Source of the DNA: a virus
Lineage: Duplodnaviria; Heunggongvirae; Uroviricota; Caudoviricetes
Virus record (IMG/VR): IMGVR_UViG_2565956762_000004
Length of the DNA stretch: 39,628 nt
Direction: 5' to 3' (one strand)
Shown: positions 1 through 39,628 of the stretch, one piece after another
Numbering within the stretch: position 1 is the first letter of the stretch
How the letters are laid out: every line of letters starts with the position of its first letter
Notes under the pieces: model-generated
The model's input: the letters and a program-made list of their open reading frames with translations, nothing else
Database searches by the model: none
Told to the model about the DNA's origin: nothing
Position numbers and translations under genes: made by a program

Positions 1-405
1 ATGGATCAGGTTGTTGTTTTTCAAAAGATGTTTGAGCAAGTGAGAAAAGAGCAAAACTTCTCCTGGTTTTATTCAGAATTAAAACATCACCGTATTGCAC
101 ATTACATTTATTATCTGGCTACGGATAACATCAGAATTATTACTCACGATGACACGGTTTTGTTATTAAGAGGAACCAGGAACCTGTTAAAAGTTAGTAC
201 GACCAAGAACCCTGCTAAAATAAAAGAGGCCGCATTGCTTCATATTTGCGGAAAATCAACATTTCGGGAATACTGTTCAACACTGGCAGACGCGGGCGTT
301 TTCCGGTGGGTTACTGATGTTAATCATAACAAACGCAGTTACTACGCCATTGATAATACGCTTTTATATATTGAAGATGTAGAAAATAATAAACCATTAA
401 TCTAG
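1..405 (+). CDS. hypothetical host-side protein, 134 aa (size and position fit YcgX of E. coli K-12, from memory)
   Basis: Complete ORF starting with ATG at position 1; low GC; lies upstream of an IraM-like gene as ycgX does in K-12. Confidence 0.45.
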   Translation: MDQVVVFQKMFEQVRKEQNFSWFYSELKHHRIAHYIYYLATDNIRIITHDDTVLLLRGTRNLLKVSTTKNPAKIKEAALLHICGKSTFREYCSTLADAGVFRWVTDVNHNKRSYYAIDNTLLYIEDVENNKPLI

Positions 406-610
406 CTAAAGTTGGATGCTTAAAAAATACTTCATAATTCAGTAAGGCATTAGCATAATGGAAATAAAAGTGCAGAGACTATTCATATGGATGAGTAATA
501 CTATCTTTTTATTGCCACCCATAAATAATCACCAGATCAATACTATCAAATTGATATTTGAAATGTGATTACTTGACTTTCTATACGTTATTTTATAACG
601 GTTAACATAT

Positions 611-643
611 TTATAAAAACAACGGGCGTGCCATACGTCCGTT
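611..643 (-). terminator. hairpin terminator-like element (AACGGGCG-N7-CGTCCGTT) with T-run on the minus strand
   Basis: Near-perfect 8-bp stem; minus-strand reading gives hairpin followed by GTTTTTATA. About 45 bp resemble the hairpin at 1482-1504. Confidence 0.35.
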
Positions 644-1101
644 TCAATACTTAACGCACATGTGTTTTGGTTTAGTCATCATCCGGTTATATGTATTTTA
701 GCCAGGAACAGGTTAAATCATTCCTATATAACTCAAAAATTGAAACCTTATTCTCATGTCATGCTTATATTCATCATTATCGTTATATAAAAAGGCCAAT
801 CATAATGTTTAGCAAATTAGCGCAAAGTAGCATAAAGGCTATGTTTTAATTACAGGATGTTCAGTCATTTGAATGTATAACATTTTAACTAAACAAATCT
901 AAAACGAAGTGAATGATTTAATGTTTTCACTAAATCTCATTTTGTTTAATCTCTATTGAGATTACTTGCTTTAAATTTTGTTTTATATAAGCAATCGTTT
1001 TAATTAATTTATTTTTTTGAAGGGTAATATACTCATATGCAAAATAAAGAAATGAACATCCAAATGAACTATATTAAATACCGTGGGATAAGACATAACA
1101 A

Positions 1102-1425
1102 ATGAAGTGGGTAGTAATTGACACGGTAATTCAACCTACATGCGGCATATCTTTTTCAGCCATATGGGGTGATATGAAAATGATCATCTGGTATCAATCT
1201 ACTATATTTCTTCCTCCTGGAAGTATATTTACACCGGTTAAGCCTGGTATTATCCTTGAGGATAAAGAATATCCTATTACTATTTATAACATTGCACCAT
1301 TCAACAAGAATTTATGGAGTTTACTCAAAAGCAGTCAAGAGTGTCCTCCAGGAGAAAGCGAAATAACAAATAAATGTTTACATAATAGTTGTATTATAAA
1401 AATATGCCCATATGGACTCAAGTAA
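1102..1425 (+). CDS. iraM: anti-adaptor protein IraM-like (107 aa)
   Basis: Length and N-terminus [22 protein letters not shown] match IraM as I recall it; sits beside the icd 3' remnant as in K-12. Confidence 0.6.
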
Positions 1426-1469
1426 TGGCCTTCATATAAATATTCTCGACATGATATTAATAATATCCA

Positions 1470-1504
1470 CATAAATAAAACAACGGGCGTGTTATACGCC
1501 CGTT
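1470..1504 (-). terminator. intrinsic terminator downstream of the icd 3' fragment (also 55 bp past the iraM stop, so probably bidirectional)
   Basis: Perfect 9-bp stem AACGGGCGT/ACGCCCGTT with 5-nt loop at 1482-1504; minus strand continues GTTTTATTTAT. Confidence 0.5.
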
Positions 1505-1530
1505 ACAATATTTAACACATGTAGTAATTA

Positions 1531-1695
1531 CATGTTCTTGATGATCGCATCACCAAACTCGCTGCATTTCAGCAGTTTAGCACCTTCCATCAGACGTTCG
1601 AAATCATAGGTTACGGTCTTCGCATTGATTGCGCCTTCCATACCTTTAACAATCAAGTCTGCGGCTTCAGTCCAGCCCATATGGCGTAACATTAG
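1531..1695 (-). pseudogene. icd: displaced 3'-terminal fragment of isocitrate dehydrogenase gene (about 54 codons, no 5' part)
   Basis: Minus-strand translation [54 protein letters not shown] matches the Icd C-terminus. Upper boundary is approximate. Confidence 0.75.
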
Positions 1696-2502
1696 ATTTA
1701 GAAAATTATTATATCCAATTGAATTAAAACAATTTTATGCTTAACGAACATCTAAACTTGTTTTTTTACCTTCACCATAACTCGCTGATTTTGTATAGTT
1801 TACGTAGCGTTTTGATAACCACTTTATGGCCAAATGGAGGTTCGCTTGAAAACTTCTGTTCTTATCCAGAAATTAATGGAAATTGACAAAACTGTACTAT
1901 TCGATGCGGACGTAGTGACCGGTGAGGAATGGTGGCCAACCCCGATTTCTCGTGTTTATCACAATCCGCCACATACTTATGTAGAATTTTAAATAGGTGA
2001 ACAATCTCAAAATGAATCTGACGAGCTAAGTGTTTATAGCGAATTATAAATTTGTGCACATCGAATGATGCAAATTAGAGATTTTGTGCAATCTAACGAG
2101 GGACTGAAACCTGAAAAAATTGTTTCGGAAATAAACATTCAAATTGAACGTATTAAAAAGTGATGGCTGAAGCAATTCTGAAACACTAATTCATATTCTA
2201 TGTTATTCATACCAATGTGGATTTAACTCCCACCAACCCACCAACCATGATTGGGCGGCGCAATAAACTAATATCAATAAAAACAGCAAGTTATCATTCT
2301 AAACAGAACACCAACGGGATGGAGGAGAGACAAAAAATATCCAATGAAACCGTAGCGCGTCAGCATTCAAAAGCGGGGTTTCTTATTTTTACTTCACCAG
2401 TAACAAATACACTGTATCATAACTACATAAAAATGATTGTTCTGACTCAGATGAATTTCTTACTCTTGTGGAATGTCACTTAATGTTATTTATAGGTAAA
2501 CA

Positions 2503-4392
2503 ATGAAATCCGAAACGCTAACCATCCAGCAAATTTTCCAAAATCAACGACAATATCGTGTTCCATTCTATCAACGTGCCTACGTATGGACGCAACGAAA
2601 CCAATGGTCAGCTTTGCTGGAGGATATCTTCGAAAAAGCACAGAGCCGACTTTCGGGAACAAAACCAACCCCTCATTTCCTCGGCGCGGTGGTGCTGGAA
2701 CCTCAACTCAAAAACAGCTTGTTAGGTGTAGATACCATACATATTATTGACGGCCAGCAACGTTTAACCACTCTTCAATATATTCTGGCATCCATTCGAT
2801 TATCATTGCGTGCTACAGGCCTTTCTGAACTGGAAGGGTTAGTATTGACTTGCTTGAAAAATACAAACGAAGCAACGATGAGAAATAAAAAGGTAGAATG
2901 CTTCAAACTGTGGCCAACTTTTCGAGATCAAACTCATTTTATTCAAAGTCTTAATGTTGATAATATTGACGATCTCCGTAATGTATTTTCTGATAGCTTC
3001 ACGCAACATGGTACGTTACGTAAACATTTCAACCACCCGCCGTCACTAGAGGCATTATGGTTTTTTACTGAAGCCTTTATAAAATGGATTAAAATAGAAA
3101 ACCACTCACCACAAGAAAATGCTGTAGCACTAATTGAGGCTGTCTTGACGGATCTGAAACTGGTAAGCATATTTCTCGAAGCTGAAGATGATGCCCAAAT
3201 AATTTTTGAAACATTAAATGGGCGAGGAGCGGAACTTCATGCAACGGATCTTATTCGCAACTATATCTTTATGTGCGCTGAGCATGAAAATATTAATGCT
3301 ATTGAATTATATGAAAATGAGTGGAAGATCTTTGAAGATAAATACTGGTCGGAAAAGCAACGCCGTGGACGTATTAATAAACCACGCATGGAGTGGCTTG
3401 TACATGCGACATTGCAATCAGAAAGGCAGCGTGAAATTGATCTGTCTCGCCTTTACAATGAGTATCGTGATTATGTAAGTAAGGACTTGCCTTCACAACG
3501 AGCAGATCTGCAAGTAAAGCGCCTCAAACAATATGCATCACAATATAAAGAATTGGTTGGTGGTTTTGGCACAACCCCCATCTCACACTTTGGACATCGC
3601 ATCGCAGCCTATGATGTGACGACACTCTATCCGCTTGCTTTGTTCATTTCGATAGCTAACATCGCCGATGATGAGAAAGCAGCCATGTATAATGATCTTG
3701 TCTCCTACGTAGTACGAAGATCCGTATGTGGCCTGACGCCAAAGAATTACAACAATGTATTTATGAATGTATTGCGACACTTGTCTAAAACGGAAATTTC
3801 CAGTGTTGAGTTACGTAATATCCTCAATAGCTTAAATGGCGAAGCCTCACGTTGGCCTGGGGACTCAGAATTTCTCAACGCTTGCATCAATGCTCCACTT
3901 TATCCTGGCAGGCTCGACGCACCGAAAATGCGCTCAATGTTAACGGAACTTGAAAGAGAACTTTGTCGCCAAGTGAAGACAGAAAAGCCTGATGTTCCAA
4001 ATCTTTCTAATCTCGATATCGATCATCTTATGCCTCAAAGTTGGTATTCCTGTTGGCCTCTCGAAAATGGTCATATGGTGACAAATTCAGATGCTACGGT
4101 AATGAACCAAATTGTTCTGTCTGGAACCGATCTTACCCCTGAACAGCTACTGGTAAGGAAACGGCAACAAGCGATAGCTACGTTGGGAAATCTAACTTTG
4201 CTTAACCTTAGCGTAAACCGTTCCGTTCAGAATGCTGTATTTCTGAAAAAACGTGATGCTCTCATCGTCCACACCAATCTACGACTGAACATACCACTTA
4301 TACTTAAGGATAAATGGGATGAGAGTGAAATACTGGAGCGAGGTAAAAAGTTGGGGGAAATTGCATTGAAAGTATGGCCAAAATACGATTAA
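2503..4392 (+). CDS. DUF262/DUF1524 (GmrSD-family) putative type IV modification-dependent restriction endonuclease, 629 aa
   Basis: N-terminal DGQQR motif (IIDGQQRLTTL) typical of DUF262; C-terminal DIDHLMP His-Me finger motif typical of DUF1524. GC below phage average. Confidence 0.7.
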   Translation: MKSETLTIQQIFQNQRQYRVPFYQRAYVWTQRNQWSALLEDIFEKAQSRLSGTKPTPHFLGAVVLEPQLKNSLLGVDTIHIIDGQQRLTTLQYILASIRLSLRATGLSELEGLVLTCLKNTNEATMRNKKVECFKLWPTFRDQTHFIQSLNVDNIDDLRNVFSDSFTQHGTLRKHFNHPPSLEALWFFTEAFIKWIKIENHSPQENAVALIEAVLTDLKLVSIFLEAEDDAQIIFETLNGRGAELHATDLIRNYIFMCAEHENINAIELYENEWKIFEDKYWSEKQRRGRINKPRMEWLVHATLQSERQREIDLSRLYNEYRDYVSKDLPSQRADLQVKRLKQYASQYKELVGGFGTTPISHFGHRIAAYDVTTLYPLALFISIANIADDEKAAMYNDLVSYVVRRSVCGLTPKNYNNVFMNVLRHLSKTEISSVELRNILNSLNGEASRWPGDSEFLNACINAPLYPGRLDAPKMRSMLTELERELCRQVKTEKPDVPNLSNLDIDHLMPQSWYSCWPLENGHMVTNSDATVMNQIVLSGTDLTPEQLLVRKRQQAIATLGNLTLLNLSVNRSVQNAVFLKKRDALIVHTNLRLNIPLILKDKWDESEILERGKKLGEIALKVWPKYD

Positions 4393-4414
4393 TGCAATTA
4401 ATAAAATGATTATA

Positions 4415-4438
4415 GCGGCCTTACATTAGTAAGGCCGC
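4415..4438 (+). terminator. perfect 10-bp hairpin GCGGCCTTAC-ATTA-GTAAGGCCGC, 23 bp after the restriction gene stop
   Basis: Perfect inverted repeat seen in sequence; no clean T-run, so termination role is uncertain. Confidence 0.4.
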
Positions 4439-4617
4439 AACTCACTATTAAATCCTTTAATTTGCATCAAGAACAGCACTGTCAGCCCTAGGCTCTCGGA
4501 CTTTGTACCGCTTATCTTGTCTTCAAAAATCAGCTCGCATCCTGCACAGTTCAACGCATTACGTTGTAGATCTGTGTTCTGGTCATTTATTGATACGCGT
4601 ACATAGCTAATAAGCAT
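4426..4617 (-). pseudogene. pin: truncated Pin/Gin/Hin-family serine DNA invertase (first ~40 codons only)
   Basis: MLISYVRVSINDQNTDLQRNALNCAGCELIFEDKISG matches the invertase N-terminus with the catalytic Ser; similarity is lost after ~40 residues and the ORF stops at 63 codons. Confidence 0.7.
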
Positions 4618-4672
4618 GTTAAATCCCCCCAAGTAAAAGCAGGAATGATGCCATTTGCTCGTTATTTCTGCA

Positions 4673-4698
4673 TTTTCATAAACGTTGGTTTGGGAGAA
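4673..4698. repeat. invertase crossover site, left (TTTTCATAAACGTTGGTTTGGGAGAA)
   Basis: Reverse complement TTCTCCCAAACCAACGTTTATGAAAA nearly equals the site at 6518-6543; palindromic AAACC/GGTTT centre as in gix/cix-type sites. Confidence 0.65.
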
Positions 4699-5145
4699 GG
4701 TTCTGCATTACCTGTTGGGGTGCCTGTTCCGTGGCCTTCAGCCACTCCGCCAACAGGCTGGCTGAAATGCAACGGTGCGCCTTTTTCTGCCGAAGAGTAT
4801 CCGGAACTGGCAAAAGTTTACCTGACAAATAAATTGCCTGATTTACGCGGTGAGTTTATTCGTGGCTGGGATGACAGAAGAGGAATAGATACTAGCCGTA
4901 GCTTGCTTTCATCACAGGGCGATGCCATTCGAAATATAATTGGTGCATTAGTGGATGTCAGGTTCAATACCTATCCTTCTGATTCTGGCGTTTTTACAAC
5001 CAGCGTCATCGGAGATGCTTCATCGGATTCAATTAAAGGTGGTTATGCAAAGCGAGTAACATTCGATGCTTCCAGAGTTGTTCCAACTGCAAACGAAAAC
5101 CGACCTCGTAACATTGCCTTTAATTATATCGTGAGGGCTGCCTGA
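4699..5145 (+). other. silent alternative tail-fibre C-terminal cassette inside the invertible segment
   Basis: Encodes GLGEGS at the crossover site, the same peptide the fibre gene encodes at 6518-6543 on the other strand; no plausible own start. Confidence 0.6.
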
Positions 5146-5753
5146 TGAATAAAGTTGTCTTAAATAACGAACTCATTGCCATAAAAGCTGGAGACATAAC
5201 CGTTTATAATTATAATGGTGAAACGCGGGAATATATTTCCACATCAACAGAATATCTTGCCATTGGTGTAGGCATTCCGGCATGTTCCTGTTTAGATGCT
5301 CCAGACTCATACAAAACTGGTTATGCAATTTGCCGTTCTGAAGATTTTAACTCATGGGTATATGTGCCAGACCATCGTGGTGAAATTGTCTATAGCACTG
5401 AAACAGGAGAATCAAAAGAAATCACAGCTCCGGGTGATTACCCTGATAATACAACCACTATCGCCCCGTTAACGCCATACGATAAATGGGATGGTGAGAA
5501 ATGGGTGACGGATACCGTGGCACAGCATAGCGCCGCAGTAGATGCAGCAGAAGCACAGCGCCAGTCGCTGATTGATACTGCAATGGCCTCCATCAGTCTG
5601 ATTCAACTGAAATTACAGGCCGGACGTAATCTGACGCAGTCAGAAACCAGCCGACTTAACACGGTGCTGGATTACATTGACGCGGTAACGGCAACAGATA
5701 CCAGCACCGCGCCGGATGTCATCTGGCCTGAACTGCCGGAGACTGCGCAATAA
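5145..5753 (+). CDS. tfa: tail fibre assembly protein (alternative-orientation set)
   Basis: 202 aa ending [13 protein letters not shown], the conserved Tfa C-terminal motif; start overlaps the upstream cassette stop (ATGA). Confidence 0.65.
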   Translation: MNKVVLNNELIAIKAGDITVYNYNGETREYISTSTEYLAIGVGIPACSCLDAPDSYKTGYAICRSEDFNSWVYVPDHRGEIVYSTETGESKEITAPGDYPDNTTTIAPLTPYDKWDGEKWVTDTVAQHSAAVDAAEAQRQSLIDTAMASISLIQLKLQAGRNLTQSETSRLNTVLDYIDAVTATDTSTAPDVIWPELPETAQ

Positions 5754-5922
5754 ACTCACCATCAATATATAAATCCCCCTGCTGTGTGTCAGCAGGGCAT
5801 TCTTTCCATATTAATGATGGATGGAATCTTCCTTCAGGATTAATTTCCGTTATCTCTTCTACTTTATTTTCTTCAATTCTTGCCCACATATGAACCTCAC
5901 CAGTAAATATAAACTGCGCCAT
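5719..5922 (-). CDS. short tail fibre assembly-like protein (currently expressed set)
   Basis: Start chosen at MAQFIF (ATG 5922-5920); converges on and overlaps the 3' end of the plus-strand tfa by 35 bp. Confidence 0.35.
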
Positions 5923-6820
5923 CTGCTCCGGCACCCGACTGACCCGTTGATGAATTAGGACATAATCCAGCACCGCCACCTCCAGGCCCAACTGCTGATA
6001 CCGCTTTTCCGTTAGCTGTATCTCTGAATGAACCTGCTCCTCCGGGGCCACCACCAGAACCACCATTACCAGCTCCCGATGCGGCAGACGCAATGGAACC
6101 TGGAGAACCTGGCCCAAGCGATGTATTAATTGTTCCCCCAACACCAACTGCGCCTAACCCTCCGGAAGGCTGGCCTCCGCTATAGCCTCCGGAAGCTGAC
6201 ATGTAAGTCCCGAAACTGCTCGAGCCACCATTTTTACCGTTTACAGAAATACCAGACACAGGCGCACCACCGGCACCAACCGTAATCGAAACACTGTTAA
6301 TACCAGTTAAATCTACCAGTCCCTCAGCAACTCCGCCCCCACCACCTCCTCCGCCACATGTAACGGCTGAAGCGGTTATTGAACCTATCCCTCCTGACGC
6401 ACCGCCACCAATAACTTTGACGTAACATTTTCTTCCTTTGCGCAACTCTTCAGGAACAGTCCAGCTTGTTACTCCAGCCGTTGTGAAGGCAACTAGATTT
6501 CTGAACCCAAATGAGCCTTCTCCCAAACCAAGGTTTTCGAGAGCCGTTTTCACCGTGCCATCCGATTTGATATCGCCAAACGGATTCTTGCGGCTTAACA
6601 GCAGCGCACGAAGCGCGGTAAGCAACTGGTCGTGCCGCCCCTTCTCCAGGCTGGCACCGGATGCCTCCACCACGCTGCAAAGCTCCTCCTGCAACATGTC
6701 AAAGTAGTCATCATCCAGATCGGTGGCAGGTGTGCCGGTCTGGGGGTTACCACGGGTAAAACCGTTCTTACCCGCGCCGAACTTATCCTTCTGCGCGGTT
6801 TTCGTGTCTATACGATGCAT
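5897..6820 (-). CDS. tail fibre protein (constant N-terminus fused to the currently selected variable C-terminus)
   Basis: 307 aa, glycine-rich repeats; N-terminus [46 protein letters not shown] typical of side tail fibres; crossover site inside the gene. Confidence 0.75.
6518..6543. repeat. invertase crossover site, right (TTCTCCCAAACCAAGGTTTTCGAGAG)
   Basis: Inverted copy of the 4673-4698 site; conserved half TTCTCCCAAACC identical. Confidence 0.65.
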
Positions 6821-6823
6821 GGA

Positions 6824-7408
6824 TTACTCCGGATATTTAAAAATTACGTAGGTATGCGACGGGCAGAGTTTGTTAAGCACACACTCCACAACGGTGTCGC
6901 CCCAGATACGCAGTGCGGAAGCACAGGGATCGCCACATGTCATCCAAGTGGTGTTGGTGGCAGCTGGCATGTTGACCTGCCAGTAATACCGCCATTCCGG
7001 CGCATTCACCGCGTCAGTACAGGCCGATGAGCAGGTGAACGTGCTTTTGTCGTATCGCGTGATGTTGGCATCTGGTCTGCCCAGGGCAGCAAGCTGTGCA
7101 AGATAAAAATCCTCGTTGATGCCGCCCACCAGGTTAACCTTCGCATCCAGCCGTTGCTGACGCTGGCGAAGGGTCTGCGTTCCCGCCGGAATACATTCAT
7201 CCGGCAGACCGCACAGACGCTCCCAGCGGTTTATCAGTTCAGTGGTGGTGCGCGGATCCAGCTCCCGCATCAGGGCATCCGCACGCTGATGAACACGGGT
7301 TAATGAAGGTGCCGCACCGGCAATCGCCGGATCGCTGGCTGACCACGCCGGACCGGGCGGCAACAGTGCCGATAACAGGCGGATGTAATCATCGTTTGTC
7401 ACGTCCAT
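6824..7408 (-). CDS. DUF2313 / Mu gp48-like tail protein (YmfQ-like, 194 aa)
   Basis: Size and position after a baseplate J-like gene; N-terminus [20 protein letters not shown] as I recall for YmfQ. Confidence 0.6.
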
Positions 7409-8457
7409 GAAATCGTCCCCAGTACCGCCAGTTCGTTTTTCGCAATGGAGATATTGTCCACCGGTGCAAGCAACTGATGGCTGTATTCCCCGTTCGCACC
7501 GGAAATCGCCTCACTGATACGCGATACCTTCAGTTCTCCCTGCGGATAACCATCACGCAGCAGGAACGAACGCAACTCCGCGGTAATGGCAGCCCGTATT
7601 TCTGGTGTGTCCGGCGTCACGCGGATATGAAAATCCACCGTATGTGCCACCGGCCTGAATACATACAAATCAGAGCCTGCCACCGGGGCCAGTGGCCCGA
7701 TATGTTGTCTTGCCGCCGTTTCCGTTGATTCTTCCGGAATGGGGTTAATCAGGTCACTGCTGGCTATCATCACACCGACAGTCCCCGTTCCCATCCAGTG
7801 TCGGTATGTCCATGCGCGGGTAATGCCGGGCACTTCTTTAGCCCAGACGACATAGTCCCCGTCAGCCCCGCCCTGAGGCGTCCAGTAATACCGCTCAATG
7901 ACGCGGGCGCGCCACGTTTCCAGCTCTTCAATATCAAATCCACCTGTCAGGGTATCTGCCTCGCCGGAAGACGGCAGACCATTAACCGGCGTGACCAGGA
8001 TTAATGACGTACCGTCGTCAGCGTTACCGACCGCGCCTGCACTTGAGCAGGCGATCGGCACGCGCAGGACACCACCGGTGCTGGTTGCATCGGCAGTTGC
8101 CGTGTACTGAACCAGGTCATCGCGCTGAATAACACTTCCGGCGGTCACCTTCAGGCCATCGCTGACACCTTCCCAGCGCATATACCCGCTGGCAGCCGTG
8201 GCCCCCTTGCGCGGACACCGTTTCATCGCAGCATGTCGCGCCAGCCAGGACTCATCGCACAGGTCAGGCAGCATGTTCATTGCCAGATAATCGATGTACC
8301 CGTAAACCGTATGCAGCGCCGCCGCATACACCTTTGCCCGCACGTCTTCATCCATGCGCCGGAGCGTGTCGCTGACGTCCAGCCTGGCGAATAAATCGTT
8401 ACGGAGCATACTGATATTTTCTGCCAGCGTCGGGCGCTGAAATTCACTGTCCGCCAT
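7399..8457 (-). CDS. baseplate J-like protein (Mu gp47-like)
   Basis: 352 aa in conserved baseplate order between gp46-like and gp48-like genes. Confidence 0.65.
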
Positions 8458-8872
8458 GCGTTATCGCACTCCACAGATCATCAAAAGAAATCATTACCGG
8501 TCCGTCACGACGCCAGAGAGTGATACTGTTACCCAGTTCATTAATCCCGGTGCGGCGGATATCCAGATCAATACGGGACACCACGCCGTCATCAATCATC
8601 CATTGCAGGCATTCGCGGATATACCCCCTTACCGTCTGCACCAGCTGATTGGTCAGTTTGCTGCGCTGAAGCAGCCACAGTCGGGAGCCGTAACGGTCAT
8701 TCTGTACCGCAGGCCAGGTATCCCCCCACCATCCCATCGGGACGTCGGCATTGTCATCAGGCTCCGCCCGCCGCCAGGTAAACAGGGAAATCACCACGGC
8801 GCGGGTCAGCGGATCCAGCGGTGCGCTGGCGCAGGTGCGTTTACCGTTCACCGTCAGCCACAGTTCCATCAT
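8444..8872 (-). CDS. baseplate protein, Mu gp46-like
   Basis: 142 aa, overlaps neighbours, conserved position. Confidence 0.5.
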   Translation of the reverse strand: MMELWLTVNGKRTCASAPLDPLTRAVVISLFTWRRAEPDDNADVPMGWWGDTWPAVQNDRYGSRLWLLQRSKLTNQLVQTVRGYIRECLQWMIDDGVVSRIDLDIRRTGINELGNSITLWRRDGPVMISFDDLWSAITHGGQ

Positions 8873-9417
8873 GCCTCCATCGCTTTATCAGGTTTGTCGG
8901 TGTTACTGCCCTGACCGTTCTCTCTGTGACGATGCCCGTTATAGGCAAGCCGCATCGCTGACATGGTGGTGCCGCCGGAGTCGCACAGGTCTTTCACCTG
9001 TCCGGTCACTTCAAGGTCCATTTCAAAACGTGCTTTAGGTGAATTGCGAAACGTGATCGTTTTACCTGCACCGTCCACCACGATCCCCTCCCGGGTCAGC
9101 GTCACGGACTGCCCCTGATCGTCATAGACAGCCACCTCACCCGTCTGCAGCCCTTTCAGGCGGTAGCGCCGGTCCGACACCGTAACAACCACCGCATGAG
9201 AACGGTCGCCATCCGGAAACAACACCACCGCTTCCGCACCGCTGTTTGCCCTTGCGGTAAAACCGTAGGGTTCAAGATGTTCAACCCCGGCTTTGGGTTC
9301 ACCGGCAATCAGGGACACATCCACGGTCTGACATTTCGTGGCGGCACTGATGCTTTTCACCACCGCCCGCCCAATCAGGCCGAGGAGTTGTCGCTGTATG
9401 GTTTCAATCGCCTTCAT
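8869..9417 (-). CDS. baseplate assembly protein V-like (spike, Mu gp45-like)
   Basis: 182 aa with N-terminus MKAIETIQRQLLGLIGRAVV typical of this family. Confidence 0.6.
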   Translation of the reverse strand: MKAIETIQRQLLGLIGRAVVKSISAATKCQTVDVSLIAGEPKAGVEHLEPYGFTARANSGAEAVVLFPDGDRSHAVVVTVSDRRYRLKGLQTGEVAVYDDQGQSVTLTREGIVVDGAGKTITFRNSPKARFEMDLEVTGQVKDLCDSGGTTMSAMRLAYNGHRHRENGQGSNTDKPDKAMEA

Positions 9418-10496
9418 CAGAACGGGTCCTCCTGTACTCTGGCTTTTTTCTTTTTCCGCGCGCCGGGGGCTTCGGGTTCAGGCAGATAAGCATCAGGTGG
9501 GCCGACACGGATTTCCGTCAGGGTGCCATTCTGGTCCTGAGTAAACGTGACTTCCGAGACAAGCAGTTCGGTATTGTCGAAACCACAGACCGGATCGAAG
9601 ACAATCACCCGCTGGTTGGGCTGCCACAGCGTACCGTTACCCTGTCGCCAGCCCTGCACCACATAGGTGGTTTCATCCGTCCGCGCCGCCCGTTGCCGGG
9701 CTTCAAAGTCAGCACGGGCAATACAGCCTGCCCCCGTGGCCTGCCCTGTCTGCCTGATATACATCGGACGGTAACGGGCAATAAATGCGTCCTCTGTGCG
9801 GGCCCGCAGCGCGGTGGTGGTGGCCTCACCGAAATCATCGTCGTTTCCGGCACGCTGCCCCGCCACCTGGTAAACTGAAAACCGCTCCCGGATACTCTTC
9901 TCCGTATCACAGGAAAGGATGTTTTCCCCAAGTACCAGCGCGGTATGTGCCCGCGTTGAGCCAATACCGCCAATCACCAGCCTGCCGTGCGGGTCGTCAT
10001 AAGCCAGCGCCTGCTGCTGACCGAGTATTTTGTTGATTACCTCAATCACCGTTTCACCGTGATCAGGCTGGACATCAGGAATAACACCCGACGGCGCACC
10101 GCTGTTCACCACCTCAATGCCGAAAGGCGCAGCAAGCGCCTGCGCAATCTGTACCAGCGATCGTCCGTTAAACTGTGTCGGTTCGGCTGCACAGTCAATC
10201 AGGTCAGCGGTCAGACTGCGTCCGGCAATACCGGTGCTGACCGAACGGGCATCGTAACGAACGGGCGTCGCCTCCACCCAGCCGGTGATCACCAGCTCAT
10301 CACCAATCAGCACCTCCACTTTTGAACCGTTTTTAATGCGCGGCTGAAGCGTGGTGATACCCTCATCTCCCGGCCACTGGCGGGTGATCTCCACACTGAA
10401 ATCCCGCGCCAGTCGTTCAACACCGGCACCGATGCGCACCGATGTCCAGCCATTCCACTCCCGGCCATTTACCCGTAGCGTGACGTTATCGTTCAT
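9417..10496 (-). CDS. tail protein, phage late control D / Mu gp44-like
   Basis: 359 aa, N-terminus MNDNVTLRVNGREW, position between DNA circulation protein and spike. Confidence 0.6.
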   Translation of the reverse strand: MNDNVTLRVNGREWNGWTSVRIGAGVERLARDFSVEITRQWPGDEGITTLQPRIKNGSKVEVLIGDELVITGWVEATPVRYDARSVSTGIAGRSLTADLIDCAAEPTQFNGRSLVQIAQALAAPFGIEVVNSGAPSGVIPDVQPDHGETVIEVINKILGQQQALAYDDPHGRLVIGGIGSTRAHTALVLGENILSCDTEKSIRERFSVYQVAGQRAGNDDDFGEATTTALRARTEDAFIARYRPMYIRQTGQATGAGCIARADFEARQRAARTDETTYVVQGWRQGNGTLWQPNQRVIVFDPVCGFDNTELLVSEVTFTQDQNGTLTEIRVGPPDAYLPEPEAPGARKKKKARVQEDPF

Positions 10497-11827
10497 TGTA
10501 CTGGCACCTTCAGAGGGATCACCGGCACAAAGCCGGGATGCGTAATGGCATTACGCCGGATAATGTCCGCGTCACGCGCCGCGTTATCAAACCAGGTCGC
10601 CGCCAGCACCAGCGCGGGTAAAACCTCATCCGGCGTGCGCTGAATGATCCGTGCAGACTGTTCAAGGCGCGTGTTGATATCCGCATTCAGATCTGCTTTC
10701 ACCCGGCGCAGCGCCAGAAACAGCGCATCACTGGTTGTACGGGACAACTCCTTATCAATTGCCGTATTCAGTGTGTCGCGAATGTCAGTCAGTTCTTCCC
10801 ACGTCGGCAGATCAACCGTGTTTTTCACCGCCGGTGCATTGTTCAGTGCCGGATGCGTGACGGAAGGCCAGCCGGTGCTCTGCGCAGCTGTTGTTGCCTG
10901 CCCCACTGCGGCATTCTGCATCACCGCGGAAGTTGTTGGCGCAGGCAATCGGGTGACGGCATACGCCGCTTCGCTGATTGCGGTCGTACGAAGGGTGCTG
11001 GCAACCACGTTACGCTGCTGCGTCGCCGTGGCGGTGGTTTTACTGTCCGTTTTCCAGACGCCGCGCGGTTGCAGATCGCTGCCGAGGCTGACACCGGAAA
11101 GCGTTTTGATCATGGTGACCAGGTCGCTGGCGTTACCATAAAGGCGTTTCCCGGTACGCCACATTTTCTGCACCTGCTCAACGAAATTTTTGCCTGACGA
11201 TGGCGGCGGCAGAAGTACCGAGATATCCCCCTGCAACAGCCTGGCGGCATCCGATACGGCAGAATCCACCACTTTCATCGCATCAGAAATATACCCAAGC
11301 ATTGTGCCGGCATTACCGACGACGTCGTTCTGCACAAAATCTGCCACGCCATCGATACTGAAACCACTGAAACTGTCACTGATGCAGTCATCCAGTGCAG
11401 AACAGGATGACATCAGCGTCTGCGCCGTCGCCGCACCTGATGTGGGGTAAGAGAGTTCTCCCGCTTCGACAAACTTCAGGTCAAAGCGGACAATACGCCC
11501 TTCACTTTTCGATGTGCTGACCCGAACTTCCCCGTCAACACAGACTTTCAGCTCACCATATGTCGGGTGGACAAGCGTGCCGGGACCGGGTTTATTCAGC
11601 GCTTCAATCAGGCGATCGCGCTGGTCAAAGCAGTCATCTCCCACCACATAAGCTGTGATGGACGGGCGGAAAGTGACTTTTCCCAGATCTTCGGTATAGG
11701 GTTTGTCGCGGTTCGGATATTCGTGTGTTTCCACACGACGGCCGGTTCCCGCACTTTCTTCTTCAACCTTAAACGGCACACCTCGAAATGACGCATCCTG
11801 AAGCCTGTCTTTCCACGTCATATACAC
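10493..11827 (-). CDS. DNA circulation protein (Mu N / gp43-like)
   Basis: 444 aa, N-terminus MTWKDRLQDASFRGVPFKVEEESAGTGRRVETHEYPNRDKPYTEDLG. Confidence 0.65.
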   Translation of the reverse strand: MYMTWKDRLQDASFRGVPFKVEEESAGTGRRVETHEYPNRDKPYTEDLGKVTFRPSITAYVVGDDCFDQRDRLIEALNKPGPGTLVHPTYGELKVCVDGEVRVSTSKSEGRIVRFDLKFVEAGELSYPTSGAATAQTLMSSCSALDDCISDSFSGFSIDGVADFVQNDVVGNAGTMLGYISDAMKVVDSAVSDAARLLQGDISVLLPPPSSGKNFVEQVQKMWRTGKRLYGNASDLVTMIKTLSGVSLGSDLQPRGVWKTDSKTTATATQQRNVVASTLRTTAISEAAYAVTRLPAPTTSAVMQNAAVGQATTAAQSTGWPSVTHPALNNAPAVKNTVDLPTWEELTDIRDTLNTAIDKELSRTTSDALFLALRRVKADLNADINTRLEQSARIIQRTPDEVLPALVLAATWFDNAARDADIIRRNAITHPGFVPVIPLKVPVQ

Positions 11828-11830
11828 TCC

Positions 11831-11860
11831 GAAAAAAAAGCCACCTATTAGAAGGTGGCC
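11831..11860 (-). terminator. intrinsic terminator following the tail-module moron
   Basis: 7-bp stem GCCACCT/AGGTGGC with a run of 8 T on the minus strand, 20 bp after the moron stop. Confidence 0.55.
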
Positions 11861-11879
11861 TTGTAATGAATTTTATTAA

Positions 11880-12410
11880 TTAGCGAGTCAGAAACAACGA
11901 ATCTTTATACTTTTGCTGTTGTTCATTTAAATACTTAGCTGTTTCATCGCTGGCAAATGGAAATATTACCGTATTTTTAGGCATGGTAATTTCTTTTTTG
12001 TCCAGCGTCAGAGTAAACATAGGAACATACTGAGCAGAGTAACGCACCGCAGAAATGAGCTCTAGTTTAGACTCTTCAACAACACTTAAATTATCCAGGC
12101 TAACTTTCTCTTCATCTTTTTTCTTTGACGCATTTAAAGTTTTTATTACTTTATTTAATTTCTCCTGAAAATCCTCCTTAAAGTTTTCAGGATTGCCGTC
12201 GACAACAAGAATCTGTTCACCCTGATTATCTGGAAAAATAATCTTTGCACTTATCAATTTATTTTCTTTATAAACATCACCAAGTTTTATGGCTCCTCCA
12301 GATAACTGAATAATATGTTCATCTTTAAAGGAGATGTTGCCAGAGATTATGAGAGATGAAAAAATAGCCGCTGCTCCAAGAATTACACTTGCTGTGATAT
12401 AGCCTTTCAT
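11880..12410 (-). CDS. low-GC moron: signal-anchored hypothetical protein, 176 aa
   Basis: N-terminal hydrophobic segment ITASVILGAAAIFSSLIISG without lipobox Cys; K/E-rich remainder; own terminator; placed between tape measure and DNA circulation genes. Confidence 0.6.
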   Translation of the reverse strand: MKGYITASVILGAAAIFSSLIISGNISFKDEHIIQLSGGAIKLGDVYKENKLISAKIIFPDNQGEQILVVDGNPENFKEDFQEKLNKVIKTLNASKKKDEEKVSLDNLSVVEESKLELISAVRYSAQYVPMFTLTLDKKEITMPKNTVIFPFASDETAKYLNEQQQKYKDSLFLTR

Positions 12411-12501
12411 TTTTCGCCTATTAACATTTTTCTAAATGTGCATTAATTCTATCACTCTATTTATGACTTACAACCAGCAATACCTGTGAGGGGAATCCTG
12501 G

Positions 12502-14334
12502 CTACCAAAATCGGGTATAGCCAACATCGTGATTTATATCAATGCCACTGGAGCGTGTTTCCGTAACCCGCATACCTGATGGCATATTTATAAATGATAC
12601 CTTGATCTCACCATCAACTTTTGGCGCGGTAGCTTTATTAATCATGAAGGGATTCGGGCCTGTGGCACCGGAGGCGTTGTTTGCCTGAGCCGGATCCACC
12701 TCCGGATAAGGAGTGTATCCCCGTGGCGGTATTCCCGTCCCATAAGCATCATAAGCACCCGCGCCCCACTGCGCCGAGTTAATGGCATCGACCGTGTCAC
12801 CGGAACTGTCGGTAAACCACTCAATAATTGGCTTCAGCTTGTCCCACATATCCTGAAACCACTTAACAACCGGTCCCCAGTTATTGATCACCATTCCCAG
12901 CGGCGACCAGGCAAAAACTTTCTTCAGAAGTTCCCAGCCAGCCTCAAAATAAGGACCAATGGTTTCCCAGAGCTTCTTAAAATAAGGTCCGACAACATCC
13001 CAGTTAGTGATAATTAATCCCGCAGCCAGAGCAATCGCCGTCGCAATCATGCCAATCGGCGTCATCGACATAATCCTGCTGACAATACTGATGGCACTGC
13101 CCACGCCCATCAATCCCAGTTTCAGAATCGCAAGACCGGCAGCAAGCCCGACGACGCTGCGAATAACCCGGGGATTTTCATCCGCAAACTTCGTGAATTT
13201 TTCCCCTAACTCCCCCAGCCATTGCGTGATATTTTTGGCGTCACCAGAAAATGCGCCGCCAATAGCCGCAAGGCCGTTAGTTGCGGTCCCCGTCATTGCC
13301 TCCCACAGGTTGGACAGCGTACCAAGCTGGGCCTGAACACGTTTATTCAGGCTAGCCTGTTTATTCATCTTCTGCTGGATCTGATCGTAACCATCCTTTC
13401 CTTTATCGATCAGAGCATTGACCACCTGAAGGGTTTCGGCATCATCACCAAATATTGCCTTAAGTACACCTGTTCGCTTAACGTCGGTCAGTTTTCGCAG
13501 CTTTGCCAGTTGCTTAAACATGTTATCAAGACCGCCAAAACTCCCTTTGCCGTCAGTAAAATCGAGCTGCACTCCGAGTTTCTGGCGGGCCATGACTTTA
13601 TTGACGTCCCTGATTTTCTTAACGCTTAATCCGGACTGGATAACTTTTCGCAGGGCATTACCTGCCGACTCCCCGTTCATCCCCATCTGATCCATCATGA
13701 CGCTGATAGGGGCAAGGCTCTGTGCAGCCTGAAGACCGTCCTTATTCACCATTTTCAGAACAGAACTGGTTTTAGTGAAGAAGGACAACATGTTGGTATC
13801 ATCAACGCCCAGATAAAACGCCTTCTGGATAGTGTCGAACAGCCCCATCATGTCTTCTGACGCCGTTCCGGTAGCATCCTGCATCTTTGCAGCAAACTCA
13901 GCAGCCGCTTCCGGTGTTTTTTTCAGTTGTACCGCAAGATAAGCTGTCGCTTTACCCACACCACCAAGAATGTTTTCTGCCGGGATCCCCTGACGCACCA
14001 GCATCTGCATCATGTTCTGGAAATCAGCCGTTGTACCGGGTAGCTGGTTACCCAGACCAATAGCCAGTTTATTGATGTCCTGAAAGCGCTTTCCGACCTC
14101 ACCGTTCGCATCCATCATGGCAACTTTCAGCCCGGTGGCGGCGTTTTCCTGATCGGCATAAGATTTCAGGGAAAGCGTCAGACCCGCAGCCAGTCCGCCA
14201 CCAAGCGCCAGCCCACCCTGTGACGCTTCTTCCGCCTGGCGTTTAAATCCCCGGATTTTCTTTTGCATTTTCGACAGCGCGGGAGAAAGCCTGTCGACAC
14301 CGGTGATCAACGCCTTAAGCTCAAATTCCGCCAT
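12502..14334 (-). CDS. tail tape measure protein
   Basis: 610 aa, Ala/Gly-rich helical protein with hydrophobic central segments, downstream of chaperone genes. Confidence 0.75.
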   Translation of the reverse strand: MAEFELKALITGVDRLSPALSKMQKKIRGFKRQAEEASQGGLALGGGLAAGLTLSLKSYADQENAATGLKVAMMDANGEVGKRFQDINKLAIGLGNQLPGTTADFQNMMQMLVRQGIPAENILGGVGKATAYLAVQLKKTPEAAAEFAAKMQDATGTASEDMMGLFDTIQKAFYLGVDDTNMLSFFTKTSSVLKMVNKDGLQAAQSLAPISVMMDQMGMNGESAGNALRKVIQSGLSVKKIRDVNKVMARQKLGVQLDFTDGKGSFGGLDNMFKQLAKLRKLTDVKRTGVLKAIFGDDAETLQVVNALIDKGKDGYDQIQQKMNKQASLNKRVQAQLGTLSNLWEAMTGTATNGLAAIGGAFSGDAKNITQWLGELGEKFTKFADENPRVIRSVVGLAAGLAILKLGLMGVGSAISIVSRIMSMTPIGMIATAIALAAGLIITNWDVVGPYFKKLWETIGPYFEAGWELLKKVFAWSPLGMVINNWGPVVKWFQDMWDKLKPIIEWFTDSSGDTVDAINSAQWGAGAYDAYGTGIPPRGYTPYPEVDPAQANNASGATGPNPFMINKATAPKVDGEIKVSFINMPSGMRVTETRSSGIDINHDVGYTRFW

Positions 14335-14509
14335 GTGTGCGTTTCTCCTGCTCTATCCTGTTTGCCTGACTGACCAGCAAGGGAATTTCACTGATCGGCA
14401 TATTCAGCAATTCGAAAGGATTAATGCGCCAGTAGCTGGCGCAGTCAAAGAAGCGATCAGTGAGGTATTCAGCCGTCAAGCCTGGAGGAAAAAACCAGCC
14501 ACAAGCCAC
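14321..14509 (-). other. -1 frame extension ORF of the tail assembly chaperone (GT-like frameshift product)
   Basis: ORF in the -1 frame overlaps the last 34 nt of the chaperone gene and runs to the tape measure start. Confidence 0.45.
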
Positions 14510-14745
14510 GCCGCTGCATTCAGGTCTGCCGGAGACATCTGGTCGACAGAGCTTTGCGGCACTTTCGCCAGCCGCACAATGTATTTCGACACCACATGCG
14601 CCAGAAGTCTGACTGACTCATCCTGATTCATCTGGTAGGGATACCCCAGCTCGCGGACATCCTTCCCGGTGGGTTCATCAAACTCCAGTACGGAGAGTGT
14701 CTCGCCATGAGCAGTAATCGGTTTCTTTAACTCAAGCTCTTTCAT
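14476..14745 (-). CDS. tail assembly chaperone
   Basis: 89 aa between tube and tape measure genes; slippery heptamer T TTT TTC (14488-14494, minus strand) near its 3' end. Confidence 0.55.
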   Translation of the reverse strand: MKELELKKPITAHGETLSVLEFDEPTGKDVRELGYPYQMNQDESVRLLAHVVSKYIVRLAKVPQSSVDQMSPADLNAAAWLVAGFFLQA

Positions 14746-15101
14746 TACTGGTAATCCCCTTCTTCACCGTGGAACTCAAGATCAACCGTGCCTTCTTCGG
14801 CATTATGGTTCGCTTCGCCGTGCAGCCAGGCAGACGACAGTACATAGACCTGACCGTTCGCCAGCTCGGCAGTGATGGTCATCTCATCAGACGAGGTGAT
14901 TTTGCTTACCGGAAAATTCTTCGGCACCTTGAAGGTCCCTTTGACATAAGGCGCACGGTGAGTTTCCTTGCGGTCCACTGAACCGTCCAGGCCGATGATG
15001 TCATCGTTAACCGTTTTGTTCATGGGCACCTCAATGCCGCCGGTCAGCGATAGCTGCTGACCGTCAATTTTGAAATAACAGGTTCCCCCGATACGGGCCA
15101 T
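14745..15101 (-). CDS. tail tube protein (Mu gpM-like)
   Basis: 118 aa immediately downstream of the sheath gene. Confidence 0.7.
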   Translation of the reverse strand: MARIGGTCYFKIDGQQLSLTGGIEVPMNKTVNDDIIGLDGSVDRKETHRAPYVKGTFKVPKNFPVSKITSSDEMTITAELANGQVYVLSSAWLHGEANHNAEEGTVDLEFHGEEGDYQ

Positions 15102-16597
15102 TATGCAGACTCCTCTGAATACTGAAGACGGAACTGATTAACCACGGCAAAGACACGCAGCTGGTTAACATAGTCAGGCGGGAACAGCGTGTTCAGGCGG
15201 TTCGGATCGCTGGCATCACGCTCCACAACCAGGTACTGCTTAAACAGTTCGTAGTTTTCCACGATCCCCGCACGCTCAAGCTGACGGTAGGTTGCCAACA
15301 GTTCCCCTTTGATCACCGCCGGGGTGACAATCGCCTGACCGGGACCAAAGCGGGTACCGTCGCTGGCAAGCTTGTGACGCCCGTACTTACTGGTAATGAC
15401 GGATTTCAGTTTGCGCAGTACATACGCACTGGTATGCAGCGTCTCGCTGTCGAGGTAGCTGTTATCCGCAACCCCGTAAGCGTTTTTCCTGTACGTGGTG
15501 ACATCACGCTGAATGCGCAGTACCCCGCTTTCGACATACGCCGTTGCCACGCCATGAGACAGCAGGGTCTGTTGTTCGGTCATCGTGAACCGTTTCCCCT
15601 TCGGCGCAGGCAGCATACCCACCAGCTCACCGGTCTGCGTGGGACGTGCCGGATCGTTGCGGATAAACACCGCTGCGCGGGCGGTACGGCTTGCCGCCAG
15701 CTCGTCGGCAGGCGTCTGGGTGTCTTTTTCGTACCCCGCCAGGGTAATGTGCTGCTGGTTAAACTGGTCACCTGCGGTCACCAGTTCTGACAGCGTGCCG
15801 ATCTTTGCCGTATACACATGACCATACAGCTGACGCGCATAGCTCCAGCGACCGCTGGTATCGTTCATCTCGGTCACCAGCGTGTTAACGGAGGCCGTGT
15901 CGTTGAACGGCAGGCCGATATAATCAAACGGCTCATCCGCCATTGCAGCCACCGCGCCGGTGAGAACCGGAGCACCCGTTCCGGCGGTACCCGTCGCCAC
16001 GGCAATCTGTACGCCCGCTGGCAGCACTTCGCTCCCACCAAAGCCGTAGTAATTGAGGCTGACAGGAATTTCATTCCCGCAAAGCCCCTTATGACGCGCG
16101 GTCAGTGTGACCACGCCTGCCGAAGATGAAGCCGTAAACGGCAGGGTCGGAACGGCATTGATGGCATCCTGGATACTGCTGGCAATCATCGTGACGTTAT
16201 CGCCGTTAGTCACCGGTGCCTGCACGCGGGTACGTCCCACATACACATTCACCGTGCCGGTTTCGGTTGCCGCCCCGGTCACCGTCAGCGTAACCGTTGC
16301 CGCCGCGCCTGTGGATTCAGGAACGGCAATCACATACAGCTCGCCAAACGGGTCAGTCTGGCGATAAGCCTCGACCATACGCGCCAGCTGACTTCCCGCA
16401 CCACAAATCTGGCGTGCATAGTCTGCCGACGGCATCAGTACCAGACTGTTGGCAACAATCTCTGCACCGTTATTGGCATGACCAATCAGCAGCGATGCTC
16501 CGCTGTCCTGTGCAGTATTCGCCGCCTGGTTATCCATTTCCGCATAAAACAACGGAACCAGCGTATTCGACGGAATGGTGTTAAAGCTTATCGTCAT
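15101..16597 (-). CDS. tail sheath protein (Mu gpL-like)
   Basis: 498 aa, N-terminus MTISFNTIPSNTLVPLFYAEMDN typical of contractile sheath proteins. Confidence 0.8.
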   Translation of the reverse strand: MTISFNTIPSNTLVPLFYAEMDNQAANTAQDSGASLLIGHANNGAEIVANSLVLMPSADYARQICGAGSQLARMVEAYRQTDPFGELYVIAVPESTGAAATVTLTVTGAATETGTVNVYVGRTRVQAPVTNGDNVTMIASSIQDAINAVPTLPFTASSSAGVVTLTARHKGLCGNEIPVSLNYYGFGGSEVLPAGVQIAVATGTAGTGAPVLTGAVAAMADEPFDYIGLPFNDTASVNTLVTEMNDTSGRWSYARQLYGHVYTAKIGTLSELVTAGDQFNQQHITLAGYEKDTQTPADELAASRTARAAVFIRNDPARPTQTGELVGMLPAPKGKRFTMTEQQTLLSHGVATAYVESGVLRIQRDVTTYRKNAYGVADNSYLDSETLHTSAYVLRKLKSVITSKYGRHKLASDGTRFGPGQAIVTPAVIKGELLATYRQLERAGIVENYELFKQYLVVERDASDPNRLNTLFPPDYVNQLRVFAVVNQFRLQYSEESA

Positions 16598-16751
16598 CGG
16601 TATTCACCTTTTTATTCACGCGCCGGATATCACCCGCTGCTTCACGGCGCAGCCAGTAGTTGTTCTCGTCAACATTTCGCCCTTCGGCGGGCAAAAGGTC
16701 GCCGCGGGCAGGATCAGGAACTGACCGCCCTTTAACAGGTTTGACAAACAT
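16581..16751 (-). CDS. small protein (56 aa), DUF2635-like
   Basis: Hand-translated: MFVKPVKGRSVPDPARGDLLPAEGRNVDENNYWLRREAAGDIRRVNKKVNTDDKL; overlaps the sheath start. Below the ORF-track length cutoff. Confidence 0.35.
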   Translation of the reverse strand: MFVKPVKGRSVPDPARGDLLPAEGRNVDENNYWLRREAAGDIRRVNKKVNTDDDKL

Positions 16752-16759
16752 GAGGATCC

Positions 16760-17320
16760 TCAGGAAGGAAGGGTTATTTCGGTGTGATGTTCGATATCGC
16801 CGTCAGGCCCGTTACCGGGCTCGAGATAATCAACATCAATCGCCAGCGTTTGCAGTTCATCCAGACTGTTCAGATCATCCTGCTGGCGGGTATCGTCTTC
16901 AGTCAGCTCGCTGATGACCGAAAAATCGAACTGATAAATCAGCTCATGACGATTCAGATCCAGCAGCGTGCCACCGTCATAGGTAATCGGGTTACCGCAC
17001 GCCTCCGGGTTCCAGCCCAGCAGAGCCTTAAAGAGCATCTGCCGGACATCGTCCACCACATCATACGAGGCAAACTGACCGCGCTCATCACGCCCGTTAC
17101 TCAGTATGACAACCACGGAGAAACCCTCTTTCAGCTCCTGCCAGTAGTCGGTCTGGCTTTTGTTTTCTCCCGGAGAATCATCACCCGGTACAACATATGC
17201 CGCCGGGAGTTTCAGCTTTCCGACCTCCGGCAGATTTTTGAACTGGGCCGCGCCTGCAACCCGGTTTTCAAAATACGGACAGCGGGCACGCAGTGCAGCA
17301 ATAACAGGCGTCAGTTTCAT
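16760..17320 (-). CDS. Mu gp36/gp37-like virion protein
   Basis: 186 aa, acidic, in conserved position upstream of the sheath gene. Confidence 0.45.
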   Translation of the reverse strand: MKLTPVIAALRARCPYFENRVAGAAQFKNLPEVGKLKLPAAYVVPGDDSPGENKSQTDYWQELKEGFSVVVILSNGRDERGQFASYDVVDDVRQMLFKALLGWNPEACGNPITYDGGTLLDLNRHELIYQFDFSVISELTEDDTRQQDDLNSLDELQTLAIDVDYLEPGNGPDGDIEHHTEITLPS

Positions 17321-17823
17321 CTGTGTCGTCGCTCCGGCTTCAGTGATTTACGCAATTCCCGCGCCAGAAAATAGCGTGTCCAACTGCGGTTCTTTTCAAG
17401 CGTTTCCACCATGAAGTTATTACGTGGAGCCAGTCGCCAGCCGCTGCCACCGGATGCACCACGATGATGGCTGCGACGACGCTTTGCCCCTCGCCTCACG
17501 CCATAGAACAAAAAAGCTGGATAAAAATCACCGGTGATACGGCGGTTTCCCTCTCCATTACGCTGGTTAGGGGCTATACGTGCCATAAAACCAGGGCGAT
17601 GTTTACTGGCTCTGGGTACCATGTAACCAATCGAACGAGCCAGGCGTCCGGTCTGATAACCGGGGTTTTCACCCGGTGCCGACCGCGCACGGCGCATCAC
17701 CAGCCGACGGGCATCACGCATATGACGCTGACCAATCGTGACAAAAGCCCGCCGGACACGGGCGCGGTTAAAGCGCATCTCCGCGGGCTGCTGAAAATCA
17801 ACGTGCAAAAAGGAAGTCGCCAT
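17317..17823 (-). CDS. HK97 gp10-like virion morphogenesis protein (start moved to MATSFLHV)
   Basis: Arg-rich basic protein between head-tail joining and tail genes; the N-terminal extension in the ORF track overlaps the upstream gene. Confidence 0.45.
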   Translation of the reverse strand: MATSFLHVDFQQPAEMRFNRARVRRAFVTIGQRHMRDARRLVMRRARSAPGENPGYQTGRLARSIGYMVPRASKHRPGFMARIAPNQRNGEGNRRITGDFYPAFLFYGVRRGAKRRRSHHRGASGGSGWRLAPRNNFMVETLEKNRSWTRYFLARELRKSLKPERRHR

Positions 17824-18208
17824 TGTTGCCTCCGTGACTCTGCCTACATTCGCCCAGCTCCGTACACTCCAGCAGCAGAAAACGCCGCGCCCCATTCAGA
17901 TCGCGCTGACGTTTCACCCGGTACACACTGTCACCGCAGACCACCTCATAATCAGCGGTGATCCCCCGGCGGTAACGAATGGTGATGTAATGAGTGATGG
18001 CATCTCCGGTCTGCGCGGTTTCCTGCCAGGTGGTGGCACTGGTCTGGACAACCTTCGCCCATGTCCGGAACGTAACCGGGTATTGAGGCTCCACGCCAAA
18101 GTTATCCGCGGGCATATCCACCCGCTGGCGGATCAGGACGCGTTTATTCAGTTCACCGGGGTCCGGCAGAATGTAGGTTGCGCTGGTCTGCGCCTGACGA
18201 ATTTTCAT
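17798..18208 (-). CDS. head-tail adaptor / head closure protein
   Basis: 136 aa in conserved head-tail joining position. Confidence 0.6.
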   Translation of the reverse strand: MKIRQAQTSATYILPDPGELNKRVLIRQRVDMPADNFGVEPQYPVTFRTWAKVVQTSATTWQETAQTGDAITHYITIRYRRGITADYEVVCGDSVYRVKRQRDLNGARRFLLLECTELGECRQSHGGNNGDFLFAR

Positions 18209-18528
18209 TGCGGAAAGTACCTGTACGGGCCGACAAGCCAGCCAAAACTCTGCGGCATGTCGAGTTTCTCCACTTCCGTAACCGACGAGCGGTTTTCGTA
18301 AAAATGGCTGATAAGCATCAGCATCCCCAGACGAATATCATCCGGCAGGTGCAGCCCGTCCGGATCGCTGTCCGGAATGGTTTCATCCGGTGCATAGAGC
18401 TTCCGGTTCAGATACGTTTCCGTCCGCTTTTGCGCCGCACAGGCCAGCAGTTGCAGATGGCGGTCATCAGCATCGAAATCCTCATCCAGCCGGAGTTGGG
18501 CTTTAATCTCTTCCATTGTCAGAAGCAT
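18205..18528 (-). CDS. gp6-like head-tail connector protein
   Basis: 107 aa, N-terminus MLLTMEEIKAQLRLDEDFDADD typical of the family. Confidence 0.6.
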   Translation of the reverse strand: MLLTMEEIKAQLRLDEDFDADDRHLQLLACAAQKRTETYLNRKLYAPDETIPDSDPDGLHLPDDIRLGMLMLISHFYENRSSVTEVEKLDMPQSFGWLVGPYRYFPQ

Positions 18529-18530
18529 AC

Positions 18531-18731
18531 TCAGCCCTCTTTACTGGTCGTGGCTTTTTTCTCTTTTGTCGCTTTACTGCTTTTTGCACTGGTTCCGCGC
18601 TCTGCTAACCCGGCCTGAAGTGCAATCTCCTGCACCTGGGCAGGAAGCGCCCCGTCGTCATACTCACCGGCCCGAATGACCTCAACACGCATACCGTCCG
18701 GTGACCATTTCAGATCTTGTTTCAGGATCAT
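18531..18731 (-). CDS. small head-associated hypothetical protein
   Basis: 66 aa with Lys/Thr-rich tail, directly after the capsid gene. Confidence 0.35.
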   Translation of the reverse strand: MILKQDLKWSPDGMRVEVIRAGEYDDGALPAQVQEIALQAGLAERGTSAKSSKATKEKKATTSKEG

Positions 18732-18779
18732 GATTCTTCACCCGTCAGAACAGGGGCGCGGTTCCGCGCCCCTGAGTGA

Positions 18780-19985
18780 TTACGCCACTGCAATCTTCAG
18801 CAGTTTGATGGCCTGCGAATCGACCAGCATGCCGCCGGTGCGTTTGGTGGTATAAAAACCGACAAACGGTTTATTGGTGTACGGGTCACGCAGAATGCGG
18901 GTGCCGATACGGTCAACGATGGTGTAACCCCGTTTGAAGTTACCAAATGCAATGGCTTTCGCATCAGCGGCGATATCCGGCATCTGTTCGTTTTCAGCGA
19001 TACCGTAACCCGCCAGAGAGGACGGCTGCCCCAGCTCCAGCCCCGGACGCCACAGATAGTTACCCTCGCTGTCTTTCAGCAGACGGATGGCAAACAGGCT
19101 GTTGTTGTTCATCATGAACTTCGCACCGGTGCGGTGTGCCTTACGCAGTGTGTAAATAAGTTTGATAATGGCGTCTGCGGTCACCGCAGTCGCTTCGCCG
19201 GATACAATATGCTGAAGTTTGCCGAACGCCCGGACCTTATCGGTTTCATCAGTGGATTCATACGCCAGGAACCCTTTCGGCTTCTTGGTGCCATCGCCTG
19301 AGGTAAAGGCAATTTCTTCCTGTTCGGCAAATTCGGTTGCCAGCTCGCTGTTGATCCAGGCCTCCACGTTGAAGAAGGCATCGTCCAGCATTTTCTGGGT
19401 GGCCTGCGGGTTGCCGTAGATTTCCCCCATGAGAGGTTCAATCAGCTCCAGTTTGGAGGTGGCAGTCTGGGATCGCGTATCCGTTTCCCCCACCCATCCG
19501 GAAGCCGTGCCGCCCAGATTCACCAGTTTTTTGTAGTCGGAACCGCCAACGGTGATCACCGTGGCTTCCTAGCGCATCACCACTTCATCTTTCAGCAGGG
19601 TGAGAATGTTGCGATCCAGCGCTTCCGGCACGGCATAGCCACCGTCTTCATCGGTGCCCACCTGCAATGCCTTACGCTCCAGATCGCGCAGACCATCTTC
19701 ACGGCCTTTACGCAGGAAGCCCACAAACGCTTCTTTATGCTCGGTGGCCAGTTTATTTTGCGCACCACCTGCCGGACGTTTCAGCTCAAGCAGCTCTTTT
19801 TCAAGATCGCTTTTGAGGTTTTCCAGCTCGCTGAGTTTCCCGTTCAGGGTTTCCACCTGCCCGGCAAGTTTGCCTTTTTCCTGCTCAATCGCATCCACGC
19901 GCTTGTCGTTCTTTGCTTTGAAGTCGTCAAACTTCTGCTGCAGCTCCTGCGCGACCTGTTCGACATCTTTAATATCTACCGCCAT
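18780..19985 (-). pseudogene. HK97-family major capsid protein gene interrupted by an in-frame TAG (19569-19571)
   Basis: Upstream ORF (coiled-coil delta domain) and downstream ORF (capsid body) share one frame; read-through gives ...DEVVMR*EATVITVGG... Confidence 0.7.
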
Positions 19986-19999
19986 CGTATTTCTCCTGA

Positions 20000-20686
20000 T
20001 TAGAAGTTCAGATTTTTCAGTGCATTCAGTGCAGAGCTCACATCCTCAGCGTCGCGCAGGGACAGTGCGCTATAGCCCCCGGCCATGAATGCTTTGGCCT
20101 GGGTACGGGAGAGTCCGACATCACGCAGGACTCTTTCGATTTTTTTCTGTTCGGGGATTTCCCCGCGGGCCAGCGCGTTCTTGACGTCGCTGATCCGTGC
20201 CTCGTCGTTAGACGGGAACGTCACCAGACTGACTTCCCAGAGGTCGATTTCTTTCAGCAGAAAGGCTTCTTTCGTCCGGTCGTATTCCCAGTCCTTCAGG
20301 ACGTACCCAATAGAAAGGCCGGTTAACGAACCGGCCTTCATGTGTGCATGTGCGCGTTTTGCCAGGGGATCATCATCAATGAGCAACCGCCCCCTGACGT
20401 AAAGCCCGACATCGTCTTCCTTCATTTCGGTGTAAACACCGATGGGCTCATCCATGCGGTGCTGCCAGAGCAGCGCAGGTAACGCTTTTCTGTCACTCCA
20501 CGCCCGCAGGGAAGCAGCAAATGCCCCGGACATCACCACATCATCGTGGCTGTCCTTTACACCAAAGACGGAGCCATACCCTTCAAACTCCCCGGAGTCA
20601 CTGACAGATTTCAGACTCAGCGGTACATCAAGACGTTGTTTCGTCTGCATTGGCGTTATCCTTCTGCTTACCGGCTTTACTGCCAT
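20000..20686 (-). CDS. prohead maturation protease (HK97 family)
   Basis: 228 aa between portal and capsid genes. Confidence 0.7.
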   Translation of the reverse strand: MAVKPVSRRITPMQTKQRLDVPLSLKSVSDSGEFEGYGSVFGVKDSHDDVVMSGAFAASLRAWSDRKALPALLWQHRMDEPIGVYTEMKEDDVGLYVRGRLLIDDDPLAKRAHAHMKAGSLTGLSIGYVLKDWEYDRTKEAFLLKEIDLWEVSLVTFPSNDEARISDVKNALARGEIPEQKKIERVLRDVGLSRTQAKAFMAGGYSALSLRDAEDVSSALNALKNLNF

Positions 20687-21869
20687 CGGAGGGTTTCGTG
20701 GTCATGTTCATCGGTGTGAGATAGACATCACCACCGGGACGCGGATTCATATCTTCCAGGTCGCGGCAGTCATTGGGAGAGTAAATTCCCCAGTTGATCC
20801 CGGTGGCGTAGGCTTCAAAACGGGACTTCATATCCCCGCGCAGTAACGCCCCGGCGTTAAATTTGGCGTAATAAACGCCCTGCTTACTTTTTCGTACCAG
20901 TCCGGTGTTGATCCGCTGTTCGATGCGGGTCAGATACGGCACCAGTGAATAGTTGATAAATCCCAGCCCCAGCTCTTCGATATTGTTGAAGGTGGCGCGA
21001 TCGGTGTTCTGCACCATGTGCAACGGCACCCGGAACAGACGACAGATTTCTTCAAGCTGAAACTTGCGGGTTTCCAGGAACTGGCTGTCCTCGGCGTTCA
21101 GCGCCATCGACTTCCAGTCCAGCCCCATCTCAAGGATCATCGGGCGGTGAGCATTGCCAAGCCCGGTGTGACGCTCCTCAAAATCTTTCTTCAGGCGCTC
21201 ATAAGCCTGATCTGACAACGTCTGCTCTGTACGCAACACACCCGACGTCACCGCGCCATTGCTGAACAGTCTGGCCCCGTGCTCTTCGGTCGCTGCCGCC
21301 AGCGATATTGCCTCGCGGGCATAGGCGATGGGATTCAGCCCCACCAGTCCGTCCAGCGTCAGCGTGCGCACATGCCAGATATCCTCCTGGCTCAGTACAT
21401 CCGTGGAGCCATCCGGGAATGTGACCTGATAGACCGGCTCCCAGCTACTGTTAAGCTTCGGTACCACACAGCCGGGATCGACGGGCAGCAGTTCAGCCAC
21501 TTCGCCAAATGCTTTCACTTTGTAGGCGTAAAAGTTTCCCCGCAGGCACAGACAGGTGACCACCAGCTCCCAGAACTCCTGCGGCGTCATATAGCCATTG
21601 GGATGCGTGGAGATCAGCTTATGCAGACGTTCGCCGGTGGCTCTCTGCTTCAGGCTGCCGTTCAGGTGATACAGGTTGCAGGGCAACATCCCGACCGACT
21701 CCGCCAGCACCCTGACACAGGAAAAAACCGCCGTCAGTCGCATGGCCCTCTGGCTGCTGATCTGCTTTCCGGTATAGGTGTCGTAGGACAACCCGATAGC
21801 ATCCGCCAGCTCTGCTGGCGTGGTCACCGGTGCGTCACTTTTTCGTTGAAATAATCCCGAAAAGAACAC
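20628..21869 (-). CDS. portal protein
   Basis: 413 aa downstream of terminase large subunit. Confidence 0.8.
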   Translation of the reverse strand: MFFSGLFQRKSDAPVTTPAELADAIGLSYDTYTGKQISSQRAMRLTAVFSCVRVLAESVGMLPCNLYHLNGSLKQRATGERLHKLISTHPNGYMTPQEFWELVVTCLCLRGNFYAYKVKAFGEVAELLPVDPGCVVPKLNSSWEPVYQVTFPDGSTDVLSQEDIWHVRTLTLDGLVGLNPIAYAREAISLAAATEEHGARLFSNGAVTSGVLRTEQTLSDQAYERLKKDFEERHTGLGNAHRPMILEMGLDWKSMALNAEDSQFLETRKFQLEEICRLFRVPLHMVQNTDRATFNNIEELGLGFINYSLVPYLTRIEQRINTGLVRKSKQGVYYAKFNAGALLRGDMKSRFEAYATGINWGIYSPNDCRDLEDMNPRPGGDVYLTPMNMTTKPSDGSKAGKQKDNANADETTS

Positions 21870-22051
21870 TATTTACCTCCGCCGACAGACGACTGTGTAC
21901 GGTCGAGATATCGCGCCACCAGCCACGACCAGAACAGGCACAACGCCCCGGCAACAACAAACCCCGCCGGGGGATAAATCAGCCAGGCACCATAAGCCAG
22001 CAAAAGCGCCCCCAGCACGCCCACCAGAGGCGCGAGAATCAGCATGATCAT
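21869..22051 (-). CDS. small 2-TM membrane protein
   Basis: 60 aa, two hydrophobic helices, fills the terminase-portal gap. Confidence 0.35.
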
Positions 22052-22062
22052 AATTACCTCAG

Positions 22063-23796
22063 TTAAAGCGAGCGGATCCCATAGGACTCAATGTGGTCAG
22101 ACAGCGTGTCTTCTTTCTCGTACAGCATGGCTCTGCCAACCGCCATAATCAGCGCAACTGCACCATCGATTTTGTTTTCCGCCTGCTCTTTGACGGGCTT
22201 CACCACATCATCGTTACCCGGAATGGTTTTGCCGACCACGTTGCCGATACACCAGGTCATGATGGGATTGCCATCATGATGAAAGCGCCCCGATTCAATT
22301 GCCGCTTCCAGCTCTTTCATCGGGTCGGACATGTTGGTGTAGTTCTGAATGATGGTGACGGGGTTCAGGTCTTCATCAGCAAGGTCATGTGACAACCCGG
22401 TCGCCCCGAAGGGGTCGATGGGTGACTCGCTGACCGGGCTGATTTTGTTCGCCGCTTTGGCCTCTTCGAGGATGTAGCGATAATCCACCTCTGCACCATC
22501 GGTAACGGTCAGGACGCCCATTTCCACCCATTTCTGAAAGCGTTCGGCTGTCCGGCGATCTTCATTTTTCTCGACGCTATACACCGTGTCATACGGTACC
22601 CAGAAACGCGGGGCCACACTGTAGTAATGCGTTTTACCGTCAATCTCGCGGGTATAAAGTCGCGCCATGCTGTTCATATCCAGCTTACGCGCCAGGTCAA
22701 AGGCCAGAATGCACGGCTGCCCCTCGAACTGCTCAAGAGTCAGTGATTTATCCTCGCAGCTCTGCCAGCTCACCAGGTTGAAATACGCCGAACGCGCCGA
22801 CACCCAGATATTGAGGTGTTTTGTTTTAAAGACGTTTGCCAGACGGGCGTTATTTTTCGCACGTTGCTGCTGGCTTAACAAAAAATCGCGATAAACCGAC
22901 ACACCGATATTCGGGTTAGCTTTTTCAAGTACCTGCGGGTCGGTCCAGTCGTCGCCTTCGTCAACGGTATAGATGATCCCGAACAGTTCATCGTTGGGCA
23001 CCGAGCCGTTGAGCATCTCGATGACTTCCCGCCGTTTGTCGTAGCACGGCCCCTCAATGTTGTACCCGGCGGTGGTAATGGCCCACATCAGTGGCTGGCG
23101 TCGCGCCCCCATCCCGGTAAGCATCGTGGTGTAAAGCGCATCTGTGGCGTGCTCGTGATATTCATCCACCACGGCACAGTGGGGTGATGAACCATCACCG
23201 GGGTTACCGATCAACGGTTCAAACCGCGCACCATCCTCCGGACGGTTCATGTTTGAGGCGTTAACCTCAATCCCGAACGCTTCCGTCAGCATGGGTGTGC
23301 GTTTACACATCAGTCGTGCCGGACGAAAGACTTCCCATGCCTGTTTCTCCGTCGTGGCACCGGAATACACTTCCGCGCCGAACTCGTTATCACAGGCAAA
23401 ACAATACAGGGCAACACCGGCAGAGATTGCCGATTTGCCGTTCTTACGGGGAATTTCGGTATACACCTCCCGGAAGCGGCGCAACCGGGTGCCTTTATTG
23501 ACCCAGCCAAACGCACAGCAGATCACAAATAGCTGCCACGGCTCCAGCGTGATGGGCATCCGTTTAAATGCCCACTCACCCTTGGTGTGCGGCAACAGCT
23601 GAATAAATTTGGCGGCCCGTTCAGCCAGGTCCTTGTCGAAGCGGTAACGAAACGACTTACTTTTTTCCGCCATCAGGTCATCAAGATGGCGCTGGCAGGC
23701 CTGAATCACAAACTGGCAGGCAACAATCTTTCCGCGCACGACATCCCGGGCATACTGATTTGCAGCATTTACGTTGGGGTAAGATTTCCGGCTCAT
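22063..23796 (-). CDS. terminase large subunit
   Basis: 577 aa, size and position between small terminase and portal. Confidence 0.85.
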
Positions 23797-24296
23797 GATT
23801 CGATAATTTTCAGAAACGGGTTAGTGGCTTTCTTCTGCCCCGCCAGGCCAATCAGACGCTGGCGGCTGCTGGGGTCGAGTCCGAGCATTGCCCCCGTACT
23901 GCTCATCTCGGACTCCTGTTCTTTTTTGGCGGTCAGCTCCGGATTTTTGACCATGCCGCCCATTGCACCGGTGATGGTGTTGCCCTGTCTGGCAATATTT
24001 TTCACAGCACGTCGCCAGAACTCATAGGCTACGCACCACCGCTCAAGCACTGCGAGGTCAGTCACGCACAGCAGGCCCTGACCGCAGAGTTCTTTGGTTG
24101 TCAGTTGCCACATGATCGTGGCGAGAGGGAGCTCTTCTTCAGCGAACCACTCCGGTGGCTCAACACCTTTGATGGGCGTAAAAACGGGTTCATCTTTGTT
24201 CAGGGCTCGCTTGCCGGGGTTTCCGGCCAGCGCCTTGCGCGCCGTTGGCTTGGGGCGACGCCCGGAACGCCCCGCCGTTCCAGCCATATGCGGCAC
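23793..24296 (-). CDS. terminase small subunit
   Basis: 167 aa, basic N-terminus, overlaps the large subunit start. Confidence 0.65.
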
Positions 24297-24412
24297 TCCT
24301 GGTTAAATTTCATTTTTCGCGGGTATAAAAAAACGATGGGGCGGGCAGTCCGGAAGACGTCAGGTCACAGGGATTTGACCCGCCCCTCCCCTCTGGCAGT
24401 GGGAGCTGGTTC

Positions 24413-24763
24413 TTACTTCAGCCATTCACGGGCCGTCTTCGCCTTATGACACGGCCAACACAGGCTCTGTAGATTACTGTCGGCATCAGTGCCGCCACGC
24501 GCTTTAGGGATGATGTGGTCAACGGTCTTCGCCTCACGTACCACACCAGCACGCAGACATAACTGACACAGACCTTTGTCACGCTTCAGGACACGCGCGC
24601 GGATAACATCCCACTTAGAACCATAACCGCGCTGATGACGGGATTGTCCTGACTTGTATTGCTTCCAGCCTTCGCTTTTGTGGCTTTCGCAGTAGCCTGA
24701 CGGGTCTGTCGTGGTATTACGGCAGCCGCGAACGCGGCAGGCTTTTGGAGTTCGGGGGGGCAT
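24413..24763 (-). CDS. HNH endonuclease (packaging-associated)
   Basis: 116 aa with Cys pairs and VDHIIPKARGG...N...CWPCH motif, upstream of terminase. Confidence 0.75.
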   Translation of the reverse strand: MPPRTPKACRVRGCRNTTTDPSGYCESHKSEGWKQYKSGQSRHQRGYGSKWDVIRARVLKRDKGLCQLCLRAGVVREAKTVDHIIPKARGGTDADSNLQSLCWPCHKAKTAREWLK

Positions 24764-24789
24764 AAATATATTCCTGTTCTTTGTCCGGA

Positions 24790-25062
24790 CTATTTGCCTG
24801 CTGCCAGCAAAGCGTTACGGCGCATCTCGATATTTCGAATCCCCGCTTTGTCAATATTGCATTGTCCCAACGCCGAAAGCAGGCTCACATTCAGATCCAG
24901 ACTGGCCCCATAGGTCAGCGGCTCGGGAATGACTGGCTGGGGAGTTTCAGTAGTCAGGCTTGCTGGCAACGGTACCGCCGGAATCGGTACGTAAACTGTT
25001 CGCGTACTTCCGCAACCGGTCAGCAGCGGCAGCAGGCACATGACGTGAAGCACAATCATCAT
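24790..25062 (-). CDS. o-spanin (Rz1-like lipoprotein)
   Basis: Lipobox LLTGC after a short signal peptide; Pro-rich; overlaps the 3' end of the i-spanin gene in another frame. Confidence 0.5.
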   Translation of the reverse strand: MMIVLHVMCLLPLLTGCGSTRTVYVPIPAVPLPASLTTETPQPVIPEPLTYGASLDLNVSLLSALGQCNIDKAGIRNIEMRRNALLAAGK

Positions 25063-25339
25063 CCGCAACAGCCACTTTGATATCTTCCTGGGTTCTCTGT
25101 GACTCCAGTACGATCTGCTGTTTTGCATGCTGGTTAGCCTCTATAACTGTATTGATGATTTGCAGTGATTGCAGAACGTTACGGGTAATGGCAGTTGCTG
25201 ATTCAGCATTTCGTACAGCCTCATCAGCACGCTCCTTTTCGTGCTGATATTTGCTGTAGTAATGCCCGGTAGACCAGATGAAGGAATCAATGACGGTAAC
25301 AAAGAAGGCAACAATAACCAGCTTATATCTCAGCTTCAT
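24947..25339 (-). CDS. i-spanin (Rz-like)
   Basis: 130 aa, N-terminal TM helix then coiled-coil, directly after endolysin. Confidence 0.55.
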   Translation of the reverse strand: MKLRYKLVIVAFFVTVIDSFIWSTGHYYSKYQHEKERADEAVRNAESATAITRNVLQSLQIINTVIEANQHAKQQIVLESQRTQEDIKVAVADDDCASRHVPAAAADRLRKYANSLRTDSGGTVASKPDY

Positions 25340-25799
25340 TTACTTCCCCACCAGCCTCTTTAAATCGGGCAATCAGGTCGCCTATTTTATGTTCATACTG
25401 ACCATAACCTGCACCAGGTAACGACGCCCAGATATTGCTGCAACGGTCGATTGCCTGACGAATATCACCGCGATCAATCATCGGTAAAGCGCCACGCTCC
25501 TTAATCTGCTGCAGCGCAACAGCATCCTGGCTTTTCGGAGAGAAGTCTTTCAGTCCAAGTTGCTTACGGTAAGCATCCCACCAACGGGAAAGAAGCTGGT
25601 AACGTCCGGCTGCTGTTGATTTGAGTTTGGGGTTTAGCGTGACAAGTTTGCGAGGGTGATCGGAGTAATCAGTAAACAGTTCGCCGCCAACAATAACGTC
25701 ATAACCGTGGTTACGTGTCGGTTGTCGCCCGTTATCCGTTCCTTCTGACCAGGCCACCATATCAAGGAAAGCTTTACGCTGAGGATTTAGTTCCTGCAT
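25323..25799 (-). CDS. endolysin, lambda R-like lytic transglycosylase
   Basis: NPQRKAFLDMVAWSEGTDNGRQPTRNHGYDVIVGGELFTDYSDHPRKLV is nearly identical to lambda R as I recall it. Confidence 0.85.
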   Translation of the reverse strand: MQELNPQRKAFLDMVAWSEGTDNGRQPTRNHGYDVIVGGELFTDYSDHPRKLVTLNPKLKSTAAGRYQLLSRWWDAYRKQLGLKDFSPKSQDAVALQQIKERGALPMIDRGDIRQAIDRCSNIWASLPGAGYGQYEHKIGDLIARFKEAGGEVNEAEI

Positions 25800-25802
25800 A
25801 AA

Positions 25803-26129
25803 TTACTCCTTCGAGCTACCAAACTTGTTACCGATTACTCTCATTGCCGCACCACGAATAGCATCGACCCCGATCAGCCCAACGCCGCCACCAATGGCAA
25901 CAGAAAGAGATTTAGGCCATCCGACATACTCAAGAGCGGATGCAAAAGTCAGTGTCAGAGCGCCACAGAGAAAAATCTCGAGCGTTTTTCGCTTCCAGCC
26001 ACCACCACCGCCAAAATAGGCAATGCGCAAGCCAGCCATAACGATCGACATAATTACTGCGCCCAGTGGTGTGTCTCCACGCCACCAGCTCTGGAACAAC
26101 TCCAGCCAGGTATTTGGGTTATGAGGCAT
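25803..26129 (-). CDS. holin
   Basis: 108 aa with hydrophobic helices and charged C-terminus, immediately upstream of the endolysin. Confidence 0.5.
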   Translation of the reverse strand: MPHNPNTWLELFQSWWRGDTPLGAVIMSIVMAGLRIAYFGGGGGWKRKTLEIFLCGALTLTFASALEYVGWPKSLSVAIGGGVGLIGVDAIRGAAMRVIGNKFGSSKE

Positions 26130-26274
26130 TTGTAGTTATCTCTCACCTCGCCGATAAAGGAGGTGCAAATTGAGGGTGTACCACGAACCGCAAATCAGAA
26201 GCGGAAACGTAAAAGAAGCCGAGCCAATGGATAACTGCGGGATAGGGCAGAAGCAATTAATCCCTAGGCCCAGA

Positions 26275-26303
26275 AACGACAAAACCCGCTCGACGGCGGG
26301 TTT
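26275..26303 (-). terminator. tR'-like hairpin in the late leader
   Basis: Minus strand AAACCCGC-N6-GCGGGTTT followed by TGTCGTTTC, upstream of the holin. Confidence 0.3.
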
Positions 26304-26426
26304 AAGTTGTGTGGCGAAGTAACCACTCATAACAGATTACAATGGTTTCTGCGGACCGCGTGAGTGATTTTATTTAATTTTTAATGTAAATTTCAGTTCC
26401 TTTTGAGTGATTACATGGAGTACATA

Positions 26427-27242
26427 ATGAAAGTGTTCATAAGTTGGTCTGGGCAAAGAAGTCAAGCTGTTGCAGAACTTATTAGCGACTGGCTGAAGTG
26501 TGTTATCCAAGCTTCGCAGCCATGGATTTCAACCAGAGATATTGATCGTGGCGCTATATGGTTCTCTGAAATTAATGATAAATTAAAAGATGTATCTGTC
26601 GGCATTGTATGTTTGACACAAGAAAATAAAAATAAACCATGGATTTTGTTTGAAACAGGAGCACTAGCAAAAGGACTTTCAACAAATAAAGTTTGTACAT
26701 TCTTGATTGACTTAAAACCAGAAGATTTAAAAGATCCACTTGCTCAATTCAATCACACAACGCCAAATAAAGAGAGTGTTTGGGAATTAGTAAGGACAAT
26801 AAACAATTGTCTTGTCGATAAATCTTTAGATGACCGTATTCTAAAGCAAGTTTTTAATACATACTGGGAGCAATTTGAAAACAATTTTAAACGAGCTTTA
26901 GATCAATACCCTCCAACTGAAGAAGTAAAACCACGTACTGAACAAGATCTTTTATCTGAAATATTACAAAACACTCGTTCATTAAATCAAAGGATTAGAG
27001 TTCTTGAACGTGATGCTACTATCAACTCCATAAATAGCCATATGAATTTAACTCCTGTAGAACAGAAGGATGTTTGGTATCTACAAAAACAGATAGATGA
27101 AATTATAAAGAATGGATTGCTTGACGAGGATGAAATAATATCATTCTTAGACAAATATGACATTCCTGAAAAAATGATTAGGAACCAAATAAAATACACA
27201 TTAAACCAACGATTATCTGAAAGTAATAAAAAAAAGAAATAA
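26427..27242 (+). CDS. TIR-like domain protein with helical C-terminal extension (start chosen at MKVFISWSG)
   Basis: KVFISWSG...W.S...I..G..W......L......GIVCLT.EN...PWILFETGA fits the bacterial TIR pattern; GGAG 6 nt before the ATG; low GC; opposite strand to neighbours. Confidence 0.6.
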   Translation: MKVFISWSGQRSQAVAELISDWLKCVIQASQPWISTRDIDRGAIWFSEINDKLKDVSVGIVCLTQENKNKPWILFETGALAKGLSTNKVCTFLIDLKPEDLKDPLAQFNHTTPNKESVWELVRTINNCLVDKSLDDRILKQVFNTYWEQFENNFKRALDQYPPTEEVKPRTEQDLLSEILQNTRSLNQRIRVLERDATINSINSHMNLTPVEQKDVWYLQKQIDEIIKNGLLDEDEIISFLDKYDIPEKMIRNQIKYTLNQRLSESNKKKK

Positions 27243-27245
27243 CCT

Positions 27246-27281
27246 TCCCCCGTAAACATAAAGTTTACGGGGTTATTTTTT
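27246..27281 (+). terminator. strong intrinsic terminator between the TIR-like gene and Q (convergent, probably bidirectional)
   Basis: Perfect 10-bp stem CCCCGTAAAC/GTTTACGGGG followed by TTATTTTTT. Confidence 0.65.
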
Positions 27282-27282
27282 A

Positions 27283-27648
27283 TTATAACTCCATATCTAA
27301 ATGAATATCGAGAGTAGAAAGGCAACCATCAATGAATCCCTCTGCTAACAATATTTCTATACGGATTAATTTCTCATCCTTTCCTTGTATTTTGGCAATC
27401 TTCCGCTTTGAAAACCCGTACAAATAATGCGCAACCAGTAAAGAATGCTCATAAGGTTTTCTTTTTTTTAGTTGCTCCAAGCAACTTTCAATAATTAGCG
27501 CATCATTATCTGAACAAGCTTGGCGTGCCTTACTGGTATAGGGAAGAAGTCCCTTAAACCCAGCAGCTATAGGCGAATAGTCCACTCCTGAGCTATCACT
27601 AGCTGCCCATGCCCCCCAACGTTCAAGGATGATCTGAATATCACGCAT
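27283..27648 (-). CDS. late antiterminator Q (QuuD-like)
   Basis: MRDIQIILERWGAWAA...IAAGFKGLL resembles the short Q family; position upstream of the lysis cassette. Confidence 0.7.
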   Translation of the reverse strand: MRDIQIILERWGAWAASDSSGVDYSPIAAGFKGLLPYTSKARQACSDNDALIIESCLEQLKKRKPYEHSLLVAHYLYGFSKRKIAKIQGKDEKLIRIEILLAEGFIDGCLSTLDIHLDMEL

Positions 27649-27665
27649 CAAATTTCTCCACAAAA

Positions 27666-28661
27666 TCAGGCCAGCACGCCTATTTCCAGCGCACGATCGA
27701 TAAAACGAAATATCAGCTCCAGCTGGGAGCCATACTTCTCTTCAAATGCCACGGTATCCGCATGCAGCTCGTCGTGATGCTTTCTGCACAAAGGCAACAC
27801 AAAGAGGTCATGCGCTTTTGTACCCATTCCCCCCTGACCGTGGCCTATCAGGTGGTGGGGATCATCAGCAGGTTTTCCACAACATGCGCACGGCTGCGTC
27901 TTAACCCAGCGCGTGTACTTTTCATTAACCCAGCGGCGACGTTTTGGGCGTAACATAAAAGACTCCGGCGACTCCGGATCCACTTTCAGCGCCAGCATCT
28001 TTTTCGCCTTATCCTGGATGATGCTGGTGGCAGGAACCGAAGGCACAAGGTCACTTTCCCGGGTGACAGACGGCACAACAGGCTTCGGTAATCTCAGTGC
28101 CTTACGGGCTGCACTTTCCGGTAAGGCATCCGCCAGGTCATTACGAATCAGCCACCAGCACAGTTCCGGCATTGTCACAACGTGACTATAATCAAAACCG
28201 AGATCCCGACGCACAACAGACAACACCCAGCGGGCACAGTTATCCGTTGCCATTGATTCCAGCCGTTCCGTGAACTGATCGCGCAGCTGGTTATCACAGT
28301 GCCAGCACAGACGGATTGCGCCCGGAGCGTGTCGCATTGTGGTAATGTTCTCGCTGTGCCAGTCGGAATGAGGCCACTGACAGCCCTTTTCACGAAGTAA
28401 CCAGCTTTCAAGACATTCCACGCCACCAGCACGACGGATCACTGCCTCATTGCGGAACACGGCCCGAACGGCAGGATCATCCACCAGCGGTTGTGATGCC
28501 GCCGGAACGGCACCACTGGCGAAAGATGAATAACATTCCGGCTCAGGCTCCAGCAGGACACGCCCCTGCATAAACAGGGGCATCAGCTCTGAACCTGGCC
28601 TGAACAATACGATCCCCATACGCGGGGCAATTTCAGGAGTCAGTAGTGCTCTCACGGTCAC
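27666..28661 (-). CDS. DUF968-like phage protein with C-terminal HNH-like zinc finger
   Basis: C-terminus CACCGKPADDPHHLIGHGQGG...PLCRKHHDELH. Confidence 0.5.
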   Translation of the reverse strand: MTVRALLTPEIAPRMGIVLFRPGSELMPLFMQGRVLLEPEPECYSSFASGAVPAASQPLVDDPAVRAVFRNEAVIRRAGGVECLESWLLREKGCQWPHSDWHSENITTMRHAPGAIRLCWHCDNQLRDQFTERLESMATDNCARWVLSVVRRDLGFDYSHVVTMPELCWWLIRNDLADALPESAARKALRLPKPVVPSVTRESDLVPSVPATSIIQDKAKKMLALKVDPESPESFMLRPKRRRWVNEKYTRWVKTQPCACCGKPADDPHHLIGHGQGGMGTKAHDLFVLPLCRKHHDELHADTVAFEEKYGSQLELIFRFIDRALEIGVLA

Positions 28662-28662
28662 C

Positions 28663-29460
28663 TCAATGAACGGTATCGAGCAGCTTTAACAGCTCAGGGA
28701 ATCGGGATTCGAAGAAATGCGGCTGCGTCTCGCGCGGATTTGCGGGACTGGTGATATTCTTGCCGAACATGCAGCCTTTCGCTGTCAGCGACCAGAATTT
28801 TTTGATGTTGTTAATCGCGGTACGGCTGTATCGTTCGCGCTGCTCGACGATCCCCAGCGTCACCATCTGGTGATATGCCTGATTAGCTGTCAGGCGGATA
28901 CCATACTGCTTCAGCAGTGCACTCAGTGACAGCGTGGGGCGGCTTGAGCCATCAGGCGCGTCAGCAGGAGCATCAATGGCATAGCGCGGTGCCAGATTCG
29001 GTAAGCCAACAGCCTCCTGGAGTTTCTGACAGGCACCAAGCACTGAAGAGTTAGACAGGTTTAATTCCCGGCGCATAAAGTCCAGCAGAATCACACCAGC
29101 CTGCATCTTGTCAGCAGCCTGTCCGGATAATTTTTCCGGTGCGCTGGTTACCATATCGAAAGTACGGATCACCTTCAGATGGAATGACGGGCTGATCCAC
29201 ATTGCATAGGCATACACCAGTTCTTTGCAGACATACGTCCCCTGGTTATTTCCGCCACGAATAACGTTAACTGGCTCTATATTGACTGAGTTGCAAATCT
29301 GTAACTCGCTTATTAAACGTTCAGTTTGCTCATTGCGGAGCCAGAATGCAGGCTTATGCTTATCCAGAGAACCGGCAGCCCTGTGCAGATCGTTCAGGCT
29401 GTAACGCCCATAAGCATCACGACGAACTTCAATACCATCAATTACCATCAGATTATTCAT
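28663..29460 (-). CDS. KilA-N domain protein
   Basis: N-terminal IDGIEVRRDAYGRYSLNDLHRAAG...KPAFWLRNEQTERLISEL. Confidence 0.5.
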   Translation of the reverse strand: MNNLMVIDGIEVRRDAYGRYSLNDLHRAAGSLDKHKPAFWLRNEQTERLISELQICNSVNIEPVNVIRGGNNQGTYVCKELVYAYAMWISPSFHLKVIRTFDMVTSAPEKLSGQAADKMQAGVILLDFMRRELNLSNSSVLGACQKLQEAVGLPNLAPRYAIDAPADAPDGSSRPTLSLSALLKQYGIRLTANQAYHQMVTLGIVEQRERYSRTAINNIKKFWSLTAKGCMFGKNITSPANPRETQPHFFESRFPELLKLLDTVH

Positions 29461-29479
29461 ACTTCCTTTCTCCTCTTAA

Positions 29480-29869
29480 TCAGGCGGCTGCACCCGCCGG
29501 TTTCTCGTACTTACTGATAGTGATCTCGACCTTCCCTTCCGGGATAACCGGTCCCCACTCCACCAACATTCTTTTCACTTGGCTGTCGTCTTCCCACACA
29601 CCCGCGTGGGTCAGGGCGTCAAACAGCGCCTTGTTATAGTTGTCCAGATCGCGGATCCGGTTATCCGGAGGAAACAACACGATCTCCACTGAAGCAGGTG
29701 CCGACGTTGGTTTCGGCAGACGACGTAACTGCTCAACTATTGCTGCGCACGCTGCGCTCTGGAATTTTCGCCCCGCCGCGCTTATCAGGCTCTTACCAGC
29801 AAACGCCCCTTTGTTGGGGTGTCGCCAGTACGTGTTCACGCTGGGCGGAAAAGGCAGGATCAGCTTCAT
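29480..29869 (-). CDS. rusA: Holliday junction resolvase RusA
   Basis: N-terminus LPFPPSVNTYWR and ~129 aa size. Confidence 0.7.
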   Translation of the reverse strand: MKLILPFPPSVNTYWRHPNKGAFAGKSLISAAGRKFQSAACAAIVEQLRRLPKPTSAPASVEIVLFPPDNRIRDLDNYNKALFDALTHAGVWEDDSQVKRMLVEWGPVIPEGKVEITISKYEKPAGAAA

Positions 29870-30192
29870 ACTTTCAGGCCCCTCTCATGTAACCAGTGGG
29901 TTGCACGCAGCCTTGCGTTTTCCTCACCGGCAAGCAGTGCGCGGATAATCCCGACCGCCTCGCTGTCGTCGTCCTTCACCGCGGTATGAAGCGTTATCCC
30001 CCGGGCCACGCCACGCTTTATCGTGATGACGCCTTTTTTCTCCAGTGCGCGAAGATGCTCTACCGCTGCATTCACTGAACGGTATCCCAGCATGGTTGCC
30101 ACCTCCTGATTGGTTGGCGGAAAGCCACGCTCTTTCTGATAAGAAATCAGCATATCCAGCACCTGCTGCTGGCATTGAGTTAACGTCGTCAT
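29866..30192 (-). CDS. LexA N-terminal-domain-like winged-helix DNA-binding protein (no peptidase domain)
   Basis: LTQCQQQVLDMLISYQKERGFPPTNQEVATMLGYRSVNAAVEHLRALEKKGVI parallels the LexA DNA-binding domain; start ATG overlaps the upstream stop (ATGA). Confidence 0.5.
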   Translation of the reverse strand: MTTLTQCQQQVLDMLISYQKERGFPPTNQEVATMLGYRSVNAAVEHLRALEKKGVITIKRGVARGITLHTAVKDDDSEAVGIIRALLAGEENARLRATHWLHERGLKV

Positions 30193-30686
30193 TACGCCCC
30201 CACGTAATTCCCTGACAGATACCACTCATCACTCGATACAGCGCGCTTGCTGCTTTTCCGTAAACACAGCTCACGACGCGCCAGAAAATTGTTTCGTTCT
30301 GGCTGGGAGTGGCTTTCACGGAATGCCGCCATCCACACGGTTGCAGCACGACGGTATAAGCCCCTGGACTCCAGTTCTTCAGCCTGGCGGGTCAGGCACA
30401 AAATCACCCGTGGATCGTTAGTGCCGACATAGAAATTGCGCACAGGTCTGGTTTCTCGAACTGGTTGTGGTTCCGGTTCCTGCGCTCTCTCAGTCAGGCG
30501 CGGGAAATGTCTGCGTGTATCTCCTTCACAACGGTGAGCCACACGCCCACTCTGACGTAACTTGCTTGCAGACTGCAGAACGCGCTGCCGTGAGTAACCT
30601 GCAAAAGCATCCGCAATGTCTCCGGAAGTACACCCCGGATGGGCTTCAATGAATTTCTGAACGTCATTTAACAGACTCATGATCAC
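30192..30686 (-). CDS. PerC-family-like putative regulator
   Basis: 164 aa; weak motif match only (LYRRAATVW). Confidence 0.3.
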   Translation of the reverse strand: MIMSLLNDVQKFIEAHPGCTSGDIADAFAGYSRQRVLQSASKLRQSGRVAHRCEGDTRRHFPRLTERAQEPEPQPVRETRPVRNFYVGTNDPRVILCLTRQAEELESRGLYRRAATVWMAAFRESHSQPERNNFLARRELCLRKSSKRAVSSDEWYLSGNYVGA

Positions 30687-31624
30687 CCTCTGAATCCTGT
30701 CGGGATCTGGCTGTAGTCCACGTTGTCGTAACTGGCTTTGAAGTACGGGTCCTCGCGTTTTTCGGTGTACGTGCTGACGGACGGCGATAAGCGCAGGGAA
30801 AGCTCATCCCATTTTTCCCGCAGCTTCGACGGGCTGAGCACGTTACGGCACCAGAACGGATCGCGGCTGACGCGGCTGTACATCTCGCAGATTTGTTTGT
30901 GAGTACGCCCATCCTGTACACACATCAGGCGAATTTCGTTTGCCCAGGCTGTCCAGTTCGGTTCTTTGGGACGAACCACCTCGCCGTCACATTCGGCAGC
31001 CTGCTCGTACAGGGCGATGATTTTTTTCCAGAGCCACTGTGCGCAGGTCAAATCATCCTTCGTCCCCCACTGGCGCTTTTTAGGGCTGAATACAACCGCA
31101 TCAGGATGGCGAGTTAAAAAATCCTGTTCATCCGTCTGCGTGTCCGGTTGCGAAGCGTCCGGACGAGAAGGTTTTTTATCTGACGGATCATGTTTTGATT
31201 TTACTGACGGATCCCCGCCAGATTCTGACGGGTGAAAACCCGCTTTTTTGCCAGATTTCGACGCATCAAATTTTGACGGGTCAGATTTTGATGCGTCAGA
31301 TTTTGACGGGTCAGAATCTGACAGTTGAGAAAATGCCGCTGCCTGAAGCTTCGCAACGTTAAGCTGATAAACATTCGACGCATTGCGGTTACCCTGGCGA
31401 CGCGCCTTACGCGTTAACCAGCCTTCTGCTTCCAGCCGTGCGATAGCCGTTCTGACGGTACTCATCCCCGCGCCAATTTGACGGGCAATGGTTTCAATTG
31501 ATGGCCAGCACACACCTTCGTCATTACTGAAATCAGCCAGGCGGGCCATAATTGCCACGCTGGATAACTTCATGCCTGATGCAGCGCAACCATCCCATAC
31601 ATAACCGGTTAATTTAGTGCTCAT
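30683..31624 (-). CDS. replication initiator (lambda O-like, N-terminal HTH) with repeat-encoded linker
   Basis: 313 aa; winged-helix N-terminus; central DPSKSDASKSDPSKFDASKS repeats encoded by the DNA iterons. Confidence 0.6.
   Translation of the reverse strand: MSTKLTGYVWDGCAASGMKLSSVAIMARLADFSNDEGVCWPSIETIARQIGAGMSTVRTAIARLEAEGWLTRKARRQGNRNASNVYQLNVAKLQAAAFSQLSDSDPSKSDASKSDPSKFDASKSGKKAGFHPSESGGDPSVKSKHDPSDKKPSRPDASQPDTQTDEQDFLTRHPDAVVFSPKKRQWGTKDDLTCAQWLWKKIIALYEQAAECDGEVVRPKEPNWTAWANEIRLMCVQDGRTHKQICEMYSRVSRDPFWCRNVLSPSKLREKWDELSLRLSPSVSTYTEKREDPYFKASYDNVDYSQIPTGFRG
31172..31325. repeat. iteron-like direct repeats (about 8 copies, consensus near ATTTTGACGGGTCAG) inside the initiator gene
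   Basis: Repeats at roughly 15-24 bp spacing followed by an A/T-rich stretch at 31161-31171. Confidence 0.5.
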
Positions 31625-31633
31625 AACCGACCT

Positions 31634-31972
31634 CTATTTCCCTGAATTTACGACGAAACTGTTCGAGCGGACTGAAGCATTCATGCTCATAACCTTCGCG
31701 GAGGTAGATAACCCGTTGTGTTTCCGGCTCCCAACGAATGACTCTGACGGGCACTCCGTAGTGATCTTTGAACCAGCGGTTAACTTGTCGCAAAGGACTG
31801 TCTCCTTCTGCCGGTTGAAATCACCCACAGCCCACTCTGCAAAGCTGTGGGTTACAATTTCCCTGTCACCTGGTACATTCACTGCATAGCAATATTCCAC
31901 CTTCGCTTTTCCACCCGGTACAGGAAGCGCAATCAGTTGCGAGCGACGGTAGTGTGTTGTTAAACTGTTCAT
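31634..31972 (-). CDS. hypothetical early protein (112 aa; size and position match e14 YmfM from memory)
   Basis: ORF between ymfL-like and initiator genes, same strand. Confidence 0.4.
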
Positions 31973-32538
31973 GCGTTAGTTTCTCCACAACCAGAAGCAA
32001 TCGACGCCACGACGCCCGGAGCTGCACACTCGCGGGCGTCATTACTTTCTGAAATGCAAAAAATTTTGTAGACAAGTGCTGCATGCTCCTGCAGCTTCGA
32101 AATTGAGAGATACAGCTCGTCGTTAATTGCTGTCTTCTCATGCGGTTCCACTACACCGTCTTCGATTGCTGAACGAATCTGTTTTGAATAACTGCCGATC
32201 TGTTCAATGACTTCCAGCAGACGCTGGTTAATATCGGCGTTGTCCACATCCTCGACGTCAGGAAGAGACACAAAGACGCCATTTGCAGACTGCGCCACAG
32301 CATCAGCAATGAAGTGAGTGCCACCAGCACGCTGTAAAACCATTGCCCATCCCAGCGGGAAAATCTGATCGCCATCTGCACGAAGGCGGTTGAATAAAGC
32401 GTTTTCTGTTACATCGAGCCAGTCAGCCGCTTCAGCGTAACCACCCGGCAACGCCGCGATAGTTTTTCTGACAGCTTTCACGTACCACTCAGGCTGTTTT
32501 TCTACTTTCCAGTGATGCTTACCCACGATTAGCCTCAT
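31969..32538 (-). CDS. hypothetical early protein (189 aa; size and position match e14 YmfL from memory)
   Basis: First large gene after cro on the rightward-equivalent operon. Confidence 0.45.
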
Positions 32539-32569
32539 CGTTCTGTGGTTAAAAATTGAAAGTGTTCTG

Positions 32570-32770
32570 CTAATCTTTCGGATAGATATCCGGTCTTAAG
32601 TCAGATTTCGTAATTGCACCTGACGTGCATTGCTCAAGTTTTTTAGCCAGCACAAAACTGGCTTTTTTATAGCCATTGAAAACCAGCCGTAAGTAGCCAG
32701 GTGTTGAGCCAACTTTTCCGGCCAACTCGCCCTGCTGTTCTTTGGTTAAAGAGTCCCAATACGCTTTCAT
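32570..32770 (-). CDS. Cro-like repressor (66 aa, start at MKAYWDSL)
   Basis: Small HTH protein divergent from cI; GGAGGT Shine-Dalgarno ahead of the ATG. Confidence 0.55.
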   Translation of the reverse strand: MKAYWDSLTKEQQGELAGKVGSTPGYLRLVFNGYKKASFVLAKKLEQCTSGAITKSDLRPDIYPKD

Positions 32771-32775
32771 ACAAT

Positions 32776-32845
32776 ATGTACCTCCGGTGTACATATTACA
32801 TGATTGAAATGAACCTTCAAGATACTTGTACCTTAACGGTACAAG
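32776..32845. promoter_or_regulatory. OR-like operator/promoter region with two palindromes
   Basis: ATGTAC-N7-GTACAT at 32776-32794 and CTTGTACC-N5-GGTACAAG at 32825-32845; candidate minus-strand promoter TTGAAG-N16-TAATAT (32820-32793). Confidence 0.45.
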
Positions 32846-32860
32846 GGTTTTAATTTCGTT

Positions 32861-33535
32861 ATGAAAACAATCCATGACATCCGGCGGTCTAACGCCAGAA
32901 AACTGAGAGATGGTGTTGGCGGGAATTCTTCCTTTGCCACTATGATTGATCGCGAGCCAACCCAGACCAGCAGGTTTATGGGAGATGGTGCTACTAAAAA
33001 TATCGGTGACAACATGGCACGACACATCGAAAAATGTTTCGACCTGCCTGTCGGATGGCTCGATCAAGAACACCAGACAACGAACATCACAAAAAAACCT
33101 GATGTTTCAATCACTAATAAACAAATCACATTAGTCCCTGTCATATCATGGGTACAGGCCGGAGCATGGAAAGAAGTTGGATATTCTGAGGTTGATTTGA
33201 GCACAGCAGAAACGTATCCCTGCCCTGTACCCTGTGGGGAAATGACTTATATCTTGCGGGTGATAGGTGATTCAATGATTGATGAGTACCGCCCGGGAGA
33301 CATGATTTTTGTCGATCCTGAAGTACCTGCCTGCCACGGTGACGACGTTATTGCATTGATGCACGATACAGGTGAAACCACCTTCAAAAGGTTGATAGAA
33401 GATGGGACACAGCGTTATCTCAAAGCGTTAAACCCAAACTGGCCTGAGCCTTACATTAAGATCAACGGTAATTGCTCTATAATTGGAACTGTGATTTTCT
33501 CAGGAAAACCAAGAAGATACAAAATCAAAGCCTAA
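32861..33535 (+). CDS. cI-like repressor (HTH plus S24 LexA-like peptidase domain)
   Basis: N-terminal HTH, C-terminal VIGDSM serine motif and downstream Lys; divergent from cro. Confidence 0.8.
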   Translation: MKTIHDIRRSNARKLRDGVGGNSSFATMIDREPTQTSRFMGDGATKNIGDNMARHIEKCFDLPVGWLDQEHQTTNITKKPDVSITNKQITLVPVISWVQAGAWKEVGYSEVDLSTAETYPCPVPCGEMTYILRVIGDSMIDEYRPGDMIFVDPEVPACHGDDVIALMHDTGETTFKRLIEDGTQRYLKALNPNWPEPYIKINGNCSIIGTVIFSGKPRRYKIKA

Positions 33536-33547
33536 TCAATGTTTATG

Positions 33548-33571
33548 AACCTGCTTCGGCAGGTTTTTTTA
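33548..33571 (+). terminator. intrinsic terminator after cI
   Basis: AACCTGC-TTCG-GCAGGTT stem followed by TTTTTTT. Confidence 0.6.
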
Positions 33572-33574
33572 TAC

Positions 33575-33603
33575 TTGACAATGTACCCTTGAGATACATA
33601 ATG
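33575..33603 (+). promoter_or_regulatory. pL-like early promoter (TTGACA-N17-ATAATG) flanked by ATGTACC operator half-sites
   Basis: Consensus -35, 17-bp spacer, 5/6 -10; ATGTACC occurs at 33581 and 33601. Confidence 0.5.
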
Positions 33604-33691
33604 TACCTAAGAGAAACAACAAACAGGCAGGACGCCCACGAAGTAGCCGCCTGGGGCATATGAAGTCCAGGATGATTCGTTAGCAACAAAA

Positions 33692-33724
33692 AAGCGCCCT
33701 ACAGGACGCTTAGCTCTTTAACAA
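33692..33724 (+). promoter_or_regulatory. nut-like antitermination element: hairpin plus rrn-type boxA GCTCTTTAACAA
   Basis: 12/12 match to the rrn boxA core as I recall it, preceded by AAGCG-N10-CGCTT hairpin, about 110 nt downstream of the pL-like promoter. Confidence 0.4.
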
Positions 33725-33769
33725 TCTGGTCCCCATCAACAAGTAACTGATAACTTGAGGAGGTGTGAA

Positions 33770-33976
33770 ATGCACAAAACAGAACCCAAAATCGTCGCGC
33801 CCGGATACACAAATGAGGAAATTTACGAGTGGATGGCAAAGAAGCTGGCAGCTATAAACCAGCTTCGTGAAGTGCTGTCTTATCGACAGGAAACAATAGA
33901 CTCCTTAAAAAAACTGGATCAGGAAATCACGGTTTTATCACAGGATGTTACTTTAGATATTGTGCAGACAAATTAG
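33770..33976 (+). CDS. small early protein (68 aa) in the N-gene position, not Arg-rich
   Basis: Strong GAGGAGG Shine-Dalgarno before the ATG; no arginine-rich motif. Confidence 0.4.
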   Translation: MHKTEPKIVAPGYTNEEIYEWMAKKLAAINQLREVLSYRQETIDSLKKLDQEITVLSQDVTLDIVQTN

Positions 33977-34382
33977 GATCCCATTCATTTTCGTCAAAAT
34001 CATCAAAGTGATGAATTTGTGATCTCCAGTCTCGATAATCTAAAAATTTCTGGGCGGTTACGCTTATTTTATCAAGTGTGAGTTCATCCTGAATTGAAAG
34101 AAGAAGTTCATCAAATTTCATCTCATTAATCTGTTTTGGCATCCAGTGATGCTTCATCAGAATAAGGTGAACCAGAGCCTTTTTCCCATTCAACTGATTA
34201 TAGGGAGTGCCGAATTTCTTCCGGTGCTCATGTAAGACAAGATCCAGAAGAGTAAGTAATGTTGCCCTTGATTCCACTTTGCTTATTTCGACTGATGACA
34301 CTACCCCACTGATTTCAATGCCCCGATACTTTCCAACATTTTCACAGTGGGATTTGTACAACGTGTAGATATTACCGGACAT
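33948..34382 (-). CDS. reverse-oriented low-GC moron, hypothetical 144-aa protein
   Basis: Complete ORF antisense to the early operon; no motif recognised. Confidence 0.5.
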   Translation of the reverse strand: MSGNIYTLYKSHCENVGKYRGIEISGVVSSVEISKVESRATLLTLLDLVLHEHRKKFGTPYNQLNGKKALVHLILMKHHWMPKQINEMKFDELLLSIQDELTLDKISVTAQKFLDYRDWRSQIHHFDDFDENEWDPNLSAQYLK

Positions 34383-34397
34383 TTCTTTTCCTTTTGC

Positions 34398-34449
34398 GTT
34401 GTTGGGGATAACCAGATTAACCGAATCCTTGTTGTTGGGGAATAACCAG
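34398..34449. repeat. two direct repeats GTTGTTGGGG(A)ATAACCAG, 33 bp apart, upstream of the minus-strand moron
   Basis: Seen directly at 34398-34415 and 34431-34449. Confidence 0.35.
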
Positions 34450-34713
34450 GTCCACCTCGCCTGATGTGGCTAAAAGCAGGCACATAACAGCTAAGTATTT
34501 TCAACCAGAGAGAATCCTTAGCGTTGTGGTGAATGCTGCTCAGCGCACGCGGGTTAAGGTTGAGGCTGACAGTCGACCTTCTGTGGATACCCACCCGCCT
34601 GGTGTGCAACCTTCGCCAGGCACCGGGAGGCACCCGGCACCACAACTTTATGCTGTGTGTAGTCTTGGCGGTACCAGCTTGTACCCTTGCTTCCGGCTGG
34701 TACCGTCCTTTTT

Positions 34714-34802
34714 ACAAAACAGAGAAGAGCATCACCGGACGACGGGCTCATAACTCAATCCATCCGGGCGGCTGCCACCGCAGGTGTTCTTCTCTGTTTT
34801 GT
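34714..34802 (+). other. long imperfect hairpin (17-bp arms ACAAAACAGAGAAGAGCA / TGTTCTTCTCTGTTTTGT, ~53-nt GC-rich loop) within a GC-rich non-coding island
   Basis: Arms are reverse complements with one mismatch; a second 9-bp-stem hairpin lies at 34670-34704. Confidence 0.4.
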
Positions 34803-34850
34803 GGAGAAACTAATCGGCCTTGCAGGGTCGATATGATGAGGAGCAGCAAA

Positions 34851-35213
34851 ATGGCTAGCGAACGCAGTACTGATGTGCAGGCATTTATCGGGGAGCTGGA
34901 CGGCGGCGTATTTGAAACCAAAATCGGCGCAGTTCTCAGTGAAGTCGCTTCCGGTGTGATGAACACGAAAACCAAAGGTAAGGTCTCACTCAACCTGGAA
35001 ATCGAACCATTTGATGAGAACCGAGTGAAAATCAAACACAAACTCTCATATGTTCGCCCGACTAACCGCGGGAAAATTTCTGAAGAAGACACCACCGAAA
35101 CGCCGATGTATGTCAATCGCGGTGGTCGCCTGACTATTCTGCAGGAAGACCAGGGACAATTACTGACTCTTGCCGGTGAACCTGACGGAAAACTCCGCGC
35201 AGCAGGTCATTAA
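34851..35213 (+). CDS. hypothetical early protein, 120 aa (YfdP-like by size and neighbours)
   Basis: GAGGAG 7 nt before ATG 34851; the longer ORF-track N-terminus is Arg/Cys-rich and non-protein-like. Confidence 0.5.
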   Translation: MASERSTDVQAFIGELDGGVFETKIGAVLSEVASGVMNTKTKGKVSLNLEIEPFDENRVKIKHKLSYVRPTNRGKISEEDTTETPMYVNRGGRLTILQEDQGQLLTLAGEPDGKLRAAGH

Positions 35214-35278
35214 TATCGTTCTTAATTAACTGATTATTTATCTCATCACTGAATATCTTTATATAGTGAGGACTTATT

Positions 35279-36103
35279 ATGTCTCAGAACTTAGACGCAA
35301 CCGCAATTAATCAAATCCATGCTATTATTTCTGCTCAGGGTGTTAATGAAATTATCAGTAAGATTGGTGCCGATGCTGTAGCATTGCCTGAGAATTTCCG
35401 CATTCATGATCTGGAAAAATTTAATTTAAATCGCTTCCGTTTCCGTGGTGCGCTTTCCACTGCCAGCATCGATGACTTTACCCGTTATTCTAAAGATCTT
35501 GCAGATGAAGGCACCCGCTGCTTTATCGATGCTGATAATATGCGTGCCGTCAGTGTGCTTAACCTGGGTACTATTGATGAACCAGGTCACGCAGATAACA
35601 CCGCCACTCTCAAACTGAAAAAGACAGCACCGTTCTCTGCACTGTTGTCTGTTAACAGCGAGCGTAACTCCCAGAAGTCACTGGCAGAATGGATTGAAGA
35701 CTGGGCCGACTACCTTGTGGGTTTTGATGCTAATGGTGACGCTATCCAGGCAACAAAAGCGGCTGCGGCTGTCCGTAAAATCACGATTGAAGCAAACCAG
35801 ACCGCTGATTTTGAAGATAATGACTTCAGCGGCAAACGCTCCCTGATGGAGTCTGTCGAAGCGAAGACCAAAGACATTATGCCAGTGGCATTTGAATTTA
35901 AATGCGTTCCGTTTGAAGGTCTGAAAGAACGTTCTTTTAAATTACGCCTCAGCATTATCACTGGCGATCGTCCTGTACTTGTTCTGCGCATTATTCAGCT
36001 GGAGGCGGTGCAGGAAGAAATGGCTAACGAATTTCGCGATCTGCTTGTTGAGAAATTCAAAGACAGCAAAGTAGAAACCTTTATTGGTACTTTCACCGCC
36101 TGA
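35279..36103 (+). CDS. DUF2303-like early protein, 274 aa (YfdQ-like)
   Basis: Size and gene order with the following HD-domain gene match the yfdQ-yfdR pair I recall from a K-12 cryptic prophage. Confidence 0.5.
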
Positions 36104-36231
36104 TTTGATTACTGCAAATGCCCCTGCGGGGGCATTTATGGAAACGTAATTAACTCAATAATCTCCGGATGGTGAGGGCTTCCTTTTACCAGAATTCAGT
36201 GCGGTGCAGCGCAAATAACGTGGAGAACAAA

Positions 36232-36780
36232 ATGTCATTTATTAAAACTTTTTCTGGGAAGCATTTTTATTATGACAGGATAAATAAAGACGACATCGTT
36301 ATTAACGATATCGCGGTTTCCCTTTCAAATATCTGTCGCTTTGCAGGACATCTTTCACACTTCTACAGCGTCGCCCAACATGCGGTTCTTTGCAGCCAAC
36401 TGGTACCGCAGGAATTTGCTTTTGAAGCGTTAATGCATGATGCAACAGAAGCGTATTGCCAGGACATCCCCGCTCCACTGAAACGCCTTCTTCCTGACTA
36501 TAAACAGATGGAAGAAAAAATAGACGCCGTAATCCGTGAGAAATACGGGTTACCCCCGGTTATGAGTACGCCCGTGAAATATGCCGATCTCATCATGCTG
36601 GCAACCGAACGCCGCGATCTCGGGCTTGATGATGGCTCTTTCTGGCCTGTACTGGAAGGCATCCCGGCAACAGAGATGTTCAACGTGATTCCACTGGCAC
36701 CGGGCCATGCCTACGGGATGTTTATGGAACGCTTTAAAGAGCTGCATAAGATGCATAAACAATCCAGACAGCGAAATTAA
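36232..36780 (+). CDS. HD-domain phosphohydrolase (YfdR-like 5'-deoxynucleotidase), start at MSFIKTF
   Basis: H...HD metal-binding motif (AQHAV ... ALMHDATEAY). Confidence 0.6.
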   Translation: MSFIKTFSGKHFYYDRINKDDIVINDIAVSLSNICRFAGHLSHFYSVAQHAVLCSQLVPQEFAFEALMHDATEAYCQDIPAPLKRLLPDYKQMEEKIDAVIREKYGLPPVMSTPVKYADLIMLATERRDLGLDDGSFWPVLEGIPATEMFNVIPLAPGHAYGMFMERFKELHKMHKQSRQRN

Positions 36781-36808
36781 CTAGTGAAATAGTTTTGTAG
36801 CAAAAGAA

Positions 36809-37069
36809 ATGAGGTTATCAAAAATGCTTCAAATGCTGACACTTGAGGAATGGGCTGCGGAAAAATACAGAAGTAATCCTCCAAGCGTGTCCACATTGCG
36901 TCGTTATGCTAAGCAGAATTTATTTTGTCCACCGGCAATGAAACAAGGTCGACTATGGCGAGTGCGTGAGGACGCAGAGTTAGTTGGGGAATTAGTTACT
37001 CCTGTCATCAAGAAAAATGATTCTATTATTCTACAAAGGATTTTAAGTAATGGCAGCCAGACCACGTAA
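36809..37069 (+). CDS. excisionase
   Basis: Small basic protein immediately upstream of and overlapping int. Confidence 0.55.
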   Translation: MRLSKMLQMLTLEEWAAEKYRSNPPSVSTLRRYAKQNLFCPPAMKQGRLWRVREDAELVGELVTPVIKKNDSIILQRILSNGSQTT

Positions 37070-38177
37070 AAATAATGTTTCAGTCCCGAACTTGTATCCG
37101 CTTTATAGTAGAAAAGTAAATAAAGTCTATTGGCGATATAAACATCCTGTGACCGGGAAGTTTCATTCTTTAGGCACAAACGAAGCTGAAGCCATTGCTA
37201 TTGCCACTGAGGCAAATTCACGCCTGGCTGAGCAAAGAACCCGGCAGATTCTGGCTATCAGTGACAGGATCGCAACCAGCAAAGGAAAAGCAATCACAAC
37301 GTCAACCTGGTTAGATCGCTATCAAGCAATCCAGGATGACAGACTGGAAAGTGGCGATATAAAGCTAAACACCTATAAACAGAAAGCCAAACCAGTATCC
37401 TTGCTCAGGGAACGAGCAGGAATGAAATTAATTTCATCAGTTGATGTAAGGGATATAGCACAATTACTTGACGAGTATATCACTGCCGGGCAACCGAGGA
37501 TGGCGCAAGTAGTCCGCTCCGTTCTAATTGATGTATTCAAGGAGGCACAACACTATGGGGAAGTCCCTCCGGGCTATAATCCAGCACTGGCAACCAAACA
37601 ACCCAGAAGAAAAATTACCCGACAACGGTTAAGTCTTGAAGAATGGCAAAAAATCTTTGATATCGCAGATGCACGCCATCGTTATATGGGGAATGCCATG
37701 CTGTTAGCACTGGTTACCGGCCAACGGTTAGGTGATATCTCACGTATGAAATTTAGCGATATTTGGGATGATCATCTTCACGTCATCCAAGAAAAAACCG
37801 GGAGCAAAATCGCCATCCCGCTTTCCCTTCGCCTCAATGCAATTAACTGGAGTTTACGCGATGTAGTAGCCCGCTGCCGTGACTATGCAGTCAGCCCATA
37901 CCTTGTACATTTTTTTCGTACTACTTCACAGGCTGAACGTGGCGCGCAAGTAAAAGCCAATACATTGACGATGAATTTCAGTAAAGCGAGGGATTTAGCA
38001 GGCATTGACTGGGGTGAAGGTTCGCCCGCCACATTCCATGAACAAAGATCTTTATCTGAGCGACTTTACGAAGCTCAGGGCGTCGACACCCAAAAACTTC
38101 TGGGACATAAATCGCCTAACCAGACAGCTAAATACCATGATGATCGTGGTAAGGAATGGGCAAAAATCAAGGTTTGA
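37050..38177 (+). CDS. tyrosine integrase (lambda Int family)
   Basis: 375 aa; C-terminal catalytic region LLGHKSPNQTAKYHDD with H/R/Y residues. Confidence 0.85.
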   Translation: MAARPRKNNVSVPNLYPLYSRKVNKVYWRYKHPVTGKFHSLGTNEAEAIAIATEANSRLAEQRTRQILAISDRIATSKGKAITTSTWLDRYQAIQDDRLESGDIKLNTYKQKAKPVSLLRERAGMKLISSVDVRDIAQLLDEYITAGQPRMAQVVRSVLIDVFKEAQHYGEVPPGYNPALATKQPRRKITRQRLSLEEWQKIFDIADARHRYMGNAMLLALVTGQRLGDISRMKFSDIWDDHLHVIQEKTGSKIAIPLSLRLNAINWSLRDVVARCRDYAVSPYLVHFFRTTSQAERGAQVKANTLTMNFSKARDLAGIDWGEGSPATFHEQRSLSERLYEAQGVDTQKLLGHKSPNQTAKYHDDRGKEWAKIKV

Positions 38178-38196
38178 ATTTTACAAAATTGAATGA

Positions 38197-38216
38197 TACT
38201 GTATATGCATACAGAA
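38197..38216. promoter_or_regulatory. LexA (SOS) box TACTGTATATGCATACAGAA
   Basis: CTGT-N8-ACAG with A/T-rich spacer, close to consensus; between int stop and the next gene; candidate promoter TTGAAA-N17-ATAATG at 38236-38264. Confidence 0.55.
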
Positions 38217-38292
38217 TTTAAAGAAAATTAAGCTCTTGAAAGTGCTTGGTTTTATGGAATAATGAAACCAAATAGTTTACAGGAGTTTTCTT

Positions 38293-39189
38293 ATGCAGTT
38301 GTATGCCTTACGTGTGTTAATGAGACCGCGCGATCCAGACCTCTTTTCGAAAGGAGCTGTTCAGAAAGATATCTCTCATTTTGAAAATGCTATGGTTGTC
38401 GCTGCAAAAAATTTACACATGACGTCATCAACACCTTCCGTTCATAAGAAAACTAGTTACACCCTGAAATTGAGCATAAAACCTACTGATGGTGTTATGG
38501 CTGGAGTCATATCAAAGCTGCAAAAGATTAAAGGACATGATAAAGACTTTCGAGAGTACGATGTAGACAACTATCCACCTATCGTATGGATTTGGGACAA
38601 AGTAGAGCAGGTGTTACTGGTTGAGAGGAAAACCGCTGTTTTCAAGGATGCGCAACAAGTTGCTAAAGCATTCGAAGATCTAGCCAATAACGACTATTTG
38701 GCTCAGTTAGGACTTAGAATATTTATAGAGCCTTGTCTTGAAATGGAAGATTTTTGGTCAGAATACCATAGGCTTCAATTTATCGACAAAGTCAGCTTTA
38801 CGCTGATTACTCCGAATATCTTCGGAAGCAGTAAGCAAGCGTTAACCAATGATTTACGGAAGCTTGAAAAAGATACCAATGCAAATACTGTGACCACTAT
38901 TTTTGAAAACAAAGATGGCAATTTGAAACTCAAAGGTTCTCATTGGGCTGAGACTCTTGTTGACTGGGTCAAAGATGGTGGCGGGTCATGGTTGATTAAA
39001 GGACGTAAGACACTCAAGTCAAAATCTACTACGGTATCCAGTAATCAGACAGCCAAAATCGTGCTGATCGAAGGTGAGATATCAGAAATTGAACTTGATG
39101 GCTACTCAGCAAATGATATTAAAGAGATCATAGCATTACATCAAAACAGGTATACGTTCAAAAATGCAAAATCTAACTGTCTGGATTAA
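38293..39189 (+). CDS. hypothetical soluble protein, 298 aa, first gene of int-proximal cargo cassette
   Basis: AGGAG Shine-Dalgarno 7 nt before ATG; low GC; no motif recognised (no HExxH). Confidence 0.6.
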   Translation: MQLYALRVLMRPRDPDLFSKGAVQKDISHFENAMVVAAKNLHMTSSTPSVHKKTSYTLKLSIKPTDGVMAGVISKLQKIKGHDKDFREYDVDNYPPIVWIWDKVEQVLLVERKTAVFKDAQQVAKAFEDLANNDYLAQLGLRIFIEPCLEMEDFWSEYHRLQFIDKVSFTLITPNIFGSSKQALTNDLRKLEKDTNANTVTTIFENKDGNLKLKGSHWAETLVDWVKDGGGSWLIKGRKTLKSKSTTVSSNQTAKIVLIEGEISEIELDGYSANDIKEIIALHQNRYTFKNAKSNCLD

Positions 39190-39628
39190 AGCTATAGCTA
39201 CCTTCTTTTTGTGCTTAGCATTAGCATCGACTGATAAAACCATTTATACCTTACTTGAGCAGGCTTCTGCTGGAGTAATAGGTTCAATACTTGGAGGTAT
39301 TGCCGCAGGTATCTCCGTTATCTTCGGAATTTTGGCTGTCATTAATAAGGGCGAGAAAAGCACAGACTTTACGGACTATTTAGATAGTTTAGAATTAGAT
39401 TTGAAATTACTGGTCATGTGTCTGGCAGTAACAATCTTCCTTCCCTATTTACGTAATTATGACATACCACTAGTAAATTATCCTCAGCACGAATTTATCC
39501 CTTCTAAAGGCAAGCTATTTACTGCTTTAGAACTTTTTGCTATCGTGCTATCTCTTAACCTCATTGCAGAAGTGATTAGCTGCATGATTTTAGTGGTTAA
39601 AAAAAGTTTCAAAATTGAATCAAAGTGA
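39164..39628 (+). CDS. small membrane protein with about four TM helices, 154 aa
   Basis: Four hydrophobic segments; start overlaps the upstream gene by 26 nt; stop is the last codon of the window. Confidence 0.55.
   Translation: MQNLTVWIKAIATFFLCLALASTDKTIYTLLEQASAGVIGSILGGIAAGISVIFGILAVINKGEKSTDFTDYLDSLELDLKLLVMCLAVTIFLPYLRNYDIPLVNYPQHEFIPSKGKLFTALELFAIVLSLNLIAEVISCMILVVKKSFKIESK

Follow-up and report, generated by a model that had tools for sequence, protein, structure and literature searches.

A predicted GmrSD modification-dependent restriction endonuclease gene next to a truncated invertase gene at the right end of an e14-family icd prophage

The prototype of these enzymes, GmrS/GmrD of EcoCT596, was reportedly described by Bair and Black in 2007. 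The historical two-subunit GmrS/GmrD form was a cloning artefact (PMC4437046, PMC12373910); the resequenced single-chain form of the EcoCT596 enzyme is AF493796. According to a passage of Machnicka et al. 2015 (PMC4619093), gmrS/gmrD of CT596 are prophage-borne, and a phage invertase (fragment) and tail-fibre assembly ORFs adjoin them. Eco94GmrSD (ECSTEC94C_1402, WP_000834395; He et al. 2015, PMC4437046) cuts glc-5hmC and 5hmC DNA with stimulation by ATP and leaves unmodified DNA uncut, loses its activity when D507, H508 or N522 is mutated, and restricts T4 lacking ip1 about 10^6-fold; its gene lies on an SfII-like prophage, straight after the tail-fibre genes. UTI89 GmrSD (UTI89_C2960) is reported to be IPI*-insensitive; no activity was seen in vitro with the purified protein, and T4 is not restricted by strain UTI89 (PMC4437046). 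Inhibitor sensitivity and substrate range vary among GmrSD variants (PMC12373910). The model of the reaction cycle comes from the homologue BrxU (E. fergusonii, BREX island of pEFER; PMC8565348), which, like GmrSD, performs nucleotide-dependent cutting of modified DNA but accepts wider substrates (also 5mC) and is inhibited by Ip2, not by Ip1. McrA (EcoKMcrA) of the K-12 prophage e14 likewise belongs to the type IV modification-dependent HNH enzymes and serves in prophage-mediated exclusion; unlike GmrSD, it has an unrelated N-terminal recognition domain, a length of 277 aa and 5mC (C5mCGG) as its target. The gmrSD enzyme and its prophage setting by tail-fibre genes and an invertase fragment are already published and known.

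The DNA analysed here (hereafter, the window) is a stretch of 39,628 nucleotides from the IMG/VR record IMGVR_UViG_2565956762_000004, and represents an e14-family prophage of roughly 40 kb in icd, with an HK97-type head and a Mu/SfII-type contractile tail. The icd 3'-end duplicate (icdC pseudogene; 1528-1695, minus strand) was assigned with Pfam Iso_dh, NCBIfam NADP-IDH, the alignment with K-12 icdC and the RefSeq annotation of the identical SW4848 locus. It consists of the last 54 codons (positions 363-416 of 416 of the NADP-IDH profile) and is the bacterial side of the right prophage junction (attR); the homology to K-12 ends at about 1699-1702, with the end point of icdC being shared. The annotated intE and xisE genes lie at 36824-38177. 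The window does not reach the int-side junction with icd, and intact icd is located just outside the window in the identical SW4848 record. Thus, insertion at the icd 3' end, a second copy of the icd 3' segment at the far junction and IntE/XisE, as expected of an e14-family icd prophage, were all found. The gene order at the equivalent place of K-12 is pinE-mcrA-icdC-iraM-ycgX, and the original prediction of the mcrA slot was right on this point: mcrA and the gmrSD gene of the window share one slot, which lies between pin and the prophage end on the icd side, although pinE beside mcrA is intact in K-12, unlike the pin stub of the window. The G+C content of the gmrSD region is about 40% versus 55-58% in the tail genes; gmrSD is a low-G+C accessory gene at the right prophage end. 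As judged from the loci compared, the prophage end beyond the tail fibres in e14/SfII-type prophages is a swap slot for restriction genes, in which mcrA, gmrSD, a type II R-M system with a GIY-YIG protein, and gmrSD with a type ISP enzyme were seen.

The gmrSD gene (2503-4392, plus strand) encodes a predicted single-chain type IV modification-dependent restriction endonuclease of 629 aa. Profile search with Pfam detected GmrSD_N/DUF262 (PF03235) at residues 8-256 (E = 1.7e-33; full profile, 1-199) and GmrSD_C/DUF1524 (PF07510) at residues 451-619 (E = 3.8e-19; profile positions 1-137 of 138), both far over the gathering scores, and the mREase_IV model of PADLOC matched end to end (1-629 of 629, 1523 bits), so that the proposed GmrSD-type type IV restriction gene was confirmed. 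The stretch IIDGQQRLTT (residues 81-90, in the N-terminal DUF262/ParB-like NTPase domain), or IIDGQQRLTTLQ when residues 81-92 are considered, fits the (I/V)(I/V)DGQQRLTT motif of DUF262 (ParB/Srx-like NTPase), as defined previously (PMC4619093). IDHLMPQ (residues 506-512) fits the (E/D)HxxPQ motif of the DUF1524 His-Me/HNH nuclease, with the downstream Asn present; D507, H508, C517, N522, N528 and N535 are all at the published numbering, and the ExEx4ExK stretch was also found. When compared with the sequences in Suppl. Fig. S1 of He et al. 2015, 628 of the 629 residues match Eco94GmrSD (the sole difference being R316 in the window versus H316), and likewise 628 of 629 match EcoCT596 GmrSD (L611 in the window versus Q611). 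Eco94GmrSD also shares with the window protein its length of 629 aa, D507/H508/N522, and the location on an SfII/e14-like prophage directly beyond the tail-fibre genes. The original prediction had the family right, but its label of GmrSD-like is too weak, as a single residue separates the protein from each of two characterised GmrSD enzymes; on this alignment, we regard the gene as gmrSD itself. BrxU shares DUF262, DUF1524 and the DGQQR and DHxxP motifs with the window protein, but is very distant in sequence and is plasmid-borne within a BREX locus. Among PDB sequences searched with phmmer, one weak DUF262 relative was obtained (9jfl, E = 4.7e-7); no structure closer than 9jfl was found, and BrxU was not retrieved. 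The main value of the assignment is in annotation: the RefSeq entry of the window protein (WP_000834396.1), labelled merely "DUF262 domain-containing protein", is one residue from a biochemically defined GmrSD, while the knowledge of the GmrSD mechanism is unchanged by the present results.

From the domains, the catalytic residues and the near-identity to two assayed enzymes, the window allele is predicted to restrict phages with modified DNA. GmrSD would recognise phage DNA in which 5-hydroxymethylcytosine or glucosyl-5-hydroxymethylcytosine takes the place of cytosine, as is the case in T-even phages; the N-terminal ParB-like DUF262 domain would bind or hydrolyse nucleotide, whereupon the DNA would be cleaved by the C-terminal His-Me (HNH-type) DUF1524 domain with D507, H508 and N522. 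A lysogen would thus exclude T-even-type phages unless a matching inhibitor, such as IPI* of T4, is injected. Activity across the GmrSD clade is, however, not guaranteed, because the purified UTI89 homologue, with 43 residue differences (29 of them within the first 186 aa; 93% identity for both protein and DNA), is inactive in vitro. The gene of the window could likewise be intact yet inactive, or have another specificity, and not restrict glc-5hmC phages; the lack of T4 restriction by strain UTI89 and the variation in inhibitor sensitivity and substrate range among GmrSD variants are in line with such a reading. We consider this very unlikely, since the window allele differs by one residue from each of two active enzymes and by 43 from that of UTI89, the residues at both variable positions (R316 and L611) each occur in one of the active enzymes and also in UTI89, and the ORF is intact, with the exact protein sequence on at least 1000 contigs. 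Taken as a whole, a restricting GmrSD on an e14-family icd prophage, carried in an old module with a single truncation of pin (see below), is with high confidence the best reading. For strains with gmrSD (54 complete genomes with the icd-type locus and 310 with any allele), the exclusion of T-even phages without a matching injected inhibitor would be expected, and this bears on the prediction of host range for phage therapy.

Convergent with gmrSD, a Pin/Gin/Hin-type serine invertase stub is located at 4426-4617 (minus strand), assigned by its match to the N-terminal part of Pfam Resolvase (profile positions 2-54 of 145) and by alignments with K-12 pinE; its start codon is the ATG at 4617, which the ORF tool extended to a TTG at 4632. 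The first residues match K-12 PinE (184 aa) at 39 of 41 positions, including the active-site Ser region (YVRVS). The homology to pinE covers codons 1 to about 45 (4482-4617), with DNA homology ending at about 4482-4496. Similarity to intact phage invertase genes begins at this same place, and what follows in the stub, as far as the stop at 4426-4428, is read-through of unrelated sequence. The original prediction that the invertase is cut short at the cassette edge, with similarity lost after about 40 codons, therefore held. Approximately 139 codons (about 420 bp) are missing, comprising most of the catalytic domain and the entire DNA-binding domain, so that the catalytic domain of about 140 aa and the C-terminal helix-turn-helix of a complete invertase (about 184-190 aa) are not found. 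By its sequence, the stub is thus judged a gene remnant rather than a member of the Pin/Gin/Hin/Cin invertases, and RefSeq labels it "recombinase family protein, missing C-terminus". The general possibility that a frameshift from sequencing or assembly hides a full-length pin, which had been raised with the original prediction and for which nothing further speaks, is extremely improbable and already refuted by the sequence, from which no full-length invertase can be recovered: only 33 bp separate the stops of gmrSD (4392) and the stub (4426), which means that some 420 bp of pin have no counterpart here, and the structure is at least 99% identical in 54 complete genomes and is found in about 250 more genomes of the other lineages, the same junction thus recurring in hundreds of independent assemblies. 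Between the two convergent genes lies a G+C-rich hairpin with a perfect 10-bp stem (4415-4438; GCGGCCTTAC-ATTA-GTAAGGCCGC). The RNA fold of 4385-4470 has a free energy of -24.2 kcal/mol (z = -5.3; none of 200 shuffled sequences was as stable), and each of the three gmrSD lineages has kept the hairpin, the stem differing by a single substitution in UTI89 and likewise in ARS-C101. It was not reported by a simple terminator scan because the plus strand lacks a clean T-run; nevertheless, the hairpin is likely to be a transcription terminator.

The 806-bp stretch from attR to gmrSD was examined for a real small gene or RNA. The outer 540 bp of this stretch (1700-2237) is sequence of icd-type prophage ends, in which a dead gene is found, namely the pseudogene of a 113-aa hypothetical protein (1834-2189, plus strand), recognised by DNA alignment and translated comparison with intact relatives. 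The intact homologue WP_224271434.1 is annotated in strains GPEC206-621 and EC190486. The lesions are GAA to TAA at 1990-1992, TAA at 2047-2049, and a 2-bp insertion leading to TGA at 2161-2163, of which the first stop is common to MDR_56, EC28 and H22 in the translated comparison. Two short upstream ORFs had been left unassigned at 1845-2018 (57 aa) and 2066-2164; their actual positions are 1834-1992 (52 aa, stop at 1990-1992) and 2065-2163, and both fall inside this pseudogene and are its fragments. Neither the short ORFs nor the intact homologue gave a significant match in Pfam, NCBIfam, PADLOC or PHROGs, the only signal being a sub-threshold NCBIfam match to VC1380_fam (E = 9.7e-5, 22.5 bits; cut-off, 100). 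An ORF of 88 aa (2217-2483) was rejected as a gene, being unconserved with indels of 1, 3, 9 and 10 nt between lineages. A permissive Rfam scan of 1400-4760 gave nothing besides two sub-threshold matches, to tpke11 at 1454-1523 and to a snoRNA model within gmrSD, both of which were dismissed.

Adjacent to the pseudogene, a decayed copy of the ssrA (tmRNA) 3' end with about 90 bp of adjoining prophage-end sequence (2219-2337, plus strand) was detected by blastn, which aligned it at 73% identity with the true 3' end of UTI89 ssrA and its flank (L004, 297-414); weak matches to annotated ssrA genes were also seen. In a six-way alignment, the copy of GPEC206 retains GGGTTCAACTCCCGCCAGCTCCACCA, which falls in the columns occupied by the annotated ssrA 3' end of UTI89. 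The Rfam scan gave no match to the relic, the fragment being probably too short and too decayed. By these alignments, the copy is considered an attachment-site relic at the outer edge of the gmrSD module. Between the relic and gmrSD, a candidate sigma-70 promoter is found at 2393-2420 (plus strand; TTCACC, 16 nt, TATCAT), about 83 nt before the ATG. Promoter-like sites in the region were no more numerous than in shuffled sequence in a consensus scan; the -10 element and its surroundings are kept in all three gmrSD lineages, whereas the rest of the leader has indels. We infer from the sequence that this promoter would allow expression of gmrSD in the lysogen.

The history of the module was considered from six loci and BLAST counts, and not from a phylogeny. 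Among 5426 complete E. coli genomes, gmrSD was present in 310, in three lineages. Comparison with e14-like prophages of other strains, as had been suggested, located the junction: gmrSD and pin are joined identically, base for base, in all three lineages, in prophages at icd, at ssrA (UTI89) and beside paoD (ARS-C101), with gmrSD diverging from the window allele by 6.8% in UTI89 and 2.6% in ARS-C101. The UTI89 gene thus resembles that of the window in length, module and pin junction, but its prophage resides at ssrA and carries a GIY-YIG protein and a DinI-like pseudogene as extra cargo outside gmrSD. Because the identical junction occurs in three lineages at three chromosomal sites, the truncation would be one old event, occurring once and before the divergence of the gmrSD alleles. 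The gene would then be part of a single old module consisting of the ssrA-type att relic, the leader, gmrSD, the hairpin and the first 45 or so codons of pin, and this module would circulate among related prophages. Of the original proposal that the cassette replaced the 3' part of the invertase, the loss stands, but the replacement in place probably does not. According to that proposal, an incoming gmrSD cassette displaced, right at this locus, mcrA and two-thirds of pinE (the 3' part), as the presence of pinE-mcrA in K-12 e14 at precisely the place of the pin stub and gmrSD in the window, and the resumption of homology on both sides (icdC and pin codons 1-45), might suggest. The same breakpoint at ssrA and near paoD, with gmrSD alleles 6.8% and 2.6% different, argues against it, as do the ssrA-type att relic at the outer edge, which points to the end of an ssrA-integrated prophage as the origin, the absence of any sign of a former mcrA in this lineage, and the type II R-M system found in that position in other icd-type prophages. 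In-place replacement of mcrA and the pin 3' end thus probably did not occur, and we regard it as unlikely; judging from the loci compared, the truncation is most likely older than this prophage and arrived with the whole prophage arm. When deposited phage genomes were searched for a gmrSD gene with an intact invertase beside it, gmrSD was found in none of them, with matches to only the pin 5' end and the crossover site.

Beyond the stub, a 24-nt inverted repeat with 92% complementarity forms the right-hand (4680-4703, pix-like) and left-hand (6513-6536) crossover sites of a tail-fibre segment. The segment 4680-6536 is exactly flipped in strain 1190, with flanks 99.97% identical, and exact flips occur between prophages with flanks of 99.97-100% identity; the orientation was one way in 20 complete genomes and the other in 5. 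Two inverted crossover sites and both orientations, as in a Pin-type invertible tail-fibre segment (P-segment), where such sites flank alternative tail-fibre C-termini, were thus observed. In a search for an invertase acting in trans from the same genome, with a chimeric query of gmrSD and the pinE 3' part, the SW4848 chromosome gave one extra match and that of strain 1190 two, which may belong to either half of the query and to any position, and in two strains with the flipped segment no extra match was found on the chromosome. The Gin enhancer is reportedly placed, as the title of a paper has it, in the same part of the invertase gene as that of Hin. In Hin, the enhancer spans 65 bp within the invertase gene, at a distance of about 100 bp from hix (PMC3798978). 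If placed as in Hin, a Fis-dependent enhancer would lie at about 4530-4595, inside the retained pin fragment. Across lineages 3-7% apart, the divergence of the stub is equal to or lower than that of gmrSD, with a single 1-nt gap at about 4488 (UTI89), near the breakpoint. We tentatively suggest, as a possibility less probable than its opposite, that about 135 bp of pin are kept in every gmrSD module for a cis-acting recombinational enhancer, and that the segment may switch with an invertase supplied in trans from another prophage or a plasmid. If so, the prophage would have traded its own invertase for a defence gene while keeping host-range switching by a borrowed enzyme.

The open reading frame at 2503-4392 (+) encodes a protein of 629 aa, which matched the whole of the Pfam profiles GmrSD_N (formerly DUF262; E = 1.7e-33) and GmrSD_C (formerly DUF1524; E = 3.8e-19) and was covered end to end by the PADLOC type IV restriction model (1523 bits); the DUF262/DUF1524 fusion protein of the original prediction was thereby borne out. 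The published sequences of three comparison proteins (PMC4437046) were compared with the window protein. The sole difference was at residue 316 from Eco94GmrSD (R here, H there) and at residue 611 from CT596 GmrSD (L here, Q there), and 43 positions differed from the UTI89 protein. D507, H508 and N522 (needed for cleavage by mutagenesis), as well as C517, N528 and N535 (also tested in the published mutagenesis), were at the published positions, and the DGQQR nucleotide-binding motif, the IDHLMPQ nuclease motif and the ExEx4ExK stretch were all found. The one-residue differences, the catalytic residues and the motifs show that the window protein is GmrSD itself. At least 1000 publicly available contigs have its exact sequence, and its RefSeq name is only "DUF262 domain-containing protein". 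Earlier papers already describe the enzyme and its activity, its place on a prophage beyond the tail-fibre genes, and the fragment of an invertase gene beside it; the overall observation was confirmed, as a known feature. New but minor are the exact limits of the gmrSD module, the single pin breakpoint common to three integration sites, the relic of ssrA and the identity of the short ORFs upstream of gmrSD.

To the right of gmrSD, on the opposite strand, is the stub of a serine invertase gene (pin; 4426-4617), 39 of whose first 41 residues, counted from the ATG at 4617, are those of K-12 PinE. At the DNA level, the stub ceases to be homologous to pinE and to intact invertase genes of phages at 4482-4496, near codon 45 of the 184, and the invertase is indeed cut short at the cassette edge. 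Of 5426 complete E. coli genomes, 310 had gmrSD DNA, in three groups: group A (54 genomes; at least 99% identity to the window over 1700-4493, with homology from 1700; example, the window, at icd), group B (about 31 genomes; 95-99% identity, with homology from about 2238; example, ARS-C101, beside paoD), and group C (about 221 genomes; about 92% identity, with homology from about 2276; example, UTI89, at ssrA). Outside gmrSD, the ARS-C101 prophage, which adjoins paoD and a truncated LysR gene, has a type ISP restriction-modification enzyme, and the UTI89 prophage has a DinI-like pseudogene and a GIY-YIG protein. The gmrSD stop codon, the following hairpin and the pin stub were colinear in all three groups with an identical breakpoint, and between-lineage identity was 96-97% for the stub and 93-97% for gmrSD. 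Since breakpoint and junction are the same in all groups, the truncation of pin appears to be one event that predated the divergence of the gmrSD alleles; the truncated pin would have moved together with gmrSD among related prophages. Replacement in place of the invertase 3' part by the cassette, as originally proposed, and of mcrA with it, was rejected because of this identical breakpoint at three integration sites, and a sequencing error as the cause of the short invertase was rejected on the same ground.

The window is E. coli DNA; it was 100% identical to strain SW4848 (NZ_CP107284.1) over the compared stretches 1400-5200 and 4292-5092, and its ORFs matched the RefSeq coordinates of SW4848 2831330-2870957 along the full length. 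The gene order is reversed relative to K-12: ycgX (1-405), iraM (1102-1425) and the icd 3' duplicate (1528-1695, minus strand) are followed by the prophage, which occupies the rest of the window (the far icd junction is outside). Its tail genes are of Mu/SfII type and its head is of HK97 type; it also has genes for lysis and regulation, with xisE and intE at 36824-38177. K-12 has at the same place the defective e14 element, in the order pinE - mcrA - icdC - iraM - ycgX; therefore, the placement in the "mcrA slot" was correct. Rfam gave a sub-threshold hit to an sRNA family, tpke11 (1454-1523, minus strand; 23.7 bits, gathering score 43), which overlaps the hairpin directly downstream of the remnant of icd and is probably the icd terminator. 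The major capsid gene (18780-19985, minus strand) has an in-frame stop at codon 139, and the prophage in this strain is therefore probably incapable of virion production.

Window 1700-2337, between the icd junction and gmrSD, was 88-91% identical to two strains, GPEC206-621 and EC190486, in which the same icd junction is followed by genes for a type II restriction endonuclease, a C5 cytosine methyltransferase and a LEM-3-like GIY-YIG protein (5780-9636 of the GPEC206-621 locus, L007; 7041-10490 of the EC190486 locus, L008), gmrSD being absent. With these genes, and with the type ISP enzyme in ARS-C101, this slot at the prophage end works as a swap site for restriction genes. Both strains have an intact 113-aa gene, the product of which gave no significant match in protein family searches; in the window its frame is broken by stops at 1990-1992 (common to three other gmrSD-bearing strains) and 2047-2049, and a 2-bp insertion leads to a stop at 2161-2163. 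Thus, the two short ORFs of the original prediction are present, the first at 1834-1992 and not 1845-2018, and they are not unassigned: both are fragments of the broken 113-aa gene. The region corresponding to 1700-2300 was 601-633 nt in other strains, the extra length appearing as additional short repeat copies in a translated comparison.

Within this icd-integrated prophage, window 2219-2337 holds the 3' end of ssrA (tmRNA) in decayed form, together with about 90 bp, and is 73% identical to the real ssrA end in UTI89. A similar degenerate copy was also found upstream of gmrSD in UTI89 and ARS-C101, and the GPEC206 copy retains GGGTTCAACTCCCGCCAGCTCCACCA in the alignment columns of the annotated UTI89 ssrA 3' end. 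From the sequence, we infer that the copy is an attachment-site relic; on account of this decayed ssrA end, gmrSD can be read as having once been the outermost gene of an ssrA-integrated prophage.

Next to the pin stub, 24-nt inverted repeats (4680-4703 and 6513-6536) bound alternative tail-fibre ends. In strain 1190, the segment 4680-6536 was exactly inverted and the 3.3-kb flank including gmrSD and the stub was 99.97% identical; among complete genomes, the segment beside the gmrSD-stub junction was oriented as in the window in 20 and oppositely in 5. These orientations indicate that inversion still occurs without a resident Pin, presumably by an invertase supplied in trans. The 65-bp Fis-dependent enhancer of Hin and its crossover site are about 100 bp apart; that of Mu is inside the invertase gene (PMC3798978). 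By comparison with these systems, the predicted enhancer position falls inside the retained pin fragment, and the enhancer may be the reason for its retention.

For activity, literature on enzymes one residue from the window protein was used. Eco94GmrSD cuts T4 DNA (glucosyl-5hmC) and T4gt DNA (5hmC) and spares unmodified DNA; ATP and other nucleotides stimulate it, and modified-cytosine pairs spaced 17-23 bp are its preferred substrate. Its restriction of T4 lacking ip1 in vivo is about a million-fold, and wild-type T4 largely evades it via the injected inhibitor IPI* (PMC4437046). BrxU, a distant homologue, is an intertwined dimer that comes apart upon nucleotide binding, and nucleotide hydrolysis must precede cutting by its HNH-type domain (PMC8565348). 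T4 has several injected inhibitors, each paired to a different GmrSD variant (PMC12373910). Between the window and UTI89 enzymes, 29 of the 43 residue differences were within residues 1-186 (window 2503-3060), and the differing codons gene-wide were 67 synonymous and 43 non-synonymous; N-terminal diversification in an arms race with injected phage inhibitors would be consistent with the sequences. The G+C content of gmrSD (about 40%, versus 55-58% in tail genes) fits an accessory gene. Across lineages, a promoter-like site (2393-2420) was kept, the scan count of such sites being no higher than in shuffled sequence, and a strong hairpin (4415-4438) follows gmrSD; expression of gmrSD is predicted from these two elements.

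At the other end of the prophage, just beyond intE, two genes that overlap each other (298 aa and 154 aa; 38293-39628, plus strand) occupy the position that lit, ymfE and ymfD have in K-12 e14; their products had no match in Pfam, NCBIfam, PADLOC or PHROGs, and they are orphan cargo. Between the holin and Q antiterminator genes, on the opposite strand, a gene for a 271-aa TIR-domain protein (26427-27242, plus strand) matched the PADLOC candidate defence family TIR-TM (E = 1.7e-57), Pfam TIR_2 (E = 3.7e-7) and PHROG 13899, and is possibly the second defence gene carried by this prophage.

Follow-up and report, generated by a model that had tools for sequence, protein, structure and literature searches.

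In an e14-family prophage that has integrated at icd, the locus analysed here is the invertible P segment, and we consider it likely to be an orphan switch, one whose resident invertase is dead, whose cis elements are intact and which is still flipped by invertases encoded elsewhere in the genome. The stretch of DNA under study (39,628 nucleotides, referred to as the window) makes up one end of an e14-family prophage that is nearly full length. According to our annotation source, a RefSeq record identical to the window but for 3 positions, the prophage is ~36 kb long and has a myovirus-type tail, with the icd' fragment at one end and intE/xisE at the other. The crossover sites and the neighbouring genes are homologous to those of K-12 e14, and the gene order is that of K-12 e14 (ymfQ, stfP, tfaP, tfaE, stfE', pinE, mcrA, icdC). 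DNA identity to K-12 e14 is 93.7-98% over ymfQ, the stfP N-terminus and the pin 5' end, and 94.7% between the flank and the K-12 sequence that adjoins e14. Table 1 lists the features of the locus.

Table 1. Positions of the features of the inversion locus and its surroundings in the window.
Feature	Position	Strand	Basis or remark
ycgX, iraM	before the icd' fragment in window order		RefSeq annotation
icd 3' fragment (duplicated, prophage end)	1528-1695		RefSeq annotation
GmrSD-type (DUF262) gene	2503..4392	+	Pfam GmrSD_N and GmrSD_C
pin invertase remnant, ~45 native codons	4482..4617	-	alignment to K-12 pinE ends at 4482
Homologue of the Fis-dependent recombinational enhancer, invertase nt 19-90	4528..4599	-	homology to P1 cin
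pin-proximal 26-bp crossover site (pix-type)	4673..4698	.	central TT at 4685-4686
Variable cassette B: Collar-domain C-terminus, now unfused	4687..5145	+	Pfam Collar, phrog_523
Tail fibre assembly protein (TfaE-type) of cassette B	5145..5753	+	Pfam Caudo_TAP, E = 2.7e-32; phrog_105
67-aa ORF downstream of cassette A, doubtful gene	5719..5922	-	RefSeq: hypothetical
Bidirectional terminator-like hairpin between the convergent cassettes	5777..5797	.	8-bp stem, 6 G-C pairs, both strands
Variable cassette A: glycine-rich C-terminal domain, now fused to the constant part	5897..6529	-	Pfam Gly_rich_2
Fibre-proximal 26-bp crossover site	6518..6543	.	central AA at 6530-6531
Constant tail-fibre N-terminal part (StfP-type, codons 1-96), outside the invertible segment	6532..6820	-	ORF 5897-6820
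ymfQ, then baseplate, tail, head, lysis and regulatory genes, xisE, with intE last	after the stfP fragment		RefSeq annotation

Crossover sites and fibre cassettes

The segment is bounded by two imperfectly palindromic 26-bp sites, placed in inverted orientation and with an identical central TT. Written as outer half, centre and inner half, the pin-proximal site is TTTTCATAAACG-TT-GGTTTGGGAGAA and the reverse complement of the fibre-proximal site is CTCTCGAAAACC-TT-GGTTTGGGAGAA. Both are base-identical to the two P-segment sites of K-12 e14, which are the repeats that flank its 1797-bp P segment (Kirigo et al. 2025, PMC12529663), and both align in register with the annotated cixL and cixR of P1, where the record annotates the crossover between the two central T. 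The 26-bp limits given in the earlier note are thus exactly canonical. A repeat search returned the inverted arms at 4680-4703 and 6513-6536 (24 nt, 92% complementary). The 19-nt core AAACSTTGGTTTRRGAGAA is present in exactly 2 copies in the 39.6-kb window, one on each strand, where 0.10 would be expected, and 2 copies were reached in 1 of 100 shuffles. A third crossover site, which would permit multi-state inversion, was not found in the window. The same note had raised the possibility of mismatched crossover dinucleotides; those of the two sites, TT and AA, match and are compatible. About 1845 bp separate the central dinucleotides, and, the invertase aside, the locus is the Gin/Pin-type tail-fibre inversion switch, complete in cis, that had been proposed for it.

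In the orientation of the window the constant fibre part, which is 98% identical to K-12 stfP/ymfQ DNA and has PHROG tail-fibre N-terminal matches, is joined to cassette A. The resulting fibre gene (6820-5897) is intact and encodes 307 aa, made up of a StfP-type N-terminus and a complete Gly_rich_2 domain; the Pfam match covers fibre residues 113-307 and profile positions 1-225 of 226, and phrog_863 spans residues 1-307. PGAP splits or under-annotates this gene, and RefSeq carries an stfP fragment at 6512-6820. Cassette B is preceded by a short stfE-type leader ORF starting at 4645, and a RefSeq "phage tail protein" is annotated at 4648-5145 in the record that differs at 3 positions. The Tfa gene of this cassette has 88% DNA identity to K-12 tfaE.

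We considered the 67-aa ORF downstream of cassette A as a second Tfa and rejected it: it has no Pfam or PHROG match, its relatives form only six clusters, all near-identical and from E. coli, and the terminator-like hairpin falls inside it. The locus thus has two in-frame fibre C-termini, a Caudo_TAP Tfa with cassette B and the doubtful 67-aa ORF alone with cassette A. An earlier description of two convergent fibre/tfa sets stands for both C-termini and for the Tfa of cassette B, but not for cassette A, which lacks a recognisable Tfa.

Across the crossover site both ORFs encode the peptide GLGEGS, and in each frame the central TT takes up codon positions 2-3, which keeps the exchange in frame. 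This bears out the suggestion that inversion would swap the fibre C-terminus through GLGEGS, and the fused product, of 249 aa, is annotated in strain 1190.

The invertase remnant and the retained enhancer homologue

Homology to pinE spans the leader to position 4482, about codon 45, with the changes G4S, T10I, R42S and P43L. Beyond this point the sequence is unrelated, and the pin frame stays open until a stop at 4426-4428. The Pfam Resolvase match covers profile positions 2-54 of 145, the first third, with no helix-turn-helix, and PGAP calls a recombinase pseudogene (4474-4617) with its C-terminus missing. These three lines of evidence agree with the earlier estimate of ~40 native codons (we obtain ~40-45), and from what is left of its sequence the resident invertase is certainly non-functional. 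An adjacent complete serine invertase, with catalytic domain and C-terminal helix-turn-helix, is absent, and the RefSeq annotation of the record differing at 3 positions lists no second invertase in the window.

By blastn, homology to K-12 e14 is absent between window positions 1703 and 4495. This block, which runs from the attachment site to pin codon 41-45, is an exchanged one, in which mcrA and the 3' part of pinE have given way to the GmrSD-type gene. The replacement is what truncated pin.

The part of pin that remains includes a stretch of particular relevance to inversion. In the P1 record the Cin enhancer is annotated at nt 19-90 of cin, a gene whose 5' end aligns gap-free with those of pin', pinE and gin. 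The corresponding stretch is 70/72 identical to K-12 pinE and is wholly kept in the stub, 46 bp from the breakpoint and 86-158 bp from the centre of the nearest crossover site. This distance agrees with the described placement of the Hin enhancer, which is 65 bp long and lies ~100 bp from hixL (McLean 2013, PMC3798978). A cis enhancer in the 5' end of the invertase gene is therefore present by homology, and the same homology suggests that Fis may bind the stub. Since all the cis elements survive, the switch would still work as a substrate.

Orientation of the segment among E. coli genomes

We find the truncated DUF262-pin' junction in 288 of 5426 complete E. coli genomes. Within a close group of 23 carriers, defined by at least 99% identity, the segment has the orientation of the window in 18 and is flipped in five (1190, AST240, GPEC874, MS1679 and JNE120442). 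In the flipped strains the glycine-rich cassette adjoins pin' and cassette B is fused to the constant part, giving the annotated 249-aa protein. The flipped junctions of 1190 and AST240 are exact reciprocal products, each consisting of the outer half of one site and the inner half of the other. Between genomes the segment thus occurs in both orientations, joined precisely at the crossover sites.

Two pairs of genomes are especially informative. AST20 and AST240 have a common IS1414 insertion in tfa, inside the segment; their 3170-bp segments are 100% identical and lie in opposite orientations, with 1 mismatch in ~5.8 kb of flanks. IHE3034 and APEC O18 belong to a second lineage, in which the truncated junction is identical; their 1929-bp segments are 100% identical and inverted relative to each other, with 0 differences in 4.5 kb of flanks. 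Opposite orientations in pairs with practically no divergence imply that the inversions are recent and later than the truncation, and the IS1414 copy shared by AST20 and AST240 places that flip after the truncation and after the IS insertion as well. Counting from the IS1414 marker and the identical pairs, as the 23 elements have almost no SNPs, at least two flips would be needed in the 23-genome group and one in the IHE3034 lineage. Going by these genome comparisons, the switch is an ordinary one, still flipping and not frozen. The earlier note had it as probably locked in its current orientation, a view that is not supported, the identical truncated junction being found with both orientations, also in two pairs of near-zero divergence.

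It might still be argued that the locus is a relic, frozen after the loss of its invertase, and that the two orientations are either a polymorphism older than the truncation or the outcome of homologous recombination that moved the junction. The non-functional resident enzyme fits such a view, as does the one orientation common to 18 of the 23 near-identical elements, and K-12 pinE mutants are reported to be locked (PMC12529663). However, a single truncation junction is associated with both orientations, and in the AST20/AST240 and IHE3034/APEC O18 pairs the segments are identical and the flanks virtually so, with IS1414 shared in the former. Transfer of the junction would need a crossover within the ~190 bp between breakpoint and site, in two lineages, leaving no trace. 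We regard a frozen relic as unlikely.

The inversions may also be real but rare, produced where the short inverted repeats recombined by a RecA-dependent or an illegitimate route. The crossover can be mapped only to a 17-bp shared interval, and because this interval contains the central dinucleotide, homologous exchange would give identical products. Efficient RecA-dependent exchange usually needs roughly 20-30 bp, however, and the longest perfect inverted match here is only 16 bp, making a RecA-mediated event improbable. Against any route that dispenses with an invertase, the flips recur in zero-divergence clones of two lineages, the sites are canonical invertase sites, the enhancer homologue has been kept and inversion of the e14 segment in trans is documented. 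We hold such an origin to be very unlikely. That the orientation differences are assembly artefacts is barely credible: mixed orientations can confuse long-read assemblies (Forde et al., PMC4134206), but a 16-24-bp repeat misleads an assembler only if reads of both orientations exist, and hence flipping, and at least six complete assemblies, each independent of the others, show the flipped form with reciprocal junctions that are precise.

Invertases acting in trans and relation to known systems

We therefore return to a switch that lacks a working invertase of its own and is flipped from elsewhere in the genome. In this switch the constant fibre N-terminus (6820-6532) is joined at the 26-bp site to one of two C-terminal cassettes, carried on the ~1845-bp segment that the inverted pair of pix sites encloses. 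A Gin/Pin-family serine invertase would cut both sites at the central dinucleotide and exchange the halves, with an in-frame swap of the C-terminus as the result. Replacement of the cargo at the prophage end (mcrA by the GmrSD-type gene) deleted pin past about codon 45, and the cis elements that survive are both sites, with their matching central dinucleotides, and the enhancer-homologous stretch in the 5' stub. The inverting enzyme would then be supplied from elsewhere in the genome, either by Gin-family invertases of other prophages or by enzymes of the PinQ/PinR type.

Candidate sources are common in the close group. Using chimeric queries (junction plus pinE 3' part plus pinQ; full pinE plus the DUF262 part), which put the 23 carriers first, we counted additional places of similarity in each chromosome. 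At least one further pinE-3'- or pinQ-like place was found in 22 of the 23, including all five flipped strains, a count that may include fragments. For JNE120442 and MS1679 extra places appeared only with pinQ in the query, and the chromosome of JNEC-KY177, which is unflipped, has 0 extra pinE/pinQ-like places.

Action in trans has been described for related systems. The e14 P segment is inverted by PinQ, PinR and PinE alike (PMC12529663), the Hin segment is acted on by Fin, and in EC958 the invertase of Phi4 is severely truncated, yet inversion was seen in PacBio reads and was attributed by the authors to an enzyme acting in trans (PMC4134206). Given the locked K-12 pinE mutants, chromosomal PinQ/PinR may be insufficient at native levels; we suspect that the K-12 pinE deletion also takes out the enhancer. 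We infer that inversion in the truncated backgrounds is brought about by a trans-acting invertase together with Fis. The evidence thus favours what had been entered earlier as a caveat, that a homologue might act in trans.

A truncated invertase beside an invertible segment is therefore not the same as a frozen switch, which calls for caution in annotation and in reading prophages as decaying. With 288 carriers among 5426 genomes, a sizeable set of strains would rely on the invertases of other prophages for tail-fibre phase variation. This reliance agrees with the reported inversion of e14 by PinQ/PinR, which in recent work yields anti-phage proteins. We also considered whether the invertase-less switch is kept by selection, as a phase-variable module of the host under the control of other prophages' invertases, and is not a decaying leftover. 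We find this rather doubtful. If it were true, selection would explain why ~5% of E. coli genomes still have both sites and the pin stub with its enhancer, a possible use being StfE2-like leader-plus-C-terminus proteins that block the adsorption of other phages. The surface or defence output of one prophage would then be set by the recombinase of another.

The e14 invertible P segment and PinE were reportedly described by Plasterk and van de Putte in 1985, and it is to this e14 P-segment/Pin system, of the same kind as Mu G/Gin and P1 C/Cin, that the locus belongs; its defining cis features are present and the intact adjacent invertase is absent. K-12 e14 shares with it both 26-bp sites, which are identical, and the order of ymfQ, stfP N-terminus, invertible segment, pin, cargo gene and icd'. 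It also shares the cassette of Collar C-terminus and TfaE (88-94% DNA identity) and the stfE-type leader ORF beside pin. The two differ in that pin here ends at about codon 45 and a GmrSD-type gene stands in place of mcrA, and in that a glycine-rich domain without Tfa is found here whereas K-12 has the StfP C-terminus with TfaP. The segment is ~1845 bp compared to 1797 bp, and the prophage is a nearly full-length one of ~36 kb compared to the 15-kb remnant of K-12. The e14-like phage vB_EcoM-689R6 (ON470584.1) has an equal order of baseplate and fibre genes and a Pin 96% identical to PinE, but there, as in K-12, an intact invertase gene precedes mcrA.

Mu and P1 have in common with this locus the constant fibre N-terminus, the two convergent cassettes, the 26-bp sites with a central dinucleotide and the enhancer within the 5' end of the invertase gene. 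Unlike it, both phages encode an invertase that is intact and two fibre sets that are each complete with a chaperone, and in P1 cin points towards cixL, with the enhancer ~500 bp from the site. As with Salmonella Hin/Fin, and with PinQ/PinR acting on e14, a prophage invertase would invert a segment elsewhere in the genome; there, however, the target keeps a working invertase of its own, whereas here action in trans would be the sole route.

A close precedent for this arrangement is Phi4 of EC958 (Forde et al. 2014, PMC4134206), in which an invertible tail-fibre segment with 26-bp sites likewise adjoins a severely truncated invertase. Phi4 is a different prophage, with sites of the TTATCGAATACCTC-GGTTTACAGGAA type, and its inversion was read directly from one culture, whereas ours is deduced from the comparison of genomes. 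A dead invertase beside a switch that still flips thus has a published precedent, and the locus described here involves no new mechanism.

Major capsid gene and accessory genes

The 36-kb prophage looks complete apart from its major capsid gene, in which the window sequence carries an in-frame TAG (context …VVMR*EATV…). RefSeq lists the same gene as a pseudogene in the carrier strain SW4848, whose record matches the window at all but 3 positions. Because of this internal stop and the pseudogene annotation, the prophage is probably unable to make heads.

The cargo adjoining the attachment site has been exchanged relative to K-12 e14, the reference prophage. There the slot holds McrA, a type IV restriction enzyme, whereas in the window a GmrSD_N/GmrSD_C (DUF262) protein, likewise of a type IV restriction family, takes its place. 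In IHE3034 and APEC O18, the second lineage with the truncated junction between DUF262 and pin' (the stub of the resident invertase gene), the same DUF262-pin' module has a different setting, with a GIY-YIG gene resembling LEM-3 and a pseudogene resembling DinI next to it, and therefore seems to be mobile between contexts.

A TIR-domain protein gene annotated by RefSeq sits on the opposite strand and separates the lysis genes from the Q antiterminator gene. It resembles a moron and may be a defence gene.

Positions of the features discussed, in window coordinates unless locus L003 or L004 is named
Feature	Position	Strand	Remark
Cargo slot	1703-4495		adjoins attachment site
Leader of pin'-adjoining cassette	4645-4686	+	own ATG, 14 codons, MMPFARYFCIFINV
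IS1414 insertion in tfa	L003 3852-5060; L004 3972-5180		window equivalent inside tfa 5145-5753
Fibre gene	5897-6820	-	307 aa
Major capsid gene	18780-19985		
In-frame TAG	19569-19571		inside major capsid gene
TIR-domain protein gene	26427-27242	+	RefSeq annotation

Fibre annotation and the IS1414 insertion

In the window's orientation the 307-aa fibre gene is intact. RefSeq breaks it into a 'stfP pseudogene, missing C-terminus', to which some genomes add a 'glycine-rich domain-containing protein'; this split is an annotation artefact of a chimeric gene.

Some Japanese human isolates, forming a small group (JNE070796, JNE21-003 and the opposite-orientation pair AST20 and AST240), carry IS1414 within the invertible segment, where it disrupts tfa, the chaperone gene of the Collar cassette. 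The insertion is a clonal marker and dates one flip.

Enhancer homologue and cassette leader

Two differences separate pin' from K-12 pinE across the enhancer-homologous stretch, at window 4589 and 4554 (alignment columns 29 and 64). The column 29 difference falls in the putative proximal Fis core, as judged by analogy with the hin enhancer; this putative core reads GTATCAATAAATGAC in the window against GTATCAACAAATGAC in K-12 pinE.

The 14-codon leader is of the same type as that of K-12 stfE, and inversion would join it to the glycine-rich domain, giving a predicted chimera. In K-12, the StfE2 chimera has been reported to block T2 adsorption (PMC12529663), and by analogy the leader-glycine-rich fusion predicted here may be its counterpart.

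What the first reader, a model, noticed from the sequence alone, without database searches (positions are those of the whole stretch)
11831..12410. Low-GC signal-anchored moron with its own terminator inside the tail operon
A 176-aa protein with an N-terminal hydrophobic anchor and a K/E-rich body is inserted between the tape measure and DNA circulation genes, followed by a strong hairpin-plus-T8 terminator. An envelope-located protein here is a candidate for superinfection exclusion or receptor masking. The terminator sits mid-operon, so downstream baseplate genes depend on antiterminated late transcription.
Basis: partly seen in the sequence, partly recalled or inferred. Interest (0 to 1): 0.55.

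Follow-up and report, generated by a model that had tools for sequence, protein, structure and literature searches.

The report
Membrane-anchored accessory gene in prophage tail operon
A small, AT-rich extra gene sits between two tail genes of an SfV/e14-like E. coli prophage and encodes a membrane-anchored periplasmic protein of an uncharacterised family, which may block infection by other phages but has not been tested.

Summary
ORF 11880-12410 (minus strand, 176 aa, 34% GC against 51-59% in its neighbours) lies between the tape measure gene and the Mu-N-like DNA circularisation gene. A hairpin (-15.6 kcal/mol) with a T8 run follows it.

It is a genuine accessory gene. Among 5426 complete E. 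coli genomes, 549 have this junction empty and 175 carry this gene. Another 195 carry one of three unrelated cargo genes. The flanking tail proteins are 97-99% identical with or without the gene. The cultured phages SfV, SfII and 689R6 lack it.

The terminator is not the gene's own. The same hairpin and T-run sit in front of the downstream gene in empty junctions, including SfV and SfII.

The protein has one N-terminal transmembrane helix and an alpha/beta domain predicted to face the periplasm (AlphaFold pLDDT 91.5). It has no Pfam family and no solved structural relative. Its only structural match is a lipoprotein of lytic Pseudomonas phages. It is under purifying selection (dN/dS 0.08), survives in decayed prophages, and also occurs beside a putative tape measure gene in an unrelated Yersinia tail module and in non-phage islands.

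A superinfection-exclusion role, as for HK97 gp15 or T4 Imm, is the best hypothesis but is untested. I class it as a new member of a known kind, of moderate interest.

The parts
12446..12473 (-). Promoter-like element TTGTAA-16 nt-TAGAAT with a TG extended -10, ending 35 nt before the ATG of the accessory gene
   Evidence: Comparable elements lie 17-31 nt upstream of the homologues in L012, L013, L021 and L023. This is a consensus match only and is not significant on its own.
11880..12410 (-). Accessory gene 'X', 176 aa, PHROG 5485, with no Pfam, NCBIfam or PADLOC family
   Evidence: dN/dS is 0.08 between the Leclercia-type homologues L008 and L012.
12342..12407 (-). Codons 2-23: a single transmembrane helix with a conserved face of small residues (positions 7/8, 12, 14, 18/19, 23)
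11898..12314 (-). Codons 33-171: alpha/beta domain predicted to be periplasmic, with conserved motifs N32-x6-G-x-V-x-LG-x-VY-x-E49 and Y124-x-SE-xx-P-x-F-x-L134
   Evidence: No solved relative was found.
11832..11862 (-). Intrinsic-terminator-like hairpin (11837-11862) and T8 run (11832-11839). It is a backbone feature of the junction, not specific to the insert.
   Evidence: The same element is present at empty junctions and with other cargo genes.
11819..11830 (-). GGAG ribosome-binding site (11827-11830) and ATG (11819-11821) of the DNA circularisation gene, starting 1 nt after the T-run
   Evidence: Read from the sequence. The RefSeq start is given.
12502..14334 (-). Tail tape measure gene, immediately upstream in the direction of transcription
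   Evidence: PF10145. It is 97-98% identical to the tape measure proteins of empty-slot modules.
10493..11821 (-). Mu-N-like DNA circularisation / baseplate gene, immediately downstream
   Evidence: PF07157. It is 98.6% identical to SfV orf15.
27283..27663 (-). Q-family antiterminator gene, upstream of the lysis and structural genes
   Evidence: PF06530, E = 1.3e-48

Best explanation
Shown:
- The region is a self-contained accessory cassette (a 'moron') occupying a variable cargo slot between the tape measure gene and the Mu-N-like gene of an SfV/e14-like contractile-tail module.
- It is not needed to build the tail.
- It encodes a real protein that is under purifying selection.

Inferred from sequence and model:
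- The protein is a type II (N-in, C-out) single-pass inner-membrane protein. Its roughly 140-residue alpha/beta domain sits in the periplasm close to the membrane.
- In a lysogen it is transcribed from its own weak sigma-70 promoter.
- That transcript stops at the backbone hairpin and T-run, so the baseplate genes stay silent.
- During lytic growth, Q-modified RNA polymerase reads through the same hairpin.

Hypothesis:
- The protein protects the lysogen by blocking genome entry of incoming tailed phages at the periplasm / inner-membrane step.
- The most likely mechanism is engagement of the ejected tape measure protein or tail-tip conduit. HK97 gp15, T4 Imm and TP-J34 Ltp are reported or proposed to act this way.
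For: Accessory, not structural:
- Among 5426 complete E. coli genomes the junction is empty in 549 and carries X in 175. It carries a 162-aa signal-peptide protein in 101, a TM-anchored tRNA_anti-like OB-fold protein in 70 and a bPH_1 protein in 24.
- The flanking tape measure and N-like proteins are 97-99.5% identical with or without X.
- The cultured phages SfV, SfII and vB_EcoM-689R6 have the empty junction.

Real gene:
- dN/dS is 0.08.
- 78 family representatives, nearly all 166-203 aa, were found among 1.84 billion proteins.

Topology:
- There is one hydrophobic segment.
- In 55 of 58 family members the N-terminal flank is more positively charged than the C-terminal flank.
- The TM residues are more conserved than the protein average, with a small-xxx-small pattern.
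- There is no lipobox.
- The only structural match is a lipoprotein (lipobox LLTGC) of the lytic Pseudomonas phage ventosus. Foldseek gives E = 3e-6 and TM-scores 0.55/0.65; hhalign gives E = 4.6e-5. In both proteins the domain is therefore tethered to a membrane on the periplasmic side.

Autonomy and benefit to the host:
- The gene stands alone next to icd in Lelliottia, flanked by a 3' remnant of the tape measure gene and by the hairpin.
- It is intact in a heavily decayed prophage at thrW.
- It is intact in the window's own prophage, whose capsid gene carries an internal stop.
- Distant homologues lie in integrase/recombinase islands with no tail genes, in one case next to an Mrr-like nuclease.

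Link to the tape measure protein:
- X occupies the same slot in Escherichia, Leclercia and Edwardsiella, and in the IMG/VR contigs.
- In an unrelated Yersinia rohdei tail module it lies immediately upstream of the putative tape measure gene.

Precedents:
- HK97 gp15 is a moron next to the tape measure gene, is an inner-membrane protein and blocks injection (PMC3594210).
- T4 Imm binds the tape measure protein (bioRxiv 10.64898/2026.03.06.709160).
- Escape from Ltp and gp15 maps to the tape measure protein (PMC10883804).

Transcription:
- A promoter-like element lies upstream.
- The hairpin is stable and a Q gene is present.
Against: - No experiment or expression data exist for this family.
- It has no sequence or fold similarity to any known exclusion protein, and PADLOC returns nothing.
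- The promoter is only a 9-of-12 consensus match, and such matches are no more frequent here than in shuffled sequence.
- Adjacency to the tape measure gene may only mean that the gene's borders tolerate insertions.
- X lies next to a tape measure protein that is 97-98% identical to those of relatives lacking X. There is therefore no sign of co-adaptation between X and its own tape measure protein.
- Signal peptide versus signal anchor was not settled with a dedicated predictor. UniRef labels one Leclercia homologue 'Secreted protein'.
Confidence: 0.42

Rival explanations
1. X is a lysogenic-conversion envelope factor that benefits the host in a way unrelated to phage entry, comparable to Bor/Iss or Lom. 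Examples would be stress or serum resistance, envelope homeostasis or colonisation.
For: The moron architecture, envelope location and retention in decayed prophages fit this reading as well as they fit exclusion. Other cargo genes of the same slot are also exported proteins of unknown function. An iss gene sits in the same decayed prophage in strain SCU-118.
Against: The protein is anchored in the inner membrane rather than exposed on the surface. The family recurs next to tape measure genes in two unrelated tail modules. A lipoprotein version occurs in strictly lytic Pseudomonas phages, where host-fitness conversion makes little sense.
Confidence: 0.22
2. X is an anti-phage defence acting after entry. 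It would work as an abortive-infection or assembly-interference type membrane effector, triggered by or targeting a tail protein of the invader as Tab or Tai do, rather than blocking injection.
For: Prophage morons that target the tape measure protein of invading phages after entry are known, for example Tab (PMC10884400) and Tai (PMC11364771). One distant homologue lies in an island next to an Mrr-like nuclease.
Against: The bulk of the protein is predicted to be periplasmic, away from cytoplasmic tail assembly. It has only one TM helix and no recognisable effector domain.
Confidence: 0.12
3. X serves the carrying phage during its own lytic cycle. It might protect newly infected or lysing cells from wasteful re-injection by sister virions, or assist its own tape measure protein at the membrane.
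For: X lies in the late operon in the sense orientation, so Q-antiterminated transcription will express it late. It sits directly beside the tape measure gene. Lytic Pseudomonas phages carry a related lipoprotein.
Against: It is dispensable in SfV, SfII and 689R6. It persists where the phage is dead, in the Lelliottia orphan, the SCU-118 remnant and the window's prophage with its broken capsid gene. It also occurs in islands with no tail genes.
Confidence: 0.1
4. X is a structural or assembly component of the tail.
For: Its position is fixed between the tape measure and N-like genes in 78 of 82 further loci and in three genera.
Against: It is absent from 549 or more E. coli genomes with near-identical modules and from cultured SfV-family phages. 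It has a membrane anchor and no similarity to tail proteins. It also occurs outside tail modules.
Confidence: 0.03

Closest known systems
HK97 gp15 moron (Juhala et al. 2000; Cumby et al. 2012; PMC3594210)
   Same: Both are AT-rich extra genes inside the tail operon, directly beside the tape measure gene. Both have a promoter and terminator that would allow expression from the repressed prophage. Both encode a single-pass inner-membrane protein. The Yersinia rohdei homologue of X even occupies the gp15 position, between chaperone-like genes and the putative tape measure gene.
   Different: There is no sequence relationship; gp15 belongs to the YebO family and X matches no Pfam family. Per PMC3594210, gp15 is a small protein. 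X carries a periplasmic domain of about 140 residues. The host module here is a contractile Mu/SfV-type tail, not a siphovirus tail. The function of X is untested.
T4 Imm, TP-J34 Ltp, P22 SieA and T5 Llp (membrane-tethered superinfection-exclusion proteins)
   Same: All are small phage-encoded proteins tethered to a membrane that act at the cell envelope (T5 Llp at the outer-membrane receptor). Imm and Ltp act on the tape measure protein. The X fold occurs both with a TM anchor and as a lipoprotein, like the Ltp and Llp type.
   Different: No homology to X was detected by Pfam, PADLOC or the PDB searches. Target and phenotype are unknown for X.
Pseudomonas phage ventosus lipoprotein A0A2H4P829 (CNR37_00111) and its relatives in UAVern, Bitten and vB_PF_Y1-MI
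   Same: It is the only structural match (Foldseek E = 3e-6, TM-scores 0.55/0.65) and a probable remote homologue (hhalign E = 4.6e-5). The membrane-proximal motif is shared: KDTIIHTRSAVVNVGEV against KDEHIIQLSGGAIKLGDV.
   Different: It has a lipobox signal peptide in place of the TM helix. It is encoded outside the tail module of ~95-100 kb Pseudomonas phages (ventosus is described as lytic in PMC8537276). It is likewise uncharacterised.
Defence and cargo hotspots of temperate phages (P2/P4 hotspots, Rousset et al. 2022; the Q-lysis moron slot of SfIV, PMC3851460)
   Same: A fixed intergenic position in a conserved module holds alternative, unrelated, AT-rich cargo genes in different genomes.
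   Different: This slot lies in the middle of the tail operon between the tape measure and Mu-N-like genes. I found no description of it in the searched literature. None of its four cargo genes matches a known defence system in PADLOC.

Membership tests
Moron (Juhala/Hendrix definition) | Extra DNA relative to otherwise closely related phage genomes | tested here: met
   The junction is empty in 549 E. coli genomes and in SfV, SfII and 689R6. The flanking proteins are 97-99.5% identical.
Moron (Juhala/Hendrix definition) | Base composition different from surrounding genes | tested here: met
   34.3% GC against 51-59%. All homologues have 34-39% GC.
Moron (Juhala/Hendrix definition) | Own promoter | tested here: inconclusive
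   TTGTAA-16-TAGAAT with a TG lies at 12473-12446, and similar elements lie upstream of several homologues. The orphan copy in Lelliottia would need its own promoter. These are consensus matches and are not enriched over chance; there is no transcript evidence.
Moron (Juhala/Hendrix definition) | Own terminator | tested here: inconclusive
   A strong hairpin and T-run follow the gene. However, the same element exists at empty junctions and with other cargo genes. It therefore belongs to the backbone and is used by the moron, not brought by it.
Moron (Juhala/Hendrix definition) | Expressed from the repressed prophage | not testable with these tools
   This needs RNA or protein data from lysogens.
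HK97 gp15 / YebO family | Sequence homology to YebO/gp15 | tested here: not met
   No Pfam or NCBIfam family matches X or any of the 58 family members.
Known superinfection-exclusion / defence proteins | Match to a described defence or exclusion protein model | tested here: not met
   PADLOC gives 0 hits. PHROG 5485 is 'unknown function'. There is no PDB relative by sequence or fold.
Known superinfection-exclusion / defence proteins | Reduces infection by other phages when expressed alone | not testable with these tools
   This needs a plating and injection experiment.
Tail structural / assembly protein | Present in all related tail modules, or homologous to a virion protein | tested here: not met
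   About 16% of matching E. coli modules carry it, 175 of ~1070. No tail family matches.
Bacterial lipoprotein | Lipobox with an invariant Cys after the signal peptide | tested here: not met
   X contains no Cys. The phage ventosus relative does have a lipobox, LLTGC.
Type II signal-anchor inner-membrane protein | A single uncleaved N-terminal TM helix, positive-inside charge bias, C-terminus in the periplasm | tested here: inconclusive
   The single hydrophobic segment has a median uncharged span of 23 residues. The charge bias points N-in in 55 of 58 members, and the TM residues are conserved. No dedicated signal-peptide predictor or fusion experiment was available.
Intrinsic (rho-independent) terminator | GC-rich hairpin directly followed by a U-run | tested here: met
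   A 10-pair stem, -15.6 kcal/mol, followed by T8. Stems differ between lineages but a hairpin always forms, for example CCCAC/GTGGG, CCCGC/GCGGG and CCACC/GGTGG. Actual termination and read-through by Q were not testable.

The most novel reading that the evidence does not exclude
X (PHROG 5485) and its lipoprotein relatives in lytic Pseudomonas phages would form a new, structurally unprecedented family of periplasm-facing superinfection-exclusion proteins. They would act on the tape measure protein or ejection conduit of contractile-tailed phages. The tape measure / Mu-N junction of SfV-like phages would then be a dedicated hotspot for envelope-acting anti-phage cargo.
Probability: 0.3. Interest if true: 0.6.

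Novelty: new member of a known kind. Interest (0 to 1): 0.42.

Why it matters
If X excludes phages, it would add a new protein family and fold to the small set of entry-blocking proteins. Its position next to the tape measure gene would also suggest an obvious target to test.

SfV-like prophages are very common. Roughly one complete E. coli genome in five matches this junction, and these phages include the Shigella serotype-converting phages. A four-way (or larger) cargo slot in their tail operon is therefore a compact place to look for envelope-level phage resistance relevant to phage therapy.

If X turns out to be inert, the finding is simply one more uncharacterised moron.

Tried and rejected
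- Pfam, NCBIfam and PADLOC scans of X, and Pfam scans of all 58 family members, found nothing.
- tblastn of X against 50,697 phage records gave no match.
- A profile search against PDB sequences gave nothing.
- The afdb50 structure library was unavailable.
With the close alignment it returned only near-identical loci plus Edwardsiella and Mangrovibacter.
- I abandoned a formal covariation count on the hairpin because MAFFT put the stems of different lineages out of register. The argument for the hairpin therefore rests on independent folds.
- Rfam returned only a sub-threshold Phe_leader match, which reflects the terminator shape.
- Literature searches for the protein accession, and for this slot in e14/SfV-like phages, found nothing.
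- I considered a cleaved Sec signal peptide. I judged it less likely than an anchor because of the long uncharged span and the conserved TM residues, but I could not exclude it.
- I considered receptor masking at the outer membrane. I judged it unlikely for a protein tethered to the inner membrane.

Full report
**What is there**

The window is an SfV/e14-like prophage of E. coli integrated at icd. It has lambdoid regulation and lysis genes and a Mu-type contractile tail module on the minus strand.

ORF 11880..12410 (minus strand, 176 aa) lies between the tape measure gene (12502..14334, PF10145) and the Mu-N-like DNA circularisation gene (10493..11821, PF07157). Its GC content is 34.3% (GC3 29.9%), against 51-59% for its neighbours.

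Seventeen nucleotides after its stop codon lies a hairpin at 11837-11862, followed by T8 at 11832-11839. The hairpin folds at -15.6 kcal/mol and none of 200 shuffles folds as well. One nucleotide after the T-run comes the GGAG ribosome-binding site of the next gene.

**It is an accessory cassette in a cargo slot**

I searched 5426 complete E. coli genomes with the junction and with each cargo gene.

| State of the junction | Genomes |
|---|---|
| Match to the flanks | about 1070-1085 |
| Empty junction (at least 80% of a 301-nt spanning query) | 549 |
| This gene, 'X' | 175 |
| 162-aa signal-peptide protein | 101 |
| TM-anchored tRNA_anti-like OB-fold protein, opposite strand | 70 |
| bPH_1 protein | 24 |

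- The tape measure protein next to X is 97-98% identical to those of empty-slot and OB-cargo modules. The N-like protein is 98-99.5% identical. X is therefore a clean insertion/deletion difference.
- The cultured phages SfV, SfII and vB_EcoM-689R6 have the empty junction, so X is not needed to make infectious virions.
- The slot is also a mosaic breakpoint. L006, L007 and SfIV keep a 97% identical N-like protein, but their tape measure protein is only 23% identical.

**The terminator belongs to the backbone**

- Empty junctions (L003, L004, SfV, SfII, 689R6) have TCCCAC-tccg-GTGGGA followed by T6 at the same distance from the N-gene ribosome-binding site.
- The bPH cargo version has GCCCAC-ttcg-GTGGGC.
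- The X loci of Leclercia and Lelliottia have CCCGC(C)/(G)GCGGG stems, and Edwardsiella has AAACCACC/GGTGGTTT.
- All fold at -11.8 to about -19 kcal/mol.
- The stems differ but a hairpin is always kept, which points to selection on the structure.
- The GenBank record of SfII already annotates it as a putative rho-independent terminator.
- Modules with the alternative tape measure allele differ. SfIV and L006 lack the hairpin, while L007 has its own stem (AAAACCGCG/CGCGGTTTT, -18.2 kcal/mol).

The cargo is thus inserted between the tape measure stop codon and a pre-existing terminator. 'Its own terminator' is not correct.

No room for a promoter exists between the T-run and the N-gene start, so all baseplate transcription must pass through the hairpin. 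A Q antiterminator gene (PF06530) is present at 27283-27663. That Q-modified polymerase reads through is inferred from what is known of lambdoid phages.

**The protein**

- *Family.* Close homologues (53-59% identity, 173-174 aa) occur in Leclercia, Lelliottia and metagenomes. A profile search of 1.84 billion representatives found 78 family members, nearly all 166-203 aa and matched over nearly the whole length, N-terminal segment included. Named members come from Edwardsiella, Yersinia, Aeromonas, Enterobacter and Pseudomonas. None matches any Pfam family. PHROG 5485 is 'unknown function'.
- *Model.* With the 58-sequence alignment, AlphaFold gives pLDDT 91.5 and pTM 0.76. It predicts a helix at 2-23, then a beta-hairpin (33-42), strands 46-58 and 70-72, helix 74-93, strands 114-126 and 132-143, and helix 149-171.
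- *The one structural match.* Foldseek against viral models gives a single significant hit, a 144-aa lipoprotein of the lytic Pseudomonas phage ventosus (E = 3e-6). I located it (CNR37_00111, lipobox LLTGC). It aligns to the family profile with hhalign E = 4.6e-5. It has relatives in three other ~95-100 kb Pseudomonas phages.
- *Topology.* There is one hydrophobic segment. In 55 of 58 members the N-flank is more positive than the C-flank, and the median uncharged span is 23 residues. The TM residues are better conserved than the protein average (1.96 against 1.70 bits), with small residues recurring at positions 7/8, 12, 14, 18/19 and 23. X has no Cys.

Together with the lipoprotein relative, this points to an N-in/C-out inner-membrane anchor with a periplasmic domain. 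A helix-packing interface in the membrane is also possible. A cleaved signal peptide is not excluded.

**Evolution and context**

- dN/dS is 0.08 between two Leclercia-type copies.
- Between the window and the Leclercia modules X is 53-56% identical. The other tail proteins are mostly 68-88% identical (range 35-88%). X keeps 34-39% GC in every lineage. It therefore evolves faster than most of its neighbours and its AT-richness is maintained, not just recent.
- X occupies the same slot in Escherichia, Leclercia, Edwardsiella and 78 of 82 further loci.
- In Yersinia rohdei a 30%-identical homologue, with its own promoter-like element and hairpin/T-run, lies in an unrelated contractile-tail module. 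There it sits immediately upstream of a 767-aa protein. By position, composition and a weak TMP_3 match, that protein is probably the tape measure protein. This is the position of HK97 gene 15.
- Distant homologues (about 23% identity) lie in small integrative islands that have recombinases and, in one case, an Mrr-like nuclease, but no tail genes.
- X outlives its phage in three settings:
  - In Lelliottia amnigena it stands alone next to icd, flanked only by a 3' remnant of the tape measure gene and the hairpin.
  - In E. coli SCU-118 a decayed prophage at thrW keeps the tape measure gene and X intact, while the N-like, portal and chaperone genes are truncated.
  - In the window itself the major capsid gene has an internal stop.

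**Interpretation**

The shown facts establish a non-structural, selectively maintained, envelope-directed accessory gene. The most likely function is protection of the lysogen against incoming phages at the periplasm / inner-membrane step. I give this about 0.4.

Three lines of argument support it:

- The closest analogues behave this way. HK97 gp15 is a moron beside the tape measure gene, sits in the inner membrane and blocks injection (PMC3594210). T4 Imm binds the tape measure protein (bioRxiv 10.64898/2026.03.06.709160). Escape from Ltp and gp15 maps to the tape measure protein (PMC10883804).
- X is repeatedly linked to tape measure genes in unrelated tail modules.
- A lipoprotein form occurs in lytic phages.

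The rivals are a host-fitness envelope factor, a post-entry defence, and a role in the phage's own lytic cycle. A structural role is effectively excluded. None of these can be separated further without experiments.

**Verdict**

The terminator claim needs correcting, and the exclusion role remains a reasonable but untested hypothesis. I class the finding as a new member of a known kind: a tail-operon moron that encodes a membrane protein of an uncharacterised family. The by-product worth following up is the multi-cargo slot itself.

Noticed in passing
window 11822-12501; L002, L005, L007: The tape measure | Mu-N junction is a cargo hotspot. Besides X, related E. coli prophages carry three other genes there. 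One is a bPH_1 protein (24 genomes). One is a TM-anchored tRNA_anti-like OB-fold protein on the opposite strand (70 genomes). One is a 162-aa signal-peptide protein (101 genomes). None matches PADLOC.
   Followed up: partly
window 18780-19985 (-): The major capsid gene is split by an internal stop into 259-aa and 138-aa ORFs. RefSeq marks it as a pseudogene in the strain 1190 prophage (L001), which matches the window exactly over the stretch compared. The prophage is therefore probably defective while X stays intact.
   Followed up: partly
window 26403-27242 (+): A TIR_2-domain protein is encoded on the opposite strand between the Q antiterminator and the holin. This is the position described as a moron slot in phage SfIV (PMC3851460). 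It is a likely defence gene.
   Followed up: no
window 2503-4392 (+): A GmrSD-like type IV restriction enzyme (GmrSD_N + GmrSD_C, 629 aa) lies at the prophage end next to the icd fragment and a truncated recombinase.
   Followed up: no
window 4474-6820: A tail-collar ORF and a tail-fibre-assembly ORF on the plus strand face the tail fibre genes on the minus strand, beside a truncated recombinase pseudogene (window ~4474-4617, converted from the L001 coordinates). This looks like a frozen invertible tail-fibre segment of the Pin/Gin type.
   Followed up: no
L006, L007, L111 (SfIV) versus window 11822-14334: The slot coincides with a mosaic breakpoint. These modules keep a 97% identical DNA circularisation protein, but their tape measure protein is only 23% identical. 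SfIV and L006 also lack the hairpin.
   Followed up: partly
L013 5860-6580 (Lelliottia amnigena): An orphan copy of X lies next to icd, with a tape measure 3' remnant upstream and the hairpin downstream. The rest of the prophage is gone.
   Followed up: yes
L020 19592-22638 (E. coli SCU-118, thrW site): A decayed prophage retains the full-length tape measure gene and X, while the DNA circularisation, chaperone, portal and HNH genes are truncated. An iss gene lies in the same remnant.
   Followed up: partly
L023/L024 6001-8894 (Yersinia rohdei): A 30%-identical X homologue has its own promoter-like element and hairpin/T-run. It sits directly upstream of a 767-aa putative tape measure gene in an unrelated contractile-tail module.
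   Followed up: partly
window 11832-11839 versus L029-L108: The T-run is polymorphic. T8 in the window is rare (1 of about 80 loci), and most relatives have T6-A-T4 or T5. This 3-nt difference may change terminator efficiency.
   Followed up: no
X homologues in window, L008, L012, L013, L018: Low GC (34-39%) is maintained in X across lineages that differ by about 45% in amino-acid sequence. The AT-richness is therefore a persistent property, not a trace of recent transfer. Xenogeneic silencing or regulation (for example by H-NS) is a possibility that was not tested.
   Followed up: no

Follow-up and report, generated by a model that had tools for sequence, protein, structure and literature searches.

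The major capsid gene of an otherwise complete prophage at icd in Escherichia coli has very probably been lost through a recent amber mutation, which changed Gln139 from CAG to TAG, likely by deamination at a Dcm site. The window, that is, the whole stretch of 39,628 nucleotides analysed here (IMG/VR record IMGVR_UViG_2565956762_000004), is 99.98-99.99% identical to a segment of E. coli strain 1190 (NZ_CP023386.1, 2821074-2860701). The amber allele is already on record in the RefSeq annotation, where PGAP labels the gene in NZ_CP023386.1 as a pseudogene, 'phage major capsid protein, internal stop'. The event is a case of ordinary, recent prophage decay; its components are of well-known kinds, and it involves no new biological principle.

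The interrupted capsid gene

The gene lies at 18780..19985 on the minus strand and reads, in translation, as 138 sense codons, TAG, 262 sense codons and TAA. It corresponds to 401 codons predicted to encode a major capsid protein with the HK97 fold and a fused N-terminal scaffold (delta) domain, and the amber at codon 139 (19569..19571, minus strand) makes it a pseudogene. The fragment of 138 sense codons upstream of the stop (19572..19985, minus strand) comprises the coiled-coil scaffold domain and the first part of the N-arm, and public assemblies list it as a gene of 138 aa. The remaining capsid domain is contained in a downstream ORF of 259 codons (18780..19559, minus strand). This ORF begins with an in-frame GTG at 19559 (codon 142), located three codons past the TAG and preceded by AGGAAG. 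In the ORF list, the 138-aa ORF (19569..19985) and the 259-aa ORF are in a common frame with nine bases between them. A preliminary description of this DNA had reported one TAG at 19569-19571 splitting two ORFs of the same frame, and the translation and the ORF list bear out these coordinates.

The TAG is a real allele because it is replicated in independent complete genomes and in hundreds of contigs. Twelve independent complete E. coli genomes have the 1206-nt gene with its TAG at 100% identity, and a 13th has it at 99.9%; the carriers were obtained from dog, chicken, human, and lake water in several countries and come from different laboratories. A 61-mer centred on the TAG is present exactly in 13 of 948 genomes and is one base off in 940 of 953 records. 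The exact 138-aa product occurs in 699 contigs in NCBI, ENA, JGI and Logan, and in 1178 indexed blocks of a public assembly collection. One source name attached to this product is 'phage major capsid protein, partial [Salmonella enterica serovar Derby]', which reflects either a mislabelled or contaminated submission or an occurrence of the TAG allele outside E. coli. An IMG/VR metagenome contig, IMGVR_UViG_3300029619_000296 (28,508 bp), is also 100% identical over 11.6 kb including the TAG (window 16929-28508). The match to this contig ends at window position 28508, a coordinate equal to the length of the contig, and the window and the contig may share a start point or a source. The preliminary description had named a sequencing error as the finding that would overturn its claim. 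An assembly or base-calling error has only its general possibility in its favour, and the identical base in 13 complete genomes, in the metagenome contig and in 699 public contigs makes its probability negligible.

Alignments to phage SfIV and to the nearest intact alleles show that TAG and CAG differ by a single C-to-T transition. Codon 139 is CAG (Gln) in FDAARGOS_1287 (99.5% identity), CT29 (98.7%), and SfIV (97.1%). Further intact loci from other lineages have CAG and one continuous 401-codon gene in 22 of the 22 compared, so that CAG is found in all intact relatives examined. The records of SfIV, SfI, SfII, phi467, ST64B, and phiP27 each contain a single capsid gene, which is 1206 nt long except in the more distant phiP27. 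The residue aligned to codon 139 in the RcGTA capsid, whose structure has been solved, is also Gln. The preliminary description had proposed such an alignment as the way to find the sense codon replaced by TAG, which is CAG, and had considered that homologues might have two naturally separate genes at this point; the relatives compared have a continuous 401-codon gene. The exact Q139 revertant protein had no match among 15 billion public proteins. The mutation may thus have arisen either after lysogeny in the clone described below or just before it.

With Gln at position 139, the capsid protein matches PF05065 (Phage_capsid) at residues 115-398 over the full profile (positions 1-280, E 1.5e-79). 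Its best relative in the PDB is the RcGTA capsid (6tb9, E 4.6e-75; 6tb9 and 6tba, about 5e-75), which aligns with residues 31-400, and HK97 gp5 gave weak matches to the restored sequence in the same PDB sequence search. The 138-aa fragment alone had no Pfam match, and the 259-aa downstream ORF matches only profile positions 35-280 of PF05065. Approximately 88% of the Pfam capsid domain is 3' of the stop. The mature N-terminus of the RcGTA capsid is residue 99 in the numbering of the structural paper (PMC7296036), and it aligns with about residues 104-116 of the window capsid. In HK97, the scaffold domain comprises 103 residues, and a flexible N-arm comes after it (PMC10275583). By analogy, an N-terminal domain of ~100 residues would be removed by the protease during maturation. 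The preliminary division into a delta-domain ORF and a capsid-body ORF was right about the common frame and the single TAG but not about the boundary: because PF05065 spans residues 115-398, 24 residues of the capsid domain precede the stop, which does not fall between the delta domain and the body. The upstream ORF is therefore not the delta domain alone; it includes the delta domain and roughly 23-35 residues of the mature N-arm. The downstream 259-codon ORF, as judged from its sequence, retains the E-loop, P and A domains but neither the scaffold nor the N-arm. The intact genes for the portal protein (20628..21869, minus strand) and the prohead protease (Peptidase_S78; 20000..20650, minus strand), the latter directly upstream of the capsid gene, form a contiguous portal, protease and capsid order without a separate scaffold gene. 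On sequence grounds, the product of the gene is an HK97-fold capsid protein with a fused scaffold domain.

A GC-rich hairpin (GGGGCGCG-loop-CGCGCCCC, about 18753-18772) is located between the stop codon of the capsid gene and the next gene, with no T-run after it. This hairpin could be an mRNA-stabilising or attenuating element.

The surrounding prophage and its relatives

The element is a full-length (about 37 kb) contractile-tail prophage of the e14/SfI/SfIV/ST64B type inserted at icd. The intE gene (37050-38177) is beside icd and is accompanied by xisE (36824-37069), and a duplicated icd 3' fragment (near 1530-1700) adjoins iraM at the far end of the element. In strain 1190, the intact icd gene is located beyond the right end of the window. 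The annotated early genes are intE, xisE, a LexA-like repressor gene, cro, replication genes, and the Q antiterminator gene. Lysis and packaging are represented by holin, lysozyme, spanin, and HNH endonuclease genes, terS, and terL. The annotated virion genes encode the portal, the S78 prohead protease, the capsid, head-tail connectors, sheath, tube, tape measure, and baseplate proteins. All annotated genes in the window are open except the capsid gene. The structural genes are collinear with those of SfIV, and most counterparts are equal in length. The exceptions are the tape measure protein (610 aa in the window and 635 aa in SfIV), the DNA-circulation protein (442 and 458), the tail-assembly protein (89 and 107 aa), and one small ORF (168 and 174). 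The earlier statement that the other structural genes are intact is consistent with these data, as all of them, and the lysis genes as well, are open and, where SfIV has an annotated counterpart, have the same length as in SfIV or differ by 6-25 aa.

The tail-fibre segment of the prophage is invertible. In the window, this segment (4680-6536) is inverted relative to strain 1190, and its orientation varies among members of the clone. It is flanked by 24-nt inverted repeats (4680-4703 and 6513-6536) that are typical of Pin/Gin-type crossover sites. The adjoining invertase gene is only an N-terminal remnant (4426-4632, minus strand, about 48-68 codons); therefore, flipping is either catalysed in trans or older than the truncation. 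Next to the attachment site, 2503-4392 (plus strand) encodes a 629-aa GmrSD-type type IV methyl-directed restriction enzyme, with a full-length match to PADLOC PDLC03655 and the Pfam domains GmrSD_N and GmrSD_C. An identical GmrSD protein is also encoded beside other prophages at the icd site. An antisense insert between the Q antiterminator and holin genes (26427-27242, plus strand) encodes a TIR-domain protein (PADLOC TIR-TM, E 1.7e-57; Pfam TIR_2), which is likely an anti-phage defence moron on the basis of these matches. At 34526-35213 (plus strand), PGAP calls a 'frameshifted' hypothetical pseudogene and yfdP. A single open ORF of 226 aa is present at 34533-35213 in the window, equal to SfIV_34 in a comparison of lengths rather than of aligned sequences, and the frameshift call may be an annotation artefact. 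Three further ORFs had no Pfam or PADLOC match: two, of 298 aa and 154 aa, in the interval from the integrase gene to icd (38293-39628, plus strand), and one of 176 aa between the tape measure and DNA-circulation genes (11880-12410, minus strand), which is absent from SfIV.

Among the deposited phages with an intact capsid gene, SfIV, SfI, SfII, and phi467 are close relatives (96.6-97.1% identity in the capsid gene), and the structural module of SfIV is collinear with that of the window prophage. CAG at codon 139 was seen directly in SfIV; for SfI, SfII, and phi467, the comparison relies on their annotation as one continuous gene. The cargo is different: the Shigella phages SfIV, SfI, and SfII and Escherichia phage phi467 have O-antigen modification genes, whereas the window prophage has the GmrSD and TIR-TM genes. 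SfIV also has a different integrase (377 aa, and 375 aa in the window). The prophage e14 of E. coli K-12 shares the icd attachment site, intE/xisE, the duplicated icd 3' fragment, and ymfK, ymfT, ymfL, ymfQ, and ymfR with the window prophage. It is a remnant of roughly 15 kb that has lost the head genes and most of the tail genes, whereas the window prophage has its full length of about 37 kb and a single lethal lesion, and is thus at a much earlier stage of decay. ST64B of Salmonella Typhimurium, whose capsid gene is 91% identical, is an otherwise complete prophage of the same family that a single small virion-gene lesion has made non-infectious: a frameshift in a tail-assembly gene blocks the formation of infectious particles (PMC7067206). 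Both ST64B and the window prophage would still be expected to be inducible and lytic. The frameshift in ST64B leads to tail-defective particles, whereas the capsid amber in the window prophage is expected to leave tails present and heads missing.

Origin and distribution of the amber allele

The mutation lies in a former Dcm site (19568..19572, minus strand), in which CCAGG has become CTAGG. The sequence is GCGCCAGGAA in the intact alleles and GCGCTAGGAA in the window; the intact context GCG CCA GGA (codons CGC-CAG-GAA) contains CCAGG, and the changed base is the inner C, the one that Dcm methylates. The capsid gene has only three CCWGG sites. There are 119 possible single-base changes that would create a stop codon in the gene, among which 24 are GC-to-AT transitions, and only two of these transitions fall on Dcm-methylated positions. 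The annotation of strain 1190 has intact copies of both dcm (472 aa) and vsr. The place of the changed base within the Dcm site makes spontaneous 5-methylcytosine deamination, left unrepaired by Vsr, the most likely origin. GC-to-AT changes at the second C of CCAGG, via 5-methylcytosine deamination, underlie the lacI amber hotspots that Coulondre, Miller, Farabaugh and Gilbert reported in 1978 (described in PMC12606429). The present change is of the same type, CAG (Gln) to TAG at the second C of CCAGG. The lacI hotspots were defined by laboratory-collected mutants of a chromosomal gene, whereas the amber in the window has become fixed in a structural gene of a prophage in a natural clone, at a site where methylation is presumed.

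Among 5426 genomes, only 24 share a chromosomal flank of 14.6 kb by icd (rluE to ycfZ) at about 100% identity, the next best being at most 99.0% identical, and all 13 TAG carriers (13/13) belong to these 24. The carrier is an E. coli clone that includes O166:H15 strains. As far as seen in these sequences, the amber allele appears confined to this one clone, in which we infer that it has been inherited by descent. Horizontal spread of the TAG allele was considered and rejected, as the 13 complete-genome carriers share one chromosomal background. The single flank SNPs examined are in different genes in different strains, and two TAG carriers share one; with the SNPs thus scattered over different genes, they do not resolve gain from loss of the prophage.

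Several clone members have a different state of the element. The icd site is empty in 7 of the 24, with icd joined directly to iraM (e.g., JNE21-009). ERZ28756471 has a 20-kb internal deletion (window about 14137-34408) that removed the capsid gene. GCA_964257835.1 has a mosaic prophage that retains the TAG-bearing capsid segment and has exchanged patches of terL, portal, and connector genes; since its host flank is 100% identical, the mosaic was formed within the clone. In another member with an identical host flank, a remnant is joined to a lambda-like tail module. Such losses, deletions, and mosaics are what would be expected of an element in which virion production is no longer under selection.

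At least one other host lineage carries an intact version of the phage, since GCA_047837565.1, whose host background is different, has a sibling prophage (99.954% identity over 15.3 kb) with CAG. The capsid gene of this sibling differs from that of the window only at nt 415 (CAG) and nt 533 (R178K). GCA_029717505.1 has a near-identical prophage tail region and a host flank that is 2.6% diverged right up to the attachment site. The prophages in GCA_029717505.1 and GCA_047837565.1, both at icd, are 99.95-99.99% identical to the window prophage in the tail and structural regions. Host divergence that stops at the attachment site of a near-identical prophage suggests recent spread of the phage by infection.

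Reading of the amber codon and consequences for the prophage

The preliminary description had offered two explanations, an inactivating nonsense mutation in an otherwise intact prophage and a codon that is read in an amber-suppressor background. The single CAG-to-TAG transition and the open state of the other structural genes agree with the former. Under the latter, TAG would be decoded by a host or co-resident amber suppressor tRNA such as supE, so that the capsid is made and the phage is viable. A supE suppressor would indeed turn this CAG-to-TAG change back into the wild-type protein, and supE alleles are present in the genome collection, with 155 exact matches among 5426 genomes in a search not restricted to carrier genomes; however, the matches listed are laboratory K-12 derivatives. 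No tRNA gene was found in the window. Strain 1190, which is nearly identical to the window, has tRNA-Gln anticodons TTG, TTG, CTG, and CTG, with CTG in both glnV and glnX, and no supE allele was found in glnV or glnX of this one host. Moreover, the prophage uses TAG as a true stop, since five other genes end in it: ymfT, Rz1, ymfR, the tape measure gene, and a small ORF. Suppression is thus highly unlikely, and this part of the preliminary description is not supported. Phages recoded from TAG to Gln are similar in having an in-frame TAG where relatives have Gln, but the window has a single such codon in one gene, no suppressor tRNA was found in it, TAG ends five of its genes, and the stop is not conserved in relatives, being limited to one clone and 13 of 948 genomes. 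Two specific candidates were also set aside: a supE host, rejected for strain 1190 on its wild-type glnV and glnX, and a phage-borne suppressor or known RNA element, rejected on empty tRNA and Rfam searches of the window, the latter having returned no family match.

The stop might instead be bypassed without a suppressor, by leaky readthrough or by a restart at GTG 142 that gives a working split capsid of the HK97 type. The position of this GTG three codons past the stop and behind AGGAAG is favourable to a restart, as is the near-independence of the HK97 scaffold domain, which is said to act like an independent protein on a flexible N-arm (PMC10275583). The Shine-Dalgarno energy before GTG 142 is nonetheless -4.2 kcal/mol, which is within the background of internal candidates (mean -3.2, sd 2.1), and weaker than for most of the annotated starts tested, which range from about 0 to -10.8 kcal/mol and are mostly between -4 and -9, with two near zero. 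RNA folding 3' of the stop was no better than that of shuffled sequence (z -0.81). The same sequence with CAG is found in about 940 genomes, so that no part of it evolved for bypass. The N-arm and profile positions 1-34 of the capsid domain would also be missing from the downstream product, and none of the homologues compared has a split capsid gene. We regard a functional bypass as very improbable, and the 259-codon ORF is probably translated poorly or not at all, judging from these sequence features. Overall, the features examined give no sign of suppression, programmed readthrough, or an evolved restart. Basal UAG readthrough in E. coli reportedly inserts Gln, which gives the wild-type capsid sequence, and could produce trace amounts of the full-length capsid.

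The remaining alternative accepts the knockout and proposes that selection has kept it, either because a prophage that does not spread provides defence genes, or through head-less tails, or through a scaffold fragment that hinders related phages. The full-length GmrSD-type restriction enzyme and the TIR-TM defence candidate on the prophage, the intact state of all tail and lysis genes, and the abundance of the allele in public data are compatible with this proposal. On the other hand, the element was simply lost in 7 of 24 clone members and has large deletions in others, and an induced cell would still die by lysis. Hardly any other mutations separate the carriers, which leaves too little time for selection to be seen, and the frequency of the allele is already explained by the success of the clone. 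Maintenance by selection therefore has only a slim chance of being correct. A similarly slim chance applies to its more specific form, in which the amber allele is a kept state that yields head-less contractile tails able to kill competitors in the manner of a tailocin, or a 138-residue fragment that poisons capsid assembly of related phages. Such a state would be triggered by induction or by a related incoming phage that switches on the late operon, and the intact tail and lysis genes and the complete scaffold domain in the fragment are compatible with it. If true, it would help explain the persistence of the allele in a globally spread clone.

For recent loss of the capsid gene, the reading that we prefer, we propose the following consequences. 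In a suppressor-free cell, translation would halt after 138 residues, that is, after the scaffold domain and part of the N-arm, and this 138-aa fragment is the only product expected to be made efficiently. The E-loop, P, and A domains of the shell would be missing, or would at best be produced in a form that lacks scaffold and N-arm. Upon induction, excision, replication, tail production, and lysis would still proceed, and no heads or infectious particles would be formed. We infer this head-less phenotype from the gene content and the position of the stop.

The window prophage cleanly illustrates two textbook processes in a natural setting: amber mutation at a 5-methylcytosine hotspot of Dcm, and the first step of prophage decay, whose later steps (deletion, mosaic replacement, and loss) are visible in its clone mates. 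For annotation, this prophage, despite its intact look, is best classed as incapable of head formation, a point that matters when inducible phages are predicted in this clone. As one T-to-C reversion or a supE host restores the wild-type protein, the element could be revived, and it represents a convenient natural conditional-lethal mutant.

Follow-up and report, generated by a model that had tools for sequence, protein, structure and literature searches.

LexA dimerises via its C-terminal domain, and LexA(1-84), the fragment left by its cleavage, has a ...VAA end that is reportedly recognised by ClpX. On its own, the N-terminal domain of LexA can reportedly bind SOS boxes and act as a repressor, which is why its removal by ClpXP is needed (PMC10584840). 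In the LexA(Ind-) mutants G85D and S119A (PDB 1jhf and 1jhh), which are full-length chromosomal dimers, DNA binding cannot be switched off by RecA*. The only characterised phage-encoded truncated LexA homologue is gp6 of GIL01, a tectivirus of Gram-positive (Bacillus) hosts that has no repressor of its own; gp6 is a 66-aa protein that binds GaCACAnnTGTGaC, not LexA boxes, and activates the late promoter P3 (PMC6182141).

We analysed a 39,628-nucleotide stretch of Caudoviricetes DNA (IMG/VR record IMGVR_UViG_2565956762_000004), referred to below as the window, in which a gene for a short LexA-like protein is found on the minus strand. Three features define the gene and its product.

29866..30192, minus strand: coding sequence of the LexA-like protein, 108 aa (open reading frame list and sequence; RefSeq WP_000210156.1; PHROG 362)
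29983..30192, minus strand: LexA-type winged helix-turn-helix, codons 1-70 (LexA alignment, AlphaFold, Foldseek)
29866..29982, minus strand: linker and helix-loop-helix tail, codons 71-108 plus the stop codon (AlphaFold model, family conservation)

According to the open reading frame list and the sequence, the gene begins with ATG at 30192-30190 and ends with TGA at 29868-29866. It is already known and annotated as a member of a family, and is not new as a gene. WP_000210156.1 is the RefSeq annotation of the same 327-nt coding sequence, where the product is called 'LexA family transcriptional regulator', and the query stretch is 100% identical in DNA sequence to the RefSeq genomes that annotate it. 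PHROG 362 is matched over the whole protein, tail included (residues 1-108 onto 1-106 of 106, E 1.2e-59), and in phage records the gene is named 'LexA DNA binding domain protein', 'LexA-like protein' or 'transcriptional repressor'. Full-text literature searches brought up no work on the function of the enterobacterial family, which is represented only by an entry in a catalogue table, pham 237 (pfam01726) in Stx phages (PMC8136144); the 'LexA family' proteins of another report are phage repressors of Eru phages and do not correspond to this gene (PMC8044961). The LexA-like protein is a further, uncharacterised example of phage-encoded truncated LexA homologues.

The LexA-type domain and the C-terminal tail

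In a Pfam search, the 108-aa protein matched the LexA_DNA_bind model (PF01726) over its full length (model positions 1-65 of 65, E 2.9e-19), with a score of 69 bits against a cut-off of 23.7. A gap-free alignment to E. coli LexA residues 2-70 was obtained in PDB (E 6e-16), with 34 of 69 residues identical, and identity of the domain to E. coli LexA was 49-51%. An AlphaFold model built from the single sequence was unusable (pLDDT 54), and an alignment of 36 homologues from the family was used instead. The resulting model (pLDDT 83) has five helices, with a two-strand wing between the third and the fourth. The winged-helix part is made up of helices 6-22, 28-35 and 40-52 and of wing strands 56-58 and 66-68; it was the only part of the model with significant Foldseek matches, and it superimposes on chain B of the LexA-DNA complex 3JSO (3jso_B) with an rmsd of 0.9 Å over 67 residues (51% identity). 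A first-pass annotation of the window had described a LexA winged helix running along the whole of the ~108 residues. This description needs a correction, as only residues 1 to about 70 are LexA-like.

No match to the S24 peptidase domain (PF00717) was found in the 108-aa protein by the Pfam search, and the NCBIfam lexA equivalog model TIGR00498 was matched only at positions 1-91 of 203, with a score of 70.5 bits, below its cut-off of 110.95. [quoted passage not shown] Because no domain with the catalytic Ser and Lys is present, RecA-stimulated self-cleavage cannot inactivate the protein, and the same annotation is borne out on this point too. The LexA-like protein resembles the LexA(Ind-) mutants in a predicted LexA-type DNA binding that RecA* cannot switch off; in contrast to those mutants, it is a natural domain-only product of a phage lytic operon.

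The tail (residues ~71-108) gave no significant sequence match in PDB. AlphaFold places helices at residues 75-88 and 93-103. The family, tail included, is conserved across subfamilies and genera at 40-50% identity; in the tail, A97 is invariant, A93 and L101 are nearly so, and hydrophobic residues are kept at positions 80, 83, 86, 87 and 100. With its two helices, this conserved tail of ~35 aa is not LexA-like and is specific to the LexA-like family. We infer that it supplies dimerisation and stability in place of the LexA C-terminal domain. The C-terminus of the protein reads ...GLKV.

The HMMER alignment reaches LexA residue 86 and places 'LLAGEE' of the LexA-like protein opposite 'VAAGEP' of LexA, with A88-G89 opposite A84-G85. 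In relatives, the Ala-Gly pair is replaced by AN, VG, RE or DD (ALLANEE, GLLVGEE; ERESD and DDQPG in distant members), and the segment sits in the predicted inter-helix loop. 'LLAGEE' was therefore rejected as a relic cleavage site.

Compared with the N-terminal domain of E. coli LexA and with LexA(1-84), the protein shares the fold, the level of identity given above, the four principal DNA-reading residues, K53 and R64/G65/I66. It differs from LexA(1-84) in being encoded by a separate phage gene and in having the helix-loop-helix tail in place of the linker and the S24 domain. With canonical LexA, as described by TIGR00498, it shares the winged helix, whereas the S24/dimerisation domain, the conserved Ala-Gly site and an SOS box of its own are absent. 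The likeness to GIL01 gp6 is that each is the product of a temperate-phage early gene encoding little beyond the LexA DNA-binding domain. The two proteins were aligned by hhalign with a probability of 96.5% (E 9.4e-10, 31% identity over 64 columns), while BLASTP gave no pairwise alignment between them. gp6 differs in having no tail and in the substitutions N41K, A42T and E45R relative to LexA.

Stand-alone LexA-domain proteins were frequent among predicted viral structures searched with Foldseek. Metagenomic proteins P0132, P0133, P0151, P0153, P0156 and P0159 (~140-220 aa) contain a tandem pair of LexA DNA-binding domains but lack S24; each may represent a pseudo-dimer within one chain, another answer to the loss of the dimerisation domain.

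Prophage setting, distribution and selection

The compared stretches were 100% identical to E. coli strain 1190, and on the basis of this identity and the annotation of that record we assign the window to an e14-like prophage at icd. Starting from the divergent CI-like repressor gene ymfK, the minus strand carries, in this order, cro-like ymfT, CII-like ymfL, DUF4222, a replication protein gene (HTH_36), PerC-like yfdN, the LexA-like gene, RusA, KilA-N, DUF968 and Q. The gene is located between the replication gene and the Q antiterminator gene, and its assignment to a nin-like region in the first-pass annotation was right. It overlaps the genes on both sides.

30190..30194, minus strand: TAATG overlap, in which base 30192 belongs both to the yfdN stop and to the start codon of the LexA-like gene (sequence and open reading frame coordinates)
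29866..29869, minus strand: ATGA overlap of the rusA start with the stop of the LexA-like gene (sequence and open reading frame coordinates)

The TAATG overlap suggests translational coupling of yfdN and the LexA-like gene. A consensus scan revealed no promoter-like site on the gene's strand between ~29479 and 33600, the end of the scanned stretch. Unlike autoregulated lexA, the gene has neither upstream intergenic space nor an SOS box of its own. It is part of the early-right (pR) operon and probably encodes a delayed-early product, which would not be made in the lysogen but only once the prophage has been induced or a cell infected. The proposal of the first-pass annotation that the protein holds LexA-box promoters repressed has to be changed on this point: judging from the position in the operon, repression could only be re-imposed after induction, and such promoters would not be held shut in the lysogen.

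Several other genes of the prophage deserve mention. The major capsid gene (18780-19985 of the window, minus strand) is split into two open reading frames, and the matching genome has a RefSeq pseudogene with an internal stop at this place; since the capsid gene is broken, the prophage is probably unable to make virions. A TIR-domain gene (26403-27242, plus strand), which matches the PADLOC TIR-TM model (E 1.9e-57), separates Q from the holin gene, in the opposite orientation, and is likely a defence moron of the late-promoter region. A gene for a DUF262 protein (2503-4392, plus strand) is found at the far end of the prophage, where it adjoins a recombinase fragment; its product matches the PADLOC model of a Type IV methyl-directed restriction enzyme from end to end (score 1523), and its position is roughly that of mcrA in the e14 element of K-12.

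A 1.35-kb segment with the LexA-like gene is present in 2702 of 5426 complete E. coli genomes, in at most four copies per genome, and in 51 phage records, including mEp460, SfII and Stx2a/Stx2c phages. The genes of phage relatives (mEp460 gp46, SfII_44, the SfV homologue NP_599074.1 and those of Stx2c phages) show 97% nucleotide identity. Exhaustive HMMER and profile searches recovered the domain-plus-tail family, at 40-50% identity, from prophages of Enterobacteriaceae, with hosts in the genera Citrobacter, Salmonella, Cronobacter, Kosakonia, Enterobacter, Leclercia, Atlantibacter, Cedecea, Klebsiella and Raoultella. Among the nearest full-length LexA clusters, the only organism named, in one case, is a betaproteobacterium (Jezberella).

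In Cronobacter and Enterobacter, the gene order is replication protein, (PerC), (Dam), LexA-like, RusA, Rha/Ant, DUF968 and Q, with overlapping gene boundaries, and in Enterobacter prophages the LexA-like gene comes immediately after the replication gene. A Dam methylase gene intervenes between the PerC-like and LexA-like genes of most relatives (35775-36428 in mEp460, locus L002; 32072-32725 in SfII, locus L003). In the prophage of the window, by contrast, the Dam methylase gene is cleanly absent and yfdN directly abuts the LexA-like gene, with a one-base overlap. The order in Klebsiella is dinI, a hypothetical gene, the LexA-like gene, a small open reading frame, DUF968, a 200-aa gene and lysis genes; the 200-aa gene has no Pfam match and occupies the position of Q. 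In the Klebsiella prophage loci (L004-L007; 5385-5404, 5425-6393), a consensus SOS box lies over the -10 element of dinI, two genes upstream of a 130-aa homologue, and the Klebsiella LexA-like gene may itself be SOS-induced. The recognition helix of this dinI-linked subfamily, SSSNAVLLHL, is divergent.

In comparisons with mEp460 and SfII, dN/dS was ~0.16-0.22, although each pair differed by just 2-4 non-synonymous and 3-7 synonymous substitutions. We conclude that the LexA-like gene is real, is under purifying selection and is not a remnant.

DNA-reading residues and candidate targets

The part of the protein expected to contact DNA bases is given below.

30037..30078, minus strand: recognition helix region SVNAAVEHLRALEK, codons 39-52 (LexA alignment, family tabulation, contact lists)

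A 2024 review, in its account of the LexA-DNA crystal structure, names S39, N41, A42 and E45 as the primary CTGT contacts, whose mutation alters specificity (PMC11442139), and an older contact list also includes E44 (PMC3091678); the LexA contact residues used here were taken second-hand from these two sources. All four primary readers are identical between the LexA-like protein and E. coli LexA, and the same holds for K53 and, in the wing, for R64, G65 and I66. Substitutions relative to LexA include R7C, R28N, P40V and E44V. The first-pass annotation had proposed an alignment with LexA as a check on the DNA-contacting residues. Its outcome is largely favourable, as the eight residues just listed are kept; however, E44 and R28 have been replaced, and A42 and E45 are not constant among the subfamilies.

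When residues were tabulated over 253 clusters of the family, S39 and K53 were found in all 253, G65 in 252, N41 and R64 in 251 each, I66 in 250 and A42 in 222, while position 45 was occupied by E in 169 and by D in 50. Position 44 is never Glu in these clusters (A, V, T, F, L or N are found instead), R28 is retained in none of them, and P40 is variable. A42 is altered in ~12% of the clusters, and E45 is replaced by a non-acidic residue in ~13%. The recognition helices SSSNAVLLHL of Klebsiella, mentioned above, and RSVNTIAGHL of Citrobacter are examples of divergence. The host SOS box is taken to be invariant across these Enterobacteriaceae genera. Because the four readers are kept, the E. coli subfamily probably still reads a CTGT-type half-site; because E44 and R28 are lost and A42 and E45 vary, the family taken together does not seem to be tied to the host SOS box. 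Changes in the N-terminal part of helix 3 retune the motif readout of LexA between phyla (PMC4951493).

A pattern search of the window revealed a single site of the LexA type.

38197..38216, strand unassigned: sole canonical SOS box in the window, TACTGTATATGCATACAGAA, with the core CTGT-N8-ACAG at 38199-38214 (pattern search)

The core, CTGTATATGCATACAG, is the one match found in the window, where 0.45 would be expected by chance. With a position-specific scoring matrix built from ~26 K-12 boxes, the site was the only strong box in the window and scored 20.6; the median of the known boxes used for the matrix was 20.2. The box is located between a -35-like TTGAAT and a -10-like CAGAAT, with intE upstream of it and two unannotated cargo genes downstream, and it is a candidate target of the LexA-like protein. 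The cargo open reading frames, 38293-39189 and 39164-39628 (or beyond), are AT-rich (~38-39% GC) and lie between intE and the icd attachment end; searches against Pfam, PHROG and PADLOC gave no match for these genes (38293-39628). The cassette as a whole (38197-39628) looks like SOS-induced cargo; in the e14 element of K-12, lit, ymfD and ymfE occupy its position.

The cassette with its box was found in 32 of the 5426 complete E. coli genomes, versus 2702 for the LexA-like gene. Since the cassette is far rarer than the gene, the gene did not evolve to serve it, and the link drawn in the first-pass annotation between the protein and repression of this box proves weak, and incidental at best.

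Searches for other targets gave no candidates. CTGT-Nx-ACAG was not enriched across the window at any spacing from 0 to 30, and the homologue loci of Cronobacter and Enterobacter contained no SOS-like box that reached 13 bits with the matrix. Perfect 5- and 6-mer palindromes common to the window, mEp460 and SfII yielded no candidate phage operator; the shared palindromes are uninformative, since they are mostly in regions common by descent. Intergenic inverted repeats resembled CI/Cro operators or terminators, and none was a candidate for a phage operator. If SOS boxes are bound, the targets would be mainly in the host or in other elements.

Near-perfect SOS boxes are present inside the CI repressor genes of SfII (29167-29186, TACTGTTTTTATATACAGTA) and mEp460 (31970-31989, TACTGTTTTTACATACAGTA). 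The SfII box falls in the segment that codes for the CI linker between the HTH and S24 domains (SNTVYKNSNN). The ymfK-type repressor gene of the window has no such intragenic SOS box.

Possible roles during lytic growth

We tentatively favour an explanation in which the protein is a RecA-insensitive LexA surrogate that is made in lytic growth, binds SOS-box-like sites and re-imposes repression. The protein would be absent from the lysogen and would accumulate after induction or infection. Its tail would give dimerisation and stability, and its C-terminus lacks the ...VAA end by which ClpX recognises LexA(1-84). The dimer would bind CTGT-type inverted repeats, that is, SOS boxes or close variants, and SOS-box promoters would be re-repressed once host LexA had been destroyed. 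Among the promoters affected would be those of host SOS genes and of genes that LexA controls in other mobile elements; the box at 38199-38214 would be included incidentally. Since the isolated LexA domain still represses, a stable domain-only protein is a plausible repressor, and the phenotype of LexA(Ind-) mutants is what the idea of the first-pass annotation, repression independent of LexA cleavage, predicts.

The surrogate explanation is consistent with the identity and structure of the domain, the absence of S24, the retention of the four readers, the conserved tail and the position in the operon. The conservation of gene position and overlapping boundaries in E. coli, Cronobacter and Enterobacter prophages also speaks for it, as does the comparison with gp6, which binds another motif and has changed three of the four readers, whereas the LexA-like protein has changed none. 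Other observations count against it. E44 and R28 are absent from the whole family, P40 is variable, and the changes at A42 and E45 in subfamilies would be unexpected if the host SOS box, taken as the same across Enterobacteriaceae, were the target. The geometry of a tail-mediated dimer may disfavour the N8 spacing. Neither the enrichment of CTGT-Nx-ACAG in the window nor an SOS-like box in the Cronobacter and Enterobacter loci was found. Finally, a strong SOS super-repressor would, if leaky, be costly to the host, and this cost counts against a surrogate because the gene is present in half of complete E. coli genomes. The most far-reaching form of the proposal is that the protein is a natural 'anti-SOS' factor, an uncleavable LexA mimic that is spared by ClpXP, is made early in the lytic cycle and re-occupies SOS boxes after host LexA is lost; we regard this form as rather unlikely.

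The protein may instead be a phage-specific regulator with an operator of its own, in which a retuned LexA domain, like that of gp6, activates or represses a phage promoter in lytic development. This is a serious possibility, if short of probable. It has a precedent in gp6, it agrees with the strict synteny of the gene with phage early genes, and it would account for the loss of E44 and R28 throughout the family and for the variation at A42 and E45 among subfamilies, as changes at the N-terminus of helix 3 alter the readout of LexA motifs (PMC4951493). However, the protein of the window keeps all four CTGT readers, three of which are changed in gp6; the palindrome and inverted-repeat comparisons gave no candidate phage site; and the late genes of this prophage already have the Q antiterminator.

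A DNA-binding accessory of phage replication or recombination, acting for instance by tagging DNA, or changing its shape, for the replication protein, RusA or the DUF968 nuclease, is improbable. The location of the gene between the replication protein gene and RusA/DUF968 in E. coli, Cronobacter and Enterobacter, with boundaries that overlap the neighbours, suggests such a role, but co-location in a phage early operon is weak evidence of function, the Klebsiella gene adjoins neither RusA nor a replication gene, and the retention of base-specific readers points to sequence-specific binding of an operator.

It is highly improbable that the protein is a substrate mimic or decoy, with 'LLAGEE' cut in trans by LexA or CI or competing for RecA*: the HMMER alignment does set A88-G89 opposite A84-G85, but the Ala-Gly pair is unconserved in the family, the segment is predicted as an inter-helix loop and not as an extended strand, and RecA* makes its contacts chiefly via the C-terminal domain that is missing here (PMC3159453). 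Equally hard to credit is a decaying, functionless remnant of a captured lexA gene, which is suggested by the many database entries that are frameshifted or fused fragments and by the internal stop in the capsid gene of the same prophage, but disagrees with the conservation of the full architecture, tail included, at 40-50% identity across many Enterobacteriaceae genera, with a dN/dS of ~0.2 and with the conserved overlaps with neighbouring genes.

The explanations differ in what they mean for the biology of these phages and their hosts. Should the protein act at its own operator, it would be an ordinary phage regulator of interesting ancestry and a Gram-negative counterpart of GIL01 gp6. In E. 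coli, prophage induction, Shiga-toxin release and mutagenesis are driven by SOS induction, and many toxin and defence genes of this organism are SOS-controlled. If the protein were an anti-SOS factor, host SOS functions would be shut down during phage development, together with the LexA-controlled induction of rival prophages and colicins and with SOS-induced defence or toxin cassettes, such as that at 38293-39628. With the gene in about half of complete E. coli genomes, and in Stx phages among others, this would amount to a widespread and unrecognised layer of SOS control. Re-occupation of SOS boxes by the LexA surrogate would require a revised view of induction kinetics, prophage competition and SOS-dependent antibiotic responses, and would provide a natural case of a virus that has copied, from the master repressor of its host's stress response, nothing but the part that reads DNA.

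Follow-up and report, generated by a model that had tools for sequence, protein, structure and literature searches.

A replication initiator gene carrying an internal repeat array lies on the minus strand of the window (the whole 39,628-nt stretch of viral DNA analyzed here). The gene and the main parts of its protein are as follows:

30683-31624, minus strand: replication initiator gene, 313 aa, assigned from the ORF list, the HTH_36 domain, PHROG 391 and a DNA match to phages SfII and SfIV
Layout of the initiator: N-terminal winged-helix domain, repeat-encoding linker, C-terminal module and DnaT-like tail
31415-31558, minus strand: HTH_36 winged-helix DNA-binding domain, codons 23-70 (Pfam, E 4e-11)
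30686-30712, minus strand: C-terminal nonapeptide SQIPTGFRG, 8/9 residues of which are those of the E. coli DnaT C-terminus (SQIPPGFRG)

In a profile comparison, PHROG 391 ('replication initiation O-like', a label that is O-like by function only) matched residues 1-313 with an E-value of 7e-135, and at the DNA level the gene was 98% identical to its counterparts in Shigella phages SfII and SfIV, which are annotated 'replication protein O / primosomal protein'. Pfam gave no match of the initiator to Phage_rep_O, the lambda O family, at E <= 0.01. The N-domain showed a weak similarity to DnaD_N in Pfam, and a sequence search of the PDB returned only weak MarR-type matches for it and none for the C-terminal tail. 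The HTH_36 domain is the presumed reader of the repeats, and its recognition-helix segment (GAGxSTVRTAI) was nearly invariant in all 67 intact relatives described below. The C module begins at about residue 165. The DnaT-like nonapeptide is presumed to be a handle for host primosome or helicase-loading proteins, and about two thirds of the relatives with the same type of N-domain (N1) had a GFR-type tail at their C-terminus or close to it, irrespective of their C module. Genes for PerC-like, LexA-DNA-binding-like and RusA proteins are located downstream of the initiator gene. Inspection of these downstream genes with Pfam revealed no gene of the P, DnaC or DnaB type after the initiator, and genes for a helicase, a loader or a primase were likewise absent from the gene list of the complete SfIV genome.

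Eight motif copies, packed into 155 bp, encode the linker that joins the DNA-binding domain to the C-terminal module. They comprise two parts:

31252-31326, strand unassigned: tandem array of five exact 15-nt units, starting at 31252, 31267, 31282, 31297 and 31312
31172-31240, minus strand: conserved 69-nt block with three GAYCCRTCAG sites, recognized by third-position conservation

Each 15-nt unit reads TCT GAC nCr TCA AAA on the sense strand (CAGATTTTGAYGNGT on the plus strand) and contains an 11-nt dyad, TCA-N5-TGA. The three sites of the block, for which the family consensus is TTTTnACCCgnCAGAATCTGGnGGgGATCCGTcAGTAAatTCAA...GAtCCAtcAg, are found at 31223-31234, 31202-31213 and 31178-31189, with spacings of 21 and 24 nt, that is, roughly two helical turns apart. 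A previous sequence-only reading of this DNA had reported about eight copies at regular spacing. The count of eight was confirmed, but only the five 15-nt units are regularly spaced, the other distances being 48, 21 and 24 nt. A repeat search returned five copies with start-to-start spacings of 48, 15, 15 and 15 nt. Tandem Repeats Finder described 31252-31315 both as 4.3 copies of a 15-nt period (score 86) and as 2.1 copies of a 30-nt period (score 100), the top-scoring tandem repeat of the 39.6-kb window, where every other repeat scored 50 or less. With at most one mismatch, GAYCCRTCAGWW matched the window at 8 places, of which 6 fall within 31178-31312, as compared with 2.2 +/- 1.5 in shuffled sequences (0/100 reached 8). 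With at most two mismatches, TCTGAYNCRTCAAAA had 7 matches, including 5 within 31224-31315 (1.2 in shuffles, 0/100 reaching 7). The motif clusters nowhere else in the 39.6 kb. The repeats occupy codons 102-151 of 313, share a single reading frame and encode the peptide SDSDPSKSDASKSDPSKFDASKS...HPSES..DPSVKSKHDPSDKK, in agreement with the earlier statement that they lie inside the linker of the initiator gene and specify a repetitive peptide.

To compare relatives, we collected 79 genome loci, 67 of which were intact, and used 51 non-redundant sequences for codon analysis. The array and the block were present in 67/67 intact relatives, from Escherichia to Yersinia, Proteus, Providencia, Pantoea and Rahnella. 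Among the 51 sequences, the majority base at third codon positions reached 0.93 in the block vs 0.545 in the N-domain (Mann-Whitney p = 6e-8), and identical amino acids were encoded by identical codons at a rate of 0.90 in the block vs 0.42 in the N-domain, with the block higher in 1275/1275 pairs. Amino-acid identity was lower in the block than in the N-domain (0.68 vs 0.80), whereas nucleotide identity was higher (0.82 vs 0.71). In the 251 units found in these 51 relatives, the first serine was encoded by TCT in 84% of cases, the second by TCA in 85% and the lysine by AAA in 99%, for a background use in the same genes of 9, 17, and 63%, respectively. Within a unit, the codon is fixed as TCT for one serine and as TCA for the other (chi-square p = 7e-77). 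Since silent sites are fixed and serine codons are position-specific, selection acts on the DNA. Moreover, the distal block is not repetitive and is equally constrained, hence concerted evolution of the repeats is no explanation. The repeats are conserved as DNA and the peptide cannot explain the constraint, which accounts for the seemingly disordered linker being the best-conserved DNA of the gene.

Several properties of the segment would suit a low-complexity flexible linker (SDxSK), expanded by slippage and devoid of DNA function, or an mRNA structure. The segment is rich in Ser, Asp, Lys and Pro, its tandem units number from 3 to 10 among relatives with all copies in frame, and the array has dyad symmetry and folds as single-stranded DNA with a z-score of -4.87. 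However, the amino acids vary while the silent sites stay fixed, the two serines of one unit differ in their fixed codons, the non-repetitive distal block is under the same constraint, and the 23-nt period of the repeats found in another initiator type (N2, see below) cannot be a peptide repeat. As for RNA, the 69-nt block had no consensus structure of note (-2.7 kcal/mol), and the sole Rfam match, to mir-5880, was rejected as spurious (30.7 bits vs a gathering score of 97). A hairpin followed by a T-run on the plus strand (31229-31252) was within chance expectation. The codon analysis has already largely refuted a linker-only role, and we consider a linker or RNA explanation highly improbable.

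The initiators of this group are modular, and the boundary between their modules adjoins the block:

31142-31171, minus strand: joint between the N-domain with its repeats and an exchangeable C module, encoding PSRPDASQPD; similarity to phiNP ends here

The type of repeat changes with the N-terminal DNA-binding domain and not with the C-terminal module. Proteins of type N1 keep the repeats described above with C1, C2 (Phg_2220_C) or other C modules, and the N1, N2 and SfV-type N-domains each have their own repeats, whatever the C module. The joint sequence is common to N1 and N2 types, with C1 or C2 modules. In phiNP, which has a different C module, similarity to the window stops at this joint. 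This phage has methylase genes downstream where the window has PerC, and its next annotated upstream gene encodes a Rha-family regulator. The regulator genes beside the array differ from one relative to another and the array does not. The N2 initiators (mEp460_4F5 and related prophages) share with the window their C modules, their modular organization and the location of the repeats within the linker, but have a different N-domain and a different repeat. They contain six repeats of core GGTCAAAATGAC, spaced 23, 23, 23, 23, and 24 nt, and the cores of the two types share GTCAAAAT. As 23 is not divisible by 3, the N2 repeats rotate through the reading frames. Three A/T-rich 12-mers come after these repeats, an arrangement closer to that of a classical origin than the one in the window. 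In the viral collection, every SfV-type (N3) relative showed 100% identity over the query. The association between repeat and N-domain seen in these alignments could be mere physical linkage, as the joint is just downstream of the repeats.

A protein search, in which most hits were short truncated or chimeric proteins, also brought to light a breakpoint hot spot near the array. This deletion hot spot has a fixed end and lies about 60 nt from the array, around 31385-31391. Conservation at the DNA level is by itself silent on which protein reads the sites, and the module exchange joint immediately adjoins the block. Together with the nearby hot spot, this would be compatible with another DNA-level element, such as a site of the partition or packaging type, a binding array of a different phage regulator, or a joint maintained so that modules can recombine. 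On the other hand, the regulator genes next to the array vary among relatives and the array does not, the phage contains no second motif cluster, and a recombination joint requires shared sequence but no motif that recurs in phase and keeps a fixed core. We regard an element of this kind as improbable.

The composition of the region was also analyzed. The sequence-only reading had placed an A/T-rich stretch after the repeats. This claim was weakened, since 31326-31380 (plus strand) is 53% A+T and the best 40 nt of the gene overlap the last two copies instead:

31166-31205, strand unassigned: moderately A/T-rich stretch (70% A+T), the richest 40 nt in the gene and at the 93rd percentile of the window

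This stretch is at the gene-downstream end of the repeats, its silent positions are fixed as A or T in the family consensus, and it is the only candidate, albeit a weak one, for an unwinding element. Composition and stability profiles showed nothing comparable to an A/T-rich unwinding tract of the classical type. A scan of 30900-31700 found no DnaA boxes and one weak IHF-like match (31188-31200).

Origins associated with the gene of their initiator are known in several systems. In Gram-positive phages, they are found inside replisome-organizer genes, such as SPP1 oriL in gene 38. Like the window, these phage origins and the iteron origins of plasmids such as P1, R6K and pSC101 have repeated initiator sites in or near the initiator gene and an initiator with a winged-helix N-domain; GATC sites occur within the origin repeats of P1 oriR. 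The origins of SPP1, P1, R6K and pSC101 were mapped experimentally and have no sequence relationship to the window, where the origin is a candidate from sequence. Phage lambda has four iterons of roughly 19 bp. Its iterons and A/T-rich tract are in the middle of gene O, and the origin of Stx phages is also in the middle of gene O (PMC7466680). The likeness to lambda proposed earlier holds for position and layout, with ori in the middle of gene O (PMC7466680). As in lambda, Stx 933W and P27, the candidate origin is inside the gene of the initiator and the repeated sites encode the linker between the N- and C-domains (PMC7466680). Other traits of the lambda and Stx origins are also shared, as extra iterons add residues to the protein and the origin is inherited together with the N-domain (PMC7466680). 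Unlike lambda, the window has an HTH_36 domain instead of Pfam Phage_rep_O, no P, DnaC or DnaB gene next to the initiator, strict 15-nt tandem units accompanied by three sites at spacings of 21 and 24 nt, and no clear A/T-rich tract.

Taken together, the repeats are probably a DNA element that acts in cis, and its most likely role is that of replication origin for an SfII/SfIV-type lambdoid prophage, carried inside the initiator gene of the same prophage. The earlier reading of iterons within the initiator gene is thus supported by the homology of the initiator, the position in the linker, the selection at the nucleotide level and the repeat type that tracks the N-domain. According to this origin model, the N-terminal winged-helix domain would bind the 15-nt units, through their TCA-N5-TGA dyad, and the three GAYCCRTCAG sites. 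Like lambda O on its iterons, the bound initiators would assemble into a complex of several proteins on the DNA, and the duplex would open in or beside the A-tract-rich repeats, the best candidate being 31166-31205. The C-terminal module and the DnaT-like tail would then bring in the host primosome or the DnaB-DnaC machinery; recruitment of host machinery by the initiator is expected because the phage encodes neither a helicase nor a loader or primase of its own. No typed plasmid replicon was present in the circular records of 37.7 and 41.5 kb that encode this type of initiator, and such free circular forms, as well as the dependence on the host, count in favor of an origin. The comparison supports a putative origin of the lambda kind on an initiator outside the Pfam lambda O family, and lacking a helicase-loader gene. 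In the accessible literature, no origin is described for SfII/SfIV-type phages, the SfIV paper names a 'replication module' only, and the paper on Eru-type Stx phages does not treat this initiator type.

Other observations speak against an origin. With a 15-nt period, the sites do not all face the same side of the helix, the A+T maximum is only 70% (93rd percentile of the window), and the single frame shared by all copies is as expected from in-frame duplication. In addition, the only protein shown to bind this DNA is SrsR (YgfI), a LysR-type regulator of the host, at the following sites:

31266-31321, plus strand: four 11-bp SrsR boxes, TCAAATTTTGA, TCAGATTTTGA, TCAGATTTTGA and TCAGAATCTGA, footprinted in CPS-53 of K-12 (PMC9181523)

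The strongest genomic SELEX peak of SrsR in K-12 maps to this DNA, and SrsR protected 66 bp containing the four boxes from DNase I in vitro (PMC9181523). The mRNA of the adjacent leftward operon, yfdONMLK, increased on SrsR overproduction and decreased in an srsR mutant (PMC9181523). The K-12 boxes score 9, 10, 10, and 8 of 11 against the SrsR consensus, and nine other SrsR targets match it at only 6-9 of 11 positions (PMC9181523); this consensus was largely derived from these four copies. In our alignment, K-12 was identical to the window across 31266-31321 except for one base in the fourth box, and the window contains several copies of the 11-bp SrsR box TCAGATTTTGC, as does the footprinted K-12 segment. 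In CPS-53 of K-12, the boxes are in the yfdO/yfdP spacer, which is the same DNA as the window array. There, the initiator gene is missing codons 1-78, and because of this loss the array appears intergenic and was read as a promoter operator, whereas in the window it is inside an intact initiator gene.

The array could therefore be mainly an operator through which SrsR acts on an internal or downstream leftward promoter, linking the early genes (yfdN/PerC onward) to host stress, and not an origin. The SELEX peak, the 66-bp footprint and the response of yfdONMLK mRNA in K-12 (PMC9181523) all agree with such a role, as does the single base separating the K-12 array DNA from that of the window. 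Furthermore, the best-conserved positions of each unit correspond to the SrsR box, as the 11-mer TCAAAATCTGA, and SrsR orthologs with at least 61% identity exist in several genera of Enterobacterales that also host N1 phages. However, among the named orthologs none came from Proteus, Providencia, Pantoea or Rahnella, genera that carry the array, although this is a weak point since the naming is incomplete. The most conserved part, the block at 31172-31240, is outside the four published boxes, and the array stays with the N1 domain while the flanking genes change (e.g., phiNP). The different repeat found at the same place in N2 initiators fits initiator specificity better than a single host factor. 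Finally, the array is inside an ORF in intact phages and no sigma-70-like promoter was found in 30600-32000. Activator-dependent promoters often match the sigma-70 consensus poorly. Overall, we find it unlikely that the array is mainly an SrsR operator.

The origin that we favor and the binding of SrsR may also coexist. SrsR may modulate the origin or may separately use the same DNA, and its binding could be either an additional function or the principal one. A more speculative possibility, which we consider quite unlikely, is that the best target of SrsR is the iterons of a widespread prophage origin, where it would compete or cooperate with the initiator so that host stress gates replication, the deletion hot spot being the scar of a tight complex or of a site-specific break. 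If true, SrsR would be a host brake on the origin, or a sensor used by the phage, and the strongest SrsR site of K-12 would be a fossil origin. In our comparison, this K-12 site is reinterpreted as a relic of a phage initiator gene and not an ordinary intergenic operator.

The DNA of the array and N-domain was matched in 2006/5426 complete E. coli genomes, with at least 80% of the region present in 1576 of them. According to one report (bioRxiv 10.1101/2025.04.02.646746), the Lamassu defense system senses the iterons of the lambda origin during infection, which links origin iterons to host defense. The same region is carried by the Shigella serotype-converting phages SfII and SfIV, and the candidate origin makes testable the replication of these 'single-initiator' lambdoid phages, which carry no helicase or loader gene.

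The repeats lie inside a gene whose product carries an HTH_36 winged-helix domain at its N-terminus (aa 23-70, E 4e-11; Pfam) and matches PHROG 391, 'replication initiation O-like', over its full length (E 7e-135). Genes with 98% DNA identity were found in the Shigella phages SfII and SfIV as well as in several E. coli phages, where they are annotated as 'O protein', 'replication protein' or 'primosomal protein', and a prophage of E. coli strain 1190 has a gene with 100% DNA identity. The neighbourhood is of the lambdoid early-right operon type, with a CI-like S24 repressor, a Cro-sized ORF, a CII-like CP76 protein and DUF4222 upstream of the initiator, and a PerC-like protein (yfdN), a LexA-DNA-binding-like protein and RusA downstream. 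No helicase, loader or primase gene follows the initiator, and the complete SfIV genome lists none either.

Features of the initiator gene (window coordinates)
30683-31624, minus strand: initiator ORF, 313 aa
30686-30712, minus strand: C-terminus of the initiator, SQIPTGFRG
31142-31171: candidate joint for exchange of N- and C-terminal modules, encoding PSRPDASQPD (PSCPVAAQPD in relatives)
31178-31189, 31202-31213 and 31223-31234: three more copies of the repeat core
31252, 31267, 31282, 31297 and 31312 (starts): five 15-nt units in register

The best-scoring tandem repeat of the whole window was 31252-31315, to which Tandem Repeats Finder assigned periods of 15 (4.3 copies, score 86) and 30 (score 100). 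Two motif patterns had 8 and 7 matches in the window against 2.2 and 1.2 expected, numbers that none of 100 shuffles reached, and both clustered at the initiator repeats only. On the sense strand the unit reads TCT GAC nCr TCA AAA and encodes S-D-x-S-K, so the DPSKSDASKS peptide predicted by the sequence-only reading was correct. The regular spacing it described holds for the 15-nt tandem units but not elsewhere, where the distances are 48, 21 and 24 nt, and the A/T-rich stretch said to follow the repeats proved weak, with 53% A+T on the plus-strand side past the array. Within the gene, A+T content peaks at 70% over 40 nt at 31166-31205 (93rd percentile of the window), a stretch that overlaps the last two repeat copies. 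On the plus strand, between the array and a conserved 69-nt block (31172-31240), the hairpin CGGGTGAAAACCCG, then CTTTTTTG, forms a terminator-like antisense element (31229-31252); since the region contains 3 sites of this kind where 1.5 would be expected, this hairpin and T-run are probably due to chance.

The comparison drew on 79 genome loci that encode relatives of the N-terminal DNA-binding domain (N-domain) from Escherichia, Citrobacter, Kosakonia, Kluyvera, Yersinia, Rahnella, Pantoea, Proteus, Providencia and other genera, most with 69-100% amino acid identity and a few distant ones with 34-41%. The SDxSK array, followed by the block (F-D/H-P-S/P-E-S-G-G-D-P-S-V...D-P-S), was present in 67 of 67 intact genes. 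Once near-duplicates were dropped, 51 sequences were left, with a mean N-domain nucleotide identity of 71%. At codons with a conserved amino acid, the third-position majority-base frequency was 0.545 in the N-domain (61 codons), which is close to saturation, versus 0.93 in the block (14 codons, most at 1.00; Mann-Whitney p = 6e-8). Identical amino acids had identical codons at a frequency of 0.90 in the block versus 0.42 in the N-domain, the block being higher in all 1275 of 1275 pairs. Protein conservation was lower in the block than in the N-domain (0.68 versus 0.80), whereas DNA conservation was higher (0.82 versus 0.71). At least 96% invariance was seen in 37 of the 69 block columns and less than 80% in 20; because changes are limited to certain columns, the alignment indicates selection and not recent spread.

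Codon choice was similarly skewed in 251 tandem units, where the first serine was TCT in 84% (9% of serines elsewhere in the same genes) and the second TCA in 85% (17% elsewhere; chi-square p = 7e-77 for serine codon choice), while lysine was AAA in 99% versus 63% elsewhere. A peptide repeat, codon bias or concerted repeat evolution cannot yield this codon pattern, least of all in the non-repetitive block. The array has strong dyad symmetry (single-strand fold z = -4.87); no consensus RNA structure of the block was found, Rfam gave a spurious match only, and it is very improbable that the repeats are purely a peptide or RNA feature.

Across the family the block has the consensus TTTTnACCCgnCAGAATCTGGnGGgGATCCGTcAGTAAatTCAA...GAtCCAtcAg, with three GAYCCRTCAG sites 21 and 24 nt apart. 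Two of these three sites contain GATC (Dam) sites (31186-31189 and 31210-31213), 24 nt apart, whose GAT codon is 100% conserved in the 51 relatives; gaps this short make up only 4.7% of the GATC gaps of the window. In several related phages (SfV, mEp460_4F5) the PerC-like gene is closely followed by one for a Dam-type methylase, and the corresponding stretch of the window has none. Many database proteins are frameshifted in or just before the array (31252-31326), with tails such as NLTRQNLTHQNL that correspond to the repeats' other reading frame, and so encode initiators cut short at about 140 aa. Such variants point to frequent slippage by one base in the A-runs of the units, or to errors in sequencing there.

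In E. coli K-12, the cryptic prophage CPS-53 contains a shortened form of the initiator gene (yfdO). Its homology to the window begins at the 3' end of the gene and stops at position 31391 (codon 78), so that the array falls in the 'yfdO/yfdP spacer', upstream of where yfdO is annotated to start. This spacer gave the strongest genomic SELEX peak of the host LysR-type regulator SrsR (YgfI), whose 66-bp footprint holds four 11-bp boxes (TCAaATTTTGa, TCAGATTTTGa, TCAGATTTTGa and TCAGAgTcTGa), while its other nine targets agree with the box in only 6-9 of 11 positions; yfdONMLK mRNA went up with SrsR overproduction and down in an srsR mutant (PMC9181523, 2022). The four boxes correspond to window 31266-31321 with one base different, and the tandem array is therefore a proven protein-binding site for a host factor; that the array derives from the interior of an initiator gene went unrecognised in the SrsR paper (PMC9181523). 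An SrsR operator as the main function of the array has the sole direct binding data in its favor. SrsR orthologs are present in several genera hosting phages with the N-domain type of the window (N1), and the array is also carried by Proteus, Providencia, Pantoea and Rahnella. Conservation of the block beyond the four boxes would be explained by a replication origin, and we consider the operator unlikely to be the main function; SrsR may be an overlay, a host factor acting at a phage origin.

About 60 nt away from the array, at 31385-31391 (initiator codons 78-80), is a striking hot spot for deletions. Among the matches listed, 56 different sequences were fused right after ...KARRQG in chimeric proteins, including RusA, PerC, methyltransferase, capsid, terminase, tail sheath and later parts of the same gene, and codons 81-101 were almost empty of breakpoints; the list comprises proteins of at least about 165 bits and covers breakpoints from codon 78 on. 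The four junctions read at the nucleotide level all ended at 31385-31389 and showed microhomology to GGTAAC(CG) of up to about 8 nt. The deletions are collinear and span as much as about 12.3 kb where measurable against the window. The CPS-53 truncation in K-12 has the same site, reached from the other side, and both complementary partial classes of the gene are seen in E. coli genomes. The hot spot abuts a 10-nt exact copy (31374-31383) of part of the repeat unit (31257-31266), which could be chance. One possibility is that the hot spot represents a replication-arrest or break site beside a tight protein-DNA complex.

The initiator protein family is modular. Citrobacter phage phiNP has the N-domain and repeats in common with the window but a different C-terminal module (Pfam Phg_2220_C), the repeat cores being identical and the flanking coding DNA approximately 82% identical. 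Phage mEp460_4F5 has the C-terminal module of the window, but another N-domain (N2) and another repeat. The N2 linker (L085 1810-1991, with the same positions in the N2-type genes L134, L156 and L164) contains six copies with the core GGTCAAAATGAC, whose start-to-start spacings of 23, 23, 23, 23 and 24 nt rotate them through the reading frames, followed by three A/T-rich 12-mers (TACAGAGAATAC). Both elements are conserved between lineages with N-domains about 80% identical, and the N2 layout is origin-like and more classical than that of the window. N1 and N2 were each found with either C module, and SfV orf39, a third N type, carries its own repeats. Given these combinations, the repeat type follows the DNA-binding domain rather than the C module, which is also the case for lambdoid O genes, but an exchange joint just downstream of the repeats (~31142-31171) means that linkage alone would give the same picture. 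The DNA encoding PSRPDASQPD is common to N1 and N2 genes with C1 or C2 modules, and 31142-31171 is probably the joint for swapping N- and C-terminal modules because similarity to phiNP stops there.

The SQIPTGFRG end of the initiator shares 8 of 9 residues with the E. coli DnaT C-terminus, SQIPPGFRG (dnaT: L084 2479-3000). In about two thirds of N1 relatives the protein closes, or nearly closes, with a GFR-type tail irrespective of the C module, and in one relative (L051) the end is an SSB-like DDDFI. This suggests that the short tails are exchangeable and serve to recruit host primosome proteins; no description of a role of the DnaT tail was found in the literature searched. The window's initiator type also occurs, at 85-90% identity, in two E. 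coli records labelled 'plasmid' (L248, NZ_CP081716.1; L249, CP085522.1), which are circular and 37.7 and 41.5 kb long. Neither has a replicon or relaxase typing, and both probably represent phage genomes in free circular form.

We favor the reading of the repeats as a candidate replication origin, and think it rather probable. It explains their position, their link with the N-domain, the different repeat at the same place in N2 genes and the retention of the array despite changing flanking genes. Against it, there is no clear unwinding element and the 15-nt period is mismatched to the helical repeat. Another DNA-level role seems quite improbable. The eight sites are under DNA-level selection, and at such an origin several initiator molecules would bind them via the winged-helix domain, whose recognition-helix segment GAGxSTVRTAI, nearly invariant across the family, matches the invariant DNA core. 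The duplex would open in or beside the A-tract-rich repeats, and the C-terminal part of the initiator would recruit host proteins. The candidate origin has the same position and layout within the initiator gene as in lambda (PMC7466680). Unlike in lambda, the initiator has no Pfam Phage_rep_O match, and no P, DnaC or DnaB gene follows it. The best candidate for an equivalent of lambda's A/T-rich tract is 70% A+T over 40 nt, overlapping two repeat copies. The candidate element is best filed under 'iteron origin inside the initiator gene', as part of a replication module with a single initiator. It is widespread, with a match in 2006 of 5426 complete E. coli genomes.

Follow-up and report, generated by a model that had tools for sequence, protein, structure and literature searches.

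A candidate host Nus-factor boxA adjoining a putative convergent terminator in the pL leader of an SfIV-type prophage that lacks N

Identity and gene layout of the locus

The window (the whole stretch of 39,628 nt that was analyzed) is a prophage of the SfIV/SfV/e14 type, with a Q protein and without N. The 1.1 kb around the boxA described below matched Shigella phage SfIV at 99% identity and a prophage in E. coli strain 1190 at 100%. The following genes and signals were located in this region:

32861-33535 (plus strand), cI/ymfK, LexA-family repressor gene, an ORF upstream of pL on the same strand
33547-33566 (plus strand), intrinsic terminator of the repressor gene, GAACCTGCTTCGGCAGGTTT then TTTTATAC (terminator scan)
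33575-33602 (plus strand), pL-like sigma-70 promoter TTGACA-16-CATAAT, with an 11/12 match to the consensus
33770-33976 (plus strand), orf68, the first plus-strand gene after boxA, 68 aa (phrog_1744, function unknown; no Pfam match)
33948-34382 (minus strand), converging accessory gene for an ECs1072-family phage-associated protein of 144 aa (PGAP name; phrog_5286)
34851-38177 (plus strand), distal pL-operon genes yfdP, yfdQ (DUF2303), yfdR (5'-deoxynucleotidase), xis and int (PGAP on the identical locus; Pfam and PHROGs)

The repressor gene carries the PGAP name ymfK in the 100%-identical strain 1190 and the name cI in the SfIV record. The plus-strand order is cI/ymfK, orf68, yfdP, yfdQ, yfdR, xis and int, with the minus-strand ECs1072-family gene converging between orf68 and yfdP. 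The minus strand encodes cro/ymfT, ymfL (cII-like), replication genes and a Q-type antiterminator. From this gene order, the plus strand is therefore the equivalent of the lambda leftward operon.

The terminator after the repressor gene is also annotated in SfV and Ayreon. The promoter follows it directly, which is the position of pL in lambda, and was the best promoter-like site within 32000-36500; in phage Ayreon, a promoter is annotated at the same place. The site is the pL equivalent, in agreement with a preliminary description of this DNA, and the pL transcript is inferred to start near position 33609. The first gene after it, orf68, has a strong ribosome-binding site, with the Shine-Dalgarno sequence 33 nt beyond the end of boxA; a diverged homologue occupies the same position in L159, and orf68 was found in some contexts only.

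Sequence and position of the boxA

Three adjoining elements lie between pL and orf68:

33688-33693 (minus strand), run of six A on the plus strand, the T-run of the putative minus-strand terminator (sequence)
33692-33711 (minus strand), hairpin AAGCGTCC-TGTA-GGGCGCTT, putative intrinsic terminator of the converging accessory gene (terminator scan and folding)
33713-33724 (plus strand), boxA GCUCUUUAACAA, candidate NusB-NusE binding site on the pL transcript

The exact 12-mer GCTCTTTAACAA was found once in the window, at 33713-33724 on the plus strand, where 0.01 exact matches were expected by chance (dinucleotide-preserving shuffles); the five matches with two mismatches were at chance level (6 found, 3.4 expected). 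In direct comparisons, all 12 positions agreed with the boxA in the rrnB leader of E. coli K-12, and the shorter CGCTCTTA was found in lambda nutL and nutR. The lambda nut boxA is CGCUCUUA, whereas the boxA of the window is the full consensus; it matches the core recognized by NusB-NusE (GCUCUUUA...) and lies on the sense strand, some 105 nt beyond the predicted start of the pL transcript. The order of the elements is also like that of rrnB: a hairpin, a 1-nt spacer and boxA in the window; a hairpin, 3 nt and boxA in the rrnB leader (GCCGCTGAGAAAAAGCGAAGCGGC-ACT-GCTCTTTAACAA); and boxA, 8 nt and boxB in lambda nut. The initial assignment to the rrn type rather than to the lambda nut type is thus borne out, the coordinates first given for the element (33692-33724) are exact, and the adjacent hairpin is real (AAGCGCCC-TACA-GGACGCTT, 33692-33711, one base 5' of boxA).

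Beyond the boxA itself, the resemblance to the rrn leader site (boxB-boxA-boxC; rrnTAC with NusA/B/E/G, SuhB and S4) extends to the position of the hairpin directly 5', to the promoter-proximal position on the sense strand and to the long untranslated RNA that follows, and a phage protein would not be required. The two differ in that the transcript is here a phage mRNA/sRNA operon and not rRNA, and in that the hairpin of the window is thermodynamically a minus-strand terminator (folding energy of -11.0 kcal/mol on the minus strand and -6.5 kcal/mol on the plus strand). They also differ 3' of boxA, where no boxC-like GU-rich element was conserved among the copies of the module described below: AATC(TGG) is kept, followed by divergence. 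The boxB of rrn is reportedly of little importance for antitermination in E. coli (PMC12360218).

The N-dependent phage 21 has a boxA identical to that of rrn (PMC3177189), so that a consensus boxA alone is not evidence of N-independence.

Conservation of a mobile module

The A-run, the hairpin and the boxA recur together in a module with the consensus A-run of 5-8, GCGCCC, a loop of 3-5 nt, GGACGC, TT, one variable base and GCTCTTTAA(C/A/G)AATC. Three independent scans were carried out, anchored on the leader 29 nt upstream (see below), on boxA, and on hairpin plus boxA (one genome per species), and the same cassette was recovered in all three. The module was found behind at least 8 unrelated promoter/immunity regions and before 24-36 different downstream sequences, in at least 12 genera of Enterobacterales (Escherichia, Shigella, Enterobacter, Citrobacter, Kosakonia, Buttiauxella, Raoultella, Atlantibacter, Cedecea, Scandinavium, Symbiopectobacterium, Sodalis and Mangrovibacter). 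For E. coli, 1086 of 5426 complete genomes had at least 80% of a leader-plus-module query, and 1812 had some match.

The leader-anchored set, which is not biased to boxA, contained the module in 23 of 26 distinct downstream sequences, and GCTCTTTAA was exact in 20 of the 22 distinct modules that could be parsed. Variation is seen in the hairpin loop, at position 10 (C or A), at the base that precedes GCTCTTTAA (C, A or T) and at all positions past +14. A fixed core of 9 nt amid variable flanks matches the NusB-NusE footprint of 8 nt (PMC3177189) and argues against a neutral relic. On these alignments, the boxA is under selection across many contexts, and so probably functional; that its function is that of a Nus site is a somewhat weaker proposition, which we nevertheless favor.

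It could also be that the boxA has no current function, being an ancestral nutL relic or a junction sequence that has spread along with a useful terminator. The boxA and the terminator always co-occur, mosaic phage genomes share junction sequences, and some relatives manage without boxA, all of which would suit such an origin. This account is nevertheless very improbable: positions of the same 45 bp that are expected to be neutral (the loop, the base before boxA and position 10) do vary and the 9-nt core does not, and the same boxA of 14-17 nt, GCTCTTTAACAATC(TGG), recurs in the early leaders of many unrelated phages.

The hairpin and converging transcription

The hairpin has a stem of 8 bp (5 of them G-C pairs), a loop of 4 nt and a TTTTTTG tail, and was the top-ranked terminator-like site on the minus strand within 32000-36500. 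Runs of 5-8 A are kept in nearly all copies of the module. The terminator scan detected no other minus-strand terminator between the stop codon of the ECs1072-family gene and position 33711. The minus-strand fold was the more stable in 25 of 26 unique variants (means of -11.4 and -7.0 kcal/mol for the minus and plus strands), because the stem pair at alignment columns 82/94 is C.A on the plus strand (32 of 34 sequences), and hence U.G on the minus strand.

A converging minus-strand ORF of 98-255 aa ended no more than 225 nt past boxA, and usually 10-30 nt past it, in 36 of 36 distinct downstream contexts. The proteins encoded by these accessory genes look genuine and are diverse; none was assigned by Pfam or PADLOC. 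Four relatives that bear the leader and are devoid of the module are also devoid of a converging gene (SfV, ST64B, mEp237 and SPN3UB). Partial exceptions are e14, YeP1 and AH07, which have small minus-strand genes and yet no module.

The loop of the hairpin is hypervariable, with at least 20 versions on an invariant stem, and this does not fit loop-specific recognition of a boxB by an N-type protein. The hairpin is, with high probability, the intrinsic terminator of the converging minus-strand gene and not an N-binding boxB. The preliminary description, in which the hairpin was set beside boxA in an account of antitermination, was thus right as to its presence; as to its role, the T-run, the strand asymmetry and the regular occurrence of converging ORFs point primarily to termination on the opposite strand.

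A hairpin placed before boxA was also considered as a general rule for phage leaders and rejected, since it accompanied 30% of the boxA-anchored matches outside this family, as compared with 15% and 35% in control segments, a difference that is not significant. Many of the boxA-anchored matches outside this family are chance matches in coding sequence.

Absence of N and of a nutR counterpart

Searches with Pfam and PHROGs returned the Q-type antiterminator (27283-27663, minus strand) and nothing N-like. An N-terminal arginine-rich motif was sought in every ORF of at least 45 aa; the hits were out-of-frame or internal artefacts, with none in the early operons. The genome paper of SfIV also gives N, cII and cIII as absent in SfIV, SfII and SfV (PMC3851460). 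The claim that no N-like protein is encoded is therefore upheld, as is the statement that the first downstream plus-strand gene encodes a 68-aa protein (33770-33976, phrog_1744) without an arginine-rich motif. The first downstream genes differ completely between relatives. When ORFs around 86 loci were clustered, no phage protein co-occurred with the module other than the repressor and the products of the pR operon, so that any partner of the boxA is likely to be encoded by the host.

A matching element downstream of the rightward promoter, which the preliminary description had suggested looking for, was absent by pattern, core 8-mer and short-word BLAST searches. On the minus strand of the pR operon, the sole boxA-like site was a two-mismatch ACTCTTTAACCA inside cro (32743-32754, minus strand), and its candidacy as nutR was rejected as a match at chance level.

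The site shares with nutL of lambda, phage 21 and P22 a position just downstream of pL, beyond the repressor gene, and a boxA, which in phage 21 is that of rrn (PMC3177189); it differs from them in that N, a partner at nutR and a boxB on the 3' side of boxA are all missing. The boxA and the adjacent or leader hairpins could still constitute a nut-like site for a phage analogue of N that went unrecognised, or for the N of a co-resident lambdoid prophage, since N proteins are small and very diverse and are easily missed, since the boxA stands at the nutL position, and since an N-dependent phage can have an rrn-identical boxA. We regard this as very unlikely. No conserved hairpin was found 3' of boxA among the module copies, which diverge 5-15 nt beyond it, and the upstream hairpin, with its many loops on one stem, runs counter to the way in which N recognizes boxB, through a specific loop; furthermore, the early operons contain no ORF with an arginine-rich motif, their first genes change from one relative to another, no protein family beyond the repressor and the pR-operon genes accompanies the module, and there is no nutR counterpart. 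No candidate for an N analogue emerged from the arginine-rich-motif scan, Pfam, PHROGs, the first-gene comparison or the co-occurrence clustering (86 loci), and that candidacy was rejected. The nut system of mEp021 was also considered and is unrelated to this locus.

The untranslated stretch of the pL operon

No credible plus-strand CDS was found in the 874 nt between orf68 and yfdP (33977-34850). An ORF of 226 aa is annotated there in SfIV; its PHROG family match begins only at residue 101, and the part upstream is a frameshifted pseudogene (PGAP). The stretch holds the antisense of the ECs1072-family gene, within which positions 34250-34400 are richer in C than in G on the plus strand, and an sRNA-like element:

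34493-34716 (plus strand), STnc100/PasD-like prophage sRNA of 224 nt (Rfam RF02076, 41.9 bits, E = 8.9e-8)

The match to RF02076 is full-length and falls below the gathering score of 47, so that by this model the element is a relative of STnc100 and not a certified member. It has a fold energy of -90.3 kcal/mol (z-score of -3.7) and ends in a strong intrinsic terminator, with a 12-bp hairpin (stem 34667-34707) and a T-run (34708-34713). Most other contexts of the module also have no plus-strand ORF for 0.7-1 kb. A comparable untranslated stretch of about 600 nt, including an STnc100-like element, is present in ST64B, which has no boxA.

Long untranslated RNA and antisense RNA are classic substrates of Rho. 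At rrn operons and CRISPR arrays, boxA-Nus complexes block Rho, and antisense and prophage transcription is suppressed by Rho (PMC7665894, PMC12360218). The CRISPR-array boxA of Salmonella and other bacteria (Stringer et al., 2020, PMC7665894) likewise stands by itself close to the start of a long transcript that is not translated, where it is proposed, or has been shown, to counter Rho through host Nus factors and nothing else. The window differs from it in that the boxA belongs to a prophage early operon and is fused to a convergent terminator, and in that the untranslated RNA consists of gene antisense and sRNA.

The opposite effect on Rho was also considered, in which NusB-NusE bound near the ribosome-binding site of orf68 would repress translation, favor termination by Rho and so hold down the expression of xis and int from pL. 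Excision of the related KplE1 prophage is said to be controlled by Rho termination, reportedly the finding of Menouni 2013 (PNAS; cited in PMC12360218), and the boxA ends only 33 nt before the Shine-Dalgarno sequence of orf68. At suhB and hisG, boxA-Nus complexes promote Rho termination (PMC12360218), and the boxA in the 5' UTR of suhB (Baniulyte et al., 2017) is likewise an mRNA-leader boxA, tens of nucleotides upstream of a start codon, that works with host Nus factors. Unlike the element described here, however, the suhB boxA is autoregulatory, and most copies of the present module have no downstream ORF on the same strand; the converging ORF ends 10-30 nt away. Repression of translation thus cannot be the general function of the module, and a negative element of the suhB/hisG type appears quite unlikely.

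A structured leader RNA upstream of the module

A second element of the pL transcript was identified upstream of the module:

33619-33680 (plus strand), structured 5' leader RNA of 62 nt, a three-way junction (covariation)
33619-33623 with 33676-33680, closing helix P1 of the leader
33628-33649, SL-I region of the leader
33650-33671, SL-II of the leader

The leader is common to SfV, SfII, e14, ST64B, mEp237, mEp460, SPN3UB, ZF40, YeP1 and AH07, with or without the boxA module. In an alignment of 32 sequences, compensatory (double) changes were found in 10 of 17 pairs, and the covariation score was 0.379, as against 0.107 in shuffles (none of 500 reached the observed value) and at most 0.091 in slid controls. 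P1 occurs in four unrelated forms (ACGAA/UUCGU, GCGAA/UUCGC, CCACC/GGUGG and UCAUC/GAUGA) and the SL-II stem in at least five, and P1 and SL-II were both predicted independently by RNAalifold. The G.U pairs are specific to the plus strand, which places the fold on that strand. The 28-nt core of SL-I is invariant from E. coli phages through Pectobacterium phages. Single-sequence folding of the leader gave a z-score of about 0, the structure being revealed by comparative analysis only. No part of the window reached a gathering threshold of Rfam, and 33400-34100 gave only noise at E values up to 10. One copy was found per genome, with no second copy in the pR operon or elsewhere. The freely covarying SL-II lies close to the hairpin of the module, whose stem is nearly invariant; a plain terminator does not explain this invariance.

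SfV, ST64B, mEp237 and mEp460 have no boxA and retain the conserved structured leader just upstream of where it would be. Since these relatives dispense with boxA, it is not the sole or universal element of early-left control. Rather than forming the core of that control, the boxA is an addition that goes with head-on accessory genes; judged by the sequences compared, the leader is the more universal pL element.

The put RNA of HK022 has two stems and a second copy after pR, and mediates factor-independent antitermination that is blocked by mutations in the zinc-binding domain of the beta-prime subunit of RNA polymerase. Like putL, the leader (and not the boxA) is a structured RNA of about 60-70 nt that lies at the very beginning of the pL transcript in an N-less lambdoid phage; it differs in its sequence, in its closing helix, in its single copy per genome and in the additional boxA. 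Membership of the leader in the put class was rejected: BLASTN with HK022 putL returned 21 phage records (HK022, HK75, HK639, phiEt88 and others), none of the SfV/ST64B/e14 type; the two RNAs share only the 8-mer CAGGAUGA; a put-like apical hairpin, considered at first, is broken in the relatives e14, L085 and L048; and covariation supports a different SL-II.

A put-like role is a separate matter from put membership. The leader RNA at 33619-33680 may be the real cis-acting antiterminator of pL, acting as putL does on RNA polymerase or on another host factor and without a phage protein, with the boxA auxiliary or dispensable. It is what stays constant in this phage class, its first base is no more than about 10 nt from the predicted transcription start, much as putL lies near the start in an N-less lambdoid phage (PMC9378689), its P1 and SL-II covary strongly, and the invariance of the SL-I core across genera suggests a conserved host target. 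A strong intrinsic terminator also lies downstream of it, and a recent survey has suggested a put-like RNA for the N-less class, with none identified (PMC12315714). Against this stand the lack of sequence similarity to put, an architecture of a closing helix and two hairpins where put has two open stems, and the missing second copy in the pR operon. A structure at the 5' end might just as well serve to stabilize the mRNA. Furthermore, an antiterminating leader leaves unexplained why the boxA is conserved at the level of single bases wherever the module occurs. On balance, we consider the leader an unlikely candidate for the main antiterminator.

Proposed mechanism

The reading that we prefer, to which we give a probability of about one half, is that of a selectively maintained boxA in the pL leader of an N-less prophage, forming one half of a two-way module of about 45 bp. 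It starts from the observed sequence identity, position and conservation of the boxA, the strand asymmetry of the hairpin, the gene arrangement, the lack of N and the extent of the untranslated RNA; the binding of NusB-NusE, the assembly of a complex and the resistance to Rho are inferred. The module would sit where the pL leader meets a hot spot of accessory genes transcribed towards pL. On the minus strand, the hairpin and the T-run would end converging transcription and so shield pL and the repressor gene. On the plus strand, the conserved C.A mismatch would weaken the hairpin and let pL transcripts pass. The boxA, emerging right after the hairpin, would then bind the host NusB-NusE (S10), which would nucleate a complex of the NusA/NusG/SuhB type on RNA polymerase, as at rrn operons and CRISPR arrays. 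This complex would protect RNA polymerase from Rho over the 874 nt of untranslated RNA, allowing transcription to reach yfdPQR, xis and int. For an rrn-type boxA in this setting, a role with host factors only appears to be the best explanation; the suggestion in the preliminary description that early antitermination may depend on host Nus factors alone is thereby supported in part.

For the boxA itself, the chance that its effect is read-through against Rho is about even. Complexes of the rrn type are known mainly for resistance to Rho, and we know of none that defeats an intrinsic terminator as strong as that at 34667-34713. The boxA alone may be unable to overcome that terminator in the path of pL. 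As separate observations that run against the proposed mechanism, SfV and ST64B are functional relatives without boxA, and e14, YeP1 and AH07 have small minus-strand genes without the module.

A broader scheme, which we advance tentatively and hold to be improbable in its entirety, would have the N-less class (SfV, SfIV, ST64B, LLS, mEp460 and the e14 type) run its early-left operon by a protein-free RNA system in two parts. The leader, a hitherto undescribed RNA, would modify RNA polymerase or another conserved host factor, in a put-like role with an unrelated fold, and the rrn-type boxA with its strand-asymmetric terminator would be added at head-on insertions, one 45-bp cassette serving both directions.

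Significance

How N-less lambdoid phages sustain early transcription is an acknowledged gap, and the locus offers two concrete candidates that can be mutated: the rrn-identical boxA and the leader RNA supported by covariation. What is plausibly new here is a stand-alone candidate for boxA/Nus antitermination in a new context, fused to what appears to be a strand-asymmetric convergent terminator. To our knowledge, N-independent antitermination by Nus factors has so far been described for rRNA and for CRISPR arrays; a boxA that works as proposed would carry it into the excision operons of prophages. It would also explain how phages tolerate defence or moron genes inserted head-on in the early operon, and would link the efficiency of prophage induction to the Nus/SuhB machinery of the host. 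A terminator in which a single stem position reads U.G in one direction and C.A in the other may represent a compact design principle for one-way insulation. Some form of the boxA/leader is present in about one third of complete E. coli genomes, and also in cultured phages of Shigella, Salmonella, Yersinia, Pectobacterium and Pantoea.

Structured leader RNA and leader modules

The 5' end of the transcript from pL, the leftward-type early promoter, carries the following element:

33619-33680 (+), conserved structured RNA in which helix P1 closes the fold, the SL-I core does not vary and SL-II covaries

This leader is common to many lambdoid phages lacking N, among them SfV, ST64B, mEp237, mEp460, ZF40, YeP1, AH07 and e14. 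It was matched by no Rfam entry, and it differs from HK022 put in showing no sequence kinship with it. A further conserved leader module, AACGCGCAGYAGG...AAACGTTCCGCCAGCCTGGCGATAAGG, was seen in eight of the compared loci from other genomes and phages (L238, L244, L256, L267, L235, L254, L278 from mEp237 and L280 from SPN3UB). The module stands by itself, 3' of the three-way-junction leader, or 5' of the cassette formed by the terminator hairpin and boxA; because of this variable placement, the leaders appear to be assembled from swappable RNA modules.

Two copies of the 8-mer CAGGACGC are present in the window. One is at 33629-33636 in SL-I of the leader, the other at 33702-33709 in the terminator hairpin, on its 3' arm; an alternative pairing of the 8-mer with the 5' arm is conceivable. 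The lambda pL transcript (L277) likewise begins with GCAGGACGC.

boxA-like strings elsewhere

An extended boxA, GCTCTTTAACAATC(TGG), was found repeatedly in many unrelated phage early leaders, immediately 3' of strong promoters (viral contigs, L128-L233). An unrelated GC-rich hairpin often lies 1-3 nt 5' of it (for example in L141, L171, L186, L222 and L226); the enrichment of such hairpins relative to control segments was not significant. A boxA-like string with two mismatches, ACTCTTTAACCA at 32743-32754 (-), falls within codons 6-9 of the cro/ymfT coding sequence; it is at chance level and does not count as a candidate nutR.

Accessory genes downstream of boxA

Directly 3' of boxA (33725-34400 in the window, and at the same position in loci L008-L275) there is a hot spot of diverse accessory genes pointing towards pL. 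The families include the ECs1072 family, a coiled-coil plus zinc-ribbon family, a family of small membrane proteins with a WFAGDLP end, and a lipoprotein-like protein; none of the hot-spot families was assigned by Pfam or PADLOC. Just 5' of the start of the minus-strand ECs1072-family gene lies a repeated sequence that may serve this gene as operator or promoter element:

34398-34456, pair of direct repeats GTTGTTGGGGA(A)TAACCAG with a spacing of 33-34 bp

sRNA in the pL operon

Two further features were located within the operon:

34493-34716 (+), STnc100/PasD-like prophage sRNA (Rfam RF02076, 41.9 bits, E = 8.9e-8, slightly below the gathering score)
34667-34713 (+), strong intrinsic terminator of this sRNA

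ST64B also has a homologous element (L279, about 2540-2770). Two ORFs annotated in the SfIV record overlap the conserved non-coding region of the sRNA:

34533-34850 (+), N-terminal part (about 106 aa) of SfIV_34
34301-34645 (-), SfIV_35

These annotations probably do not mark real genes. The start of yfdP is placed at 34851 by PGAP, and the 226-aa ORF matches its PHROG only from residue 101.
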